Source: Minisyncoccia bacterium (lineage in GTDB: Bacteria; Patescibacteriota; Minisyncoccia; Phycocordibacterales; PALSA-1337). Taken from it: DNA of 64,000 bases. The notes beneath the pieces were generated by a model. The model saw only the letters and a program-made list of their open reading frames with translations, searched no databases and had not been told where the DNA came from. The position numbers and the translations under genes are program-made. Shown one piece after another: positions 1 through 64,000 of this stretch (position 1 is the stretch's first letter; every line of letters starts with the position of its first letter). The DNA is taken from assembly GCA_049997795.1 (NCBI GenBank), contig JBEKVT010000001.1:4085-68084 (forward strand), given 5' to 3'.

Positions 1-1346
1 GCCGGCACCCCGCCTGCCGACCAGCTTCCAATCGATAATCTTGATCACTCCCGAGGAATTGCTTTTGAAGCCGTCAAAACTCGCGCCTTGCTTCACGACT
101 TCCACATCCGCCGCCGAAGTAAGCAGATATGAAGGGAGATCCTTCATGCAATTCTTGCCGCTTATGCTTACAGGGACGTAATCTACAGGCAAGCCGTATT
201 GCCACGAAACATCCGCTATAGTTTCTGTTTTTTCCGTAGTCAGGCGATAGTATTTGAAATCGCCCTCGTGCGCTATCTCCGGGAATCGGAGGTCCTGAAC
301 AGTGGCGATGACGGCATAGTCGTTCGGGCCGATCGTCAGGCCGCTGTAACGATCGCGATACTCCGTCGTAGAGTCGAACGGCGAGAGAAAAACGATGATG
401 ACAACGGCCGATACCGCCACCGCGGCGGCCGAAAGCCGTCTTGATCCCCGCCAGAGATAAGAGGTAAAGCCCAGAGCATAGACAGCCATCGTCAAGACGA
501 AGAACAATGATGTTTCTTTAAAGATGATTCCATAGTAAGGATGTCCCATAAAATATCCTTCGAGGCAGTAAAAGGCTAGAGAGAAACAGAAAGCCGTCGG
601 GATGGCGGCGAGCGCCCCAACGACGAGCTTCTTCATCTCTATCCTGCCGAGTTCGGCGGCGATGAGCCAGACGACGAAAGAGAGCAGGAATTCTTTTCCG
701 AACATGCCGCCGTCGACGACGTTCTTGAGGACTATGAACGAGCTCAAAAGATATATGAAGTCGAAGCCGAAGTCCCGGTTCCCTTCGCGTCGCCGGCTCT
801 CCTTGAGCCAGAAGAAGACGAGGCCGAGGCCGAGGAGGACGACGAGCGCGGCGCCGAGATAATATGGCCAGTGAGGCATGACGAGGTAGGTCGAGAAGCC
901 GTTGTCGTAGTTTTCCTTCGGCTCACCCTGGCCTATGAGTCCACCCAAGACCACCATCACCGGCTTGAATATGTGGCTGTGGTCGGGCTGATTGCCGGAG
1001 AAATTGACGTCGTGCCCCGTAAAAGTCTGCTGCCAGAAATCGAAGCCGTATTCGTGAAGGTAATACAGGTGGAGAGAGAAGCCGAAAAGCACCAGAAAGA
1101 TTATAAGACAGACGACCCAGCTCTTTCTGATCGGGAATGACGGGCGAACCTTCAGGGCTCGGAGCATGAAAGCGACGAAAAAGAAAATCAGCAAGGCATA
1201 TAGCTTCACGTCGGAAACGCCGACAGCCAAGAAATCCGTGATCGACTTCAAGGAATATTGGACGTAGGAAGAAAGGCTGACGAGGATTATGAGGATCGCC
1301 GGGATGATGGCCGCCAGCCAGTCTTTATTCATTTTTCGCCAGAAGT
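1..1346 (-). CDS. Integral membrane protein, 3'-truncated by the window edge (N-terminus at 1346; at least 448 aa; multiple TM helices followed by a soluble C-terminal region)
   Basis: I translated the minus strand by hand from 1346 down to 1 and found one continuous stop-free frame. It begins MVVNFWRKMNKDWLAAIIPAILIILVSL and contains several hydrophobic helices. It is absent from the ORF track, presumably because no stop codon lies inside the window. It is the opposite strand of the short RRRR-rich plus-strand ORFs listed there. Confidence 0.55.
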
Positions 1347-1856
1347 TCACCACCATGTTTCTTTTATCTTCAGCTTATAGGAAATGATATTGACCAGAAG
1401 AACCAAGACCACGCTCATGGCCAGGACAGCGGCGATCATCGATATCGACGGCTGCAGCCAAAAATAAGTGAGGGCTATCGCTCCAAGTGGCGAATCGATC
1501 TGATCAAGGATCGGCAGAGGGCCATGTTCGCCGATCTTGAGCCTCCTTTTCAGGAAGCTCTCGACAGCGTCGCCCAGGACGCTGCCAGCGCCCATGAACA
1601 GCCCGACAAGATACGGGCGCCCCTGCAGGAAGACGACGATCAGAGCCGTCAATATGCCGATCAATAAGCCCCCGATCTTCTTGTGGGGCCCTATGAGCGG
1701 AGTCTTGTCCATGCCGACGGTCAGATGGAAATCGAGAGGGACGCCGTATATGCCTCCGCAATCCTTGCATACCACCCTGTCGAAGAAGACCACGGCCATG
1801 TTGGCGCAGTATGCCGGAAGGATGAAGTAAAAAGCCGATAGGAAGAGGCCGCTCAT
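1347..1856 (-). CDS. CDP-alcohol/CTP-transferase family membrane protein (CdsA/CarS-like, DUF46-type)
   Basis: 169 aa with about 5 TM helices. The C-terminal SFLKRRLKIGEHGPLPILDQIDS resembles the CdsA/CarS cytidylyltransferase signature (K-R...G..LP...LD.ID-S). It lies immediately upstream of, and abuts, the membrane protein at 1-1346. Confidence 0.45.
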   Translation of the reverse strand: MSGLFLSAFYFILPAYCANMAVVFFDRVVCKDCGGIYGVPLDFHLTVGMDKTPLIGPHKKIGGLLIGILTALIVVFLQGRPYLVGLFMGAGSVLGDAVESFLKRRLKIGEHGPLPILDQIDSPLGAIALTYFWLQPSISMIAAVLAMSVVLVLLVNIISYKLKIKETWW

Positions 1857-1940
1857 CGCCGGATTATATCACGGCAGACGCATCCAAGCGGCCGCTCGCG
1901 TCGTGTGGCTAAGCGGCCTGGAGTATATTAGAATGTCCCC

Positions 1941-3254
1941 ATGCCAGATAAGCCGAAAAAATTCTCTACTGATCCGTACAAGGGCGTCAGGGACTTCTTC
2001 CCGGAAGACATGGCCGCGGAGAAGGAGATTTTCGGCATCTGGCGCGGCGTTTGCGAGAAATACGGCTATGAAGAATATAACGCGTCTGTCTTGGAGCCGG
2101 CCGATCTGTATAGAGCCAAATCGGGCGAAGAGCTCGTGAACGAGCAGACCTACACCTTCATCGACAGAGGCGAGCGCGAGGTGACTCTCCGGCCCGAGAT
2201 GACGCCGACCGTCGCCCGCATGGTCGCCTCGAAGAAGCGCGAGCTCGTCTTCCCTCTCCGCTGGTATTCCATACCTAATCTTTTCCGGTATGAACAGCCC
2301 CAGCGCGGCCGGTTGCGCGAGCATTGGCAGCTGAACGTCGATCTTTTCGGCGTCGAGTCCATGAATGCGGAGATAGAGGTCATCAATATGGCCTACGACA
2401 TCACCCGTGCTTACGGCTTGAAAGACACCGACTTCGAGATCCGCCTGAACGATCGCAAGGTAATGAATTACGTGACGCGCGAGGTCTTCGGCCTGGGCGA
2501 GGAGGCGGCGTCGAAGATCGCCAGGCTCGTGGATAAGAAAGACAGGTTGAAGCAAGGAGCTTTCGAGGCGGCCGTCGTGGAGATCTTCATGGCCGACCCG
2601 AAGCTCCAGGGCAAGGACGAGGAGTTCCTGACGCTCTTAAATTCGAAGAATTTCGAGGAGTTCGCCTCGCGCTTGCCGCAAACCAAGGAAGAGCATGTCG
2701 GCATGAAGGAGATACGCGAAGTCGTGAAGGGCCTGGAGAGGCTCGGGGTGACGAACGTTCGCTTCGACCAGACCTTGATGCGCGGCTTCGACTATTATAC
2801 CGGCATCGTCTTCGAGGTCTACGACCTGAATCCAGCCAATCGCCGTTCGGTCTTCGGCGGCGGCCGGTACGACGACCTTCTGGCTCTCTTCGGCAACGAC
2901 AAGGTGCCGGCCGTCGGCTTCGGCGCTGGCGACGTCATCGCCCGCGACCTCATGGAGACATACGGGAGATCGGTGAAAAAGAAAGCTCCGGCGGATATCG
3001 CCATCGCTGTGGTCGGCGAGCAGAACGTACCCTATGCTATGGATCTGGCTCAATCACTGCGAGAAAGAGGCATCTGCGCCGCCGTCGATCTTTCCGGCAA
3101 GAAGGTCGGCGACCAGATCGCGAACGCCGCGAGGCGCGGCATCCCCAGGGCGGTTTGCGTCGGAGACGAGGAGGTCAAGACCGGCAAGCTCCGCGTGAAG
3201 ACTTTGGCGACCGGAGAGGAGGCCGTTACGACGGAAGCGGAGATAAAACCGTAA
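1941..3254 (+). CDS. hisS: Histidine--tRNA ligase
   Basis: 437 aa class II aaRS. Motifs RPEMTP, ...FRYEQPQRGRLREHWQ and GGGRYD are present, with an anticodon-binding C-terminal domain. Confidence 0.9.
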   Translation: MPDKPKKFSTDPYKGVRDFFPEDMAAEKEIFGIWRGVCEKYGYEEYNASVLEPADLYRAKSGEELVNEQTYTFIDRGEREVTLRPEMTPTVARMVASKKRELVFPLRWYSIPNLFRYEQPQRGRLREHWQLNVDLFGVESMNAEIEVINMAYDITRAYGLKDTDFEIRLNDRKVMNYVTREVFGLGEEAASKIARLVDKKDRLKQGAFEAAVVEIFMADPKLQGKDEEFLTLLNSKNFEEFASRLPQTKEEHVGMKEIREVVKGLERLGVTNVRFDQTLMRGFDYYTGIVFEVYDLNPANRRSVFGGGRYDDLLALFGNDKVPAVGFGAGDVIARDLMETYGRSVKKKAPADIAIAVVGEQNVPYAMDLAQSLRERGICAAVDLSGKKVGDQIANAARRGIPRAVCVGDEEVKTGKLRVKTLATGEEAVTTEAEIKP

Positions 3255-3260
3255 TATCCC

Positions 3261-3836
3261 ATGCGCCGCATCACTTTCGACCTGGAGACGAAGAACATGT
3301 TCGACGACGTCGGTTCGAACGACCCGGCGATGCTCGATATCTCCGTCGTCTGCATCCACGACTCGGCGGACGACAAGTACAAGAGCTTCCTGGAGAACGA
3401 CCTGCGCGACCTCTGGCCTATCCTCGAGCAGGCGGATGTCCTGGTGACCTGGAACGGCGACCATTTCGACATCCCGCTCCTGAACAAATATTATCCGGGC
3501 GATCTCGCCAAGATGAAGAGCGTGGACCTGATGAAGGCGGTGCAGGACGTCCTCGGGCGGCGCCTGAAGCTCGACACGGTGGCCGCGGCCACTCTCGGAG
3601 TCGGCAAGAGCGGCAACGGCCTCGACGCCATCGAATGGTGGAAGAACGGCGAGGTGGACAAGGTCATCAAGTATTGCATCGAAGACGTGCGCATCACCAA
3701 GGAGCTGTATGAATACGCTTTGGACAAGGGGCACTTGAAATACCGCGATGGTGGTGAGATCCGCGAGGTCAAGCTCGACACCTCGCGCTGGGAGACGCCG
3801 GCCGGCAGCGCCCTGACTTTCACTCTGCCTTTCTAG
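3261..3836 (+). CDS. RNase H-like 3'-5' exonuclease (PolB-exonuclease-related, DEDD-type)
   Basis: 191 aa. FDLETKN, ...TWNGDHFDIPLL and ...YCIEDVRIT carry exo I/II/III-like acidic motifs. It begins 7 bp after the hisS stop. Confidence 0.65.
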   Translation: MRRITFDLETKNMFDDVGSNDPAMLDISVVCIHDSADDKYKSFLENDLRDLWPILEQADVLVTWNGDHFDIPLLNKYYPGDLAKMKSVDLMKAVQDVLGRRLKLDTVAAATLGVGKSGNGLDAIEWWKNGEVDKVIKYCIEDVRITKELYEYALDKGHLKYRDGGEIREVKLDTSRWETPAGSALTFTLPF

Positions 3837-3839
3837 AAC

Positions 3840-4628
3840 ATGACCAACCACGCCGATCAGAGGCCAGCTTCGTCATTCATGACCTTGCCGGGGGCGATCA
3901 TCGTCGCCGGGGCTCTTGTCGCCATGGCTCTGATCTGGATAAGCAGGCCGGCCGCCGCGCCGGCATCCGTCCGGGGGAGCGGCGCCCCGTCAGCCGCTTC
4001 TTCCATGGCTCCAATCACAGCCGCGGATCATATCCTCGGCAATCCGAACGCCTCCATAAAACTGGTCGAGTATTCCGACCCGTCGTGCCCTTACTGCAAG
4101 ACGTTCAATCCGACCATGGAAGCGATCATGGCCGGATACGGGCCGGGCGGCAGGGTCGCCTGGGTCTACAGGCAGTTCCCGCTCGACAGGCCGGACGAGA
4201 ACGGCGACATCCTCCATCCCAATTCCGGCAAGGAAGCGGCGGCTTTCGAATGCGCCGGAGCCTTGGGCGGCACCACCGTCTTCTTCGCCTACGAGAAGCG
4301 CTGGTTCGATGTCTTCCCTTCCGACGGCGCCAGCCGTAGCGCAAGCGACGACGAAGCCCAGATCGCCCAAACAGCCAAGGACGTCGGCCTGGACCCTGTC
4401 TCTTTCAATGAATGTCTTTCGAGCGGCCGTTTCAACGATAAATTGGACAAGAGCTATGCCGACGGCCTGAATGCCGGCATCACCGGCACGCCTTACACGG
4501 TGATCATCACCCCCTCCGGGACAGACATCCCGCTTTCCGGCGCCATCTCATACACCACGCTCAAAACGGCGATCGACACTCTGATCTCGTCGATCCCCGC
4601 TTCGTCGGCCACCACCACGGCGCAGTAA
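3840..4628 (+). CDS. DsbA-family thiol:disulfide oxidoreductase, membrane-anchored or secreted
   Basis: N-terminal TM segment and the CPYC thioredoxin active site (DPSCPYCKTF). Confidence 0.8.
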   Translation: MTNHADQRPASSFMTLPGAIIVAGALVAMALIWISRPAAAPASVRGSGAPSAASSMAPITAADHILGNPNASIKLVEYSDPSCPYCKTFNPTMEAIMAGYGPGGRVAWVYRQFPLDRPDENGDILHPNSGKEAAAFECAGALGGTTVFFAYEKRWFDVFPSDGASRSASDDEAQIAQTAKDVGLDPVSFNECLSSGRFNDKLDKSYADGLNAGITGTPYTVIITPSGTDIPLSGAISYTTLKTAIDTLISSIPASSATTTAQ

Positions 4629-4751
4629 AAACGATCCGATGATCCTCCGGCCCGTTCGCACGGATCCAGTATTGACATATGCGCACGGATGCGTAATGTT
4701 TCAATCGAAAGTACGTAGTTCATCCCATCAACCCATAGTCAGGAGATACAC

Positions 4752-5228
4752 ATGAGCCTAGTCTTATCGATCGGCTTGAGCATGGCGGCTTTTATGGTGA
4801 TCTTCGCCTCAGCGGCCGTGATCTGGCTGTACTATCCGCCGAATTTGGAGTACAGAGCAGCGAGAGAGCCCATCCTGCTCTGCGCTTTCATGGCGATCAG
4901 CCTGGCGGTATTCTATGTCTTGCATTCTTCGCCCCGCGGCTGGACATTCTGGTCAGCGATCGGCCTGGCGCTTTTCTTGTCCGGAGTCATGTCGAACAAC
5001 ATGGCCAGGATCGCTTACCGCCACGAGTTCGGCATCTGCGCCGCGCTTGGAGTGGGCATAGCGTTCGTGACCACCTCTCTCGTCGGAGCAAGGACACCGT
5101 CCGGCATCCTCTGCGTTTGCGTCGGTGCTGCCCTGTTGTACATGGCGCTGCTCGTCAAGTACAGCAAGAAGTGGTTTTCTTCCGATAAGCCGCCGGCTAT
5201 TGCGCCGGCGCCGGAACACCGGGCTTAA
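4752..5228 (+). CDS. Hypothetical polytopic membrane protein
   Basis: 158 aa with four hydrophobic segments. I recognise no conserved motif. Confidence 0.45.
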   Translation: MSLVLSIGLSMAAFMVIFASAAVIWLYYPPNLEYRAAREPILLCAFMAISLAVFYVLHSSPRGWTFWSAIGLALFLSGVMSNNMARIAYRHEFGICAALGVGIAFVTTSLVGARTPSGILCVCVGAALLYMALLVKYSKKWFSSDKPPAIAPAPEHRA

Positions 5229-5313
5229 GACCGAATTTCGACCGAACGTCGCACGCTCCCTCCCGGGAGCGTTTTTATATGAGATGACAGTGCAGACTGT
5301 CTAAGGGCTCGGC

Positions 5314-6543
5314 TCAATAATTCTTCAGCCTGTTCGCCTGCTCGTGCTGGCGGATCTTCTCGTGGGCCTTGGCTTCGATCTGGCGGATGCGCTCGCGGGT
5401 CACGCCGAATTCGCGGCCGACTTCCTCAAGGGTGTGGGTGATGCCGTCGAGGAGGCCATGGCGCATTTCCAGGATCCGGCGCTCTTTCTCCGACAGATCG
5501 CCTAGGATCATGTTGACTTGGTCGCGTAAGATGCGGCGGGACGATTCCTGGTCGGGCGAGAGGATCTTGTCATCGGGCACGAAGTCTTGCAGGGTCGACT
5601 TCGAGTCCTCGGAGTCGTCGCCAACGGGGCTCTCGAGCGAGACGACGTCTTGCTCGATCTTCTCGATCTGGTAGATCTTCTCCACGTCCATGCCCATCTC
5701 CGTGGCAATCTCTTCCGGCAGGGGCTCGCGGCCGAGGTCTTGCATCAGGCGGCGGACGACTTGCTTGTATTTGGCGATGGTCTCGACCATGTGGACAGGC
5801 ACCCGGATGGTCCGCGACTGGTCGGCCAGAGCCCTGGTGATGGCTTGCCTTATCCACCAGGTAGCGTAGGTCGAGAACTTATAGCCCTTGGTCCAGTCGA
5901 ACTTGTCGACGGCCCGGAAGAGCCCGAGGTTGCCTTCCTGGATGAGGTCGAGGAGGGTCAAGTCCGGCGAGCGGCCGACGTATTTCTTGGCTATCGAGAC
6001 AACCAGGCGGAGATTGGCTTTGGCCAGGAGGTTCTTGGCTTCGATGTCCTCGTTCTGGATGCGCCTGGCAAGATTCTTCTCTTCCGCGGCGTTAATCAAA
6101 GGATATTGGCCGATCTCTTTCAGATACATCTGGATGGAGTCGTAGGCCGAATCGGAGCCGGTCCGCGAGAGATGCGGCGGCTGTTTCTTCTCTTTCTCCT
6201 TGAGCTCCTCGATCTCGAGGAGGCCGCCGCCCTCGAGGACGTCGACGTTGGCGCCGGAGAGCCGGCTGTAGAGGTCATCCAGGAAGCTGATGTCGTTCTC
6301 GATCTGAGGAAATTCTTTGAGGATCTCATCGTAGGTCACGAAGCCGCGGTTTCTGCCCTTCTGGATGAGGGCGGCGGCCTTGGCTTCGAAATCCTTGCCG
6401 CCGGGATGGGCCTTGACGGCCGAACGTCCGGCTTTCGGCTTCGGCACGGCCCGGCGGACCGGCCTTTTCTTAACGGCTTTGGGGCGCCGCGCGGGACGGC
6501 GGGAGTGCTTGGCCGGACGGGCCTTTTGTCTGCGTTTGCTCAT
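5314..6543 (-). CDS. rpoD: RNA polymerase sigma factor RpoD (sigma-70, short form with a basic N-terminal tail)
   Basis: Region 2 ([18 protein letters not shown]), region 3 and region 4.2 ([24 protein letters not shown]) are all present. Confidence 0.9.
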
Positions 6544-6577
6544 GGGGTTATAAGGTCAAAGCGATGATGATTTTACT

Positions 6578-8344
6578 CTATTTCTTCCGTTTCCGCACTT
6601 CGGCCTTCCTTATCGAAAGGTCTTGGCACTTCCGGGCAAGCTCGGCCACGCGCTCCTGGTCGCCTGCACGCTCGGCTGCCCGCAATTCGTTCATGGCCTG
6701 GATGAGCCCGCCGTTCAGGAGGTCCTCTTCGAAATTGGCGATGAGCTCGTCCATGTGGATGTCCCAGCGCTCCGGCTCGGCGCCGTAGAAGGCCTCGGCC
6801 TCGAAAGAAAAATCCGGAAGGAGCGGCTTGATCCGCTCGAGCCTCGCGGCGTAGGAATCGCCGGCGGCCTTCATGATCCTGTCCCTGTAGGCGGCCGCGG
6901 CAGCCGCTTGGGCTTTTTCCATGAGGTCGAGGAGGCCGAACATCCGGCGCTCGACGAGGTCGATGCGGGATATCGGTTCATTGTCAGATCCAACCTCCGG
7001 TTCATTTTTTGCCGTGTCCTTCGACTCTAACGATCTCTTTAATTTATTCAGTTCATCCCATATAAGGACCTCATTGGTGATTTTGAACTCTTCACGGACA
7101 ATCCGTACAAAACGTTGTTTGTCTGTGTCTTTTTCAAGATAAACGATCAATGGGTAAACGCGTTCTCTAACGGCCTTTAGTCTCTTACGTTCATCGGAGA
7201 ATTCTCTTAATATATTGTTTATTTCGAACTCGATCACTTGCTTGGCGGCGCGCAGGACCTTCTTCCAGTCCTCCGGGTCGTGGAAGACCAGATCGGCCGG
7301 GTCTTTGCCGCCCTGGATGTCGGCGATCTTCACGTCCATGCCGAGGGAAAGGGCTATGCCGGCCGCTCTCATGGCGGCTTTCCGGCCGGCCGCATCGGAA
7401 TCGAAAGCGATGATGACGTTGCCAGACAAGCGCCGCAAGAGGCCGAGGTTATTCACGGCCCCTTCTTTATTGGATTCGGCATCGGAGAGAGCGGTCCCTG
7501 AGGCGGCCACGGCATTCTTGACTCCCGCCTGGTGCGACATGATGAGGTCCATCTGGCCTTCGACCAGGATGGAATAATCGAGCCGGCGGATGAAGCTCTT
7601 GGCTTTGTCGAGGCCGTAAAGGACGGATGATTTGTCGAACAAGGGAGTGTCTGGGCTATTCAGATATTTGCCGGTATTGCCGTCGTCGAGCTGCGGCAGG
7701 ATACGCCCGGAAAAGGCGATGACCCGGCCGCTTGAATCATTCAAGGGGAACATCACCCGGCCGCGGAAGCGGTCGTAATAGTTGCCCGTGCCGTCTTCCG
7801 CCTTCTTGGCCAGGCCGGCCTTCTCGATGAGCTCGTTCGGCCAATCCTTGCCTCTCAAATAGGCATAGAGGTTCCGCCAACCCTCTGGCGCGAAGCCGAT
7901 TCTGAACTCGGCGCTCGTCTTTTCGGAGACGCCGCGCTTTTTGACGTACGCCGCGGCTTCTTTCGAGCCGACGAATTGTTCTTCGAAATACTTCGCCGCT
8001 TCCTCCGTTATCTGGAAAAGTTTGTCTTTCTCGCTGTCGGCCTTCTGGTCGAAGACGAGCGGCACGCCGGCCCGCTCGGCCAGGATTTTGAGAGCGCCTT
8101 TGAAGTCCAGGCCCTCGAACTGTTCCACGAAAGAGAAGATGTCGCCTTTGGCCCCGCAGCCGAAGCAGTAGTAGCCACCGCGCTCCGGCGAGACGAAAAA
8201 CGACGGCGTCTTCTCGTTGTGGAACGGGCATCTGGCTTTCAAGGATTTGCCGGCCCTCTCGAGCTTCATGTACGAGCCGATGACCTCCTCGATCGGCAGG
8301 CGGGCTTTGATCTCCTCGACGGTGGTGCGGTTCATGCTCCGCAT
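6578..8344 (-). CDS. dnaG: DNA primase
   Basis: 588 aa with a zinc-binding N-terminus (CPFHNEKTPSF...YYCFGCG) and a TOPRIM core (EGQMD). The dnaG-rpoD adjacency is the classic arrangement. Confidence 0.9.
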   Translation of the reverse strand: MRSMNRTTVEEIKARLPIEEVIGSYMKLERAGKSLKARCPFHNEKTPSFFVSPERGGYYCFGCGAKGDIFSFVEQFEGLDFKGALKILAERAGVPLVFDQKADSEKDKLFQITEEAAKYFEEQFVGSKEAAAYVKKRGVSEKTSAEFRIGFAPEGWRNLYAYLRGKDWPNELIEKAGLAKKAEDGTGNYYDRFRGRVMFPLNDSSGRVIAFSGRILPQLDDGNTGKYLNSPDTPLFDKSSVLYGLDKAKSFIRRLDYSILVEGQMDLIMSHQAGVKNAVAASGTALSDAESNKEGAVNNLGLLRRLSGNVIIAFDSDAAGRKAAMRAAGIALSLGMDVKIADIQGGKDPADLVFHDPEDWKKVLRAAKQVIEFEINNILREFSDERKRLKAVRERVYPLIVYLEKDTDKQRFVRIVREEFKITNEVLIWDELNKLKRSLESKDTAKNEPEVGSDNEPISRIDLVERRMFGLLDLMEKAQAAAAAAYRDRIMKAAGDSYAARLERIKPLLPDFSFEAEAFYGAEPERWDIHMDELIANFEEDLLNGGLIQAMNELRAAERAGDQERVAELARKCQDLSIRKAEVRKRKK

Positions 8345-8387
8345 TATAGCTCAAAAATCATTCGGTCCTTATTTCTTTTCCGGCGCT

Positions 8388-12083
<3,696 letters not shown>

Positions 12084-12103
12084 ATAGTTGGTATTCAAAA
12101 GGC

Positions 12104-15100
12104 TTATTCCTCTAGAGCCGCCCGCCTGGGTTTGTTGACGAGCTCGACGTTCAGGGCCAGGCCGCGCAAAGTCTTCAAAAGGACGTTGAACGAGGCCGGC
12201 AGATTCGGCTCCCGCAGGGGCTCGCCCTTGACGATGGCGTCGAAAGTCTGGGAGCGGCCGATGATGTCGTCCGATTTGACCGTCAGGATCTCGCGGAGAG
12301 TATGGGCGGCCCCGTGACCGAGAAGCGCCCAGACCTCCATTTCGCCGAAGCGCTGGCCGCCGCCTTGAGCCTTGCCTCCCAGAGGCTGCTGGGTGATGAG
12401 CGAATAGGGCCCTATCGAGCGCATGTGGATCTTGTCTTCCACCATATGGTGCAGCTTCAATATGTACATGTAGCCGACGGCAACGGCCTGGTTGAAATGC
12501 TCGCCGGTCCGGCCGTCGCGCAATTTCATCTTGCCAGAAGGGTCGAAGCCGGCCTTTTTGAGCTCTTCCTTGATCTCGGCGTCGGTCGCTCCGGCGAAGG
12601 GCGGCACGATGGCCTGATAGCCGAGGGAGTTGGCGGCAAGCCCGAGGTGCAATTCGAGGATCTGGCCCAGGTTCATGCGGGACGGGACACCTAAGGGAGT
12701 CAGGATGACGTCGATCGGCGTGCCGTCTTCCATGTACGGCATATCCTCTTCCGGCATGATCTTGGAGATGACGCCCTTGTTGCCGTGGCGGCCGGCCAGC
12801 TTGTCGCCGACCGAGACGTTCCTGACCTCGGCCACTTCTATGTAGATCTTCTTGATGATGCCGGATTCCAGCTTGTCGCCGCGCTCGCGCGAGAAGGTCT
12901 TGACGGAGATGACCCGGCCGCGCTTGCCGTTCTCCATCCGCTTCGAGGTGTCCTTCACGTCGCGGGCCTTCTCGCCGAAGATCGACCTCAAGAGGCGCTC
13001 TTCGGGAGTGAGCTGGGTCTCGCCTTTGGGGCTGATCTTCCCGACCAGGATGTCGCCCGGCCGGACTTCTGCCCCGATCCTGACGATGCCTTCCTCGGTC
13101 AAGTTCTTGAGCCGGGCTTCGCCGACGTTGGGGATGTCGTAGGTCGTGACTTCGGGCCCCAACTTGGTGTCGCGGACATTCACCACGAACTCTTCGATGT
13201 GGATCGAGCTCCACTTGGAATTTTTGACGACGCGCTCGGATAGGATGATGGCGTCTTCGTAGTTGTTGCCGGCCCAGGACATGAAGGCGACCAGAGCGTT
13301 GTGGCCCAGAGCGATCTGGCCGCGGTCTGAGGTCGAGGTATCGGCCAGGACGTCTCCTTTCTTGACCTTATCGCCGGGAGAGACGATGGGGCGCTGGTGG
13401 AAAGCCGTGAAGCCGTTGGTGCGCTGGAAGAGGACCAGGGGATATTCCCGCTTCTTGCCGCTCTTCTTGCCGGAAAAGACGATCTTCCTGGCGTCGACGT
13501 GGGTGATCTCGCCGTCTTCCGAAGCGACGACGACGCGGCCGGTGTCGAGCACGGCCTTCTCTTCGATGCCCGTGGCGACGAGCGGCGCCTCGGGCACGAG
13601 GCAAGGCGTGGCCTGTTTCTGCATGTTCGAGCCCATCAGGGCCCGGTTGGCGTCGTCATGATTCAGGAACGGGATGAGCGAGGTGGCGATGGAGAAGGCT
13701 TGATTGGTGGAGACGTCGATGTAATCGACTTCTTTCCTGTCGGCCATGGCCGGCTTGCCGTTCTGGCGCACTTCCACGTCCTCGACCGAGATGGCGCCGG
13801 AGGAGTCGCGCGGCGTGGCGGCGTGGGCGATCCTGTAATTCTCCTCCTCGAGAGCGTTCATGTAGACGATCTCCTTGGTGATCGCGCCGTCCTTGACTTT
13901 GGCATACGGCGTCTCGATCATGCCGAAATCATTGATGCGGGCGTAGGTGGTGAGCCGGAGGACCAGGCCGATGTTCGGCCCTTCAGGCGTGTGGATCGGA
14001 CAGAGACGGCCGTAGTGGGACGGATGGACGTCGCGCACTTCGAAGCCGGCCCGCTCGCGGGACAAGCCGCCGGGGCCGAGGGCCGTCAGGGTGCGCAGAT
14101 GCTCGAGCTCGGCCAGGACGTTCTCCTGGGCCATGAATTGCGAGAGCTGGTTGGTGGTGAAGAACTCCTTGATGCGAGCCTGGAGGGGGCGCGGATATAT
14201 GAAAGAGACCGGCAAGGTCACGTCCGGCTCGATGGTGGACATCTTATCCTGGATGTTCCTCTTCATCTGCGACAAGCCCAGGCGGACGCGTTGCTCCAGG
14301 AGTTCGCCGACATAGCGGACGCGGCGCGAGCCCAGGTGGTCGATGTCGTCGCCTTGCATGTCCGGCGTGGTGTTCAGGGTGATGATGTGAGCGACGGCCA
14401 CGGCCACGTCGTCGAGGGAGAGCGTCCTCTTCTCCAGGGATTTCTCGTCCATGGGTTTGCCGAAGCGCTTGTTGAAGCGGAAACGACCAACCCTGGAGAG
14501 GTCGTAGCGGTCTTCTCTCAAGAGAGCCTGGATGAAGGAGCGGGCGTTATCGGCGGTAGCCAGATCGCCGTCGCGCAGGCGCTTGTGGATCTCGATGTAG
14601 GCCTCGTCCGGGGTCTTGGCATGGTCCTTGGCCAGAGTCAGCTCGATCGCCTTCGAAGCAGAGGGATTGGACTTGAACTGGTCGAGGATCTTCTGGTCGG
14701 TGTCGGCTCCGAGGATCCGAAGGAGCGAGGTCACTGGGAATTTGCGCTTGCGGTCGATGCGGCAGTATATGGTCTGGTCGGCGTCCGTCTCGATCTCCAT
14801 CCAGACGCCTCGGGCCGGGATGATCTTGGCCCCGAAATAATTCTTGCCCTTGACCTCGGAGGCCGTGAAGAAGATGCCGAAAGAACGGGCCAATTGGGGA
14901 GAGATGACGCGTTCCACGCCGTTTATGACGAAGGTGCCGTGGTCGGTCATGAGCGGCAAGTCGGCCAGGAACATCTCCTGCTCCTTGACGACGCCGAGCG
15001 CCTTATTCTTCAAGACAACTTTGATCTTGATCTGGCCCTCGTAGTTCTGTTTGTTCTCCTTGGCGCGATGCTCGTCGTATTGGGGCCGGATGAGCTCGAG

Positions 15101-15298
15101 GCCTCCCATCGACAGCTCGAATTTCTTCTCGGCGTAGTCCTTGACCGGCGAGAATTCCTTGAGGAGGTTCGGCAGGCCCTTCTCGATGAACTCCGTGAAC
15201 GATAGGAGCTGCGACTCGACGAGATGAGGCATCTCGGCGAGCGGTTCCTGATACCGAGAGAAATATCTCTTCGGTCGGATGGCGGCGGTTGTCGGCAT
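12104..15298 (-). CDS. rpoB: DNA-directed RNA polymerase subunit beta
   Basis: 1064 aa. Conserved rpoB blocks are present throughout (GEMEVWAL, ...NMQKQATP... and others). The N-terminus matches the usual R..F.......P.L.E.Q..SF pattern. Confidence 0.93.
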   Translation of the reverse strand: MPTTAAIRPKRYFSRYQEPLAEMPHLVESQLLSFTEFIEKGLPNLLKEFSPVKDYAEKKFELSMGGLELIRPQYDEHRAKENKQNYEGQIKIKVVLKNKALGVVKEQEMFLADLPLMTDHGTFVINGVERVISPQLARSFGIFFTASEVKGKNYFGAKIIPARGVWMEIETDADQTIYCRIDRKRKFPVTSLLRILGADTDQKILDQFKSNPSASKAIELTLAKDHAKTPDEAYIEIHKRLRDGDLATADNARSFIQALLREDRYDLSRVGRFRFNKRFGKPMDEKSLEKRTLSLDDVAVAVAHIITLNTTPDMQGDDIDHLGSRRVRYVGELLEQRVRLGLSQMKRNIQDKMSTIEPDVTLPVSFIYPRPLQARIKEFFTTNQLSQFMAQENVLAELEHLRTLTALGPGGLSRERAGFEVRDVHPSHYGRLCPIHTPEGPNIGLVLRLTTYARINDFGMIETPYAKVKDGAITKEIVYMNALEEENYRIAHAATPRDSSGAISVEDVEVRQNGKPAMADRKEVDYIDVSTNQAFSIATSLIPFLNHDDANRALMGSNMQKQATPCLVPEAPLVATGIEEKAVLDTGRVVVASEDGEITHVDARKIVFSGKKSGKKREYPLVLFQRTNGFTAFHQRPIVSPGDKVKKGDVLADTSTSDRGQIALGHNALVAFMSWAGNNYEDAIILSERVVKNSKWSSIHIEEFVVNVRDTKLGPEVTTYDIPNVGEARLKNLTEEGIVRIGAEVRPGDILVGKISPKGETQLTPEERLLRSIFGEKARDVKDTSKRMENGKRGRVISVKTFSRERGDKLESGIIKKIYIEVAEVRNVSVGDKLAGRHGNKGVISKIMPEEDMPYMEDGTPIDVILTPLGVPSRMNLGQILELHLGLAANSLGYQAIVPPFAGATDAEIKEELKKAGFDPSGKMKLRDGRTGEHFNQAVAVGYMYILKLHHMVEDKIHMRSIGPYSLITQQPLGGKAQGGGQRFGEMEVWALLGHGAAHTLREILTVKSDDIIGRSQTFDAIVKGEPLREPNLPASFNVLLKTLRGLALNVELVNKPRRAALEE

Positions 15299-15357
15299 TA
15301 TTTTGGTGGTGGTGAAAATACGAAACGCCTATCAAATGACCCCTGACGCATCGGAAC

Positions 15358-15396
15358 CGTAAAAACGAAAAAACCGTTTTCGAGCGACGAAAACGG
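15358..15396 (-). terminator. Intrinsic terminator or attenuator in the rpoB leader
   Basis: On the minus strand, a perfect 9-bp stem (CCGTTTTCG/CGAAAACGG, 5-nt loop) is followed immediately by TTTTTTCGTTTTTA. It lies about 60 bp upstream of the rpoB start and downstream of the trmD region. Confidence 0.5.
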
Positions 15397-15612
15397 GACG
15401 GATTTTTGTTTACCGCAAGTTTATATGCACGGGTAGGACCAAATCTCTACCTTTGTAATCCTCCGCCGCAGGCAGGACTCACTCTGCGAAGTTAGAGAGA
15501 GCCTAGCAGAGCCGAGAATAGATGTCAAGTAGATGGCGTGTTTGACAAGATAGGTAAAGTATTTTTAAAAAAGCCGAGCGGTGATGCCCGGCTTGGGAAT
15601 GATGCCCTTTTG

Positions 15613-15906
15613 TCAGTATGTGCCTAGACTCATCTTTCTCAATCGCCCTTGATTTGCTTGGTCCCGGCGGATTTGAGCTTCGACGGATCTTTCGATCCTT
15701 CGGCATTCCCTGGCCCTTTTGGCAGGCGTACCAAAGCATCGATTCAATTCTTCCTGAGTAAGTGGTCGGCCTTCCCTTTCGGCCTGGGTGAATGTTTGCA
15801 GGGCATTAGTGAGCCCGTTTTGCATTGGATCATGGAACATTTGTGCCTCCTGATCAAAGGATACCACAGGAATTGGAAAAGTCACTTCTTCCGTTTCGAT
15901 TTCCAC
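15613..15906 (-). CDS. Hypothetical small protein (97 aa) between trmD and rpoB
   Basis: ORF only. It overlaps the trmD 3' end by about 25 nt. It is not L19 (rplS), which normally follows trmD. Confidence 0.25.
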   Translation of the reverse strand: MEIETEEVTFPIPVVSFDQEAQMFHDPMQNGLTNALQTFTQAEREGRPLTQEELNRCFGTPAKRARECRRIERSVEAQIRRDQANQGRLRKMSLGTY

Positions 15907-16568
15907 TCGTCTATTTTTTTGTGATGTCCTGTTAGTAAGATTCCCGGCACGCGGTACCCCTTTCCTTTGTATTTGAACGACTCCGGCCTGGTATAGACAT
16001 CAGGGCTAGCCACGCGCGATTCTTCGATGGATGAATCGTGACCGAGCGCGCCGGGCAAGCGCCTGGTGATCGCGTCGATCAAAATCATGGCTGGCAATTC
16101 CCCGCCGGTCAGAGTGTACGGGCCGACGGAAATATCGATCATCGGGAATATTTTTTTCACACGGGCATCGATACCCTCATAACGGCCGCAGATCAAGACG
16201 ATGTCCGTGAATCTTTTCAACGAATCGGCCGTCAAATTAGTCATCTGCTTCCCGACCGGGCTGAAGAATATGGTCTTCGTCTTTTTGCGTCCGGCGGCGT
16301 TTTTCAATTTCTTGCCGACAGCTTTCTCAATCGCCTTCACCACAGGCAAGGCTTCGATGACCATACCTGGACCGCCGCCGTACGGCCGGTTGTCGACGCG
16401 CCGGTCGGCATAGGTCGGCTTCTTCCCTCTTCTGGCGACGACAAAATCCCGCGGGTTGTAATACCTTATCGCGATAAGCTTCTCTTTCCTGGCTCGTTTG
16501 ACGATAGAGGCATCGAGATACGACTCTAGGCTTTCCGGGAATAGAGTTATGACATGGAAGGTGATCAT
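15882..16568 (-). CDS. trmD: tRNA (guanine37-N1)-methyltransferase
   Basis: 228 aa SPOUT-fold protein. The start MITFHVITLFPE and later ...GRYEGIDAR, ...GGGPGMV are typical TrmD motifs. Confidence 0.85.
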   Translation of the reverse strand: MITFHVITLFPESLESYLDASIVKRARKEKLIAIRYYNPRDFVVARRGKKPTYADRRVDNRPYGGGPGMVIEALPVVKAIEKAVGKKLKNAAGRKKTKTIFFSPVGKQMTNLTADSLKRFTDIVLICGRYEGIDARVKKIFPMIDISVGPYTLTGGELPAMILIDAITRRLPGALGHDSSIEESRVASPDVYTRPESFKYKGKGYRVPGILLTGHHKKIDEWKSKRKK

Positions 16569-16590
16569 GCTAGCAATCTAGCATAACCGT

Positions 16591-17049
16591 CTAGATTCTT
16601 CGAACCGGCAATCGGATAGCTGGGGCGGAGCTGGGCGGAGCTTTCATGTCCACCTTATTAAGGAAATAACGGTCGAGAGACCAGATGTCCGGACCGGCGA
16701 GAAAGACCGAGAAGGTGGCGATCGAAAGGCCGAGGTCGCGGACGCCCAGAGGCGAGATGCCGATCGTGCCGGCGATGCCGAAAAGGTGGGCGGCCAAAAG
16801 CAATGAGACCGTCCTGACCTGGAAGCCGGCGATGAGCATGAGACCGGCTACGAGCTCGAACCAGGCGTTCAAGAGGACAAGCATCGTCGCATTGCCGCCC
16901 AAAAGACCGGAGACGGATTGAGGCACAAAGCTCGTCCACATCGACGGGTTGCGGAATTGATAGTAGCTGAAACAGACGAAGACAAGTCCCATGCCGAGGC
17001 GGAGTATGACGGCGCCGTATGGCTGGATTTTTGAAAAGAGATTAGTCAT
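16591..17049 (-). CDS. DoxX-family membrane protein
   Basis: About 4 TM helices, from a likely start MTNLFSK. The track ORF is extended upstream to 17112. Confidence 0.55.
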   Translation of the reverse strand: MTNLFSKIQPYGAVILRLGMGLVFVCFSYYQFRNPSMWTSFVPQSVSGLLGGNATMLVLLNAWFELVAGLMLIAGFQVRTVSLLLAAHLFGIAGTIGISPLGVRDLGLSIATFSVFLAGPDIWSLDRYFLNKVDMKAPPSSAPAIRLPVRRI

Positions 17050-17617
17050 CGTTGTAAGCGCGATTCGATCCGGTCCTGCCTGTCGGAACGCTCGGAGCTG
17101 CGGCACTGGCATTGCCGGATGATGAAGCGGATGAAGAAGCGCTCGACAGATCGCCGATATAGAAAGCCGCCAGTTCGTTGGCCGGCCGGGACTGGCCGCC
17201 GTGCTGGTTGTTGAACGCCGCCGAGCCGTCTATGCCGCAGATGCTCAAAATCGCCTGCTGGCCGCCGGGATGCTGGCCGATCCAATTAGTCAGGTCGTAT
17301 ACCTTGCTGTTTATGGCCGTCCAACAGCTTGAAGCGCTATTATGTTTGGCCACGTCAGCCATGGTATAGCCAGATGATTGCGTCTTAGCGTTCGAGCCGG
17401 AGCCTGGACTTGAGTTTAAGCCGGAACTTGAACCAGATTTTGAACCTGACGTTGGGACCGGTGCGGTCTTGCTTGGAGCCGAGGTGGAACTATCCGAACC
17501 CGACGGATTCTGAACGAGCGATTGAGACACCGGCGGCGCATTCTTGGCCGACAAGGCTATGATGGAAGCACCGACCAGAAAGACGGCGCAGATAGCGAGG
17601 GTGATCTTCGTTCTCAT
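17042..17617 (-). CDS. Secreted Ser-rich protein with a C-terminal cytochrome b5-like heme-binding domain
   Basis: N-terminal signal/TM segment, an S/G/T-rich linker, then ...HNSASSCWTAINSKVYDLTNWIGQHPGG... The HPGG motif is the b5 signature. Confidence 0.65.
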   Translation of the reverse strand: MRTKITLAICAVFLVGASIIALSAKNAPPVSQSLVQNPSGSDSSTSAPSKTAPVPTSGSKSGSSSGLNSSPGSGSNAKTQSSGYTMADVAKHNSASSCWTAINSKVYDLTNWIGQHPGGQQAILSICGIDGSAAFNNQHGGQSRPANELAAFYIGDLSSASSSASSSGNASAAAPSVPTGRTGSNRAYNDD

Positions 17618-17720
17618 TTTGGGTAATCAATATACTAGCACGGCCTGTTTGGCGGTGCAGTATGCAAAAGGCCGGACTCTCGTCCAGCCTTTTGTTTTAA
17701 ATGAGATCAGTGGATCGATG

Positions 17721-18077
17721 TTATCCCAGCTTCAGGTCCGCCATGGCCTCATCGACAGTCTTCGAGGCGGAAGAAGCGGATGACGGAGCGGGAGCGGCTT
17801 CGGCAGCCATGTGCTCGGCCGAACGGAGGCCGCCGACCGGCTCATTGATCTTCAGATTGACGCGGGAATTGTTCTTCATGCCGACGACCCGGAGAAGGGT
17901 GCGGATGGATTTGGCGGTATTGCCCTGCCGGCCGATGATCTTGCCCATGTCGGCGGCGGCGATATCGAGAGTGAGCAAGACGCCCATCTCGTCGACGGAA
18001 CGGGTGACCTTGACCTGGTCGGGATTGTCAACCAACGCCTTTATAAGGTACTCGAGGAATTGCTGATCTGCTTGCAT
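17721..18077 (-). CDS. khpA: KH-domain RNA-binding protein (KhpA/YlqC-like)
   Basis: 118 aa with the GKIIGRQGNTAKSIR KH motif. It sits between rpsP and trmD, as in the rpsP-khpA-rimM-trmD operon, although no rimM is present here. Confidence 0.75.
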   Translation of the reverse strand: MQADQQFLEYLIKALVDNPDQVKVTRSVDEMGVLLTLDIAAADMGKIIGRQGNTAKSIRTLLRVVGMKNNSRVNLKINEPVGGLRSAEHMAAEAAPAPSSASSASKTVDEAMADLKLG

Positions 18078-18185
18078 GTTCGCGTAAGGTTAATTCTTAA
18101 GGTCGTACAGAGGAACGACGCTGTACTGCCCGGCATTGTAGCAGATGGGCGCCGACCGTCAATGACGCGGTCTTGGATCGTTGGA

Positions 18186-18593
18186 TTATTTGGCGGTCGG
18201 GGCTTTCGGAACGGCGGGAGCAGCCGGAGCCTCTGGGACAGGAGGAGTAACGGGTGATTCAAGCTTAGCCGGAGAAGCCTCTTCTTTTTTCTTGGCCTCT
18301 TCCTTCTTCTTGACCGGAGACTTCTTCGGCAGGGCATTCCGCTTCTTGCCTTCGATGACCTTCTGGTTGACGAGGAAATTGTGGAGGGTGAGCGATAGCT
18401 TGGCGCCGTGGGACATCCAATGCTTGATCCGCTCGACGTCGAGTTGGTCGACGTCGTTCTTCAGGCGGGTGTCGTACCAGCCGAGGTTCTCGAGGTATTT
18501 GCCGCTCTTCGGCCCATTCTTGGAATCGGTCAAGACGACCCTGAAAGTGGGCTCGTGCTTGCGGCCGACGCGCTGCAATCTGATCATCAACAT
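18186..18593 (-). CDS. rpsP: 30S ribosomal protein S16 with a ~50-aa Lys/Glu/Pro/Ala-rich C-terminal extension
   Basis: Starts MLMIRLQRVGRKHEPTFRVVLTDS at the ATG at 18593; the track ORF is extended upstream. The C-terminal tail is KKSPVKKKEEAKKKEEASPAKLESPVTPPVPEAPAAPAVPKAPTAK. Confidence 0.85.
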   Translation of the reverse strand: MLMIRLQRVGRKHEPTFRVVLTDSKNGPKSGKYLENLGWYDTRLKNDVDQLDVERIKHWMSHGAKLSLTLHNFLVNQKVIEGKKRNALPKKSPVKKKEEAKKKEEASPAKLESPVTPPVPEAPAAPAVPKAPTAK

Positions 18594-18648
18594 GGGTCGC
18601 AATGTACCAGATTGCGGCCCGAAACGCAACTTTGCTATACTTGCGCGC

Positions 18649-19338
18649 ATGAAGATACTCGTCGTCGAAGACGATACGAACACGGCCGAGATGGTCAAGA
18701 ACAGCTTGACCGCCTGTTCGCACACCGTTGACGTCTCCCATGACGGTGCCGACGGCTCTTTTCTTGCGAGGAGCTACGACTACGACGCCGTCATCCTGGA
18801 CTATGCCCTGCCGAAGAAGGATGGTCTGGCCGTCTGTCGGGAAGTGAGAGCCGCCGGCAAGACCACGCCGATCATCTTCCTGTCCGTGACGGACGACCCG
18901 GGGATGAAGGTGGCGGCTCTGAAGCAGGGAGCCGACGACTATGTCACCAAGCCGTTCTCGCTCGACGAGCTTCGGGCGCGCCTAGATGCCGTGGCCAGGC
19001 GGTCGCCGGAAATCAAATCATCGGTGCTTGCGGTGGCCGACCTCGCCCTGGATCCGGACCTGAACGCCGTCCGCCGGGGCAAGAGGCAGATCCATCTGAC
19101 CCGGAAGGAATTCCATATGCTCCAATATCTCATGAGGAACGCCGGGGTAGTGCTGTCTCGCGCCCAGCTCATGGAGCATGTCTGGACGGCCGACGGCAAC
19201 CCGTTCTCCAACACCGTGGAGGCCCACATCCGCAACCTGCGCAAGAAGCTGAACGCCGGCAGGGCGCCGAATCTGATCGCCAATGTGCCCGGCCGGGGAT
19301 ACGTCATAGATACGCCGAAGCGCCTGGCCACTATTTAA
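18649..19338 (+). CDS. OmpR/PhoB-family response regulator (REC + winged-helix)
   Basis: Starts MKILVVEDD at 18649. The phospho-acceptor D is in AVILDYALPKKDG. The C-terminal wHTH reads ...LTRKEFHMLQYLM...GYVI. The track ORF has a spurious 156-aa N-terminal extension. Confidence 0.85.
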   Translation: MKILVVEDDTNTAEMVKNSLTACSHTVDVSHDGADGSFLARSYDYDAVILDYALPKKDGLAVCREVRAAGKTTPIIFLSVTDDPGMKVAALKQGADDYVTKPFSLDELRARLDAVARRSPEIKSSVLAVADLALDPDLNAVRRGKRQIHLTRKEFHMLQYLMRNAGVVLSRAQLMEHVWTADGNPFSNTVEAHIRNLRKKLNAGRAPNLIANVPGRGYVIDTPKRLATI

Positions 19339-19524
19339 TCGGGGACGACGAGCTTTTCGGCCTTTCTTCATCATTCTTTGAACTTTTCTTCATGGGGATT
19401 TGAACGGAAATTCACCGGGATTTTAAGGCTGTTCCGTTAGGCTTGAAGAAGCCATGAGTCGACGTGGCCTTTACTAGCTAACGCGTGGTGATCACGACGC
19501 GGACATCTTCCCGTGTTCCGCGCA

Positions 19525-19580
19525 AGGCAAAAATAGGAAGCCGCCCGCGCCTCGGCAGATGCGCGCGGACGGCAAGCCTA
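19525..19580. terminator. Convergent (bidirectional) GC-rich hairpin terminator between the response regulator and the Cas4-like gene
   Basis: An imperfect GCCGCCCGCGC...GCGCGCGGACGGC stem has a T-rich run on the minus strand (TATTTTTGCC). It lies between two convergent genes. Confidence 0.35.
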
Positions 19581-20345
19581 TTTCTTCCCTTTCCGCTGGA
19601 CGTCCCTGGCGGCCTTGCGATAATCGCAGTAATCGCAGCCGGCGGCGGGTCCCGGCGCAGTATCGCTCATGAGACAAGTCTTGAGTTTGGTCAGGGTTTC
19701 CTCCACCCATGAATCATCGCCGTCGTGCGGGAGAAGATCCACGTCGAATTCAAGCTTGCCGTCGAAGGCCTTTCGATCGGTCTTGCCGTTGCAATAGACG
19801 AAATAGCCGGTCTTCGAGACTTTGAAGCCGTTCCGCCTGAGGAGCCATTGGTAGACTTCCATCTGCCGCTTGTAACCGATCTGCCATTCCTTGTCGAGCG
19901 AGACCTTCTCTTCCTTCGAGGTCGATTTATAATCGACGACGATTAGCTCTCTCTTCTCGTTGACCCAAATGTCGTCGACGGCGCCGGTCACGAGGAGATT
20001 GGTCGGCTCATGCAGGTACTGCACGCCCTTGAAGGTGTCGCGCCAGATGTCGATCTTCTCGTGCTGAAAAGGCACGACGTCTTTCAGGCCGTATGCTTCC
20101 ATGAGCGGGTGAGCCGATCCGGCAGCACGATGGATATCGAATTCCTTCTTCAAGAGAGCGTCAACGGCAGAGTTCAGGGCGAACGGGAAGCCAGGCGGCC
20201 TGGCTACGCCCATCCGGCGGTCCAAGTAGAAGCATAATGAACAATTCAGGAAAAGGTCTATCTTCGAGCGGCTGACTTTGAACGGCTCGGCGCTTTTCGG
20301 GTCGAAGAGGTTCCTGGTACGGCGGGAGTTGTAATAGTCAGACAT
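19578..20345 (-). CDS. PD-(D/E)XK (RecB/Cas4-like) nuclease with a predicted 4-Cys cluster
   Basis: 255 aa. Motifs are ...LIVVDYKST (D-x-K) and RQMEVYQWL (the QxxxY RecB-family motif III). An N-terminal C-x2-C (NCSLCFY) and a C-terminal C-x2-C (CDYCDY) match the Cas4 Fe-S arrangement. No cas genes or CRISPR array are in the window. Confidence 0.55.
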   Translation of the reverse strand: MSDYYNSRRTRNLFDPKSAEPFKVSRSKIDLFLNCSLCFYLDRRMGVARPPGFPFALNSAVDALLKKEFDIHRAAGSAHPLMEAYGLKDVVPFQHEKIDIWRDTFKGVQYLHEPTNLLVTGAVDDIWVNEKRELIVVDYKSTSKEEKVSLDKEWQIGYKRQMEVYQWLLRRNGFKVSKTGYFVYCNGKTDRKAFDGKLEFDVDLLPHDGDDSWVEETLTKLKTCLMSDTAPGPAAGCDYCDYRKAARDVQRKGKK

Positions 20346-20423
20346 GGGCTCATATTACCACACACTACAAAAATAACCCGCGCTACAGGATACGCGGGCG
20401 GCGGATGCGCGGGCGGGGCCGGG

Positions 20424-20672
20424 TCATCGCCTTTCCTCGGCAAGGATCCTCTCTTTTAGTTTCCTGCCCCTATTCCATCCTCCGGCCGTGCCGTCGCTCC
20501 GGATCACCCGGTGGCACGGGATCTTCTGATCATAATTCGCATTCAAGACGTTCCCCACCGCCCTATAGGCTCGCGGCAGGCCGGCTTTTTCGGCGACCTC
20601 TTTATAGGACATGGTCCGGCCCTTGGGGATGCGCCGGACGATCGAGAAGACCTTTTCTTTGAACGGCATCAC
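20424..20672 (-). CDS. MGMT-family protein (methylated-DNA--protein-cysteine methyltransferase DNA-binding domain only)
   Basis: 82 aa with ...YRAVGNVLNANYDQKIPCHRVIRSDG..., which includes the PCHRV active-site motif. Confidence 0.8.
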   Translation of the reverse strand: MMPFKEKVFSIVRRIPKGRTMSYKEVAEKAGLPRAYRAVGNVLNANYDQKIPCHRVIRSDGTAGGWNRGRKLKERILAEERR

Positions 20673-21346
20673 TTGGCGGGAGCTACGGTCACAGATTGCA
20701 TGGTGACCGGCGCAAGCGGCCTGTCATTCGCGTCCACGGCCACGGCGGCGATCGCATTCACGACATCCATGCCGGATATGACCTTGCCGAAGATGGTGTA
20801 GTTATGCTGGAGAGGCGCATTCCCCTGCATGATGAAGAACTGGCTGCCGTTGGTGTTGGGGCCGGAGTTGGCCATGGCGACCGTGCCGGGAACATAGCCG
20901 GCCTGGTATGACGGCGTGTTCGGATCAAGCTCATCGGCGAATTGGTAACCAGGTCCGCCGCTGCCCACCCCCGTCGGGTCGCCGCCCTGGATCATGAAGC
21001 CGTTTATCACCCGGTGGAATACGAGGCCATTATAGAAGCCTTTGTCGGCGAGAGTGATGAAATTCTTGACGGCATTGGGCGCGTCGGCATCATAGGTCTC
21101 GAAGACTATCGTGCCCTTGGAAGTCTGGATGGTGACTGTATGCATGAAATTTTTGACTGATGATTGATTATTAGTGGTAGCGGAAGCCGCTGGGGTCGGA
21201 CCGGACGGCGCCGTAGGAGCCGCCGACGACGGACCCGCCTCCGATGCGAGCGGAGCCTGGGTATAGCGATGGTCCAAGAAGAACCAGGCGATCCCGATGA
21301 CGATGATGGCGGCGATGATTGCGATCCAACGCGATCTTGTGCTCAT
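20669..21346 (-). CDS. Cyclophilin-type peptidyl-prolyl cis-trans isomerase, membrane-anchored
   Basis: N-terminal TM, then FHRVINGFMIQGGDPTGVGSGGPGYQFADE and other cyclophilin core motifs. Confidence 0.85.
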   Translation of the reverse strand: MSTRSRWIAIIAAIIVIGIAWFFLDHRYTQAPLASEAGPSSAAPTAPSGPTPAASATTNNQSSVKNFMHTVTIQTSKGTIVFETYDADAPNAVKNFITLADKGFYNGLVFHRVINGFMIQGGDPTGVGSGGPGYQFADELDPNTPSYQAGYVPGTVAMANSGPNTNGSQFFIMQGNAPLQHNYTIFGKVISGMDVVNAIAAVAVDANDRPLAPVTMQSVTVAPAK

Positions 21347-21349
21347 GGG

Positions 21350-22366
21350 TTAGAGATTATACAGCTCTTTGGCTTTGGCGACCACCAACCTTTTGGCCTC
21401 TTCAAGGGGCATGCTCAAGATGGCGCCCGAGGCGGCCCCGTGTCCTCCGCCACCGAGGGCTGTCGCCAGCTTGGAGACATCATACTTATTCTCGTCGGCC
21501 GAGCGGAAGCTGAACTTGACCTTGTTCGGCTCTATCTCCACCCCGCAACCGGTTATCACCCATTGCGGCACAGTCATAAGAAGGCTCGATATCTCGCTCG
21601 TGAAGATGTCGTCGGCAGTCAGGGCGTTCTCTTTCAGGACAGCGTGGGGAACGAATGTTAAGGCGGCCTTGCCGCCAACTGCTTCGACGCCGCCTAGAGC
21701 CGCTGACGCGAATTTCATGAAGCCCGGGGTGTTCAGGTTTTCCATTTTTCTGATAAGTCTCGGTATGTCGTCAATGAGCCTGGATAATACCGTCATGATC
21801 TCGTACGTATGAGCCGTCACACCTTCATATTTCAGGCCGCCGGTATCGGAGTAGGTCGCGACGAACAGGTCTGCTGCGATGTCCGGAGTGATCTCTATGC
21901 CCCATTCGCCGAACAGGTCGAAAAGCACCTGGCCGGTAGCGGGGTACGACGGCTCTACAAGGTTTATAGAGCCATAGTTCGGATTCGTGGGATGATGGTC
22001 AATATTCACGACCTTCAGCCATTCCGGGAACGCCACTTTCCCGCGCCGCGAGATTAGGCCGAGGTCCGCGCTGTCCAAAGAGATGAAAAGATCGAAGTCT
22101 TTGAGGTCAGCCTCGAAGAAATTCTTCTGCACGATGCCTTCCGCCCCCGGAAAATGCATGAAGGCTTGGGGCATGTTCGAGTCGCCCCTTATGACCGTGG
22201 CCTTCTTGCCGAGCCCTTCCAGGGCGAGCTTCATGGCCAGGGCCGAGCCGACGGAATCCGGATCAGGCGCCGGATGGCAATGCAGGAGGATGGATTTGGC
22301 CTTCTTGATCTCAGCCAAGATGAGCGGGGCTTTTTCCTTTATGATCGGCGAGATTCCTTGCGTCAT
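21350..22366 (-). CDS. DHH-family phosphoesterase (NrnA-like oligoribonuclease/pAp phosphatase)
   Basis: 338 aa with ...LLHCHPAPDPDSVGSALA..., NIDHHPTN (the DHH motif) and a C-terminal DHHA1-like GGGH. Confidence 0.8.
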   Translation of the reverse strand: MTQGISPIIKEKAPLILAEIKKAKSILLHCHPAPDPDSVGSALAMKLALEGLGKKATVIRGDSNMPQAFMHFPGAEGIVQKNFFEADLKDFDLFISLDSADLGLISRRGKVAFPEWLKVVNIDHHPTNPNYGSINLVEPSYPATGQVLFDLFGEWGIEITPDIAADLFVATYSDTGGLKYEGVTAHTYEIMTVLSRLIDDIPRLIRKMENLNTPGFMKFASAALGGVEAVGGKAALTFVPHAVLKENALTADDIFTSEISSLLMTVPQWVITGCGVEIEPNKVKFSFRSADENKYDVSKLATALGGGGHGAASGAILSMPLEEAKRLVVAKAKELYNL

Positions 22367-22448
22367 GCGTTGATATTATCACGAAGACGGAGAAGGCCGC
22401 CAATCTCTGGCGGCCTTCTCTACGACGGATCCTCCTTCTTGGTTCTAG

Positions 22449-22709
22449 CTATTCTCTGATGACCTTGAGCTTCTCCTCGTATTCTTTTTGCTGGATCTCA
22501 CCCTTGACGAACCGCTCTTTCAAGAGCTCCTCGGCCGAGCCTCCGCGCCACGAGCGCCAACCGGAGCCGTGCCTGACGCGCCTCAAGATCCTCACCATGA
22601 TCAAGATGACTATGACGAGGACGAATACGCCGACTATGCTGCCGATCACATGGAACGGCCAGAAGTCTCCGCAGTAGTTCCCGTAGTTGCCGTAATATCC
22701 GTACATCAT
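22449..22709 (-). CDS. SHOCT-domain small membrane protein
   Basis: An N-terminal TM is followed by ...AEELLKERFVKGEIQQKEYEEKLKVI, which matches the SHOCT (short C-terminal) domain. Confidence 0.55.
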   Translation of the reverse strand: MMYGYYGNYGNYCGDFWPFHVIGSIVGVFVLVIVILIMVRILRRVRHGSGWRSWRGGSAEELLKERFVKGEIQQKEYEEKLKVIRE

Positions 22710-22784
22710 GATATTTAGATAGTTAAAGCTAAACGATAATGGCTAATTATATCATACGCCTCAGGTCCTTTTCCCGTTGCGCGC

Positions 22785-23315
22785 CTAGTGGAAAGTCACG
22801 GCCATCTCTATCGATGCGTCTTTGGAGGCCATGCCGGAAGGATTGTCTTTCTTCAGGATGAGCACCCCCATGCTGCCGGACTTCTGGCGCGGGAATGAAA
22901 GGTGGGCTAGGAATGGCACGAAGCTGGTCGTCTCCCAATCGCTCATGGCTTCCGCCGGAACCTGCGCCAGGATCTTGCCGCTCCAATCGGTCAGGATGAC
23001 CGGGAAGCTGGCCTCGAAATACCATGTGCCGACGGCCGTGCCGCTTATCGTGAGCGGCGAATCGATATCAGTGTGGACTTGGGGAGTGTTGACCTTGATG
23101 AGAGAGGCCGTGGTGGAAGCCGGAGAGTAATAGACGACAGGACCGTTGGTTTCGAGGTGGGTCTTATAATAACCGGCTGTGGTTCCGAAAACGCCACCGG
23201 TCGGAGTGCCGGCCGGGGCTTGATTCCCTGCTGGCTGCCTGCTTCCGTATATGAGAACGGCGACGATGACTAGGATGACCGCAACTGCCGCGTACGCGTA
23301 ATATTTAGTTTTCAT
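22785..23315 (-). CDS. Secreted hypothetical protein (signal peptide/TM anchor; possibly an Ig-like fold)
   Basis: 176 aa. The N-terminus MKTKYYAYAAVAVILVIVAVLIYG is hydrophobic. I recognise no enzymatic motif. Confidence 0.45.
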   Translation of the reverse strand: MKTKYYAYAAVAVILVIVAVLIYGSRQPAGNQAPAGTPTGGVFGTTAGYYKTHLETNGPVVYYSPASTTASLIKVNTPQVHTDIDSPLTISGTAVGTWYFEASFPVILTDWSGKILAQVPAEAMSDWETTSFVPFLAHLSFPRQKSGSMGVLILKKDNPSGMASKDASIEMAVTFH

Positions 23316-23382
23316 GGAGGACTGTCGATTAATCTAGATAAGGGACCTGCACATAGTACCACGAATGTGGTATATTTTCGTC

Positions 23383-24783
23383 ATGAACCGCGCTTATATC
23401 AAGGATCTTAAGGCCGCAGTCGGCAAGGAGGCCTCCATTTCCGGCTGGGTGGATGTGCGGCGCGATCACGGCAAGCTCATCTTCATCGACTTGCGGGACA
23501 TGACCGGAAGAGTGCAGACAGTGGCCATGCCCCAGAACAAGGAGGCTCACGCGACGGCGGACAAAGTCAGGTCAGAATGGGTGGTGAGAGCGACGGGCGT
23601 AGTGAATAAGCGGCCGGAGAAGATGGTAGCCAAAGACGAAGAGAACGGCGACATCGAGATCGAATTGAAGAAGCTTGAGGTCCTGAACGAGGCGAATACG
23701 CCTCCTTTCGATGTCCGCGATGACGGGCACAAAATCAATGAAGACATGCGCTTAAAATATCGTTACCTCGATCTCAGGCGGCCGCGGATGCAGAGGAATA
23801 TCCGACAGCGCGACAAAATCATCACTTTTTTCCGGGACTACATGCATAAAAATGATTTCGTGGAAATCGAGACGCCGATCCTCATGAGGGGCACGCCGGA
23901 AGGGTCCCGCGAGTACGTCGTGCCGTCGCGCCTGGAGAACGGCAAATTCTACGTCCTTCCCCAGTCTCCCCAGCAATTCAAGCAGCTTTGCATGGTGGCC
24001 GGCTTCGAGAAGTATTTCCAGATCGCTCGATGTTTCCGAGATGAGGACACCCGCGGCGATCGTCAGCCGGAATTCACCCAGCTGGACTTCGAGATGTCGT
24101 TCGTCACGCAAGAAGACGTTATGAGGTATACCGAGACAATGTTCATTGAACTCGTAAAGGTCTTGTATCCGAACAAGAAAATATCGCAAACGCCGTTCAC
24201 CCGCCTGACGTACGCCGAGACTATGAAGAAATACGGCAATGACAAGCCGGACTTGCGGAAAGACAAGAACGACCCGAATGAGCTGGCATTCGTCTGGATC
24301 TTCGACTTCCCTATGTTCGAGAAAGATGAGGAAGGAAAAATTCAGGCTACTCATCACCCGTTCTGCTCCATCAAAGACGAGGACATAGACAAATTCATGT
24401 CCGGCAAAGACTTGATGTCCATCCGTGCCAATTCATACGATCTGGTCTTGAACGGCTACGAATTGAGTTCCGGTTCGATCCGCATCCACAAGGCCGAGAT
24501 GCAGCAGAAAGTCTTCGAATATCTCGACATCTCACCGGAAGAACAGCAGAAGAGGTTCGGCCACATGCTCGAGGCCTTCAGATTCGGCACGCCTCCCCAC
24601 GGCGGCTTCGCTCCAGGCATCGACCGCATCGTCATGATCCTCGAGAACGAGCCGAACATCCGCGAGGTCATCGCTTTCGCCAAGACCGGCGAGGGCAAGG
24701 ACCTCATGATGGGCGCGCCGAGCGAGATCACGGAGAGACAATTCAGGGAATTAGGGATCGAATTGAGAAAGAAAAAGAAATAG
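23383..24783 (+). CDS. aspS: Aspartate--tRNA ligase (compact, ~466 aa form)
   Basis: N-terminal OB fold, then class II motifs ...FRDEDTRGDRQPEFTQLDFEMSF and ...GGFAPGIDRIVMIL. The likely start is MNRAYI; the track ORF starts 6 codons earlier. Confidence 0.85.
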   Translation: MNRAYIKDLKAAVGKEASISGWVDVRRDHGKLIFIDLRDMTGRVQTVAMPQNKEAHATADKVRSEWVVRATGVVNKRPEKMVAKDEENGDIEIELKKLEVLNEANTPPFDVRDDGHKINEDMRLKYRYLDLRRPRMQRNIRQRDKIITFFRDYMHKNDFVEIETPILMRGTPEGSREYVVPSRLENGKFYVLPQSPQQFKQLCMVAGFEKYFQIARCFRDEDTRGDRQPEFTQLDFEMSFVTQEDVMRYTETMFIELVKVLYPNKKISQTPFTRLTYAETMKKYGNDKPDLRKDKNDPNELAFVWIFDFPMFEKDEEGKIQATHHPFCSIKDEDIDKFMSGKDLMSIRANSYDLVLNGYELSSGSIRIHKAEMQQKVFEYLDISPEEQQKRFGHMLEAFRFGTPPHGGFAPGIDRIVMILENEPNIREVIAFAKTGEGKDLMMGAPSEITERQFRELGIELRKKKK

Positions 24784-24953
24784 ACTATTGACGTACGCGG
24801 CATCCCGAGATATTTTAAGGACTGGCCTGGAAACAGCTCGGCCGGTTCGGGCCGTGGGTTAAATCTCAAGCTGGCCGGGAGATAACTCCCGCAGGGGAGC
24901 GAACCGCGTCGCGATCGACTAAAGGACTCTTTCAAACGGTTTTAGGCCTCTGG

Positions 24954-24989
24954 GCCGGCTATTCATTTAGCCGGCTCTTAATTTTTTGG
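24954..24989 (+). terminator. Intrinsic terminator about 170 bp downstream of aspS, abutting the convergent TspO gene
   Basis: Stem GCCGGCT/AGCCGGC with loop ATTCATTT, followed by TCTTAATTTTTTGG. Confidence 0.5.
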
Positions 24990-25388
24990 TCATCCGTTCA
25001 ACCACGTCACGGCAAGCTGCAGCACCGTGGCGAACGACACCCAGGCGAGGTATGGGATTTGCCAGTACGCCAATTTGCGGGAATAAGGCCAGATGGCGGC
25101 CATGGCCCAGATCAAGGTGCCGAGAACGAACAAGATGTCTGCCGCCGCCAGGTAATTGTCTTGCAGCTGGAATTGGAGCGGCGAGAACGCGAGGTTGAAG
25201 AAGAGATTCAGGATGAACGGTATCGCGACATTCCTGGGGATAGTTTCTTTGGACGCCAAATAGAAGACGCGGATGAATGTGACGGCGATGATCGCATACA
25301 GAACGCTCCAGACCGGAGCGAACAGCCAGGCCGGCGGAGCGAACGGCGGCTTGACGAGGGACATGTACCAAACGGCAGTTTGGCTCAT
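24990..25388 (-). CDS. tspO: TspO/MBR-family tryptophan-rich sensory protein
   Basis: 132 aa, about 4-5 TM, Trp-rich (WYMSL..PPFAPPAWLFAPVWSVLY...). Confidence 0.8.
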   Translation of the reverse strand: MSQTAVWYMSLVKPPFAPPAWLFAPVWSVLYAIIAVTFIRVFYLASKETIPRNVAIPFILNLFFNLAFSPLQFQLQDNYLAAADILFVLGTLIWAMAAIWPYSRKLAYWQIPYLAWVSFATVLQLAVTWLNG

Positions 25389-25403
25389 GGAGATCTGGTG
25401 CGA

Positions 25404-25823
25404 TTACTCTCGGCGGCGCAGGCTGAGGACAGATACGACGAAAATGGCTATGTAGAAGACGAGCCCGTAAGCGCAGCTCGGCAGGCCGAGAGTGTACGGA
25501 ATGATGTGGCCAAGACCGATCCAGGACGATACTTCCTGGACGACGAAGCTGCCGGCGAAGATGATGCCGAGGAATGAGACGGTGGCGATCGTGGTTAGCG
25601 GGTTCCTGGCGCGCTCCGCCGGCACGGCAAGAGCCCAGATAGCCGCGACAGTCATGATGAGATACATGGCGAACCCGTACAGGCAGGCCGGATATCCGAG
25701 GAAGTAGGGACAGGATTCGCCGAGAGCGCAGCTATTAGTCATTAGCTTGACGCCGCTCAGATAGCCGGAGAATAAAAGACCGGCGATCGAAAGCCCGAGG
25801 AGCCAATAGAGACGATTTTTCAT
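25404..25823 (-). CDS. Four-TM membrane protein with 4 conserved Cys (possible DsbB/VKOR-like thiol-disulfide membrane oxidoreductase)
   Basis: 139 aa. Loop Cys residues occur in NSCALGESCPYFLGYPAC and LPSCAYG. It lies between tspO and msrB in an oxidative-stress cluster. The family assignment is tentative. Confidence 0.45.
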   Translation of the reverse strand: MKNRLYWLLGLSIAGLLFSGYLSGVKLMTNSCALGESCPYFLGYPACLYGFAMYLIMTVAAIWALAVPAERARNPLTTIATVSFLGIIFAGSFVVQEVSSWIGLGHIIPYTLGLPSCAYGLVFYIAIFVVSVLSLRRRE

Positions 25824-25831
25824 AATATTTA

Positions 25832-26203
25832 TTATTGTTTAAATTGTAAGCACACCGAATTCATGCAATAGCGCTTACCGGTCTTGGTCGGGCCGTCATC
25901 GAATATGTGGCCCAGATGAGAGCCGCAGTTGGCACAGACGACCTCGGTGCGGGTCCCGCCGAGGCTCGTGTCGGCCTGGAACTTGACCGCGCCCGGCAGA
26001 GCCTGATCGAAAGAAGGCCAGCCGGTGCCGGAATCGAATTTCGCCGTCGAGGGGAAGAGCGGCGCGCCGCAGGCCTTGCAAACATAAGTGCCATCGCGCT
26101 TCTCCTTGAGGAGTTCGCCGGAAAAGGGCGCTTCCGTCCCCTTCTCGCGAAGGACTTTGTATTCCTCCGGGGTCAATCTCTTCTTGAAATCATCCTCGGT
26201 CAT
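25832..26203 (-). CDS. msrB: Peptide-methionine (R)-S-oxide reductase
   Basis: 123 aa with CKACGAPLF...GWPSF...CANCGSHLGHIFDDGP (the zinc CxxC pairs and the catalytic Cys). Confidence 0.9.
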   Translation of the reverse strand: MTEDDFKKRLTPEEYKVLREKGTEAPFSGELLKEKRDGTYVCKACGAPLFPSTAKFDSGTGWPSFDQALPGAVKFQADTSLGGTRTEVVCANCGSHLGHIFDDGPTKTGKRYCMNSVCLQFKQ

Positions 26204-26345
26204 GGAATTATTGTATCACGAATACAGCAAGACATGCCTCGGAGAAACATTCCCAGCGGGAGCCGGCCGAGCGCGTGATACTTTAGCCTTGAACCTTTCA
26301 AAAGTGGAGTTTCTCCGAGGCATGTCTTGCTGTATTCGGACTTGA

Positions 26346-26894
26346 TCACTTCAACAATTCATTGAAACGCTTTTGCAGCCTCTCCAATTTCGGGGCGATG
26401 ACCAATTGGCAATAAGGCTCGCTCGGATTGTGCCTGTAATATCCGCGATGATAATCCTCGGCTGGATAGAATTCGCGGAGCGGCCTCACGTCGGTCACGA
26501 CCGGGAGATCGTAGGCATGCGGATCGCTGAGCTCCTTCACCATGGACTCGGCCGCTCGTTTCTGGTCGTCGTCGGAGTAGAAGATCGCCGAATGATACTG
26601 GGGACCGACGTCAGTCCCCTGCCGGTCCAACGAGGTCGGGTCGTGGGTATTGAAGAAGACCGTCAGAAGGTCGTCGTATGATATGACGGCCGGGTCGAAT
26701 TCTATCTTTATGGATTCGATGTGGCCCGTATTCCCTGCCGATACCCGTTCATAGGTCGGATCCTTGGTGAAGCCTCCGGTGTAGCCGGGCATGACGGACT
26801 TGACTCCTTTGAGAGAAGCGAAGACGGCTTCCGTGCACCAGAAGCACCCTCCGCCGAAGACTGCAATAGCCATGGATCCATTGTATAATGGCAC
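26346..26894 (-). CDS. msrA: Peptide-methionine (S)-S-oxide reductase
   Basis: 182 aa with the GCFWC active site (AVFGGGCFWCTEAVF). Confidence 0.9.
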   Translation of the reverse strand: MPLYNGSMAIAVFGGGCFWCTEAVFASLKGVKSVMPGYTGGFTKDPTYERVSAGNTGHIESIKIEFDPAVISYDDLLTVFFNTHDPTSLDRQGTDVGPQYHSAIFYSDDDQKRAAESMVKELSDPHAYDLPVVTDVRPLREFYPAEDYHRGYYRHNPSEPYCQLVIAPKLERLQKRFNELLK

Positions 26895-26897
26895 TCA

Positions 26898-27067
26898 ATG
26901 AACGCCAAATCTCTCATCTGGATCGGCGTCTTCGTGGGCGGCACAGTCGGCAGCTATATCCCCGTTCTCTTCGGCGCCGACGTCTTCTCGTTCTCATCGA
27001 TCATCCTCGGCATGTTCGGCGGCCTATTCGGCATCTGGGCCGGATTCAAGCTGTCGCAGATGATATA
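26898..27067 (+). CDS. Small GlsB/YeaQ/YmgE-like Gly-zipper membrane protein (56 aa), probably leaderless
   Basis: MNAKSLIWIGVFVGGTVGSYIPVLFGADVFSFSSIILGMFGGLFGIWAGFKLSQMI. It is not in the ORF track because it is under 60 aa. A TGTATAAT -10 element at 26882-26889 ends about 8 bp before the ATG, and there is no SD. Confidence 0.45.
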
Positions 27068-27106
27068 AACCAGCCATGCCGGGGCGGCATGGTAGTATGG
27101 ATACCC

Positions 27107-27682
27107 ATGGATCATCAAAACGCGACCGATGAGGAGCTCGTCGAAGCCTGCAAGAAGCGCGATGATGCGGCTTTCCAGGAATTGATGCGCCGGCACATCC
27201 GGCCCATATTCAATTTCGTGAGACAGTACGTGAAGGCCGACGAAGACGTCGAGGATGTCGTCCAAGACGCCTTCTTCAAGGCCTGGAAACATGTCCGCCG
27301 TTTCAAGGCCGGCAAGACGTTCCGGCCATGGCTGTATGCCATTGCCCGGAACACCGCCCTCGACCATCTGAAGAAACGGCGGGCTACGGCCTTCTCCGAG
27401 CTGGATAACGACGAGACCGACCAGAGCTTCGCCGACACCCTAGAGGATGCGGAGCCGCTCGCCTCAGAGCTCTTCGAGCGCGCCGAATCTGCCGTCATGC
27501 TCGAGCCGTATCTCGACGCCCTGCACCCCGATCACCGCGCCGTGCTCGTCATGCGCTACCAAGAGGAGCTCTCGTTCGGCGAGATAGCGGACATCATGGA
27601 TAAGCCCATGAACACGGTAAAAAGCTGGCATTGGCGGGCCCTCGTCAAGCTCCGCCGGGATATGTCGCACCGAAAACCTTGA
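27107..27682 (+). CDS. ECF-type RNA polymerase sigma factor (sigma-70 family, regions 2 and 4)
   Basis: Starts MDHQNATDEELVEACKKRDD. Region 2.x is FQELMRRHIRPIFNFVRQYV...VQDAFFKAW. Region 4 is ...ELSFGEIADIMDKPMNTVKSWHWRALVKLR. The track ORF start at 26888 is over-extended. Confidence 0.8.
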   Translation: MDHQNATDEELVEACKKRDDAAFQELMRRHIRPIFNFVRQYVKADEDVEDVVQDAFFKAWKHVRRFKAGKTFRPWLYAIARNTALDHLKKRRATAFSELDNDETDQSFADTLEDAEPLASELFERAESAVMLEPYLDALHPDHRAVLVMRYQEELSFGEIADIMDKPMNTVKSWHWRALVKLRRDMSHRKP

Positions 27683-27734
27683 AATGCTCGTATTAGCAGG
27701 GTGATATAATAGGGCGTCGTCCCATCAAGAAAAA

Positions 27735-28124
27735 ATGAAGCAGATCTCACATATAGGTGACCCGCGCTCGGAAGAGAGGGTGCGTCTCGCCGTAATGAAG
27801 CGCATCGCGAGGCGGCGCCTTATGACGGCGCGAGCGTGGGCGGCCTGGCATGGCCTCCTTATCTTCGTGGCCGCCGTAGCCTTCGTGCCGGCCCTTCAAT
27901 ACACTCTGGCCCGCTCGGCATCGTCCGGCTTCAATTATTATGCGTCGCTATTCGCCTCTGACGGAGCGCATCTCGCCGGATCATGGAATTCACTCGCCTT
28001 GTCGCTCGCCGAATCGGCGCCGGTCTTGGACAGCATCTTCGTGCTCGCGGCCTTTTTCGTCTTCGCGTACTCGGCGCGTAAGATGGCCGGGGATCTTAGC
28101 CGTTTGCATTACTCATTATCATGA
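27735..28124 (+). CDS. Putative membrane anti-sigma factor
   Basis: 129 aa with a single TM after a short cytoplasmic N-terminus. It is immediately downstream of the ECF sigma. Confidence 0.45.
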   Translation: MKQISHIGDPRSEERVRLAVMKRIARRRLMTARAWAAWHGLLIFVAAVAFVPALQYTLARSASSGFNYYASLFASDGAHLAGSWNSLALSLAESAPVLDSIFVLAAFFVFAYSARKMAGDLSRLHYSLS

Positions 28125-28612
28125 AAGATTTCTTACAATCGCCCGGCTATTCAAGGATGATCTCCATCCTGGGTATCCTTCTTGCGGCTCTCGTCATATT
28201 CTGGGCCGGCACGGCCGTCGGATACCGGCAGGCGGAGTTCTCGTATCGCTGGAGCAACCACTACGCCGAAGTCTTCGGCGGCAGTTCGCCGTTCTCATTC
28301 AGGCCGGACACGGACGATCTCTCCGCTCCGAACGGCGCCGCCGGGATGATCGTGGCTGTGCATCTGCCGGAAGTCACGGTGAAGGATCCGGATCAGGCAG
28401 AAAAAGTCATCCTGATAAGCTCGAACACGGTCATCCGCCGGTTCCACGGCATCGCCACCACTTCCGACATCAGGACGGGCGATGTCTTGACCGCCATAGG
28501 CGAGCCTGACTCGGAAGGCAGGATCGTGGCGACATTCGTCCGTCTGGTGCCCCCGCCTCCTTCGAACGCTTCTGGAACGTTGGGAAGACAGCCGATGCCG
28601 GCGAACCCTTGA
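28121..28612 (+). CDS. Hypothetical membrane-anchored extracytoplasmic protein (same operon as the sigma/anti-sigma pair)
   Basis: 163 aa with an N-terminal TM. It overlaps the upstream gene's stop (ATGA). Confidence 0.45.
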   Translation: MKDFLQSPGYSRMISILGILLAALVIFWAGTAVGYRQAEFSYRWSNHYAEVFGGSSPFSFRPDTDDLSAPNGAAGMIVAVHLPEVTVKDPDQAEKVILISSNTVIRRFHGIATTSDIRTGDVLTAIGEPDSEGRIVATFVRLVPPPPSNASGTLGRQPMPANP

Positions 28613-28647
28613 TCGCCATAGCAAAGACCTTTAACGCATAATAACAG

Positions 28648-30498
28648 ATGAAAAACGCCCTTAATGCTTTCCGCGCCTTCGCAAAGGCGCATAAGATCCT
28701 GGTCTCCGTCATAGCCGTCACCTGCGTAGTCGGCGGCTATGAGATGTACGTCTCGGCCAAGAACGGGAGCGCCGTGCCGCAATACGTCGTCGCGCCGGCC
28801 ATGATCGGCAACATCGTCCAGACGGTCTCCGGCACCGGTCAGGTGACGGCGGCTAACCAGATAGACATCGCGAGCCAGGTCTCCGGCGCCATTACTTCCA
28901 TAGACAAGGCCGTTGGGGACCACGTTTACGCCGGCGACCTGATCTCCACCATCGACCCGACCGACGCTGCGACTAGCCTTGCTAGCGCCCGGTTGTCGCT
29001 CGCCCAGCTCACCGAGCCAGCCAAGCCCGGGGACATAGCGAACGCCGAGAATAGCCTGGAGAAGGCTTACAGCGACGGGTTCAATGCCGTGAGCAACGCC
29101 TTCATCGACCTGCACACGGTCATGCCGGGACTGAATAACATGTTCTATGAGCAGGGCGGCTTCCTCTCCGTCCAGAATTCAGCCTCCCTGGACAGCACAG
29201 GACAGGCCTACCGCTCGCAAGCCGGCTCGTCTTACGATAAAGCCAGCGCGGAATATCAAACGGTGCTCGCCGAGTACGCGGGGACGACGCGCAACAGCGC
29301 TACTTCGAGCATAGACAGGCTGATCTCCGATTCATACAGCCTGGAGAAGGACGTATCCAGCGCCGTCGGCGACGCCCAGAGCGCCATCACCTATATCACT
29401 GTGAACGAGCCCGACTATCAATCGAGGGGATCTTCGGCTGCAGAGAGCAGCGTCTCCTCATGGGGCAATCTCGCGAGTTCCGACGTCTCAGCCTTGGGCG
29501 GAGCGAGCAACACGATCGCGAGCGATGCGAATACTTTGAACAATCTCATAACCGGCGCCGATCCATTGGCCATCCAGGCGTCGGAGCTTTCGGTAGCCCA
29601 GGCTCAAAAGACATACGAAAAATATTTCATCCGGGCGCCGTTCGACGGAGTGATCGGCCGCATCCCCGTTTCCCTGTACAATCAAGCCAGCAATGGCACG
29701 GTCATCGCCACCGTGATAGGCAGCCAGAAGATCGCCAATATCTCCCTCGACGAAGTGGACGCCGCCAATGTCAAGGTCGGCCAGCCGGTCACCATAACTT
29801 TCGACGCCATAAGCGGCTTCACGGCGACCGGCACAGTCTCCGAAGTCGACCTGGTCGGGTCCGTCTCCGCTGGCGTAGTCTCCTATGGCGTCAAGATAGC
29901 CGTCAATACTCCCGACCCGCGCATCCTGCCTGGCATGAGCTTGAACGTCTCGATCGTCACGAACGAGATCGACGGCGTCCTCATCGTGCCGACGGCCGCA
30001 GTGAAGACCCAGGGCAATCGGAGCTATGTCCAGACATTCGACCAAGCCGTTGTCGGGTCTTATATACAGAGCCAGGCCGCGGCAAGCGGCAGGATGACCT
30101 CAGCCTCGAGCACCCGCAGCTTCGGGAACAGCGGGACCGGAAGCTTCGCCTCAAGCACCTACGCCTCGAGCACGGGAAGAACAGCCAACGGTTACGCCTC
30201 CAGCACTCGCGCCTTTTCGGGAAGCGGGACGGCTTCCGGACGGACCATATCCGTGACCATGCCCTCGGTCACGCCTCCGACCAGTACAGTCGTGACTATC
30301 GGACAATCTGATACCACCAATACGCAGATCTTAAGCGGCCTCACCGCCGGAGAATGGGTGGTCACCCGCACCGTCGCTGCGAGCGCCGCTTCGAGCGCGA
30401 GCGCTCCGAGCCTTCTGAGCAGCTTGGGTGCGAGAGCCGGCGGCGGGGCTGCCGGCGGCGCAGCCCGGGCGGCAGGCGGCGCGGCGGCAGGCAGGTAA
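28648..30498 (+). CDS. Efflux periplasmic adaptor (HlyD/MacA family) with a ~170-aa low-complexity S/T/A/G-rich C-terminal tail
   Basis: N-terminal TM, then coiled-coil and beta-barrel adaptor segments (...IAPFDGVIGRIPVSLYNQAS...). The tail ends ...AGGGAAGGAARAAGGAAAGR. Confidence 0.7.
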   Translation: MKNALNAFRAFAKAHKILVSVIAVTCVVGGYEMYVSAKNGSAVPQYVVAPAMIGNIVQTVSGTGQVTAANQIDIASQVSGAITSIDKAVGDHVYAGDLISTIDPTDAATSLASARLSLAQLTEPAKPGDIANAENSLEKAYSDGFNAVSNAFIDLHTVMPGLNNMFYEQGGFLSVQNSASLDSTGQAYRSQAGSSYDKASAEYQTVLAEYAGTTRNSATSSIDRLISDSYSLEKDVSSAVGDAQSAITYITVNEPDYQSRGSSAAESSVSSWGNLASSDVSALGGASNTIASDANTLNNLITGADPLAIQASELSVAQAQKTYEKYFIRAPFDGVIGRIPVSLYNQASNGTVIATVIGSQKIANISLDEVDAANVKVGQPVTITFDAISGFTATGTVSEVDLVGSVSAGVVSYGVKIAVNTPDPRILPGMSLNVSIVTNEIDGVLIVPTAAVKTQGNRSYVQTFDQAVVGSYIQSQAAASGRMTSASSTRSFGNSGTGSFASSTYASSTGRTANGYASSTRAFSGSGTASGRTISVTMPSVTPPTSTVVTIGQSDTTNTQILSGLTAGEWVVTRTVAASAASSASAPSLLSSLGARAGGGAAGGAARAAGGAAAGR

Positions 30499-30506
30499 AG
30501 GCGCTA

Positions 30507-31226
30507 ATGATAGAAGTCAAAGACATCGTCAAGACTTACATGAACGGCGACTTGGCTACCCATGCCTTGCGCGGCGTCTCTTTCAAGATTGACGATGGCG
30601 AATTTGTGGCTATCATGGGGCCTTCCGGCTCCGGAAAATCGACCTTGATGCATATCCTGGGGGCCTTGGACACGGCGACATCCGGGACATACCTTCTGGA
30701 CGGACAGGACGTATCCAAACTATCCGATGACGAGCTGGCGGAGATCCGCCGTAACAGGATCGGTTTCGTTTTCCAGTCTTTCAATCTCCTGCCGCGCGCC
30801 ACGGCGCTCCGCAACGTCACCCTGCCCTTGATCTATGCCGAGATCCCTGAGGATGAGCGCCTGAAACGGGCATATGCCTCGCTCCGGAGCGCCGGCTTCG
30901 ATGAAGACCATTACAATCATATGTCGAACCAGCTCTCGGGCGGCCAGATCCAGAGAGTCGCCATAGCCAGAGCGCTCGTCAACGACCCGGCGCTCATCTT
31001 GGCTGACGAACCGACCGGGAACTTGGATTCGGCGACCGGAGACATCGTCCTCGGGACTTTCCAAAAGCTGAATAAGGAGCTCCGCCGCACGGTGATCCTC
31101 ATCACCCACGAACGGGAAGTCGCCGAGCACGCCGATCGCATTGTCTACATAAGAGACGGCCTGATCGTCGAGGACGGCACCTCGCACGAGAAACGCTTGA
31201 TCGACCACGCCAAAAAGAAAACATGA
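30507..31226 (+). CDS. ABC transporter ATP-binding protein (MacB/LolD-type)
   Basis: Walker A GPSGSGKST, signature LSGGQIQRVAIARAL and Walker B LILADEPTGNLD. The start MIEVKDIVKTY is at 30507; the track ORF is over-extended upstream. Confidence 0.9.
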   Translation: MIEVKDIVKTYMNGDLATHALRGVSFKIDDGEFVAIMGPSGSGKSTLMHILGALDTATSGTYLLDGQDVSKLSDDELAEIRRNRIGFVFQSFNLLPRATALRNVTLPLIYAEIPEDERLKRAYASLRSAGFDEDHYNHMSNQLSGGQIQRVAIARALVNDPALILADEPTGNLDSATGDIVLGTFQKLNKELRRTVILITHEREVAEHADRIVYIRDGLIVEDGTSHEKRLIDHAKKKT

Positions 31227-32452
31227 CCAGCCGAGACATCTTGCACGAGACTTTTTCCGCCCTGACCGCCAATAAAGTGCGGACGACCTTGACTATGCTC
31301 GGCATCGTGATCGGCATCAGTTCGGTCATCAGCATGGTGGCGATCGGACAAGGCGCTCAAGGCTCGATCCAGGCTTCTATCCAAAGCCTCGGCTCTAACC
31401 TGCTCATTGTCTATCCTGGCGCTCAGCGGTCTTTCGGCTATGGCGCTTCGGCCGGCCGCGGCGCGGCTCAGACGCTCACTCCGGGCGACGAGAGTGCCAT
31501 CTCATCGCAAGTGGCGAACGTGACTGCCGTGGCGCCGGAAGTGGATGGGCGATATCAAGTCACCGCCCCGGGCACCAATACCAACACCTCGGTCACGGGC
31601 ACAGTCCCGGCATATACGGCGATCCGCAACGTCCAGATCGCCGACGGCAATTTCTTCAGCGATACCGACGTGACGAATCGCTCGAAGGTGGCCGTCATCG
31701 GGCCCACGGTCGTGAACGATCTCTTCGCGAGCGGCACCGAAGCGGTCGGGCAGATCATACGCATCAAAGGCCTCCAATTCACGGTCATCGGCGTGACGGT
31801 GTCCAAGGGCTCGAGCGGCGGCCCGGGCAATCAGGACGACGTCATATATGTGCCCTTGTCGGCGGCCCAGCTCTTCCTGTCCGGCAATACCACGTACTAC
31901 AGCACGATCGACGTCTCGGCGGCTGGGGAGAGCGACATGACCCAGGTCCAGAACGATATCACTGCTCTCCTTCTTTCCCGCCACAACATCGCAGATCCTA
32001 CTCTGGCCGATTTCAACGTATTGAACCAGGCCTCGATCGTCTCGGCCGCGTCGAGCGTCACTGGCACGTTCACTCTCCTCCTCGGCGCCGTGGCCGGCAT
32101 ATCGCTTCTGGTCGGCGGCATCGGCATCATGAACATGATGCTCACGACCGTGACCGAGCGCACTAAAGAGATCGGTCTCCGGAAAGCCATAGGCGCTAAG
32201 CGCCACGACATCAACGTGCAATTCCTCTCCGAGGCGGTAGCGCTCACGGTCTTGGGCGGCGCTGTCGGCGTCGCTCTGGGCTGGGCCGTCTGCGCGGTCT
32301 TGACCAACCTCGGCATCCTGGAGACGCAACTGTCTATGTCCTCGGTCCTCCTCGCCTTCGGCGTCTCGGCCGCGATCGGCATCATCTTCGGCTACTATCC
32401 GGCCAGACGGGCGTCGCGCCTGAATCCGATCGAAGCATTACGATACGAATAG
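31223..32452 (+). CDS. ABC transporter permease (MacB-like, FtsX/MacB periplasmic domain family)
   Basis: 409 aa with an N-terminal TM, a large periplasmic domain and 3 C-terminal TM helices. Its start overlaps the ATPase stop (ATGA). Confidence 0.85.
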   Translation: MTSRDILHETFSALTANKVRTTLTMLGIVIGISSVISMVAIGQGAQGSIQASIQSLGSNLLIVYPGAQRSFGYGASAGRGAAQTLTPGDESAISSQVANVTAVAPEVDGRYQVTAPGTNTNTSVTGTVPAYTAIRNVQIADGNFFSDTDVTNRSKVAVIGPTVVNDLFASGTEAVGQIIRIKGLQFTVIGVTVSKGSSGGPGNQDDVIYVPLSAAQLFLSGNTTYYSTIDVSAAGESDMTQVQNDITALLLSRHNIADPTLADFNVLNQASIVSAASSVTGTFTLLLGAVAGISLLVGGIGIMNMMLTTVTERTKEIGLRKAIGAKRHDINVQFLSEAVALTVLGGAVGVALGWAVCAVLTNLGILETQLSMSSVLLAFGVSAAIGIIFGYYPARRASRLNPIEALRYE

Positions 32453-32478
32453 CAGGCAACCCGCGCCCGGCGCGCCGA

Positions 32479-34137
32479 TCACGGCGTCCTCACGATGTGG
32501 GCCATGGCGTACTCCAGGGTGCCGCCGACTTTCTTGCCGGGGTTGAATATGCTTTTCGGGTCCCAGATCTTCTTGGTCTCTTCGAAGAGCCTGACGACTT
32601 CCTCTCCGTATTGCATCTTCACGAACGGCGTCCTGATGATGCCGTCGTTGTGCTCGCCGGTTATCGAGCCTCTGAACGCATGGACGAGCTCGTATACCTT
32701 GATCGACAGCTCTTCTATGATATGGTGCGACTTCCCGAGGTCGAGATCCATGAGAGGGATGATGTGAAAATTGCCGTCGCCGACGTGGCCGGCGATGGTG
32801 TAGGTCAGGTCTTTCTTGTACGGGTCGAGGATAGCATAGAGCTTCGGCAGGAATTCGGGCAGAGCCGCGGGCGGTACCACGAAATCGTCGATGAACGGGG
32901 CGGTGCGCAGGCCGTGGACGTGCTGGCGGAGCATGTTGAAGCTCTCGCGGCGGATGACCCAATATTTGGCGAGGTCCTTGGCGGTCTTGGTGACCTTGGT
33001 CTTTTGATGCAAGCTCTCGAGAGCGGCCTGCGCGTTCAATGCCTTTTCCAGGGCCTCTCTATCCGTGTCGGCCGTGAACTCGGCGAGAAGCACGAGCTTC
33101 GGCACGCCGCCGTCGAGGACGGCGATCATCTCCGGCAAGAATTCAAGGCCCAAGGTGATGATATTCCCTTTCATCTGCCTTATGAGCTGCGGCAGGAATT
33201 TTATGGCGACTTTAAACGTCTGGTCGTCGTACGACTCGAAGCTGTCTGGCTTGTGCCGGAGGATGCTCGAGGCCGTCTCGCCAAGATGGTCCAAGCTCTT
33301 CAGGAAGACGACCAGAAGATGCGAATATGGCTTGGGCCGGACCAGGGCGAATTCTATCTCGGTCAAAAGGCCTAGGGTGCCCTGCGAACCGGTGATGAGC
33401 CTGGTCAAATCGAACGTGCCCTTGCCTCTGTCGTAAACGTTCCACAGAGAGTAGCCGCAGGAATTCTTCGGGACTATCGGCCGGGCACTCTCGATCAGTT
33501 CTCGGTTCGAATCGATGAGGGCTTGGGTCTTCCGGTAGATCTGGCCTTCGAAGCTCTCAAGCTTTTTCTTCTCCTCGAGCTCTGCCGGCTTAAGCGGCTT
33601 GAATTCATATTCCTCGCCGTCGGCGCAGACCATCTTGAGCCGGCGGACGTATCTCTCCGTCTTGCCGTATGTCAGGGTCTTCTCGCCGCCGGCGTCATTG
33701 GCCACCATGCCGCCCACGGTGCAGAGCTCGCGCGAGGCCGGGTAGCTCGGCATGATCTGGCCGCCCTTATCCAGAGTGGCTTTTTCGAAATCGCGATAAT
33801 AGACGCCCGGCTCGGTCACGGCGTAACCGTCGACCACCTTTTTGATGCGATCGAAATGCTCAAGGAACGAGACGACTATAGATTCGGTGAGAGGCCCGCC
33901 CGACATGTCCGTACCAGCCGCGCGGGCAGTTAAATTAACGTCGCCGTGATCGGCGGCATAGCGGACCAGCTTTTTCAGGTCTTCGGCGTCTTTGGGATGG
34001 ACTACCGCCCTCGGCCTGACCTCGAATATGCTGGCGTCGCGGGATGCGGCGGCAAGCGCTTCGTCGGAGGTCTCGACTTCGCCGGAGATAAGATCCTTCA
34101 ATTCACTGATGTCTATCATAGGAGAAACATTATACAA
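32479..34137 (-). CDS. FAD-linked oxidase (GlcD/D-lactate dehydrogenase-like, FAD_binding_4 + C-terminal oxidase domain)
   Basis: 552 aa with ...VRPRAVVHPKDAEDLKKLVRYAADHG...RAAGTDMSGG... and a C-terminal ...HVGDGNFH.... Confidence 0.75.
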   Translation of the reverse strand: MYNVSPMIDISELKDLISGEVETSDEALAAASRDASIFEVRPRAVVHPKDAEDLKKLVRYAADHGDVNLTARAAGTDMSGGPLTESIVVSFLEHFDRIKKVVDGYAVTEPGVYYRDFEKATLDKGGQIMPSYPASRELCTVGGMVANDAGGEKTLTYGKTERYVRRLKMVCADGEEYEFKPLKPAELEEKKKLESFEGQIYRKTQALIDSNRELIESARPIVPKNSCGYSLWNVYDRGKGTFDLTRLITGSQGTLGLLTEIEFALVRPKPYSHLLVVFLKSLDHLGETASSILRHKPDSFESYDDQTFKVAIKFLPQLIRQMKGNIITLGLEFLPEMIAVLDGGVPKLVLLAEFTADTDREALEKALNAQAALESLHQKTKVTKTAKDLAKYWVIRRESFNMLRQHVHGLRTAPFIDDFVVPPAALPEFLPKLYAILDPYKKDLTYTIAGHVGDGNFHIIPLMDLDLGKSHHIIEELSIKVYELVHAFRGSITGEHNDGIIRTPFVKMQYGEEVVRLFEETKKIWDPKSIFNPGKKVGGTLEYAMAHIVRTP

Positions 34138-34269
34138 GAAACGAGGCCTTAAAATAAGGAGTTTAGCTTGATTGACAAATTAATATAATTTGTGCTATAA
34201 TTAAAAAGAATTTCAGATAGTCCTTCACCTCTTACCTTAACGTCAGTAAACAAGAAAGGACCGTGTCCT

Positions 34270-34830
34270 TTGAAAATCTTAATCCTCTACGCGATCAACG
34301 TGATGTCGATCGCTTTCCCTCTGGCTATATTGGAAATATGGCTGGAGCAGTTTAAGGTCGGCAAATGGGGCGCCACTGAATTCCAACACCCCTTTTGGGG
34401 CAAAAAGATCCAGATCGGCCTCTTAGATCGGATCACGGAGAAGTCCTACGTCACGCCGTATCATCTCATGATGTTCGGCGCGATCATCCCCGCGGTCACT
34501 ATCTTGAACTTCCTGCTGTTCTGGCATCTCTCGGGCCATTCATGGCTCGTCATGGATGTCGGCGGCGCGAAAATCGTCCCGATCATATTCCTGCCGACAG
34601 TCTGGCTCGGGAATATGGTCACTGAGGATTTCCTCTGGTTCGCAATCCAGTCCGTCACCGGGTGGCGCGAACCGAAGGCCCTTGAAAGGCTTCTTGCAGG
34701 AGATTTCGTGTGGCATACCGAGTTTGTCGAATTGTCCCGCTCGATCATGCTGCCGAGATTTTACATCGTCATCCCTCTTTGGGTGGCGATACTTCTGGTC
34801 ACGCAGAGCCTCATCGTCCAGTTCGCCTGA
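34270..34830 (+). CDS. Hypothetical polytopic membrane protein
   Basis: 186 aa, about 5 TM. No recognised motif. Confidence 0.4.
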   Translation: MKILILYAINVMSIAFPLAILEIWLEQFKVGKWGATEFQHPFWGKKIQIGLLDRITEKSYVTPYHLMMFGAIIPAVTILNFLLFWHLSGHSWLVMDVGGAKIVPIIFLPTVWLGNMVTEDFLWFAIQSVTGWREPKALERLLAGDFVWHTEFVELSRSIMLPRFYIVIPLWVAILLVTQSLIVQFA

Positions 34831-34925
34831 ATCAGGCGAACGATCAACCCACCAACGGGAAAAAGCCCGCTCGGTGGGCTTTTCTTTTGTGGTAAGGTCT
34901 TTTGAATGGATAACGGGCCTACATT

Positions 34926-35264
34926 TCAGGCTTCTCTGACCCACGGGCGCGCGTATCTGAGATTATGGACTATATCGAACAAGAGCCACAGGCCGGCGGC
35001 GATGGCTAGGGTGATGACCGCTTCGACGGTGAACGAAGTGTGAATGAAGGCGGACAAGAGATAAGAGACGTCATCGGCGACGCCGGACAGCCTAGACATG
35101 TTCTGGATGACGTGCGGTATCGAGACGAGATAGACCATGGCGACAGCACAGGCGGCGAAGACCAGCCCTTTGAGCGCCTCCGGGTCGAAGGCCCGGCGCA
35201 GGAGATATACCGCCCGCACCCGGGTCATCACGTCTCTTTTGAGTTGTCCGTCGCGTTGATTCAT
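34926..35264 (-). CDS. Putative anti-sigma factor (membrane)
   Basis: 112 aa. It overlaps the upstream ECF sigma stop by 4 nt, which suggests coupling. The C-terminal half is hydrophobic. Confidence 0.45.
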   Translation of the reverse strand: MNQRDGQLKRDVMTRVRAVYLLRRAFDPEALKGLVFAACAVAMVYLVSIPHVIQNMSRLSGVADDVSYLLSAFIHTSFTVEAVITLAIAAGLWLLFDIVHNLRYARPWVREA

Positions 35265-35848
35265 TTGATTTGCGAGGTGACATAAGCTAATTCTAAGTGA
35301 GCCTCTCGCATCTTCTGCTTGGCCCGGTGGATGCGCTGGCGGATCGTGCCGTGCGAGACGCCTTCCTTTTCGGCGATCTCTTTCTGCGGCATGCCGTCTA
35401 TGAAATGTTGCTCCACGGTCCGGCGCAGGAGGACCGGCAGCTTGGACAGCATTCTCATGGCTTGATCGGCCGCGTATCGGCGCTCCATGAGGTCGGCGGA
35501 GACGGGATCAGGGACAGTCTCCGCGAATTCAGGGACAGCCTCGAGCGAAACGGTCTCTTTGCGGCGCCTCTTGCGGTACGCCGTGTAGCATTGATTTACG
35601 AGGACGGTATAGGCCCAAGAGGAGAACGAGGCGCCTTCCCTTTCCTCGAATCTCTTGCCAGCCACATATATCCGGACGAACGTCTCCTGGACAACGTCAT
35701 AGGCGTCGTCTTCATCGTGGAGGATGGACATGGCCTTGCGCACGAAAGCCCGCTGGTACCGATTCACGATCTCTTCGAACACGGCCGGACGAGCCGCAGA
35801 ATCCCGTAGCAGTTCGACGTCGGACGATGGTTTATCCATGTCTTCCAT
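35261..35848 (-). CDS. ECF RNA polymerase sigma factor (sigma-24 type)
   Basis: Region 2 is ...YDVVQETFVRIY..., region 4 is ...LPVLLRRTVEQHFIDGMPQKEIAEKEGVSHGTIRQRIHRAKQKMRE. Confidence 0.8.
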   Translation of the reverse strand: MEDMDKPSSDVELLRDSAARPAVFEEIVNRYQRAFVRKAMSILHDEDDAYDVVQETFVRIYVAGKRFEEREGASFSSWAYTVLVNQCYTAYRKRRRKETVSLEAVPEFAETVPDPVSADLMERRYAADQAMRMLSKLPVLLRRTVEQHFIDGMPQKEIAEKEGVSHGTIRQRIHRAKQKMREAHLELAYVTSQIK

Positions 35849-35887
35849 TATAACCCGGATGGAGGCGGGAATGTCACAAGGAAGGAG

Positions 35888-36286
35888 CTACCAGCCTAGC
35901 GAATACGCCCAAGGGAGCGGGATAGCCAGCATAGCGAGCAGGGCGCCGAGAAGAGCCATGTTCTTCCAGAAATTGATGCGATCGCCCATCTTGGCCATCG
36001 GATCGGCCTCTTTCCAATACGGATGCATCTTGAAGGACACTCCGACAAGGAAGATGGCCAGACAAGCGATGCCGAGTTCCGGCCCGTATCCGGCGAGGAT
36101 CGAAAGACCGCCGACAAGAGCCAGGATACCGGTGCCTATGACGGCGAACTTGGCCCCGGCCGCCGACTTCACGCCCTTGGACTGAGCGTAGCCGACCATG
36201 CCGGAAGCTTTGAAGATGTGGCCGTACGCCGCGTGGAGCCAATAAAGCCCGAGAATGACGCGACCGGCGAGAAATGCGTATATCAT
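35888..36286 (-). CDS. DoxX-family membrane protein
   Basis: 132 aa, 4 TM. It is paralogous in topology to the DoxX protein at 16591. Confidence 0.65.
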   Translation of the reverse strand: MIYAFLAGRVILGLYWLHAAYGHIFKASGMVGYAQSKGVKSAAGAKFAVIGTGILALVGGLSILAGYGPELGIACLAIFLVGVSFKMHPYWKEADPMAKMGDRINFWKNMALLGALLAMLAIPLPWAYSLGW

Positions 36287-36376
36287 AGCTTGATTTCCTA
36301 TAGATTAAAGTTATATCAACCCCTGGTAATGCCGGGGCATTATACCAGAGGCGTTTTAGAGAAGACCAGGGCTGAA

Positions 36377-36817
36377 ATGTGGTATAGTTGTGGAGACTTG
36401 AAGCCTGCCTCCATGTCCAATGCCGTCGCACAAGTCGGGCCCGTCGAATCGAGTTTTTTGGGCAAACCTCTGGTGCATGCCGTCCTGGGCGGCACTTTCA
36501 GCGTTGGAGAACTGCCCTTGATCAAGGCCTGGGCGGAGGGGCTAGGCAAGACCATCAAAGACGCTTCCGGCGGCAAGAACAGGTCGGTTTGCGTCATCAT
36601 AGACTTCAGCTCCCTCGAATCTTACGAAGACCCGAAAGTGATCGAGATGTTGGTCGGTCTGATGGAAAATGACTTACCGTACATCTATCGGACCGCCACT
36701 TGGGGTGCCAATCTCCGAACTCAAATGGCCGAGCAGGTGGTCCGAGTGATGGCCAAGCGCGACAACATCAAGGATTTCAAAACGAAAGAGGAGGCCCTGG
36801 CCTGGCTTCGAGAATGA
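36377..36817 (+). CDS. Hypothetical protein (possibly STAS-like fold); start uncertain (candidate ATGs at 36329, 36377 and 36413)
   Basis: The ORF continues from upstream, but the region before 36286 is the antisense of the DoxX gene. The C-terminus reads ...VCVIIDFSSLESYEDPKVIEMLVGLMEN.... Confidence 0.35.
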   Translation: MWYSCGDLKPASMSNAVAQVGPVESSFLGKPLVHAVLGGTFSVGELPLIKAWAEGLGKTIKDASGGKNRSVCVIIDFSSLESYEDPKVIEMLVGLMENDLPYIYRTATWGANLRTQMAEQVVRVMAKRDNIKDFKTKEEALAWLRE

Positions 36818-38797
36818 TCATTTCCTCCCCGCCCTTAAGGCGTTGCCTATCGGAAGGAAGTCGGTCAGGAAGTTGAAGGCGGCGGCGCCCGAGGGGCCAA
36901 GGACACCGAGGCCGGGGATGCCGACGATCACCCATAGAAGGCCGACAGCGTTGGTCATGAACCAGATAGCGAAACACTGCCACATGATGTGCCGGATGAC
37001 CTGGGCCGTGCGCATGACCTGCGGCAGGCGGTCCAAGCGGTCTTTCATGATGGCGATGTCGGCGGCCTCGATGGCGGCGTCGGCCCCGATGCCGCCCATG
37101 GCGATAGAGACGTCGGCAAGCGCCATCGAGGCGGCGTCATTCACCCCGTCGCCGATGTAGCCGACTACCTCCGGCTCTTTCTCTCGCTCGAATTTGTGCA
37201 CGAACTCGACCTTGCTCTCCGGCGTCATGTTGGCGTGGAAGTGCCGGAGCCCGAGCTCCCCGGCCACGGCCGCGGCGGCATGCTCGTTGTCGCCAGTCAG
37301 GATGTGCCACTCGCGCACGCCGTATTTCCTCGTTTCGGCGATGATCTCTTTGACGCGCGGCCGAAGCTCGTCACCGTAAGAGATGAGGCCGGCCGTCTTG
37401 CCATTCACAGAGAGGACCGCCACGCCGCGGCCGGCGTCTTTTTCGAGAGTGAGGTCGCGCTTGGCTTCCTCGGGCACCGCCGTTCCGTCATGTGCCATGA
37501 ATGAGGGACGGCCGAGGAGCATCCGGTCTATGCCGTGGCGGAACCTGACGCCCTGGCCGGGCGCTTCTTCCAGTTCCTGCGGGGCATGGATGGTCATGCC
37601 CTTCCCTTTGCCGTAGTCGATGATGGCGCGGGAGACAGCGTGCTTCGATTCCGAAGCGCCCATCATGGCGAGTTCGAGGACTTTATGGGCGGAGAACGGC
37701 TTGTAGGCGCGGATGTCCACGACCTTCGGCTTCCCGCGGGTCAGAGTGCCGGTCTTGTCGGTGAGCAAGAACTTCATCTTCGAGAGCTGTTCAAGAGCGG
37801 CCGAGCCTTTGACGATTACACCGTCCTTGGCGGCTCGAGCGATGCCGGCGGTGAAAGCGAGCGGCACGGCTACGGCCACGTCATCGGCACAGACGACCAG
37901 TAAGACGGCCAGGATCTCCCCGGGCGACAGGCCGTACCACCACATGAAGCCGGAAGCGAGGAGCGAGATGAATATGTACCACTGGGTGAAGCGGTCAGCC
38001 ATGCGCTCGGCCTGGCTCTTGTCGCGGCCGGCTTCCTCGACGAGCTTGATGATCTTGGCAAGGGTCGTATCGGCGCCGACCCGTTCGGTCTTGACGACGA
38101 GCGATCCCGATTCGTTCATTGTGGCGGTGAAGACCTTGTCGCCGGGCTTCTTCGGCACGAGCTCGCTCTCGCCGGTAAGGGATGACTCGTCGACGTCGGC
38201 GGCTCCGGACATGACTACGCCGTCTACCGGCATCCTGTCTCCGGAGTCAACCACGACCATGTCACCGGGCCTTACCTCGCTTATGTGGACATCCTTGACC
38301 GTCTCGCCGACCTGGAGACGCACCCGCTCGACGTGGTATTTCATCAGGCTCTGGATGACTCTCTTGACCCGCGCCGAGGTGACGTATTCGAAGATGCGGG
38401 CGAAGGCGAGCATCAGGGTGATGAGAGCCGCCGAGACCCATTCTTTATCGATCAGCGAGAAGCCTAGGGCGATAGAGGCCAAAAGGTCCACCGATAGGCG
38501 TCGCTTGATGAGCGATTTAATGGCCGACCACAGGACCGGGATGAGGCCCAGGAACGAGAGGGCCGCCAGGATCGCATCCGCCTGCGGCATCTTGAACAAG
38601 ACGCCGATGAGAACCGCCGAGGTCAGGGTGACGAGGACCAGGTCGAAGACGAAAAAGGCTCTCTCTTCGCGGTCGGTAGCGGGCTTCATGCCTGTATTAT
38701 AACAGGAGTCGAGCATCAGTTGGTTGTGCGAGGCAAGAACCGTGGCTTTATTAAGGACGCAATAAAAAAGCCACGCGAGGGGACGCGTGGCCTTCAT
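36818..38797 (-). CDS. Cation-transporting P-type ATPase (P1B-like topology; no canonical CPC motif seen)
   Basis: 659 aa with DKTGTLT phosphorylation, GDGVNDAASMALADVSIAMG hinge and TGES-like ...LTGESELV. Confidence 0.8.
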   Translation of the reverse strand: MKATRPLAWLFYCVLNKATVLASHNQLMLDSCYNTGMKPATDREERAFFVFDLVLVTLTSAVLIGVLFKMPQADAILAALSFLGLIPVLWSAIKSLIKRRLSVDLLASIALGFSLIDKEWVSAALITLMLAFARIFEYVTSARVKRVIQSLMKYHVERVRLQVGETVKDVHISEVRPGDMVVVDSGDRMPVDGVVMSGAADVDESSLTGESELVPKKPGDKVFTATMNESGSLVVKTERVGADTTLAKIIKLVEEAGRDKSQAERMADRFTQWYIFISLLASGFMWWYGLSPGEILAVLLVVCADDVAVAVPLAFTAGIARAAKDGVIVKGSAALEQLSKMKFLLTDKTGTLTRGKPKVVDIRAYKPFSAHKVLELAMMGASESKHAVSRAIIDYGKGKGMTIHAPQELEEAPGQGVRFRHGIDRMLLGRPSFMAHDGTAVPEEAKRDLTLEKDAGRGVAVLSVNGKTAGLISYGDELRPRVKEIIAETRKYGVREWHILTGDNEHAAAAVAGELGLRHFHANMTPESKVEFVHKFEREKEPEVVGYIGDGVNDAASMALADVSIAMGGIGADAAIEAADIAIMKDRLDRLPQVMRTAQVIRHIMWQCFAIWFMTNAVGLLWVIVGIPGLGVLGPSGAAAFNFLTDFLPIGNALRAGRK

Positions 38798-38812
38798 GAA
38801 CGAATCGGTCCT

Positions 38813-39586
38813 TTAGAATTGGTAGCCGAGGCCGCCGAAGACGACCTTGTCGAAGGAAGGACGGCTGTCATGCACGGTGACCGGCACGTAGTAGTTCACC
38901 TGCGGCATGACCATCGTCAGACGCTTCGAGAGCTTCCAGTCCAATTCGACGCTCCCCCGGAAGAGGAGGCCGCTATCGAGGCCGAAGCCGCCGGTGTCAT
39001 AGACGAGCGAGAGCGAGACGCTGGCGCTCGTCAGATCCTTGAAGAAGGACGCGCTGTTGCTGGCTCCAGCGCTGAACAGGCTTCCGCCCCGGTAAGGGCT
39101 GCGGGGCATGGCGACGTAATTCTCGTAACAGCCGTTGATCGTCGTCCACTTGAACGCTTTGGACAGCTTCACGTGGCTGTAGATGATGTCCTGGGCGCCG
39201 AGAACGGACAGGCTCGGCTCGTCGAAATACGTGACGCCGATGTCGAGGGTCGTGTCCGATGGCTGGCTTTTCAGGCCGAGCGCCGACAAGGGGCCGGACC
39301 AGCCGACGCCGAAGTCCTGTTCGGTGCCGAAGTTGTGGTTGTATCCCCTGAAAGGGGCTGAATGCCACAGATCGAGGTAGAGGCCGTCGTGAAAGCTCAG
39401 GAACAAGTCGGATTGGATCGCCGGCTTGTCATAGAGCATGCCGCCGCTGCCGAAAGCCAGATATTTGCTGGCCACGACCGAGCGGAACGTGACTTGCGGG
39501 TCATGATTCTGGTCGGTACCGTCATCGGCCAAGGCCGATAACGAGAGCCCGAAAAGGACGCTTAAGCTGACAAGGAGCGTTTTCAT
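38813..39586 (-). CDS. Secreted beta-rich protein with a C-terminal aromatic residue (outer-membrane beta-barrel-like)
   Basis: Signal peptide MKTLLVSLSVLFGLSLSALA, alternating amphipathic segments and a C-terminal ...GGLGYQF. Confidence 0.4.
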   Translation of the reverse strand: MKTLLVSLSVLFGLSLSALADDGTDQNHDPQVTFRSVVASKYLAFGSGGMLYDKPAIQSDLFLSFHDGLYLDLWHSAPFRGYNHNFGTEQDFGVGWSGPLSALGLKSQPSDTTLDIGVTYFDEPSLSVLGAQDIIYSHVKLSKAFKWTTINGCYENYVAMPRSPYRGGSLFSAGASNSASFFKDLTSASVSLSLVYDTGGFGLDSGLLFRGSVELDWKLSKRLTMVMPQVNYYVPVTVHDSRPSFDKVVFGGLGYQF

Positions 39587-39679
39587 GGGTCGATCTTTCT
39601 GCTAAAGGTTCGTTGTCGTTCTGAGGTTTGTTTAGACTTTAGCAGGTGATTGACTTATTGTCAAGTATATGACGATTAT

Positions 39680-40648
39680 TTATGGCCGCACTACCTTTTT
39701 AAGCTCTCCGATCAGGACGTCCAGATCATGCGCCAGCGTGCCGTCTTCGGCGATCTCCGCGAAAGGGGCGTATCGTATCCGCCGGTCGGCCTTGTTCTTC
39801 TTCGTCTTCTTGAACTCGACCTTATCCTCCAAGGCGTAATCGATGAGCGCCTTCGGCGGGATCTTCTTGTCATTGCAGAGGATGACGTCCGCGCGCCTTC
39901 CCACATATCCTTCGATCTTGGATACGAAGTCGTCGGCAGCGTAATTCTGAGTCTCCCCTTTCTTGTTGACGATATTGAGGATGATCGCGATCCTGGCTTT
40001 CGATCGGGCGATGGCTCCTTTGATCCCGCCCGGAAGGAGGCTCGGGACGATGCTCGAGTAGAAATCGCCGGGAGTGACGATGAGCCAGTCCGCCTCGACG
40101 ATGGATTTGACAGCTTCTTTTGACGCCCTGGCTTCCGGCTTCAGGTAGACACTCTTTATCGCGTGCGCATCTGGATGCCAGAGAGGATTTTTTGCAAGCT
40201 GGTCGATGTTGGCTTCGCTGACGACCGTATTGCCTATCTTCAAGGCAGCGCACAGCTCGGTCCTTTCCTCTGTGACCGGCAATACACGATGGATCCCCAG
40301 GCTGCACAGGCTCCAGAATTCCTCAAGAGCCTTGCCGGTGCCTGCCGTCTTTTCCAGAGCGACAAAAAGCACGTTCTTCACCGAGTGCCCTTTCAACGTC
40401 CCCTTTCCATAACGATATAAAAGGGCCCGGGACAGTATCGGGTCGGGACAGAGAGCCGCTATGCACCATGTCAGATCGCCCAGATAGCCCTTCGCGCCAT
40501 AATCCTCCTTAAGGCTTCCAGTGGATCCGCCGGAATCAGTGCTGGGACAGATGCCGGTTATCTTCAGGCCCGGCATGGCCCTGAGGGCTTTCAGCACCTT
40601 GGCTTGGCCGCCCGCGCCGCCTATGGTAACGACATCGATCGTTTTCAT
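39680..40648 (-). CDS. YvcK/CofD-family protein (gluconeogenesis factor / UPF0052)
   Basis: 322 aa with VVTIGGAGGQAKVLKAL...CPSTDSGGSTGSLK...LGDLTWC family motifs. Confidence 0.75.
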   Translation of the reverse strand: MKTIDVVTIGGAGGQAKVLKALRAMPGLKITGICPSTDSGGSTGSLKEDYGAKGYLGDLTWCIAALCPDPILSRALLYRYGKGTLKGHSVKNVLFVALEKTAGTGKALEEFWSLCSLGIHRVLPVTEERTELCAALKIGNTVVSEANIDQLAKNPLWHPDAHAIKSVYLKPEARASKEAVKSIVEADWLIVTPGDFYSSIVPSLLPGGIKGAIARSKARIAIILNIVNKKGETQNYAADDFVSKIEGYVGRRADVILCNDKKIPPKALIDYALEDKVEFKKTKKNKADRRIRYAPFAEIAEDGTLAHDLDVLIGELKKVVRP

Positions 40649-40753
40649 GCCGAGACGCCGCTTATTTCAGACAAAATTACAGCACGACATCTAAGGCGTG
40701 CCGTGCTTGACCATTACAACCGCCGCGACGGACGGGATGTTACACTGCTTCGG

Positions 40754-42043
40754 TCACGATAATTTCGTGATATCCCGCGGGAAGAAGAGCTCGAGGGCCC
40801 ATTCGAAGGCGATCCTGATGCGCTTTCTCCAAGAAGCGAATTTGGATAGATAGACCGTGCGCCAGAGCCACCAAGTCAGGCGGCCTGAAATTTTCTTTGA
40901 GAAGAGCTCACCGATGGCGAACCACTGCCCTACCGAGACCATGCCGCCCTTGGAACGATAACGGAAGGGACGAAGAGGCTCGCCGACAGCGATGGCGATA
41001 AGGTTGCGGGCAACGGTTTTCGCTTCTTTTTCCGCCACTTGGGCGAGCATCGGGAGCGGTTTGACGTTCCCGGCGTCTATGTAAGCAGCGGCATCGCCTA
41101 GAGCGAAGATGTGGTCGGAGCTTGGGAGGCGGAAGAAGCTATCGACCGATAGCCGGCCGCCGGTTAAGGCTGGGGCCCTGCCTTTGAATTTCGGTATAAC
41201 TGCCTTGACGCCGGCTGTCCAGATGACAGTTGAGGCCGGGATAGCCGGATTGTCGGCTACGTAGAGGCTGGCTGACGAGATTCCGGTTACGGTCATTCCC
41301 GTATGAACGGCCACGCCGACTTCCTTCAAGCGTTTGGCCGCCGCTTGGCGCAAGTTTGGCGAAAATTGTTCCAGGATCTCCTTGCCGGCGTGAACAAGAG
41401 AGACAGTCGCCTCTTCCGGTTGACATTGCTGTGGCTCTTCCGGATGACTATGGTCGCTGCTGTAATAGCGTTTGGCTATGCCGCGGGTGAATTCGGCGAG
41501 CTCTGCGGCAAGCTCAACGCCGGTCGGACCGCCGCCTACCACGGCAAACGACAGGAGTTTGGCGCGTTCGGCCCGATCCGGAGAGAGCGCGGCCTTCTCG
41601 AAAGCGTCGATGACGCGGTTGCGGATCGTGGCCGCGTCAGCGAGAGTCTTGAGCGGCAGGGCATATTCGGCCGCGTCCCGGATGCCGTAATAGTTAGTCT
41701 CAGCGCCGGTTCCGATGACGAGATAATCGTAGCGGATGTTGATCGGGGGGGCTGAATCGCCCTTCACTTCTACCGTGCGAGCCTCGGCGTCAACGGTTTC
41801 GGCCGTCCCTTGGATGAAATGCACGCCAGTCCCCACAAAAATCTCGCGCAAGGGTTCTGCCACGCTCGAAAGAGACAGGGCGCCTGTCGCCGCTTCATGG
41901 AGGAGCGGCGTGAAAAGGAAATAATTGTTACGTCCGACCAGAGTCACGTCGATCTTGCCCTCTCTGGCGTGCTCTGCGAGCCTCTTTGCGACATATACGC
42001 CGCCGAAGCCGGTGCCGAGGATGACGATGTGAGGGCGTAGCAT
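40754..42043 (-). CDS. ndh: Type II NADH dehydrogenase (NDH-2) / FAD-dependent pyridine nucleotide-disulfide oxidoreductase
   Basis: 429 aa. GTGFGG (FAD) and ...VVGGGPTGVELAAEL (NAD) Rossmann motifs. The C-terminal hydrophobic tail is typical of NDH-2. Confidence 0.8.
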   Translation of the reverse strand: MLRPHIVILGTGFGGVYVAKRLAEHAREGKIDVTLVGRNNYFLFTPLLHEAATGALSLSSVAEPLREIFVGTGVHFIQGTAETVDAEARTVEVKGDSAPPINIRYDYLVIGTGAETNYYGIRDAAEYALPLKTLADAATIRNRVIDAFEKAALSPDRAERAKLLSFAVVGGGPTGVELAAELAEFTRGIAKRYYSSDHSHPEEPQQCQPEEATVSLVHAGKEILEQFSPNLRQAAAKRLKEVGVAVHTGMTVTGISSASLYVADNPAIPASTVIWTAGVKAVIPKFKGRAPALTGGRLSVDSFFRLPSSDHIFALGDAAAYIDAGNVKPLPMLAQVAEKEAKTVARNLIAIAVGEPLRPFRYRSKGGMVSVGQWFAIGELFSKKISGRLTWWLWRTVYLSKFASWRKRIRIAFEWALELFFPRDITKLS

Positions 42044-42194
42044 GATGGTCAGTTTAACATATATAGATACGAGTGAACCGTAAGTACTGGCTCTTCAGGA
42101 CACGCCGTCCGGCCGTGCTCGGCCGGCGGCTCATTCTCGGCCGCCTTCGCGGCCTCCGAAAGGTCCTTCAGAACCAGTACTTACGGTTCATCAG

Positions 42195-42940
42195 TCAGAT
42201 ATTCGCCAAACGGATGACGATATAAAGAATGCCGGCCCCGAGAAGCGTCATGGCCGTGGTCAGGAACTTCGGGTGGGCGTGATGGCTCTCCGGGATGAGG
42301 TCGGTGGCGCCGATGTACAGGAAAAAGCCGGCGAAGACAGCCAGGATGATGGAAAGAGCGTTCTCAGGCAGGGTGAAGAATAGGGTCGAAGCCGCGCCAA
42401 TGACAGGCGCCGCGGCATCGACGACAAGCCAGCGCATGGCATGCGCGCCCTCTCCTTTGTTCTTCAGGATGAGGTTGACCGTGTTGATGCCGTCGGAAAA
42501 ATCATGGGCGAGGACGGCTACAGCCACCACCGCTCCGATCGCAGCTGAGACCTGGAAGGCCAGGCCGATGGCTACGCCGTCGAGGAAGCTGTGGAAAGAG
42601 AGGCTCGAGGCGCCCAGGATACCGCGGCGGATATGGCGGGTCTCGGCCGGCGACAATTCGCATTCATGGCCCTCTTCATGGACGTGGGCATGCAGAAAGA
42701 TCAGACGATCAAGGACGAGATAGACGAGGAAGCCGAGGGCCATGACAGCCGTGATCGTCGCGCTGGAATAATACTTAGCGCCAAGCTGGAGAGCCTCCGG
42801 CAAGAGATCGAAGAAGGCCACGGCCACGACCGCTCCGGCCGAGAAGCCGAGGATGAGGTGCAATCTGTCCTTGAAGCGCAAGGCGGAGAGGCCGCCCAAG
42901 AGAGTCGAGACGAAAGCGGCGAAAGCGATCAGGATGATCA
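42195..42940 (-). CDS. ZIP-family divalent metal transporter
   Basis: Starts MIILIAFAAFVSTLLGG at 42940. It has His-rich loops and the ...HSFLDGVAIG... ZIP signature. The track ORF is over-extended to 43058. Confidence 0.8.
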
Positions 42941-43447
42941 TCTTTTCTTGGTGTTGAGAGGCCTTTTGTTGATCTCGCTCTCCGCCTGGCGGGCCAATCC
43001 GAGCAGGACATCGAGCTCTTTCATCGACATGGCGTGCGGCTTGGTGTCCTTGGCGCACAGGACGCCGATCGGCTGGCCGGTCTGGTTGTCGGACAGGACG
43101 ACCCCGGCATAGAAACGGATATACGGCGGGCCGACGACCATCGGATTATCGGCGAAGCGCTGGTCTTTCGAGGTGTCTTCGACTACGAAGACGTTCTTGG
43201 CCAGGAGAGCGTGGGCGCAGAACGAGATGCTCCTGTCGGCTTCGGTCCCGGAGAGGCCCTGGCAGGATTTATACCATTCCCGATTCTTGTCGATGATGGA
43301 GATGGTCGAGATCGGCACACGGAGCTTCTCCGTCACTTCTTTAGTGATCCTGTCGAAGCGCTCTTCCCTCGGCGTGTCGAGGATGCCGAGCCGCGCCAGG
43401 GCTTCGAGCCTTTTGTCTTCATCCGGAGGAATAGGAGCCTGTTGCAT
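42938..43447 (-). CDS. Stand-alone GAF-domain protein
   Basis: 169 aa with ...ISIIDKNREWYKS...FCAHALLAKNVFVVEDTSKDQRFADNP...FYAGVVL.... It overlaps the ZIP start codon. Confidence 0.75.
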   Translation of the reverse strand: MQQAPIPPDEDKRLEALARLGILDTPREERFDRITKEVTEKLRVPISTISIIDKNREWYKSCQGLSGTEADRSISFCAHALLAKNVFVVEDTSKDQRFADNPMVVGPPYIRFYAGVVLSDNQTGQPIGVLCAKDTKPHAMSMKELDVLLGLARQAESEINKRPLNTKKR

Positions 43448-43495
43448 GTTATCTATGGATCAGATTCGAGAGCCTTCGTGCATCGGATTATATCA

Positions 43496-45211
43496 TCAAA
43501 ACTCTATTTTCTGGAGCGACTTGTGCGGAATATATAGGAAGAAGGCTATTATAGCCACGGAAACAGCGACGAATAGCCACAAGAGGGATGTTCCTTGTCC
43601 GAGAAAGAGGCGGTATATCGAGATAGTGCCGAGCGCTCCGTAAGCGAGCGACGAGAAGACGAAGGCGAGGCCCGGAAGCGAGGTGGTGATGACTTCCGGA
43701 TCGTCGGTCTCGAAGTTCGGGAAGAGCGCCCCGAGACCGAGGGCGAAGACGGTCAGAGTGCTTATCGCCAGGATGAGGAGCAAGACGAGGAATAGGCTGA
43801 GAGGTAGGATGCTGCCGATGATGGCCACATTCAACCCGGCGAAGACGATCCCAAGGGCCACGCCGAACGGCACGAAGAAAAGGAGCTTGGTGAGAAAGAC
43901 CTTGCCGAGATCGACCGGCGCGCTCCCGACGAGCCATGCAGTCTTCTTTTCGATGCTCAAGGAAGGAAAGACGAAACGGAGGATGAACATATCGACGAAG
44001 TATATGGCGATGGCGAACTGGAGAGCGCCTATTGCGATCGGGATCACGTTCGGGTCTATCCCGCCGCGGCCTACTTGATGGCGCAAGACCACGTTAAGGG
44101 AGCTCTGGACGAGCCATATGGCTAAGAGGAAGCATGACCAGGCCAAGCCGCGGCCGTTCCTAAAGAAGGCGATCGCTTCTTTGGCGAAGATGGCGCCGGT
44201 CGGGCTCCTGGCTTTCAACATGAGGCCGGTACCGGGCGACTTGCGCCTAGACTGCTTGCTGTCCGCTTGAAAATTCCCCTCCTGGAGGATCTGCCAGAAC
44301 CGAAGATGCCTCTTGCTGAATATATACATGAGGATGAAGCCGGCGACCGAAAGAACCAAGAGATAAAAGGTCGAGGCGAGCGCCCCGGCGGTATCGCCCT
44401 TGCCGGCGTCAAAGAGCTCCATGGCGGCCGGGTGAGAAGGAAAGACCGAGAATCTGTCGGCGACTGACGTTATGCTTGCCGAGGCGCTGTCGAGGCTGGT
44501 CGCCTCGAAAAAGCTCCCGAAATCTATGCCCCGGAGCCGCACAAAGCCGAATGCGAGCGCGACGAGGAAGACAGCGGCTATGGAAAGGAGGAGATTCTTC
44601 ATCGAAAGCAGGGGGCACCCTCCTGCTTTCCGCATGGCATCGAGGAGCCACGATATGCCGAGGACGAGCGCCATAGCGAAGATAACCGCCATGGCTAGGA
44701 ACAGAGCCAGGGAAACAAGCGATAGGAGAAAGGCACCAGCCGCGAGACCCGTCGTATTTCTCACGGCGAGAAGGGCAGGAAAGGCCAAGACTATGAAAGG
44801 CCACAAAGAGGCCAGGAAGGACTTGACGAAGACGAGAGATGGCACGGTCCCGAATCTGGGCGAAGCCATGAGGATATCCTGGTCGCTCTTATTGAAAAGG
44901 GCGAAGACGCTCACGATGAGGGCGCTCGTGAAGGCCAGCATGAAGACGATCAGGAGGAAGAGCTCGTAGATGTAGAGAGTGACGGCATCCCTGAAGAATG
45001 GATAGCCGGCGATGAAGCTGAACCCGGCCTTGAAGAAGAAGTATATGCCAGTAGCGAGACCAACGACGAGGAGCAGGAAGAAGAAGGCCGTTATGAGCTT
45101 GGCGGTCCTGTTGCGTTCGAAGTATCTTTCGGCGCGGCGAAGGGACAGACAGAAGAAGGCGGTGATCATGCTAGACATTGATCGCGGCGTAAAGCTCCTC
45201 GAGCGGGGCAT
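43496..45211 (-). CDS. Large polytopic membrane protein, probable ABC exporter permease partner of the upstream ATPase
   Basis: 571 aa with more than 12 hydrophobic segments. It overlaps the 3' end of the ABC ATPase gene. Confidence 0.5.
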   Translation of the reverse strand: MPRSRSFTPRSMSSMITAFFCLSLRRAERYFERNRTAKLITAFFFLLLVVGLATGIYFFFKAGFSFIAGYPFFRDAVTLYIYELFLLIVFMLAFTSALIVSVFALFNKSDQDILMASPRFGTVPSLVFVKSFLASLWPFIVLAFPALLAVRNTTGLAAGAFLLSLVSLALFLAMAVIFAMALVLGISWLLDAMRKAGGCPLLSMKNLLLSIAAVFLVALAFGFVRLRGIDFGSFFEATSLDSASASITSVADRFSVFPSHPAAMELFDAGKGDTAGALASTFYLLVLSVAGFILMYIFSKRHLRFWQILQEGNFQADSKQSRRKSPGTGLMLKARSPTGAIFAKEAIAFFRNGRGLAWSCFLLAIWLVQSSLNVVLRHQVGRGGIDPNVIPIAIGALQFAIAIYFVDMFILRFVFPSLSIEKKTAWLVGSAPVDLGKVFLTKLLFFVPFGVALGIVFAGLNVAIIGSILPLSLFLVLLLILAISTLTVFALGLGALFPNFETDDPEVITTSLPGLAFVFSSLAYGALGTISIYRLFLGQGTSLLWLFVAVSVAIIAFFLYIPHKSLQKIEF

Positions 45212-45893
45212 CGGCGCCCCTGCGCGTCTTGTCTCGGAGCTCGGCTATGGTGCCAGCGAAGACGAGCTCGCCTTTTTTCAAGACGCCGATCCGGCTGGAG
45301 ATCTCCTCCGCGAGGCTGAGGGTGTGGGTCACGAGGAATATCGTTCCGCCGCCGCGGACGAAATCTCTGAAGATCTTCTTGGTCGTCGTGGCGCTCTCCG
45401 GATCGAGGCCGACCATTGGCTCATCCACGAGAAGAAGCCGGGGCTCGTGCAAAAGGGCGGCCAGGATGACGAATTTCTGCTTGTTGCCGCGCGAATAGTC
45501 CTCGAAGTATTCCCTCTCGACGCCGTCGAACTTGAACAAAGGGAGAAGCTCGGCGATCCTCCTCTTGCGGGCGTCTTCCGGCATGCCGTAGAGGGCGCCG
45601 ACGAAATGAAGGAACTCCAGGCCGGTCATGCCGGTCCAGGCCGTCGGCTCATCGGGGACGTATCCGATCATCTTCTTGGCGGCGATCGGGTCGGCGACCG
45701 GGTCCGTTCCCCCGACGGATATGGCCCCAGCGTCGAGGCGCAATAATCCGGCGACGAGCTTAACGATGGTCGTCTTGCCGGAGCCGTTCGGGCCGATCAG
45801 TGAGAAGATCTCGCCGGCTCCGATACTGAATGAGACGCCTTTGACGGCGGTCTTGGCTCCGAAACTCTTCTTTATCTGTTTCACCTCGAGCAT
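45171..45893 (-). CDS. ABC transporter ATP-binding protein
   Basis: Walker A GPNGSGKTT, signature ...YSRGNKQKFVILAALL and Walker B LLLVDEPMVGLD. Confidence 0.9.
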   Translation of the reverse strand: MLEVKQIKKSFGAKTAVKGVSFSIGAGEIFSLIGPNGSGKTTIVKLVAGLLRLDAGAISVGGTDPVADPIAAKKMIGYVPDEPTAWTGMTGLEFLHFVGALYGMPEDARKRRIAELLPLFKFDGVEREYFEDYSRGNKQKFVILAALLHEPRLLLVDEPMVGLDPESATTTKKIFRDFVRGGGTIFLVTHTLSLAEEISSRIGVLKKGELVFAGTIAELRDKTRRGADAPLEELYAAINV

Positions 45894-45995
45894 GGCGTCA
45901 TTATACTACATCCGAATGCCCGTCATTATTGACATCTCAGCAGAATCTGGTTAATATTTGTGCAGGAAACTGAACAAAGTTGAAAAAGGCATAAA

Positions 45996-46370
45996 ATGAC
46001 CAAACAATGGTTGAAACGGGCTTCTCATCGTGCGAGTCTTCTTGAACACTTTAGGGACGGGCTCGAAGGGTTCGAGCATATGAACGGGAATCCTGCGATG
46101 TTGGACCTCTTGAGGGTGCTCATAGATGACCTGCGGGGCGCCGAGGTCATCCTGGTTCCGGGGAATCCGGTCGACGATTTTTTCAAGCATACCCTGTTGG
46201 AGACCATCGGCTCTTTCACCAAGTCCGTGAAAGAGCGGCGCGTGCTCCTCGCCGGGATCCTGGTGATGGCAGCAAGGTCGATCAGCCGGAGTTTCGACAG
46301 AGAACTGGAGCTGATCGAGCTCGGCCAGGAGAAAGAACCTGCCGAACCCTCTCCGGCGCCAGCCGGTTGA
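45996..46370 (+). CDS. Hypothetical protein (124 aa)
   Basis: ORF with plausible codon usage. No motif recognised. Confidence 0.35.
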   Translation: MTKQWLKRASHRASLLEHFRDGLEGFEHMNGNPAMLDLLRVLIDDLRGAEVILVPGNPVDDFFKHTLLETIGSFTKSVKERRVLLAGILVMAARSISRSFDRELELIELGQEKEPAEPSPAPAG

Positions 46371-46486
46371 CATATGCGATCGATCTCTTTCGGCCGCGGG
46401 GCATCCCGCGGCTTTTTATTCCATGATGAGACCTCATATCTGAATGTTAGGAGACTTTTGAGCCGATCCGGCTTAAAATAATAGCG

Positions 46487-46984
46487 ATGAACAGATACTT
46501 GCGCCTTGCCTCGGTCGCCGCCGTCTGCGCTTATTTCTGGTACTACGCCAAGACCTACACGGAATGGCATTTCATCGACAACGCGAATCTAGTCTTCCAT
46601 GAGGCCGGGCATGCTATTTTCTTCTTCCTCGGCATGTTCGTGAAGATTGCGGCCGGCAGCGGCTTCCAGGTCGCCCTTCCCCTCTTCATATCGCTCTATT
46701 TCTTCGTGAGGGGCCAGAAGATATCCGGGGCGCTCTGCCTCTTGTGGGTCGGCCAGAACTTGTTGAATGTCTCCGTCTATGCCGGAGACGCCGTGAATAT
46801 GCAGCTCAACCTCCTCGGCGGTGACGCCGTCATCCATGACTGGAATTATCTCTTGAGCGCACTCGGAGTCCTGCGCTACACATCCGAGATCGCTTCAACG
46901 ATCTACATGACGGGGCTCGCGACAATATTCCTCGGGACTGTCTTGTCTTTGTATTATTCGTGGGTGGAAGAATCTCGATCATAA
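46487..46984 (+). CDS. Small polytopic membrane protein with an HExxH motif (putative intramembrane Zn-metalloprotease, S2P/M50-like minimal form)
   Basis: 165 aa. HEAGHA lies inside a predicted TM helix (LVFHEAGHAIFFFLGMF). A later ...NLLGGDAV... recalls the M50 LDG motif. It is convergent with the peptide gene. Confidence 0.45.
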   Translation: MNRYLRLASVAAVCAYFWYYAKTYTEWHFIDNANLVFHEAGHAIFFFLGMFVKIAAGSGFQVALPLFISLYFFVRGQKISGALCLLWVGQNLLNVSVYAGDAVNMQLNLLGGDAVIHDWNYLLSALGVLRYTSEIASTIYMTGLATIFLGTVLSLYYSWVEESRS

Positions 46985-46992
46985 AATAAAAA

Positions 46993-47016
46993 GGCCATCT
47001 GCTCTCGCAGACGGCC
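46993..47016. terminator. Bidirectional intrinsic terminator hairpin between convergent genes
   Basis: GGCCATCTGC-TCTCG-GCAGACGGCC (10-bp stem, 1 mismatch). On the minus strand it is followed by TTTTTATTTTAT (plus-strand 46981-46992). Confidence 0.55.
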
Positions 47017-47031
47017 CTAGAATGTGGCCGG

Positions 47032-47166
47032 TCAGCTGACTTTCGGATCAAGCTTCACGGCGGCGCATTTCGTGCAGGTGTTCTGCCTGCACTGACACAT
47101 GCTGTGAGACAGGCCCGTGAATCTCGTCAGCTTGCGGACCTTCGATCTGACGCTGAGTTTCTTCAT
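47032..47166 (-). CDS. 44-aa Cys-containing peptide, candidate RiPP precursor
   Basis: MKKLSVRSKVRKLTRFTGLSHSMCQCRQNTCTKCAAVKLDPKVS. A perfect SD (AGGAGG) sits 9 nt upstream of the ATG. The ATG is 4 nt after the rSAM stop. A terminator follows within about 15 nt. The track shows only an over-extended 86-aa frame. Confidence 0.55.
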   Translation of the reverse strand: MKKLSVRSKVRKLTRFTGLSHSMCQCRQNTCTKCAAVKLDPKVS

Positions 47167-47170
47167 GGTG

Positions 47171-48508
47171 TTATACCTCCTGTTTTGCTCCGAAACTGGT
47201 GAGCGTATGATATATGAAGGAACGGATATATTGGCAGAAATTCGGGTTAGGCCGTCCAAAATCATTGCGATTATAACGGCAACCCCCGCCACATGTTCCC
47301 ATGAAAGGACAGGATCTGCAAGACGCGATCTCCAGAGTCGTCTCCCTAGAGAAGCTCGACCATAGAGGATTGTCCTGGATATTCATCTCGCTATCAATCG
47401 GGATCCAGAAGTCCGTGTTGTGCAGGAAGGCTTGGCATGGGCCGATAAGGCCGTCGGCGCTCACGACCATCTGGCCGCGATATCCGGCGTCGCATTCCGC
47501 TATGACAAACCTGCTTTCCGCGATCCCTCTCAGATATCTCAGCCCCCTCGGTTCAAGAATCCCCCGGGCGAGGAGCCTCCGGTATTGAGCCGACATCTTG
47601 CGACCGAGATCGTCCCAAAACGACAGCTCTTCCTCAATGGATTCGCCGGCCTGTCTTATGCTGAGGTTGAACCCTATGCCCCGGATGTCTTCCCTGACGA
47701 AGAAATCCGTGATTTGTTCCAGGTGCGGCGCGCTCTCGCGAGTGACCGTGCAAAGAGCGGCATATTCCACTCCTGCCCTGCGGCATTCGTTTATAAGGCC
47801 AAACGACTGCTTAAAGACGTCAATGTTGGGCTTCCTCGGAACACGAGCGGCGTTGGTTATCTCAGAAGGGCCGTCGATAGAGACTCCGATGGTGATGCCG
47901 TTTTCTTTGCAGAACTCGATCAATCCGGCCGGGCGCAGAGTCCCATTCGTGGTTATCTGTATGCTGATCTTTCTTTTTCCATATCTGTCGCGTATGTATC
48001 GGACGCACCGCGTTATCTTATCCCATTCGATGAGCGGCTCGCCGCCATAGAAGAAGATTGATTTTTCTCCTCCATCCAGGGCCATGAAATAATCGACGGC
48101 TTCTAGCATCTTGGACAGGTCCAAAGACCGTCGCTTCGAGAATCTCAGGAGATTCTCGAAGCAATATCCGCAACAGAGATTGCAGAGATCGGTCATCACC
48201 AAGATGAGCGTCGAGACCTTGGCTTTTTTGAGATGCCGCTGTACCTTTGCAGAGACTTCGTCAAAAAGACGCTCGTCGTCTCCGGTTTCAACCATCAAAC
48301 GACTATCTTGGAGATTCCGTATTTCCTTCGTTGTGGGCTGATTTACTAGTATCCGATTCGTCGTTTCTTCGTCACACACAATTACTGTAGAAGTCAGAGA
48401 ATGCAATAGGATGCTCCAATCGGAATAACGCAACATAAACGCAAACTCCGACCAGCTGTTACCCAAGCATTCACGAAGCGAAATGATTTCCTTACCTAAA
48501 GTGATCAT
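47171..48508 (-). CDS. Radical SAM / SPASM-domain enzyme (peptide-modifying maturase-like)
   Basis: 445 aa. CNLCCGYC is a CxxxCxxC motif; then GGEPL. The C-terminal SPASM reads ...CRSCPFMGTCGGGCRYN...NFCQ. An N-terminal extension of about 100 aa could be an RRE. Confidence 0.85.
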   Translation of the reverse strand: MITLGKEIISLRECLGNSWSEFAFMLRYSDWSILLHSLTSTVIVCDEETTNRILVNQPTTKEIRNLQDSRLMVETGDDERLFDEVSAKVQRHLKKAKVSTLILVMTDLCNLCCGYCFENLLRFSKRRSLDLSKMLEAVDYFMALDGGEKSIFFYGGEPLIEWDKITRCVRYIRDRYGKRKISIQITTNGTLRPAGLIEFCKENGITIGVSIDGPSEITNAARVPRKPNIDVFKQSFGLINECRRAGVEYAALCTVTRESAPHLEQITDFFVREDIRGIGFNLSIRQAGESIEEELSFWDDLGRKMSAQYRRLLARGILEPRGLRYLRGIAESRFVIAECDAGYRGQMVVSADGLIGPCQAFLHNTDFWIPIDSEMNIQDNPLWSSFSRETTLEIASCRSCPFMGTCGGGCRYNRNDFGRPNPNFCQYIRSFIYHTLTSFGAKQEV

Positions 48509-48648
48509 TATTGTCCCCTCTTTTTGTTTTTTAAAAGAACCTGACGTTCAGTTTTTACCTTACTACTTCGTTCTGGTTTGTCAATCAAAACCGCCACGCG
48601 GATCCGGTGGCTGCGAGCGGTACGGCACAAGATCAAAGTTTATTTCGC

Positions 48649-49854
48649 CTATCCAGAACCGCCCGTCGAAGTCGCCACTTGATACAAGCCGCGCACTCCC
48701 CACCAGGCGGTGAAATAGAGCTTGTCCGCTTCGGGAGAATACAATATCTCGTTAAGCTCGGGAGTCTGGTTTTTGATGTCGAGAAGGGCAGCGTTGTCCA
48801 ACAACTGATATCGCCGCAGGTCTCTCAGGTCTTGTCCGGGAAAGACGTCGATGGTACCGTCTTCCGCCGCGTTGTAAAGATCGGCGCCGTAGACGAAGAG
48901 CCCGAGAGAGGCCCCAGGCAGGGAGAATCGTTCGAACGACATATCGCCGGTCTTGACCCTTATCCCGTAAGGGACCGACTCACAACCGATGTAGACATAT
49001 CCGGACGACGTAGCGGTCTTCACGAAAGGCATGTCGTTGCTTATGTCGCACGGCTCGACCTTCATGGAGGAGATGGGGGCGAGCGTAATCGCATCGGCTT
49101 TCTCGAAGCCGTTCGACGTGCCGCCGCCGAAATAGAGCTCGGTCGAGCTCGCGTATACGCCGATCGCTGCGGAGTGGCCGTAAGGGATATGTCCCACGGA
49201 GTTAAGGGCGAGCCTGCCGTCGCTTATCCTGACGCGGAAGACGCTGGACGGGTAGGTGTTGGTGATCCCGTATATGTAGGCGCCGTCGGTCACGATGGCC
49301 GGTCTGCGGCCGGCATCGACGGAGCTCGTGCTTATGACGGTCGAGACCGCATAAGTATGCGGATCCAAGCTATAGATATCGAGCGAGCCGTTGCTCGAAA
49401 GATCGAGATACACCTTGTCGTTCAGCGGATCATAGACCATGGTCCCGATATCCCCCGCAACCGGGAGTCCGACCAGGATCGGACGGAAGATATCCGCGGC
49501 GTCGAAGACCACCACCTCATTCGTAGGGAAAGGATTGCTGCCGAATCCCAGCATGCCGATAAAGATCCTGCCGTCGGCGACGGCCGTTCCGTGGGCATAG
49601 GCGAGAATATTCGGGGATCTGGCCGAGACTCTGGCGGTGCCAAAAGCCGTTCTAGGCTGGATAGCGGAAAGGACAGTGCGATCGATATGATGGCTCAAGA
49701 TCGCCAGTGGAGCGGTTCTGTGCGGGGAAACGAACGGCTCTATCCAGGCCGGTCCGGCAGCGATGCGGGTCTCGCGCCAACAATACGCAAAAAAGACGAG
49801 GGACAAGAGAGCGAACAGGGCCGCAATGATGGTGGAGGGCTTCTTCATGTCCAA
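48649..49854 (-). CDS. Secreted beta-propeller repeat protein (YVTN/PQQ-like repeats)
   Basis: 401 aa with an N-terminal signal/TM. Repeated beta-strand blades contain recurring ...DG..Y.G.. motifs. Confidence 0.5.
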   Translation of the reverse strand: MDMKKPSTIIAALFALLSLVFFAYCWRETRIAAGPAWIEPFVSPHRTAPLAILSHHIDRTVLSAIQPRTAFGTARVSARSPNILAYAHGTAVADGRIFIGMLGFGSNPFPTNEVVVFDAADIFRPILVGLPVAGDIGTMVYDPLNDKVYLDLSSNGSLDIYSLDPHTYAVSTVISTSSVDAGRRPAIVTDGAYIYGITNTYPSSVFRVRISDGRLALNSVGHIPYGHSAAIGVYASSTELYFGGGTSNGFEKADAITLAPISSMKVEPCDISNDMPFVKTATSSGYVYIGCESVPYGIRVKTGDMSFERFSLPGASLGLFVYGADLYNAAEDGTIDVFPGQDLRDLRRYQLLDNAALLDIKNQTPELNEILYSPEADKLYFTAWWGVRGLYQVATSTGGSG

Positions 49855-49884
49855 GGCGCGGCCATATCCAAGCGATCAGCCTTT

Positions 49885-50643
49885 CTAAACCTCAATCCTC
49901 GAGAACAGCCACGCTCCGATGGCGAGGAACACAAGGGCAACGGCGGCAAGGACGCCGGCGTCGGTCCAGAGACTGAGACTGGACAAACCGGAGAGGGCAC
50001 CGCGCAAACCGTCGACGCCGTAGAAGAGCGGGTTCCCGTAGAGGACGGTCCGCAGGGCGGCCGGAGCTTGGTCGAGCGGAAAGAGCGCGCCGGAGAGGAA
50101 GAAGACTGGCATTACGACGAAGTTCATGATGAGCTGGAAGCCTTGCATGTCGTTCAGGGTGGAAGCGATGGCCGTGCCGAGAGCCGTGAAGACCAGAGCT
50201 ATGAGCAACATGAATGCGAGAGCCGGCAGAAGAAGCGTCAATTCCGGCCGGAAGCCGGCTATAAGCGCGATAAGGAAGACCACGACGCCCTGGAATGAGG
50301 CCACGGTCGCCCCGCCCAGGCTCCTGCCGAACATGATGGTGAAGCGGGAGACCGGCGCCACCATGGTCTCCTTGAGGAAGCCGAACTGCCTGTCCCAGAT
50401 GATCTCGATCCCCGAGAAGATGGCCGTGAAGAGGATGCTCATGGCGATGATGCCCGGCGCCAGAAATTGCAGGTAGTTTCCTTCGCCGGCCTTGGCGAAG
50501 ACGGGACCGAGGCCGTAGCCCAGAGCGACCAGGAAGAGGAGCGGCTGGCCCAGGGAACCTATGAGGCGCGAGCGCGAGCGGAAATAGCGCTTGATTTGCC
50601 TGAGCCAGAGGATGTATATGGTGTAAAAAAGATTCGGTTTCAT
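49885..50643 (-). CDS. ABC-2 type transporter permease
   Basis: 252 aa, 6 TM, with a typical ABC-2 layout. Confidence 0.8.
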   Translation of the reverse strand: MKPNLFYTIYILWLRQIKRYFRSRSRLIGSLGQPLLFLVALGYGLGPVFAKAGEGNYLQFLAPGIIAMSILFTAIFSGIEIIWDRQFGFLKETMVAPVSRFTIMFGRSLGGATVASFQGVVVFLIALIAGFRPELTLLLPALAFMLLIALVFTALGTAIASTLNDMQGFQLIMNFVVMPVFFLSGALFPLDQAPAALRTVLYGNPLFYGVDGLRGALSGLSSLSLWTDAGVLAAVALVFLAIGAWLFSRIEV

Positions 50644-50653
50644 GGCGGTTCAT

Positions 50654-51463
50654 TTAACGGCGTCCCCACGCTCTGGTTCTCTGGCGGAGATGCTCGACCG
50701 GCCCCGCATCCTCGTCGCGGATGGCATGCCCGGTCAGCTTGATGAAGGCGTCTTCCAGGGTCGGCGTTCCGGCCTTCTTCTTGATCTCTTCGACGGTGCC
50801 CATGGCCACGAGCTTGCCGTGATCGATGATGGCCACGCGGTCGGCCACGCGCTCGACTTCATCCATGTAATGCGTGGTGAAGAAGATCGTCAGGCCGCGT
50901 TCCTTGTTCAGCTTCTTCAAGTATTCCCAGATGTGATTCCTGGTCTGCGGATCCAGGCCGACCGTCGGTTCATCAAGGAAAAGGATGGCCGGCGTGTGGA
51001 GGAGGCCGCGGGCGATCTCAAGGCGCCGCTTCATGCCGCCGGAGAAGGTCTTGACCAGATGGTCCTTGCGGTCCCAGAGCTCGACGAAATGCAAGAGCTC
51101 CTTGATGCGGCCCGGCGTCTCGGAGCGCGGCACGCCGTAAAGGCCGGCGTGCAGGAACATGTTCTCGTAGGCCGTGAGCTCGTCGTCCAAGGACGGATCT
51201 TGGAAGACGATGCCGAAAGAATGCCTGACCAGGTCAGCGTCCTTCGTCGGATCGAAGCCGGCGACGGAAAGGGTGCCGCTCGTCGGGCGGATAAGAGTGG
51301 TCAGCACTTTGATGGTCGAGGTCTTACCGGCCCCGTTAGGCCCCAGGAAAGCGAAGACCGAGCCTGTGGGTACGTCGAAAGATATATCGGAAACGGCCGC
51401 GATAGGGCCGTATTTTTTCACCAAGTTCTTTACGGATATGGATGATCCTGCGGTCTCTTGCAT
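50654..51463 (-). CDS. ABC transporter ATP-binding protein (ABC-2 exporter ATPase)
   Basis: Walker A GPNGAGKTS, signature FSGGMKRRLEIARGLL and Walker B ILFLDEPTVGLD. The start is probably MQETAGSS; the track ORF begins a few codons earlier at 51484. Confidence 0.9.
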   Translation of the reverse strand: MQETAGSSISVKNLVKKYGPIAAVSDISFDVPTGSVFAFLGPNGAGKTSTIKVLTTLIRPTSGTLSVAGFDPTKDADLVRHSFGIVFQDPSLDDELTAYENMFLHAGLYGVPRSETPGRIKELLHFVELWDRKDHLVKTFSGGMKRRLEIARGLLHTPAILFLDEPTVGLDPQTRNHIWEYLKKLNKERGLTIFFTTHYMDEVERVADRVAIIDHGKLVAMGTVEEIKKKAGTPTLEDAFIKLTGHAIRDEDAGPVEHLRQRTRAWGRR

Positions 51464-51579
51464 GTCTACTTCTTGTTCCTCCAAGCGTGCTTCTTGGCGA
51501 GGCGCTTGGCGGTCTTCCTGGAACGCGACGTCTTCCTCCTGGTGTTTATCCTTTTGGCCATGTTATGGGATTGTGCGAT

Positions 51580-52014
51580 TCACTGTAGCAGCTCCCTGAC
51601 TTCCTGCACTATCTGGTCAAGCGAGGTCACGGCCTTCAATATGAACTTCTGTGCTCCCAGCCTGTATGCCTTCTCGATGTCTCCCTTGCCGCTCAAGTTC
51701 GACAAGATTACGATCGGAACGGCCTTCAGGCGATCGTCCTGGCGGATCTTCTCCAAGACCTCGAATCCGTCCATGCCCGGCAAGACCAAGTCGATGAGGA
51801 TGGCGTCAGGGACCAGGCCCTCTAGGATCTTTAGGGCTTCTTCGCCGTTCGTCGTGTGGACGAGGTTGAACTTCGAAGAGATGAATTTCTCGCTCAGGAT
51901 CGTGCTTATCAGGCTGTCGTCTTCGATCCAAAGCAGCTTCTTCTGCTCACCAGCCGGAACAGCCGGCGCTTTCGCGTCATCATTCCGGTCTGTCGGGTGG
52001 GCTTTCTGGCTCAT
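51580..52014 (-). CDS. Stand-alone receiver (CheY-like REC) domain response regulator
   Basis: ...KKLLWIEDDS...ILIDLVLPGMDG...; the phospho-acceptor Asp is in LIDLVLPG. There is no output domain. The likely start is MSQKAHP. Confidence 0.75.
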   Translation of the reverse strand: MSQKAHPTDRNDDAKAPAVPAGEQKKLLWIEDDSLISTILSEKFISSKFNLVHTTNGEEALKILEGLVPDAILIDLVLPGMDGFEVLEKIRQDDRLKAVPIVILSNLSGKGDIEKAYRLGAQKFILKAVTSLDQIVQEVRELLQ

Positions 52015-52796
52015 TGGACCATTATACCATGTCCCGCCATCCCGAGCAGCTTCTCTTTCCACCCCCGCCCTCCCGGGCCATCGAGAAACAGCCCGGACGG
52101 GCATGTGGTCTTATGATTGATCTCGCAATGCCCGAATATCCTCTCTTTCGGGATGCTCGGATATCTCTCGCAGATGAGCCGGGCTAGCGCCTCCAGCACT
52201 TCCTTGCCCGGCGCCGAATGCTCGTAATCATTATCGAGACAGATGGCGACGCTCCTCCGGTTCATGTCCCAATCCCCCGCCTGCCACCCTATCTCATCGT
52301 CATTGAGCAGACGCTCGCACGTCCCGTCCATGCGCACCAGCCAGTGATACGGCCAGAAGACCTGCCTGCCGTTCCTGAAATGCCCGGAGTAGACAGGAGC
52401 GCCCTTGATCTCCTTGTTCGCCTCATACGTCGGTCCTTTCCCGGCATACTGCGGAGCATAGAGACGGACGAGCTCGATCGCCGAAAGGCGCTCTTTGGTC
52501 ATCCAGGGAGGGTTGCTCGTATGGTGGATGACGATGGCGTCGATCGGCTTGCGCTCCCGATCGAAATCCTTGCCGGCCGTCCCCAATGAGACGTTCCCGA
52601 GGCGCAATTGTTCTTCGACGAAGCTATATATCCTTTCTTTTTCCCGCTCATACGCCGGCTGGTCGGCATCACGCAGCTTGCCGAGGTCCTCCATGGCTTG
52701 GGAGACCCTCATATACCAAAGAGGGTCCTTCATGCTGCCATAGCCTCCCGCCTTGCCGTTCCCGAAAAAGTAGGCGTGCTTCGTTCCCTTCTTCAT
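52011..52796 (-). CDS. N-acetylmuramoyl-L-alanine amidase (Amidase_2 / PGRP-AmpD family)
   Basis: 261 aa with ...AIVIHHTS... and a Zn ligand set in ...GHCEINHKTTCPSG. Confidence 0.7.
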   Translation of the reverse strand: MKKGTKHAYFFGNGKAGGYGSMKDPLWYMRVSQAMEDLGKLRDADQPAYEREKERIYSFVEEQLRLGNVSLGTAGKDFDRERKPIDAIVIHHTSNPPWMTKERLSAIELVRLYAPQYAGKGPTYEANKEIKGAPVYSGHFRNGRQVFWPYHWLVRMDGTCERLLNDDEIGWQAGDWDMNRRSVAICLDNDYEHSAPGKEVLEALARLICERYPSIPKERIFGHCEINHKTTCPSGLFLDGPGGRGWKEKLLGMAGHGIMVQ

Positions 52797-52957
52797 GATG
52801 ATCTCTATAAAAGATTATGATAAGCGACACTTACTTTAACAAAAAACGCCGCGGGCGCAAACTCTCCGGCGGAACGGCTTGACTTGCCGCGGTCCGCTGA
52901 TTAGACTCCCCATAGCACAACAACCCATCGCAAATTGAAATCCCGGAGAACCATACA

Positions 52958-53419
52958 GTGAATATCAACGAATTCTACGCCGTAACCTTGACCTCTGTGT
53001 ATCATGTCAGGGCGCTCGGGAATTACCGGGCGTCCGCCGTCAAGATCGCCCTGAAAGGCAATAGCCAGGTGCAGGTCGGCCACGATATCGCGGAAGGCGG
53101 CATGATCGCGATCTGCAGGGACTTGCAGGGATATGTCCCTGAAAAATACGGTTTCAGCCACCCGATGACCGGCTTTGAGCGCAGGCTCGAACTGGTCAAC
53201 GGCCAGTGGTGGAGAGGGGGGACATCGCCGATCGTCGCTCTCTTCAAGACCGAGGAGGAGGCGACCGCATGCCTTAACAGCAAAAATCTGCGGCCCCGCG
53301 ACCCCCGTTGGATCGATTCGACGAGACGGGTGATGGAAGAGATCGGCGACGCGCACCCGTCATTCTACGTCTGCCACTACAGGGGGATGGAGCTTCTGGA
53401 GGCCGCCGCGGCGGCATGA
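52958..53419 (+). CDS. Hypothetical protein (153 aa)
   Basis: ORF only. Confidence 0.35.
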   Translation: MNINEFYAVTLTSVYHVRALGNYRASAVKIALKGNSQVQVGHDIAEGGMIAICRDLQGYVPEKYGFSHPMTGFERRLELVNGQWWRGGTSPIVALFKTEEEATACLNSKNLRPRDPRWIDSTRRVMEEIGDAHPSFYVCHYRGMELLEAAAAA

Positions 53420-53519
53420 ATGACCTCGTCTCTTCCAAGCCGGTGCTAGCACCGGCTTTTTTGATCGCCGGCTGGCCTATTGACTGGGCTCCGTTTAGGC
53501 CTAAAGTTATGGATAATCC

Positions 53520-54446
53520 ATGGACACGGCGATCGCTCCAAAAACCGTCATCGATTGTTATTCCTTCCTCGACGCCTTCGCGTCGTGCGGCGTATACGAC
53601 TACACCGAGGGCAAATACAATGGCGATCCTGCCGTATCTTATGAACAGGCGCAAGCGAACCAGGCCGAGTATCTGCTCGACCAGGCGGGCTGCGGCCAGG
53701 GATCCAAGCTCCTCGACATCGGCTGCGGCAATGGCCGGATCCTCGAGGCCGCCAAGGGGCGCGGCGCCTCCGCCATCGGCATAACCATCTCGCCCGAACA
53801 GGCAATGAAGAACAACGCTAAAGGATTGGAGACCGTCCTCCTCAATTACAAGGACATCCCTGAGTCATGGGACGGGCGATTCGATTGCATCATAGCCAAC
53901 GGATCGATCGAGCATTTCGTCCAGATTGAAGACGTCCTGGCTGGCCGGCAGAGCAAGATCTATTCGGAGATGTTCGCCGTCATGGACAGGATATTGAAGC
54001 CGAACGGCAGGGCCGTCACCACGGTCATCCACCTCCGGCTCTCCGTCGATCCGCGCGAGGTGGCGAGAGGCCCCGGCGCTTTCAGGCGCGGCACTGCCCT
54101 TTTCCACAGCGCCCAGCTCACGCGGGACCTCGGCGGCTGGTATCCAGCGAAGGACGAGCTCATCGGATGCGTCCGCCCTTATTTCCGCCTGGTGCGGCGC
54201 GAAGACGGGACGGACGATTATCGGCGGACTTCGGAGGATTGGATGAGGGCCTGGAAAAGGATCATCCTGACGAACCCCCGATCATGGATCATCTTCGCGG
54301 GCAAGCTCATCCGGCATCCGAGGCACACGATCGGATTCCTCGACGACCTGCTCGTCTCCAAGTCCTGGGCGACCCAGTTCTGGGATTGGCAGGGCCAAGG
54401 GACGCCGACCTATCTGTTCAGGGATACGTGGGAGAAGCTCTCTTGA
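53520..54446 (+). CDS. Class I SAM-dependent methyltransferase (cyclopropane-fatty-acyl-phospholipid synthase / mycolic-acid MT-like)
   Basis: 308 aa. LLDIGCGNGRILEAA is SAM-binding motif I. The overall length and layout match the CFA-synthase family. Confidence 0.7.
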   Translation: MDTAIAPKTVIDCYSFLDAFASCGVYDYTEGKYNGDPAVSYEQAQANQAEYLLDQAGCGQGSKLLDIGCGNGRILEAAKGRGASAIGITISPEQAMKNNAKGLETVLLNYKDIPESWDGRFDCIIANGSIEHFVQIEDVLAGRQSKIYSEMFAVMDRILKPNGRAVTTVIHLRLSVDPREVARGPGAFRRGTALFHSAQLTRDLGGWYPAKDELIGCVRPYFRLVRREDGTDDYRRTSEDWMRAWKRIILTNPRSWIIFAGKLIRHPRHTIGFLDDLLVSKSWATQFWDWQGQGTPTYLFRDTWEKLS

Positions 54447-54552
54447 ACCCGGCCATCGTCGTATAGGGAGTCAGACATCAGGGCCCGTCGCGTCCGGTAT
54501 GGGACCGGAAACATCATTGACATACCCGCCGACATAATATATAACGATAATC

Positions 54553-55650
54553 ATGAATATCGTAGCCCGGAACAGGCCGACAATCTCGCTGGGGACGCTG
54601 GGCATCGCAGGCGCCTGCGCTGTCCTCGCTATAGCCCTTTTTGCCGTTACCGCTCCGAAAGTCCATGCTTTTGGCCATAATTTCGGCGGGGATAGTTATA
54701 ACAACAATAGCGGCAGCCACAACGGCAATGGGGGCGGTTTTCCAAACAGTGGAGGCAATAACAATGGGAGCGGAAATAATTGGGGCAGTAACAATGGCGG
54801 TAACGGCAACGGTCGGAATAACAATAATAATGGCGGCGGCCAAAACAACAACACCGGCGGGCCCGATTCACATTGGCTGGACCATCGGATCACCCAGCCC
54901 CCTTTTCAGAATTATCATTACCCCGTTCCGTCTTTTCCACATTTTGACCATCCTCATTACCAGCCGCCCGTGATCCAACCAGTCACATATTATCAGCCGA
55001 CCCAATATATCTATCAGTCGGTTCCGACTTATTCCTATCAAAGCTATCCAGACTATTATCAGTATCCCACTAGCTACAGTTACCCGACTACGTACTATCA
55101 GCAACCGACTCAGATATACGCATATCAGACGCCTTCATACCCCTACTACACGAATAACCAATATACCGTCACCGGCCAATCCAATAATTCGAATGAACTG
55201 AACATCAGCTGCTCCGCCGAACCTTCCGCGTCAGCCGTCGGCCAGCCCGTCACGTGGACCGCCACGGTCACCGGCGGCGCGGCGCCTTACACGTACTCGT
55301 GGTCCGGATCCGACGGGATCTCCGGCTCGCAGGGCTCGGTCACGAAGTATTACGATTCCGCCGGCGAGAAAACCGCCATAGTCATGGTGACTTCCGCAAA
55401 CGGCCTGACCAGCACACATCCTTGCGACAACACGTTGACGGTGCAGGGCGGCGGCCAGGGAGCCTATCTCCCGCAGACCGGCGCTGCCGCTCCCTCGCAG
55501 ACACCGGTCGAGAACGGCAACCCGAATGCGGCCGCGGCCGCGCTCTCCAACGTCCCTTGGGGATGGCTAGCGTCCCTCATCATCCTGGTGCTTCTTGGGA
55601 CGATGGCGTATCTTCTGTTCGAGCGCCAAAAGGTAAAGATCAGTCCTTGA
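54553..55650 (+). CDS. LPXTG-anchored cell-surface protein with Gly/Asn-rich and Tyr/Gln/Pro-rich low-complexity regions and an Ig-like domain
   Basis: Signal peptide, a GGNNNG... tract and a YQ(Q)P/T repeat tract. The C-terminus has LPQTG, then the hydrophobic WLASLIILVLLGTMAYLLF, then the charged ERQKVK: a sortase sorting signal. Confidence 0.7.
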   Translation: MNIVARNRPTISLGTLGIAGACAVLAIALFAVTAPKVHAFGHNFGGDSYNNNSGSHNGNGGGFPNSGGNNNGSGNNWGSNNGGNGNGRNNNNNGGGQNNNTGGPDSHWLDHRITQPPFQNYHYPVPSFPHFDHPHYQPPVIQPVTYYQPTQYIYQSVPTYSYQSYPDYYQYPTSYSYPTTYYQQPTQIYAYQTPSYPYYTNNQYTVTGQSNNSNELNISCSAEPSASAVGQPVTWTATVTGGAAPYTYSWSGSDGISGSQGSVTKYYDSAGEKTAIVMVTSANGLTSTHPCDNTLTVQGGGQGAYLPQTGAAAPSQTPVENGNPNAAAAALSNVPWGWLASLIILVLLGTMAYLLFERQKVKISP

Positions 55651-56062
55651 ATAGCTCTCTATACTTCTCCCATTCCCCTTCTTCGATGTCACGGAAGATC
55701 TCCTTCTCGTGGATCTGTGATTTTTGATAAAGCTCGTCGTCCAGCTCTCTGGGACGAAGGTGGAAGTGAAGGTGGCTCACCTTAAGCTTGCTGTCAGGTA
55801 TGAAGGGCCGAAAATTTTGACAGATGTCACAACCCTTAGCGAAGCTGTTGAGGATTTTTTCTTGTACGTTCACCACTTCCTCAAGGAGGCCGTCCCTTTC
55901 TTCTTTTGTAAGCTCGCTTAATCTTTCTACATGACGCTTTGGTATGACCAGTAGATGTCCGGGCATTAATCGTGGATTGCTCAAGACGGTAAGAGCGTAT
56001 TTTGTGTCATGGATTATCTGCTCGCCATCATGGGCGATGATCTTGCAGAATCGGCATTCCAT
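55640..56062 (-). CDS. HIT-family hydrolase
   Basis: 140 aa with the histidine triad HLHFHL. Its GC is lower (~47%) than the surrounding chromosome. Confidence 0.8.
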   Translation of the reverse strand: MECRFCKIIAHDGEQIIHDTKYALTVLSNPRLMPGHLLVIPKRHVERLSELTKEERDGLLEEVVNVQEKILNSFAKGCDICQNFRPFIPDSKLKVSHLHFHLRPRELDDELYQKSQIHEKEIFRDIEEGEWEKYRELFKD

Positions 56063-56096
56063 TCATCTATTATAGCAGAAGTCCCGTCTCAAAACG

Positions 56097-56138
56097 TCGG
56101 TCGGCTGCATGGCACGATGTTGGAACCATTGTGCAACG
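56097..56138 (+). repeat. Cassette-associated conserved element, copy 1 (divergent: ...CGGCTGCATGGCACGATGTTGGAACCATTGTGCAACG)
   Basis: Read directly; 22/26 identity to the core consensus. Confidence 0.7.
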
Positions 56139-56248
56139 GGAGGTGGAGGAGTATCTATGGCAAGACTCCTGCCAACCCTGACTAGCAACCTCTATAACCA
56201 CACATCCTTATTTTATCTTCTTCCGTATATATCCTCCGCAACCTAAAT

Positions 56249-56443
56249 TTATTTCTTTCCTTTTATATTAATCAGGACCAGGCAGATGATTATAAAAATT
56301 ATTGAAACACAAAACATGATCCAAGAGTATGAAATCGCATGCTGATTTTGAGTAATCTTCCAAACATTTATTATGCTCATCAGACCGATCCCTATCCAAA
56401 AACTGATAGCCCACTCCAATTGTCTTTTGCTTTTATTTATCAT
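56249..56443 (-). CDS. Tiny two-TM membrane protein (64 aa), very AT-rich; paralogue of the next gene
   Basis: MINKSKRQLEWAISFWIGIGLMSIINVW.... GC is about 30% against roughly 62% for the chromosome. Confidence 0.4.
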   Translation of the reverse strand: MINKSKRQLEWAISFWIGIGLMSIINVWKITQNQHAISYSWIMFCVSIIFIIICLVLINIKGKK

Positions 56444-56628
56444 TTTTTAACTCTTTTTAGCAATATGATATTCAATAATAATCCCATGACTGCAACCCCG
56501 ATTATCCCATAGTTATAAAGCAATATATTGCCCTGCGGAGTATGTCGATAATTCATAATGAGATTTATAAGACTATAAACACCTCCTCCAATCCAGAATC
56601 CTATCCCATATTTATATATTTCATTCAT
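56440..56628 (-). CDS. Tiny two-TM membrane protein (62 aa), very AT-rich; tandem paralogue
   Basis: MNEIYKYGIGFWIGGGVYSLINLIMNY.... It overlaps the downstream gene by 4 nt. Confidence 0.4.
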   Translation of the reverse strand: MNEIYKYGIGFWIGGGVYSLINLIMNYRHTPQGNILLYNYGIIGVAVMGLLLNIILLKRVKK

Positions 56629-56684
56629 TATATAATCTTATCCTCCTTATGATCATTATCCCTTGATTTCCATGATTGGCTGGC

Positions 56685-56717
56685 AGTGTGGTACAACGTT
56701 GGAACCATTATGCAACG
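56685..56717 (+). repeat. Cassette-associated conserved element, copy 2 (TGGCTGGCAGTGTGGTACAACGTTGGAACCATTATGCAACG)
   Basis: Read directly. Confidence 0.8.
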
Positions 56718-56733
56718 AGAATTGAAATGATGT

Positions 56734-56967
56734 CTATCGCGGGGCCGGCAAGCCGGCGCTCTTGTAGCACACATTCTCGCATGATTGTTCCTGCTTCGCC
56801 GCCGCATCCCTGCCCGATGAGTCAAAAACGCCCTGGCACAGAACGACACAGTCGCCTACCGCGGTCGTCGCTTCTTGGTCTTGGTTATGGCTATGTATCC
56901 CGATCTCTATGCCGATCAAGATAAGGATGACGACGATTATCAAGATCAACGCCTGCGTTTTTGTCAT
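56734..56967 (-). CDS. Small secreted/membrane 4-Cys protein (77 aa)
   Basis: A hydrophobic N-terminus, then ...GDCVVLCQG...SCENVCY. Confidence 0.35.
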   Translation of the reverse strand: MTKTQALILIIVVILILIGIEIGIHSHNQDQEATTAVGDCVVLCQGVFDSSGRDAAAKQEQSCENVCYKSAGLPAPR

Positions 56968-56996
56968 GTTTTTTCTTTATCTATCCCTATTCTTCC

Positions 56997-58028
56997 TCAC
57001 TGGACCGCCGAGGACGCGCCGACTGAAAACGTCGCCGTGTCGCCGCTTATCTCTGTGAGTTTGATGCCGTAGTTCGGAGTGCTATATGTTTGGCCGACGG
57101 AAAGAGTCTGCGGCGTGATCGGAACGACGGCGATCATGCAGCGGATCCGGGGCGGCTTGTCCGACGGGAATGAGTTCCAGCATCCGACCGGCGTGATCTC
57201 TATGGTCGCCGAAGACGGGGATAGGTCTTGCAAAGTGAAGTAAAAGCTCTCGTTTCTAACCTCCGCGATGCCGCCCTGCCGTAACGACACGCTTCCGGGC
57301 ACATCGAGCTCCTTGATGGCGGAAGGAACATCAAGGTCTCCCTGCGGCTCAGTGCTCGCGTAGGCATCCGCCTCCGCTTGTAGCGCGGCGGACAGGACCG
57401 AGGGATCAACGGAGGCTCCCGCAAGCGAGACGGTCTTCGCGAGGACGCCGGCGTTGCTCCCTCCCCCGTCGCCGACGACGAGAAAGTCCGTCGTGCTCAA
57501 GGGAATGATGCTCGTATCGAAGCGGCGGCCGCTCGGTAACATGATGAGGCCAGACATCGTGGCGTTCGAGATGTCCGCCGTGGTGGTCGCGCCCGAAGTC
57601 CCCGAGCTTGTCCCCTCCGGATATGCGACCATCCATTGCCCTGATGCGGGACTATAGAAATATTTCGTCTGAGCGATCGGGCTCGCGTGGCCGTTTTGCT
57701 CGTCGGTTATCGTTTGGGCCGCTGAATCGACGACGTAGATCATTACGCCTCCCGGAGAACCGACTTGGAGCGTTTTTACCAGGGTACCTCCGGGAAACAA
57801 CGCCGTATCCTTCGTGGTTGTCGAGAGGATTTGCCAGGAGCTCGGGTACCAAAAAGCGAAGCCGAGATCCGGATCGGTGTATCGGATCATGCCGTAGGTA
57901 TCGGCCGTGGGAGCGCCTGTCGGAGAAGATGTTCGCGGGCGAATGAGGAAATACGCTCCACCGCCGACTATGAGCAGCGCGAGCACGACGAGCGCCCACG
58001 TCTCGACCTTGCCGAGTTGATTCTTCAT
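56997..58028 (-). CDS. Secreted hypothetical protein (343 aa, GC-rich)
   Basis: N-terminal signal/TM segment MKNQLGKVETWALVVLALLIVGGGAYFLI. No catalytic motif recognised. Confidence 0.45.
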   Translation of the reverse strand: MKNQLGKVETWALVVLALLIVGGGAYFLIRPRTSSPTGAPTADTYGMIRYTDPDLGFAFWYPSSWQILSTTTKDTALFPGGTLVKTLQVGSPGGVMIYVVDSAAQTITDEQNGHASPIAQTKYFYSPASGQWMVAYPEGTSSGTSGATTTADISNATMSGLIMLPSGRRFDTSIIPLSTTDFLVVGDGGGSNAGVLAKTVSLAGASVDPSVLSAALQAEADAYASTEPQGDLDVPSAIKELDVPGSVSLRQGGIAEVRNESFYFTLQDLSPSSATIEITPVGCWNSFPSDKPPRIRCMIAVVPITPQTLSVGQTYSTPNYGIKLTEISGDTATFSVGASSAVQ

Positions 58029-58046
58029 ATCTTCAATTGTAGCATT

Positions 58047-58073
58047 CTAGCTGCGTGGTGCTATGTTGGAACC
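58047..58073 (+). repeat. Cassette-associated conserved element, copy 3 (TAGCTGCGTGGTGCTATGTTGGAACC)
   Basis: Read directly. ACG is replaced by GCT in the core. It ends 4 bp before the stop codon of the 680-aa gene. Confidence 0.8.
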
Positions 58074-58076
58074 TTT

Positions 58077-60119
58077 TTAACGTTTTGTCACCCCGATCTT
58101 TATGTTCCCGTCGGCAAAATTACCAGCCCGATCAAAAGCTCGTACGGTGATGACATGCGTCCCTATGGGAAGCGAGACGGAGAGCGGCGATGCGGCGGGC
58201 AAGAAAACGCCGTCGTCAAATCGGACGTAATAATTTCCTTGCAAACCGCTTGAATTATCTTGGCTTTCGAATGCCAGCCGTATCACCTCGCCCTCGGATA
58301 CCGCGGTTTTGCTCGCTTTGATGACGGGTTGCAATGGCGGCGTCGTGTCTATCATCACCTTATAATTGGAGACTGCGCCGCTCGTCCCGTTTTTTACCGG
58401 CGCGATATGGAAGTAATAGATGCCATCGGTAAGGCCGGAAAAAGAAACCGAGTCCGCGGATGTCGTGCTTGCTCCAACGAGAGAAGAAGCCGTAGGTATG
58501 TTGTCAAGTGAATAAAGATAGTGATAGCCGTTAGAGGTTATCCACGTAAAGAGGCCGTCCGGCTCGTTGTACCATCGCGCGCTATTGGGATATGTTGGAG
58601 AAAAGACCGGGATCGAGGAAGTGCTATTGTATATCGTCGATTTATCGACAATGCGATAACTGCCATCGGTGGCAAGGCGGAGGACGTCTGTGCCTAATTC
58701 ATCATTCGCCAATATCCGCGTACTTGTACTGAAATGCAACGTCACCTCTCCTTCCTTAAGAGGCTGTAGGACGAGCGTGAACACGTTCCCGTTTAGTCCG
58801 GAAAAGCCCGGGGTCAGAAGGCCGCAAGTCACTCGCACCTCGCCGCGTTTATTATCAATGCTTTTTTCCAGAAACATCGTCGGCGCGCAAAAAGAGTCCG
58901 CGGTGATGATATCTACCACCCGGATCCTTGCCGAATCATAAGTCAAATCGACCTGGGCAACATTAATGGCTTCTCCGCCCGTCAATACATCTATCGCTAC
59001 CTGTTGTTCGGATGATCTGCTCCAGGCGGCGAAGCTCGGGTCGAGCGTCAGAGTAGAATTATAAATCGTGTAAGGCGGTCTTCGGATGGAAAGCGAATGG
59101 TTGTAAAGCAGCGAGCTGTCGACAGAAAAGGCCGCGACCAAGACGATGGAAGAACAAATGATCAAGATGATACGCTCTATCGCGTGGCGCTTTTTTGTCG
59201 CCCCGCGAGTATGGAAAAAAAAGACAATGAGGACGAAGATGAGGGCGACGATCGAGGAAAAGATCGCGGCCTGCACGGTATAGCCAGCTGGATAAAGGAT
59301 GAGCATCCCTCCAGGACTTTCATAAAGGCCGTGGAAGACGAGATTTTTTATGAAATACGCCCTCCCTTCTACGATCGCCTCACGGTCAGATTGCCCTTTT
59401 TGGACCCAATCGGAGCCCGTGTTGAAATACGCCGCAAGCAGGAGCTTGGTGTTCGGATCCCCGAAGGTCGTTCCGACCACGCCGTCCTGTTTCGAATAGA
59501 AGATGAGATTCTCTCCGTCAGTCAAATATCTGCTCTTAAAGGCGCCGGCATAGGCGTCGTCAACCGAGTAGCCGCCGAACACGGCTCCTATCGTCCGGCC
59601 ATTGTCGATCACTGGGTAGCCGGCGATAACCAAGAGCGAGACTGAGCTGCCGCGCTCTATAGAGATCACGGGTTTCCCTTCCGCCACCCTGCGCCCATAG
59701 CTTGTCGCCTGAAATATATAATCTCCGCTACGAGAGGAAGCCGGGGTTTGTGACAGGACTATCCCTCTGTCATCCGTAACAATGATGGTGTCGAGGCGGT
59801 GAATGGTTTGCTCGCTCTGTAGCGTTGAGGCGAGATGCGAGATGTCTCTCGTCTCAATGAGCTTCGCAAGACTGGAAGAGGTGGCGATCTCTCCCGCTTG
59901 TTGAAACACGTATCGTGAATCGGCATCAAGACCGCGCTGTATTTGCCCGACTGCGCTGTCGAAGAATCTCACTTCGAACCAGTGCGTGACCTGATATGAA
60001 AAAAGCGACACTATCGAAAACGCGACGACCGTCGCCGCCATCACGATAAGGATGAATCTTTCTTGTCGTGCGAATTTTATGATCCGGACAAACATCTCGC
60101 TTATATGAAGGCCTTGCAA
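58077..60119 (-). CDS. Large membrane-anchored extracytoplasmic protein (680 aa), hypothetical
   Basis: N-terminal TM plus a second TM cluster mid-protein, with beta-rich extracellular regions. Confidence 0.45.
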   Translation of the reverse strand: MQGLHISEMFVRIIKFARQERFILIVMAATVVAFSIVSLFSYQVTHWFEVRFFDSAVGQIQRGLDADSRYVFQQAGEIATSSSLAKLIETRDISHLASTLQSEQTIHRLDTIIVTDDRGIVLSQTPASSRSGDYIFQATSYGRRVAEGKPVISIERGSSVSLLVIAGYPVIDNGRTIGAVFGGYSVDDAYAGAFKSRYLTDGENLIFYSKQDGVVGTTFGDPNTKLLLAAYFNTGSDWVQKGQSDREAIVEGRAYFIKNLVFHGLYESPGGMLILYPAGYTVQAAIFSSIVALIFVLIVFFFHTRGATKKRHAIERIILIICSSIVLVAAFSVDSSLLYNHSLSIRRPPYTIYNSTLTLDPSFAAWSRSSEQQVAIDVLTGGEAINVAQVDLTYDSARIRVVDIITADSFCAPTMFLEKSIDNKRGEVRVTCGLLTPGFSGLNGNVFTLVLQPLKEGEVTLHFSTSTRILANDELGTDVLRLATDGSYRIVDKSTIYNSTSSIPVFSPTYPNSARWYNEPDGLFTWITSNGYHYLYSLDNIPTASSLVGASTTSADSVSFSGLTDGIYYFHIAPVKNGTSGAVSNYKVMIDTTPPLQPVIKASKTAVSEGEVIRLAFESQDNSSGLQGNYYVRFDDGVFLPAASPLSVSLPIGTHVITVRAFDRAGNFADGNIKIGVTKR

Positions 60120-60270
60120 TATGCTTTTATAGTATCACAGTATTCGAAATGAGGATTCACTCGGAATCGGTCCAGATTTCGCCCAGTGACTTCTATTCCT
60201 CGGGCTCGAACAAACCCCCGTGGCGTGGCTCAAAATATGGTGGTGCTTCGGTCTCCGATACTAAATTTAT

Positions 60271-60300
60271 TTGGCTGGCCGTGTGGTACGAAGTTGGAAC
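60271..60300 (+). repeat. Cassette-associated conserved element, copy 4 (TGGCTGGCCGTGTGGTACGAAGTTGGAACT)
   Basis: Read directly. The stop codon of the SRPBCC gene starts 1-3 bp after the element. Confidence 0.8.
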
Positions 60301-60302
60301 TT

Positions 60303-60749
60303 TTATTTCTTAAGCATCTTCCTCAATTTGTCGATAACAGCCTTCTCCCAATACTTCATCGAGTACCATCTTATTAATGGTCTTGCGACGATACGCAGCC
60401 AAGGCCTATGGATAGAGACCTGATACGTATAGTCAATGATGGTTCCCTCTGGGTTCTCGGAAAGCAAGAGTTCTTCATGCCCGGAAGTCCCGAACTTGGG
60501 GTTTTCGTTGTCTGAACTGAATCCTCTTCCGGGGATGATCCGAGTCATCATCCTTACTGGGAATAGCCGCCCGAACGACTTCACTCCGGCTTCCATCTCC
60601 AGATAATTCTCTTCGCGTTTCGTGACTTTGATCGATTCGGCGACCTTCGGGAAATATAATGGGAACTTCTCAAAATCGGTTATTATCTTGAAGACTTGTT
60701 CTCTAGGTGCTTTGACAAGCCATCGGCCGTGGAGAGTGATTTCTTTCAT
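60303..60749 (-). CDS. SRPBCC-superfamily protein (polyketide cyclase/dehydrase-like)
   Basis: 148 aa with a Polyketide_cyc2-like pattern (...WLVKAPREQVFKIITDFEKFPLYFP...). Confidence 0.6.
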   Translation of the reverse strand: MKEITLHGRWLVKAPREQVFKIITDFEKFPLYFPKVAESIKVTKREENYLEMEAGVKSFGRLFPVRMMTRIIPGRGFSSDNENPKFGTSGHEELLLSENPEGTIIDYTYQVSIHRPWLRIVARPLIRWYSMKYWEKAVIDKLRKMLKK

Positions 60750-60776
60750 GATTCAAGTATATCAAAAAAATTTGTT

Positions 60777-60801
60777 AGCTGCGTGGTACGATGTTGGAAC
60801 C
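60777..60801 (+). repeat. Cassette-associated conserved element, copy 5 (TAGCTGCGTGGTACGATGTTGGAACC)
   Basis: Read directly. It lies about 40 bp upstream (plus-strand coordinates) of the MTase gene's stop codon. Confidence 0.8.
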
Positions 60802-60841
60802 ATTATGCCCGATACTCAATCAAAACAGATCTCGTATGGTT

Positions 60842-61564
60842 TTAGCTGACTTTTGTTGCGATAACTCCTATATATCTTTTATATAATGAATCGGGAAGAA
60901 GCGACAATAATAGACTGAATAGATTAATGACTTTCGATATACACCGACGCGTGACACCTTGTTTGGTCACGAACCGAAAATAAAATCTTCCGACATATCC
61001 AGAGTAATCGATCCTGCAACCTTTTGCGATCATCACAGATGTGATTGCCTTTAGGTTCATAGATGACAGAACATGGTTCTTAAGGACATCCGGTTCAAAT
61101 AACTTGTACAAGAAGTAATAGATCGGGGAATTGAGGTTGGGCACATCGATGATTATCTTTCCTCCGGGCTTTAGAAGTTCCAAATGCTTATCCAAGACCT
61201 CCTCCAAATCATTGAAGTGCTCGATAAATCCGAACGAGCATACCAGATCGTACTTGATCTGTGATTTAAAATCGAAGATATCTGCTTCATAGAAATGATT
61301 ATATCTGTATCCCCTGCTCTTGAACCAACCAGATAAAGAATCCGTGCCGTGAAATGAATCGACTCCGTTTAATTCATATCCTTTTTCGCCAAAAACAGCT
61401 AAAAATTTTCCTGGGTAGCAACCGATCTCCATGCAATTGGCAGTAATCGTGTCGGGTATTTCTTTCTCGATCCATAGGCGAATCGGGTGATTACGCGGCG
61501 CGATCTCGAAAACCGTTTCTTTCCAATGATTACTCCAGTATTCTTCTGTCGAGACTGATTGCAT
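60842..61564 (-). CDS. Class I SAM-dependent methyltransferase
   Basis: CMEIGCYPGKFLAVFGEKGYELNGVD is motif I. The likely start is MQSVSTEEYW. The track's 15-codon N-terminal extension runs through repeat copy 6. Confidence 0.65.
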   Translation of the reverse strand: MQSVSTEEYWSNHWKETVFEIAPRNHPIRLWIEKEIPDTITANCMEIGCYPGKFLAVFGEKGYELNGVDSFHGTDSLSGWFKSRGYRYNHFYEADIFDFKSQIKYDLVCSFGFIEHFNDLEEVLDKHLELLKPGGKIIIDVPNLNSPIYYFLYKLFEPDVLKNHVLSSMNLKAITSVMIAKGCRIDYSGYVGRFYFRFVTKQGVTRRCISKVINLFSLLLSLLPDSLYKRYIGVIATKVS

Positions 61565-61570
61565 TCTATT

Positions 61571-61599
61571 GGCTGGCCGTGTGGTACGATGTTGGAACC
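61571..61599 (+). repeat. Cassette-associated conserved element, copy 6 (GGCTGGCCGTGTGGTACGATGTTGGAACC)
   Basis: Read directly. It ends 36 bp before the SET-domain gene's stop. Confidence 0.85.
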
Positions 61600-61635
61600 T
61601 TTTTAACAAATCTGGGCTCTTAAATGCGATAATTT

Positions 61636-62022
61636 CTACTCAATCCTTAAAAAATAACCCTTGCAATTAGGACTCTTGCAATTACATAGAACCCGGACTC
61701 CGCCCTTCTCAGTCTGGTTATAATCACAGGTGATTTCTTCACCTAGCATTATGTCCCTTACAGATTTCAGGTGCGGTTGAACCATTGAAATATCTAAAAC
61801 TGTATTGGGGTCACAGGAATGATTAATCCAATTGAGTACAGCATTATCGTCTACATACAAACCCTTCCCAATGTGGGCAAATCTTGGAGTGGGAACGTTT
61901 ACAACAGTATCTACAGGAACTATATAAAATACTTCTCCTTTATTGATTGGCCGTTCGGTAAAAATACCCATATTATCTATGGGACTTTTTCTTTTTTTGA
62001 GAAATGGGTGATTATTCGGCAT
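61636..62022 (-). CDS. SET-domain protein (putative protein-lysine methyltransferase)
   Basis: 128 aa with NHSCDPN and GEEITCDY, the SET signatures. A post-SET-like CNCKSPNC follows. Confidence 0.65.
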   Translation of the reverse strand: MPNNHPFLKKRKSPIDNMGIFTERPINKGEVFYIVPVDTVVNVPTPRFAHIGKGLYVDDNAVLNWINHSCDPNTVLDISMVQPHLKSVRDIMLGEEITCDYNQTEKGGVRVLCNCKSPNCKGYFLRIE

Positions 62023-62683
62023 ATTCTCTTAGCACAGCATCGACAAGAACATTCATTGGATCTATCTTATTGATTGGCAACTCTTTTGACATTAAAGCTA
62101 CTTCGGAACACCCAAGAATGATGGACTCCGATACTTTTGAGTATTTTCGAGCAAGGTTCTGTGTGAATGTCTCCTGCTTCTTCTTATCAATTCCGAGGTT
62201 GTAATTCGATATTGCTCGAGACAAATCTTTTACTTCCGATTCTAATAATTCATTGCATTTAATACCGCTAAACTTATATAAGCCGCTTGCCAATGTATAA
62301 GGAGTGCCAAAGACTGTGACAGATTTAACCTGAAGATTATGTAAACATTTTTCAACTTCTGCCCGAAGATTAATTATAGGTACTTTTGTTGCCCGCTGCA
62401 GGGTATCGAGGTATACATAAGCAGTGTTGCAAATAATTGCAATGATATCTGAACCACTTTTCTCCAATTGCTTTAAACCATCAACATAAGGAGAGAGAAT
62501 CTCGTGTGTACCATTATTAAAAATAAGTTCAGGAGCAGAAATGCTGTTTATTATCACATGGGGGTATTCACTATTATCCTTAGGCTTATTTTTCTCAATA
62601 AATTTTCTTATCAATTCTAAGTAGAAAAAACCAGTAGACTCAGGCCCTATTCCCCCTAGTAGCCCTATAGTCTTCTTTTTCAT
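62012..62683 (-). CDS. Asp/Glu/hydantoin racemase-family protein (aspartate racemase-like)
   Basis: 223 aa with two Cys-containing active-site blocks (...IIAIICNTAYVYLD... and ...IILGCSEVALM...). It overlaps the SET gene start by 11 nt. Confidence 0.65.
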   Translation of the reverse strand: MKKKTIGLLGGIGPESTGFFYLELIRKFIEKNKPKDNSEYPHVIINSISAPELIFNNGTHEILSPYVDGLKQLEKSGSDIIAIICNTAYVYLDTLQRATKVPIINLRAEVEKCLHNLQVKSVTVFGTPYTLASGLYKFSGIKCNELLESEVKDLSRAISNYNLGIDKKKQETFTQNLARKYSKVSESIILGCSEVALMSKELPINKIDPMNVLVDAVLREYAE

Positions 62684-62723
62684 ACAAAAACTCTACTACA
62701 TAAACGCGGGTTCGGGAAGTAGT

Positions 62724-62751
62724 GCTGGCTGCGTGGTACGATGTTGGAACC
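62724..62751 (+). repeat. Cassette-associated conserved element, copy 7 (GCTGGCTGCGTGGTACGATGTTGGAACC)
   Basis: Read directly. It lies in the divergent intergenic region between the racemase (-) and the SGNH hydrolase (+). Confidence 0.85.
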
Positions 62752-62915
62752 ATAATAACGCAAAAATTGGAATAAACAAAAAGCCGCCCGAATTAGCCGG
62801 CTGCGCGGCAAGAAGTGGATGTGTCTTTCGCTCAGTCCTTTTTGTCCTATCCGGACTAGTATAGCCGGGCGAGCGGCTTCTATTTATCGATGATGGATTT
62901 CCTGCTAAAATCACC

Positions 62916-63740
62916 TTGAGAGACAAAGATCAGCGAGGCCTTATGGGAACTAAAAAGATCATCGTCCTATACGCGATCGTCGCCGTCGGCTCGGCATTGG
63001 CAGTCGGCTGGATCTTCTCATATGTCGGACGCGGCGCGCCCGGACCGAAGGGCCTCACCACGAGCGTCCTGTTCATCGGCAACAGCCTGACTTATGTCAA
63101 CGATCTGCCGCAGACTCTCTCCGATATCGCCCGATCGCTCGGCGACACGGCCGAGACCGATATGTACGCTCCGGGTGGTTATACGCTCAAGCAGGACGCA
63201 CAAGACCCGACGGCTCTGGACAAGATAGCGTCCAGGCCTTGGGATTTCGTAGTCTTGCAAGAGCAGAGCGAGCTGCCCGCTCTTCAAGACTCCCAGGTGG
63301 ACGACGAGGTGACGCCTTATGCATTGGAGCTCGCGAGCGATGTCCGTCAGGCTGGGCCTGACACCAAGGTCGTATTCTTCGAGACATGGGCTTACAAGGG
63401 CGGCGATCCACAGTATTGTGCTTCGACTCCGACCTTGTGCGATTTCGAATCCATGCAAGACCAGCTGTCGAGATCGTACGGCCTCTTGGCGCAAAGGTCC
63501 GGCGGGTTGCTGGCCCCGGTCGGCGAAGCGTGGCGATCGGCGCGGGATGCCTATCCTGAGATCGAGCTCTATCAGAGCGACGGCAGGCATCCGTCGGCGG
63601 AAGGCACCTACCTCGCGGCCGCTGTGTTCTACATGGTCTTGTTCAAGAAGGACGTCGCCGGCGCGGCATCTTTAGGCATCGACCCGGCACAAGCGAAGAT
63701 CCTGCAACAGGTCGCGAGACAGGTGGTCTTCAGACAGTGA
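62916..63740 (+). CDS. SGNH/GDSL-type hydrolase (DUF4886-like), secreted
   Basis: N-terminal TM/signal, then ...VLFIGNSLTYVNDLPQ (GNSL in place of GDSL) and a C-terminal ...SDGRHPSAEG (catalytic D-x-x-H). Confidence 0.6.
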   Translation: MRDKDQRGLMGTKKIIVLYAIVAVGSALAVGWIFSYVGRGAPGPKGLTTSVLFIGNSLTYVNDLPQTLSDIARSLGDTAETDMYAPGGYTLKQDAQDPTALDKIASRPWDFVVLQEQSELPALQDSQVDDEVTPYALELASDVRQAGPDTKVVFFETWAYKGGDPQYCASTPTLCDFESMQDQLSRSYGLLAQRSGGLLAPVGEAWRSARDAYPEIELYQSDGRHPSAEGTYLAAAVFYMVLFKKDVAGAASLGIDPAQAKILQQVARQVVFRQ

Positions 63741-63761
63741 TGGCGCCGATGATCTTTTGTT

Positions 63762-63790
63762 GGCTGGCTGCGTGGGACGAAGTTGGAACC
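63762..63790 (+). repeat. Cassette-associated conserved element, copy 8 (GGCTGGCTGCGTGGGACGAAGTTGGAACC)
   Basis: Read directly. A double stop (TAA TAA) of a minus-strand gene begins 2-5 bp after it. Confidence 0.85.
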
Positions 63791-63794
63791 TTTA

Positions 63795-64000
63795 TTAAAG
63801 GATTTTAAAGCCTAAGACGATAAATTCGTCCTGTGAATGAATTTGTCTGGAATAATATTTCTCGAACGTTTTCGTCTTTTCCTCTTCTGATCTATAAACC
63901 TCATGTCCGACCCTATTCAGTGGTAATTTTCCAAAAGTCATCCTAGACTTCTCGATAATCGTTGCGGTGGCAACATTCTTTCCATCGTTCTCAGCCAGAA
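63795..64000 (-). CDS. 3' end of an unknown gene running off the window edge (at least 68 aa seen)
   Basis: The minus-strand frame ...LAENDGKNVATATIIEKSRMTFGKLPLNRVGHEVYRSEEEKTKTFEKYYSRQIHSQDEFIVLGFKIL** is stop-free up to the edge. Confidence 0.4.
   Translation of the reverse strand, partial: LAENDGKNVATATIIEKSRMTFGKLPLNRVGHEVYRSEEEKTKTFEKYYSRQIHSQDEFIVLGFKIL

Follow-up and report, generated by a model that had tools for sequence, protein, structure and literature searches.

A gene-cassette array at a tRNA gene of a Minisyncoccia bacterium, probably integron-like and based on a large serine recombinase

In the stretch of 64,000 nucleotides analysed here, hereafter the window, a 28-nt element composed of GGTTCCAACNTCGTACCAC and a 9-nt tail occurs in eight co-oriented copies between 56.1 and 63.8 kb. 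The repetition is genuine, as confirmed below, and its copies stand at the junctions of an array of gene cassettes. The best explanation, given a probability of about 0.7, is an integron-like array that is located at a tRNA gene, is based on a large serine recombinase (LSR) and is made of cassettes without a recombinase. On sequence comparison, the element matches the attachment-site arm of an LSR family that inserts DNA at tRNA 3' ends and is common in Patescibacteria (CPR bacteria). Such a serine-recombinase array differs from integrons yet belongs to a known kind of system, of which it is considered a new variant.

The genomes of Patescibacteria are tiny, these bacteria rely on other cells, and their gain and swapping of accessory genes are poorly understood; to our knowledge, few other routes of gene gain are known for these small genomes. 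If the proposed reading is true, a widespread tRNA-anchored cassette system would be a main source of flexible gene content in Patescibacteria, including the defence genes of the larger elements (restriction, Thoeris-like, Shedu-like and toxin-antitoxin), and the integron layout, i.e. site-ended cassettes stacked at one entry point, could arise with another recombinase class. Besides, the conserved 19-mer provides a simple marker for such arrays in metagenomes, and a recombinase family with modular tRNA targets may serve as a genome-engineering tool.

The repeated element and its cassettes

On the plus strand of the window, the 28-mer GCTGGCYGYGTGGTACGAWGTTGGAACC has six matches at no more than three mismatches against 0.00 expected, and the core TGGNACNANGTTGGAAC has nine against 0.16 expected, every one of them on that strand and within 55.7-63.8 kb; a nhmmer profile search of the window confirmed eight element copies. 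Read on the minus strand, which is the coding one, the element takes the form WAAAGGTTCCAACNTCGTACCAC followed by RCNGCCAGC, with about 36 nt conserved. The ninth core match (55750-55766) is weak, lies inside a HIT-family gene and is probably due to chance.

The copies, all in minus orientation, separate small unrelated genes, with a GC content that ranges from 0.34 to 0.58 among the cassettes and is 0.578 in the remainder of the window, and the cassette gene families are found again in arrays of other genomes. From the high-coordinate end, the 3' part of a minus-strand cassette with an ASCH-domain gene (63791..64000) is followed by the element copy 63763..63790, made of a 19-nt P arm and a 9-nt tRNA-like tail and identical to positions 4890-4936 of a public contig (L037); the ASCH gene preceding this copy is located past the window end. 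The next cassette (62752..63762, GC 0.573) carries the single plus-strand gene, a DUF4886/SGNH gene (62916-63740) that runs counter to the array, and is closed by the copy 62724..62751. Still on the minus strand come a two-gene cassette (61600..62723, GC 0.369) encoding an Asp/Glu racemase (62012-62683) and a SET-domain protein (61636-62022), with the copy 61572..61599 placed 36 nt past the stop of the latter; a class I methyltransferase cassette (60802..61571, GC 0.403), with the copy 60774..60801 placed 40 nt past the gene stop; a SRPBCC/polyketide-cyclase-like cassette (60302..60773, gene 60303-60749, GC 0.445), with the copy 60274..60301 only 1 nt past the stop; and a cassette for a 680-aa membrane protein with Cache-like and cohesin-like domains (58074..60273, gene 58077-60119, GC 0.514), with the copy 58046..58073 located 3 nt past the stop. 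Further along the same strand, the cassette 56707..58045 (GC 0.577) carries genes for a secreted protein of 343 aa (56997-58028) and a membrane protein of 77 aa and is followed by the copy 56679..56706, and the cassette 56128..56678 (GC 0.343) encodes two small membrane proteins (56440-56628 and 56249-56443) and is followed by the last, distal copy (56100..56127), the most diverged of the eight. The terminal unit (55640..56099, minus strand) holds the HIT-family gene (55640-56062) and has no element behind it; a homologue of this gene in another locus (L007) has elements on both sides. No recombinase is encoded in the cassettes of the window.

Regarding the position of the element, the first-pass annotation held that it always lies very close behind a stop codon. 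Its gaps are reproduced within 1 nt (3, 1, 40, 36 and 4 nt), but "always" was overstated: across all loci, a same-strand ORF ends at most 300 nt upstream in 201 of 237 unique element copies, and only 65 of these 201 ORF ends fall within -2..+5 nt of the element, which is a strong peak and no rule. The proposals that its orientation is fixed regardless of gene direction and that it goes with the ends of cassettes and not with promoter or terminator signals were both borne out, with the plus-strand gene 62916-63740 sitting between two elements of the same orientation, and with promoter-like and terminator-like sites that do not coincide with the element.

Anchoring at tRNA genes and spread across Patescibacteria

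The public contig L037 overlaps window positions 61972-64000 with 100% identity, and on it the array runs about 3.1 kb past the window through five further copies (L037 positions 2200, 2801, 3494, 3891 and 4526) to a tRNA-Gln(CTG) gene (L037 1507-1578), which forms the array head and adjoins pyrG (L037 1-1458). The whole array measures 11.5 kb and holds 13 sites, its distal 8.4 kb lying inside the window. Beyond position 64000, the tRNA-Gln gene and pyrG stand in the place that intI with attI and Pc would take in an integron, no recombinase is present at either array end, and neither the 64-kb window nor the following 4.7 kb encodes an LSR. In other samples of the population, 23 contigs carry the array with its genes in unchanged order, so nothing points to recent activity; the array is static here, and circular cassettes were not observed.

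Beyond this population, 152 strong element copies were found in 91 loci, nearly all from Patescibacteria MAGs or metagenome contigs, and in the 32 multi-copy loci all copies (93/93) are co-oriented. Considering tRNA genes at most 3 kb from an array, the tRNA lies upstream of and co-oriented with the array in 36 of 42 cases; the anchoring tRNAs include tRNA-Gln, Ser, Gly and others. The 19-mer is nearly invariant among distant Patescibacteria classes, which implies that the site is still being selected. The sequence of the 9-nt tail, in turn, covaries with that of the neighbouring tRNA at its 3' end, as exemplified by tRNA GGCAGC and element CCAGC, tRNA GGGTAACCA and element CGCTAACCA, tRNA-Gly TACCCGCAC and element AACCCGCAC, tRNA TATCCGCAC and element AATCCGCAC, or tRNA-Ser, where both read CCCACCCCTTCCGC. 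The longest run shared by tail and tRNA averages 6.15 nt, against 4.37 nt for random pairings and 5.24 nt for pairings shuffled within tRNA type; not one permutation in 2000 gave a mean as high. Like tRNA-targeting islands, the system presents insertion at a tRNA 3' end and a copy of the displaced end at the distal boundary; the own integrase that characterises tRNA-targeting integrative elements is absent from the cassettes of the window.

Insertion at such a site can be read from a pair of loci. The tRNA-Ser(TGA) gene in L096 reads ...CCTCTCCGC-AGATTTTAAATAGCCC and its counterpart in L081 ...GTTCCAACATCGTCCCAC-CCTCTCCGC-AGATTTTAAATAGCCC; rightward, the two share 99.6% identity over 918 nt, and leftward they are unrelated. 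They are a less-occupied and an occupied form of a tRNA-Ser site polymorphic for insertion, the only clean insertion polymorphism found. More generally, among 29 element pairs whose flanks show homology, 25 show it on one side only, and between loci this homology usually reaches to 0-13 nt from the element.

Large serine recombinases and attachment sites

An LSR with Resolvase, Recombinase and Zn_ribbon_recom domains is present next to the junction in related loci, though not in the window. It was found in 11 loci retrieved through the element, where its gene is antisense to the array wherever the end is visible, its 3' end abutting or overlapping a tRNA in six loci and an element in one, and where one element located 5-11 kb downstream forms the distal boundary of the LSR-carrying insertion. 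The same arrangement recurs in four independent LSR homologues, picked solely for their location on long contigs: all four have a tRNA-Gln overlapping the 3' end of the LSR and, 4.5-7.3 kb downstream, an element in the orientation of this tRNA.

A four-way set of attachment sites with the core A(C/T)CCGCAC is readable in L013, L017 and L025, namely attB in L013 (...GATTCTCGCT-ATCCGCAC-AACAAGACCGATGCTGA), attR and attL in L017 (GGTTCC..CCACA-ACCCGCAC-AACCCAAGGCTGATGCTGA and GATTCTCGCT-ACCCGCAC-AGAGTTGTAAAATCAGCG, respectively) and an attP-like site in L025 (GGTTCC..CCACA-ACCCGCAC-TGAGTAAAAATATCACC). A comparison by hand gives 11 identities over 20 positions between P and the reverse complement of P', with TTnCAAC in common, the motif TT(C/T)CAAC being shared by both arms at about 12-18 nt from the centre. 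The tRNA T-loop TTCGA(A/T)T resembles this P-arm motif and lies about 5 nt nearer the centre, the difference in spacing that attP and attB half-sites are expected to show. The right flanks of the array elements are unlike the conserved P' arm next to the LSR, only 9% of them scoring above the 95th percentile of control positions, and no second half-site is recognisable at the array junctions, which points to junctions of P-core-X type (attR-like) rather than to full attP. Canonical LSRs recombine attR-like sites with attB only when a directionality factor is provided. Since the LSR reading frame crosses P', the conservation of this arm possibly reflects, in part, coding constraint.

In the proposed scheme, the element would be an LSR recombination site in two parts, that is an invariant P-type half-site of about 24 nt (WAAAGGTTCCAACNTCGTACCAC) and a short tail copying the 3' end of the tRNA gene targeted by this LSR element family, with the crossover presumably at the boundary of P arm and tail. 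Each unit, i.e. one or two genes ending in the site and devoid of their own recombinase, would be a hitch-hiking cassette, inserted at and excised from the tRNA end by the LSR of a related autonomous element acting in trans. The tRNA 3' end would then be the counterpart of the integron attI, its side of the array probably serving as the entry point for new cassettes, and the element the counterpart of attC.

Defence genes of restriction, Thoeris-like, Shedu-like and toxin-antitoxin type are found on the larger elements.

Alternative readings and related systems

The ORF-then-site layout, co-orientation and mixed GC would also suit a classical integron array or CALIN, with an unusual attC and IntI encoded elsewhere, and the first-pass annotation indeed envisaged an unusually asymmetric attC. 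DNA folding of the eight copies on both strands, however, gave z values of -1.15 to +1.6 and no shared hairpin; the consensus fold reaches -0.54 kcal/mol with three pairs and no covariation, and no R''/L''-L'/R' symmetry was found in the element. The GTTRRRY core is absent from the conserved GGTTCCAACNTCGTACCAC, and GTTGGAA on the opposite strand fails the final Y and sits on the wrong side of the site. A phmmer search with an IntI1 query, validated against VchIntIA (E = 9e-88), found no IntI-like tyrosine recombinase in the window, and in only one of 157 sources (the window and the first 156 related loci), an unrelated locus, was any tyrosine recombinase detected; besides, the arrays begin at tRNA genes and not at intI/attI. 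An integron attC is ruled out by the missing hairpin, GTTRRRY core and IntI/attI/Pc head, and an integron or CALIN array is scarcely credible. The annotation's other option, a different site-specific recombination target, is favoured by the homology breaks at the element, the tRNA-Ser pair and the four-way set of attachment sites. Such a target could belong to a host tyrosine recombinase, either of Xer type (cf. IMEX at dif) or an integrase that targets tRNA genes and acts in trans, as the 28-nt site, the 5-15 nt identity block with the tRNA 3' end, typical of tyrosine integrases, and the lack of a recombinase in the array might suggest. This is very improbable, for the site has no dyad symmetry about a spacer of 6-8 bp, the halves of the 28-mer lack the arm symmetry of an Xer/dif-like architecture (two 11-bp inverted arms with a 6-bp spacer), and tyrosine recombinases are essentially absent from related loci, whereas LSRs recur at the exact junction.

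A signal acting on the transcript, be it a 3' UTR stabiliser, a processing site, a terminator or a promoter, would fit elements placed right behind stop codons and isolated copies that often precede a hairpin terminator; it has hardly any chance of being the explanation given the lack of predicted structure and Rfam match, the promoter-like and terminator-like sites lying off the element, the orientation unchanged beside an inverted gene, and a tRNA anchoring, tail covariation and att relationships without explanation at the RNA level. It is also conceivable, though unlikely, that the units are remnants of full LSR elements that lost their recombinase and replication genes, the elements being dead attR scars and the cassettes not individually mobile. 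Complete LSR elements do end in exactly the same site, the junctions lack the P' arm, the array is static across samples, and tycheposon islands are described as gathering degenerate remnants and partial tRNAs (bioRxiv 10.1101/2020.12.28.424599). Such a history, however, needs 13 independent deletions, each sparing one or two intact genes with a stop a few nt from the site, and is at odds with the peak of ORF ends at the element (65/201), the breakpoints coinciding with the element on both sides, the selection implied by the 19-mer, and a phmmer comparison with the array ORFs that detected no LSR or Rep pseudogene fragments.

Compared with known systems, the LSR-based array resembles integrons in its short, mostly promoter-less cassettes of one or two genes, of mixed origin and single orientation, each closed by a recombination site with which the stop codon often overlaps, as well as in the single fixed entry site at one array end; as for CALINs, most arrays have no adjacent recombinase. 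It differs in its site, about 28-36 nt, asymmetric and double-stranded instead of an attC of 57-141 nt folded as a hairpin, in the associated enzyme, an LSR instead of a tyrosine recombinase, and in the entry site, a tRNA 3' end instead of an attI beside intI and Pc. A wider claim, advanced tentatively and at somewhat less than even odds, is that of a second, independently evolved integron-like gene capture spread across Patescibacteria, in which a serine and not a tyrosine recombinase would move recombinase-less single-gene cassettes. The cassettes would always enter at the tRNA 3' end, and their own site would be a 24-nt half-site joined to a tRNA mimic.

The tycheposons, i.e. tRNA-anchored flexible islands of Prochlorococcus, mostly rely on tyrosine recombinases, with LSRs in the minority, have partial tRNAs as repeats and carry their own integrase and replication module (bioRxiv 10.1101/2020.12.28.424599). 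They share with the present array the integration at tRNA 3' ends, successive arrivals pushing older elements deeper, and streamlined small host genomes; they are not known to form dense arrays of single-gene units that each end in a conserved non-tRNA arm. In staphylococci, SCC elements and composite islands depend on Ccr large serine recombinases and form tandem cassettes at the rlmH 3' end, separated by direct repeats of LSR attachment sites, and many need a recombinase in trans. Tandem cassettes, site direct repeats, the 3' end of a conserved gene and units without their own recombinase are thus common to both; here, the target is a tRNA gene instead of rlmH, with several different tRNAs used, the units are of 0.5-2 kb instead of 3-60 kb, and the host lineage is different. 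Phage-type LSRs (Bxb1, phiC31, A118/LI integrase) have a four-way attB/attP/attL/attR relationship with the integrase gene beside attP, as do the LSR loci described above; unlike in those phages, attB consists here of the tRNA T-arm and acceptor end, the identity block is longer (5-15 nt), and many units without a recombinase make use of one and the same P arm.

The element array at the end of the window

The repeat claimed in the first-pass annotation is real. In the window, the 28-mer GCTGGCYGYGTGGTACGAWGTTGGAACC is matched 6 times at up to 3 mismatches (0.00 expected) and the element core TGGNACNANGTTGGAAC 9 times (0.16 expected), all on the plus strand between 55.7 and 63.8 kb, and a profile built from all copies, used to confirm their number, returned eight elements (56100-56127, 56679-56706, 58046-58073, 60274-60301, 60774-60801, 61572-61599, 62724-62751 and 63763-63790). 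Read on the minus strand, the coding strand for every array gene except one, the element is WAAAGGTTCCAACNTCGTACCAC and then RCNGCCAGC, with about 36 nt conserved. Stop-to-element gaps of 3, 1, 40, 36 and 4 nt come close to the values reported before, and the plus-strand gene (62916-63740) is indeed flanked by two elements, both in the common orientation. A weak ninth match inside the HIT gene (55721-55766; core match 55750-55766, 17 of 19 core bases) lies exactly over its His-x-His-x-His (histidine triad) codons and is probably a chance resemblance.

The cassettes carry unrelated genes, namely for a HIT family protein, small membrane proteins, a 343-aa secreted protein, an SRPBCC protein, a methyltransferase, a 680-aa protein with Cache-like and cohesin-like domains, a SET domain protein together with an Asp/Glu racemase, and a DUF4886 protein. 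Their GC content ranges from 0.34 to 0.58, against 0.578 in the remaining window, which is ordinary chromosome (rpoB/rpoC, primase, sigma factor) where queries with IntI1 and the large serine recombinase (LSR) found no recombinase. Directly beyond the array, a 365-aa secreted protein (54553-55650) has long low-complexity regions, Asn/Gly-rich and Tyr/Gln/Pro-rich.

Past position 64000, where an IntI-like recombinase and attI site were to be looked for, tRNA-Gln(CTG) and pyrG were found instead. The contig L037 (JBEKOM010000035.1), 100% identical to window 61972-64000 (2029 nt) in reverse orientation, reaches 4.7 kb past the window and adds five more elements with their cassettes, followed by the tRNA gene and the pyrG 3' end; the full array thus spans about 11.5 kb and 13 elements. 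It begins directly after the tRNA gene and in its orientation, the other end being the HIT gene, and no recombinase is present at either end in the window and the 4.7-kb extension. L037 bears the label 'Candidatus Bathyarchaeia archaeon', but mis-binning is most likely given its full identity to the window, bacterial pyrG, tRNA-Gln and Patescibacteria-type array. Across 23 contigs from the window's own population, with 8 places shown, the gene order was identical, without cassette variation.

The element had been read either as an attC-like site or as a different recombination target; the evidence favours the latter, and an attC served by IntI does not hold, since the recurring enzyme is an LSR and there is no hairpin. 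DNA folding of 101-nt stretches at the eight copies gave z from -1.15 to +1.6 over both strands with no shared hairpin, the consensus fold of the aligned copies had an energy of -0.54 kcal/mol, three invariant pairs and no covariation, and the GTTRRRY core is absent from the element. An IntI1 query, validated by its match to VchIntIA (E = 9e-88), detected no tyrosine recombinase in the window; tyrosine recombinases appeared in only 1 of 156 related loci, L108, where three adjacent genes (202-3468) accompany a single weak element match and are probably unrelated to the element system. On these grounds an integron attC was rejected. Other readings were discarded as well. On the plus strand TGGCACGATGTTGGAA resembles the sigma-54 pattern TGGCAC-N5-TTGC, with the -12 GC missing and the genes on the opposite strand, which also rules out an ECF-type GGAAC promoter. 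Predicted sigma-70 promoters and intrinsic terminators do not coincide with the element, and neither Rfam families nor tRNAs were found in the window. The spacers of a CRISPR-like array would be 0.5-2.2 kb and gene-bearing, the copies are too clustered and uniformly oriented for a DNA uptake sequence, the arms lack the symmetry of a dif/Xer site, and a tRNA-like 3' UTR has neither a 5' acceptor partner nor a predicted fold.

Distribution across Patescibacteria and anchoring at tRNA genes

In a species-representative genome set, the 19-mer arm of the element occurs in 38 stretches, nearly all from Patescibacteria MAGs (Paceibacteria, Saccharibacteria, Kaiser-, Nomura- and Adlerbacteria), and in metagenomes in more than 119 stretches. 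Strong copies, scoring at least 28 bits, number 152 in 91 loci, and in the 32 loci with at least two of them all copies are co-oriented (93/93), with up to 11 in 8 kb (locus L018). Other arrays follow the same ORF-then-element pattern as the window: among same-strand ORF ends within 300 nt upstream of an element, 65 of 201 fall at -2 to +5 nt, the TAA stop often being supplied by the A-rich bases directly before GGTTCC. HIT, Nudix-like, glyoxalase-like, MNT/HEPN and BRO-N cassette families recur in arrays of different genomes. In IMG/VR viral contigs, the exact 19-mer had 0 matches, a less strict 15-base pattern matched only singly, over about 23 nt and at chance level, and no close relative of the LSR was found.

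Arrays are anchored at tRNA genes. Within 3 kb of the arrays lie 42 tRNA genes, 36 of them upstream and co-oriented, 5 downstream and co-oriented, and 1 upstream in the opposite orientation; tRNA-Gln makes up most of the upstream tRNAs, followed by tRNA-Ser, with tRNA-Gly(CCC) in Saccharibacteria. Besides, the 9-nt tail of the element tracks the 3' end of the local tRNA, as seen when tRNA end and tail are paired: GGCAGC with CCAGC, GGGTAACCA with CGCTAACCA, CTGGCAAAT with CGCCAAAT, TACCCGCAC with AACCCGCAC, TATCCGCAC with AATCCGCAC, and CCCACCCCTTCCGC with CCCACCCCTTCCGC itself. The longest run shared by tail and tRNA averages 6.15 nt, a value that 0 of 2000 permutations reached in either test, against 4.37 nt for random pairings and 5.24 nt when shuffled within tRNA type.

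Several features of the surroundings are worth recording. Glutaredoxin-like and DedA-like membrane genes recur near elements in Saccharibacteria-type loci (L003, L013, L014, L020, L022, L030, L038), and since the glutaredoxin gene of L003 and L030 comes directly after the last element and on the other strand, the island seems to have a fixed slot between tRNA-Gly(CCC) and this gene; the corresponding slot in Paceibacteria follows pyrG and tRNA-Gln (5 loci). In Saccharibacteria-type loci, conservation continues upstream of the P arm, the arm formed by the 19-mer, and includes a motif TAGCCATATTTA some 20-30 nt ahead of GGTTCC. Four loci have, in front of the element, a module of roughly 200 nt that includes a CCCCTTTCGGGG hairpin, whatever gene is upstream (L014 2424-2641, L020 1087-1294, L076 3152-3366, L043 351-557; alignment A3). 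Copies of one hairpin of 48-63 nt, CTACTTCGCAATTTGTCTAAAAAGACAAATTGCTTCGAAGTGC, come after four different elements and are 94-100% identical, with the upstream cassette differing each time (L003 3717-3765 and 5688-5736, L030 3077-3140, and L043). Many cassettes in L018, L023 and L031 start with TCGTGATATTCTAGAGATATG directly after the element tail (e.g. L018 rc 637), which reads as an extended -10 box (TGnTATTCT) with an ATG 6-7 nt later and suggests leaderless transcripts with an own promoter per cassette. Within one array cassette, an IS1595-family transposase is encoded (L029 4822-5715).

The large serine recombinase and its probable attachment sites

The sole recurrent recombinase in element loci, present in 11 of them, is an LSR of about 500 aa whose domains are Resolvase, Recombinase and zinc ribbon. 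Its gene is antisense to the array wherever the end is visible, and its 3' end abuts or overlaps a tRNA gene, i.e. Gln in L039, Ser in L142, L113, L157 and L079 and Gly in L017, or, in L025, an element instead; 5-11 kb further along there is a single element, and the usual neighbour is a rolling-circle initiator of filamentous-phage type (G2P/Phage_CRI). The family comprises 4498 proteins at E <= 1e-30, whose few named members are a 'recombinase family protein' of Patescibacteria, Parcubacteria or Paceibacterota. As a test free of this sampling bias, four LSR homologues were picked solely for their long contigs (L166, L168, L170, L172), independently of the element: 4/4 have a tRNA-Gln overlapping the LSR 3' end on the opposite strand and 4/4 an element 4.5-7.3 kb downstream, co-oriented with the tRNA. 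The LSR frame crosses the attachment site and stops inside the opposite-strand tRNA gene, with an overlap of about 60 nt (L166, L168, L170 and L172 at 11449-11520; also L039, L113, L142, L157 and L079).

Four att forms can be aligned around a core A(C/T)CCGCAC: attB, the tRNA-Gly end with native downstream DNA in L013 (GATTCTCGCT-ATCCGCAC-AACAAGACCGATGCTGA); attR, the distal element of L017 (GGTTCC..CCACA-ACCCGCAC-AACCCAAGGCTGATGCTGA); attL, the LSR-side junction of L017 (GATTCTCGCT-ACCCGCAC-AGAGTTGTAAAATCAGCG); and an attP-like form at the LSR-side junction of L025, with cassettes before it (GGTTCC..CCACA-ACCCGCAC-TGAGTAAAAATATCACC). At this last junction the LSR frame stops just beyond the P arm, and because the frame end depends on the junction, the last 10-20 residues would differ between the integrated and excised states. 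In L017 (776-947), the intact tRNA-Gly is followed 170 nt later by another tRNA-Gly 3' end, a partial one (GCGGGCGATTCTCGCTACCCGCAC), which constitutes the LSR element's true attL; the 170-nt interval holds an antisense tRNA-like T-arm, and L036 is similar after its own tRNA-Gly. The P' arms beside LSR genes are homologous among Gln-, Gly- and Ser-targeting elements (consensus AnnGTTGAAAnATCnnCnTTTTTAGGTG). Compared by hand, P and the reverse complement of P' appear to share TT(C/T)CAAC about 12-18 nt from a centre at the CCAC/tail boundary, while the tRNA T-loop TTCGA(A/T)T would sit about 5 nt closer to it. In LSR-DNA complexes, attP and attB half-sites are expected to differ in spacing in this way, and given the 5-nt difference the T-arm, common to all tRNAs, would be usable as the left half of attB.

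Breakpoints were sought in element pairs with homologous flanks, of which 25 are one-sided, with homology usually extending to 0-13 nt from the element, and 4 two-sided. Two of these four re-sample the same DNA, as their flanks are 100% and 99.6% identical; in the two-sided pair L079/L087, one flank is 97% and the other 79% identical. A clean insertion polymorphism was found once only: in L096 tRNA-Ser(TGA) is directly followed by AGATTTTAAATAGCCC, and in L081 the same DNA follows an element (GTTCCAACATCGTCCCAC-CCTCTCCGC-AGATTTTAAATAGCCC), with 99.6% identity over 918 nt rightward and an unrelated left side. An element-ended unit was therefore inserted between the tRNA and its former neighbour.

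A candidate integron analogue and similar known systems

The best description of the element is that of a putative LSR attachment-site arm of the P type, to which a short duplicate of the tRNA 3' end is joined; this duplicate would restore the tRNA after insertion. Autonomous elements have the LSR, a Rep gene and cargo, as well as both arms. The units of the window, with P arm and tail only, would be hitch-hikers stacked at the tRNA end. If the right half of the site counts for little with this enzyme, recombination between the tRNA end (B-core-X, B being the tRNA-side arm and X the right flank) and an element (P-core-X) could free the proximal block as a circle, which could re-enter at a tRNA end. 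The outcome would be integron-like behaviour with the tRNA in the role of attI, and we give a probability of about 0.4 to a true, active, serine-recombinase analogue of the integron.

The weak points of this cassette model are the array junctions, where cassette starts show no recognisable P' arm, the lack of an LSR in or near the window and the constant order in 23 contigs from other samples; no cassette circles were seen. The junctions and the constant order also speak for the main rival, in which the array is a row of decayed insertions. That reading is nonetheless unlikely, because the compact units hold intact genes that end at the site, neither LSR nor Rep fragments were detected in the array, and the 19-mer hardly varies between distant classes.

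Among known systems, the integron has an array layout that functions alike, but every defining integron feature fails here. SCC composite islands share the LSR, direct repeats and units devoid of recombinase, and tycheposon islands (bioRxiv 10.1101/2020.12.28.424599) the tRNA anchoring and the inward displacement of older units by newer arrivals; the array differs from both in the enzyme-target combination, unit size and nature of the repeat. Full-text searches of literature outside subscription journals turned up no account, for Patescibacteria, of cassette arrays or of LSR elements that target tRNA genes, an absence that is no proof.

Of note, the cargo of the four independently sampled LSR elements includes DpnI, Mrr, ThsB-TIR, a BsaWI-type restriction system, SduA, MutH with a methylase, and a HEPN protein (L166 1-9000, L170 7818-9050, L172 4158-6728). 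With such anti-phage defence cargo and a filamentous-phage-type G2P replication initiator, these elements resemble small defence islands on a rolling-circle replicon.
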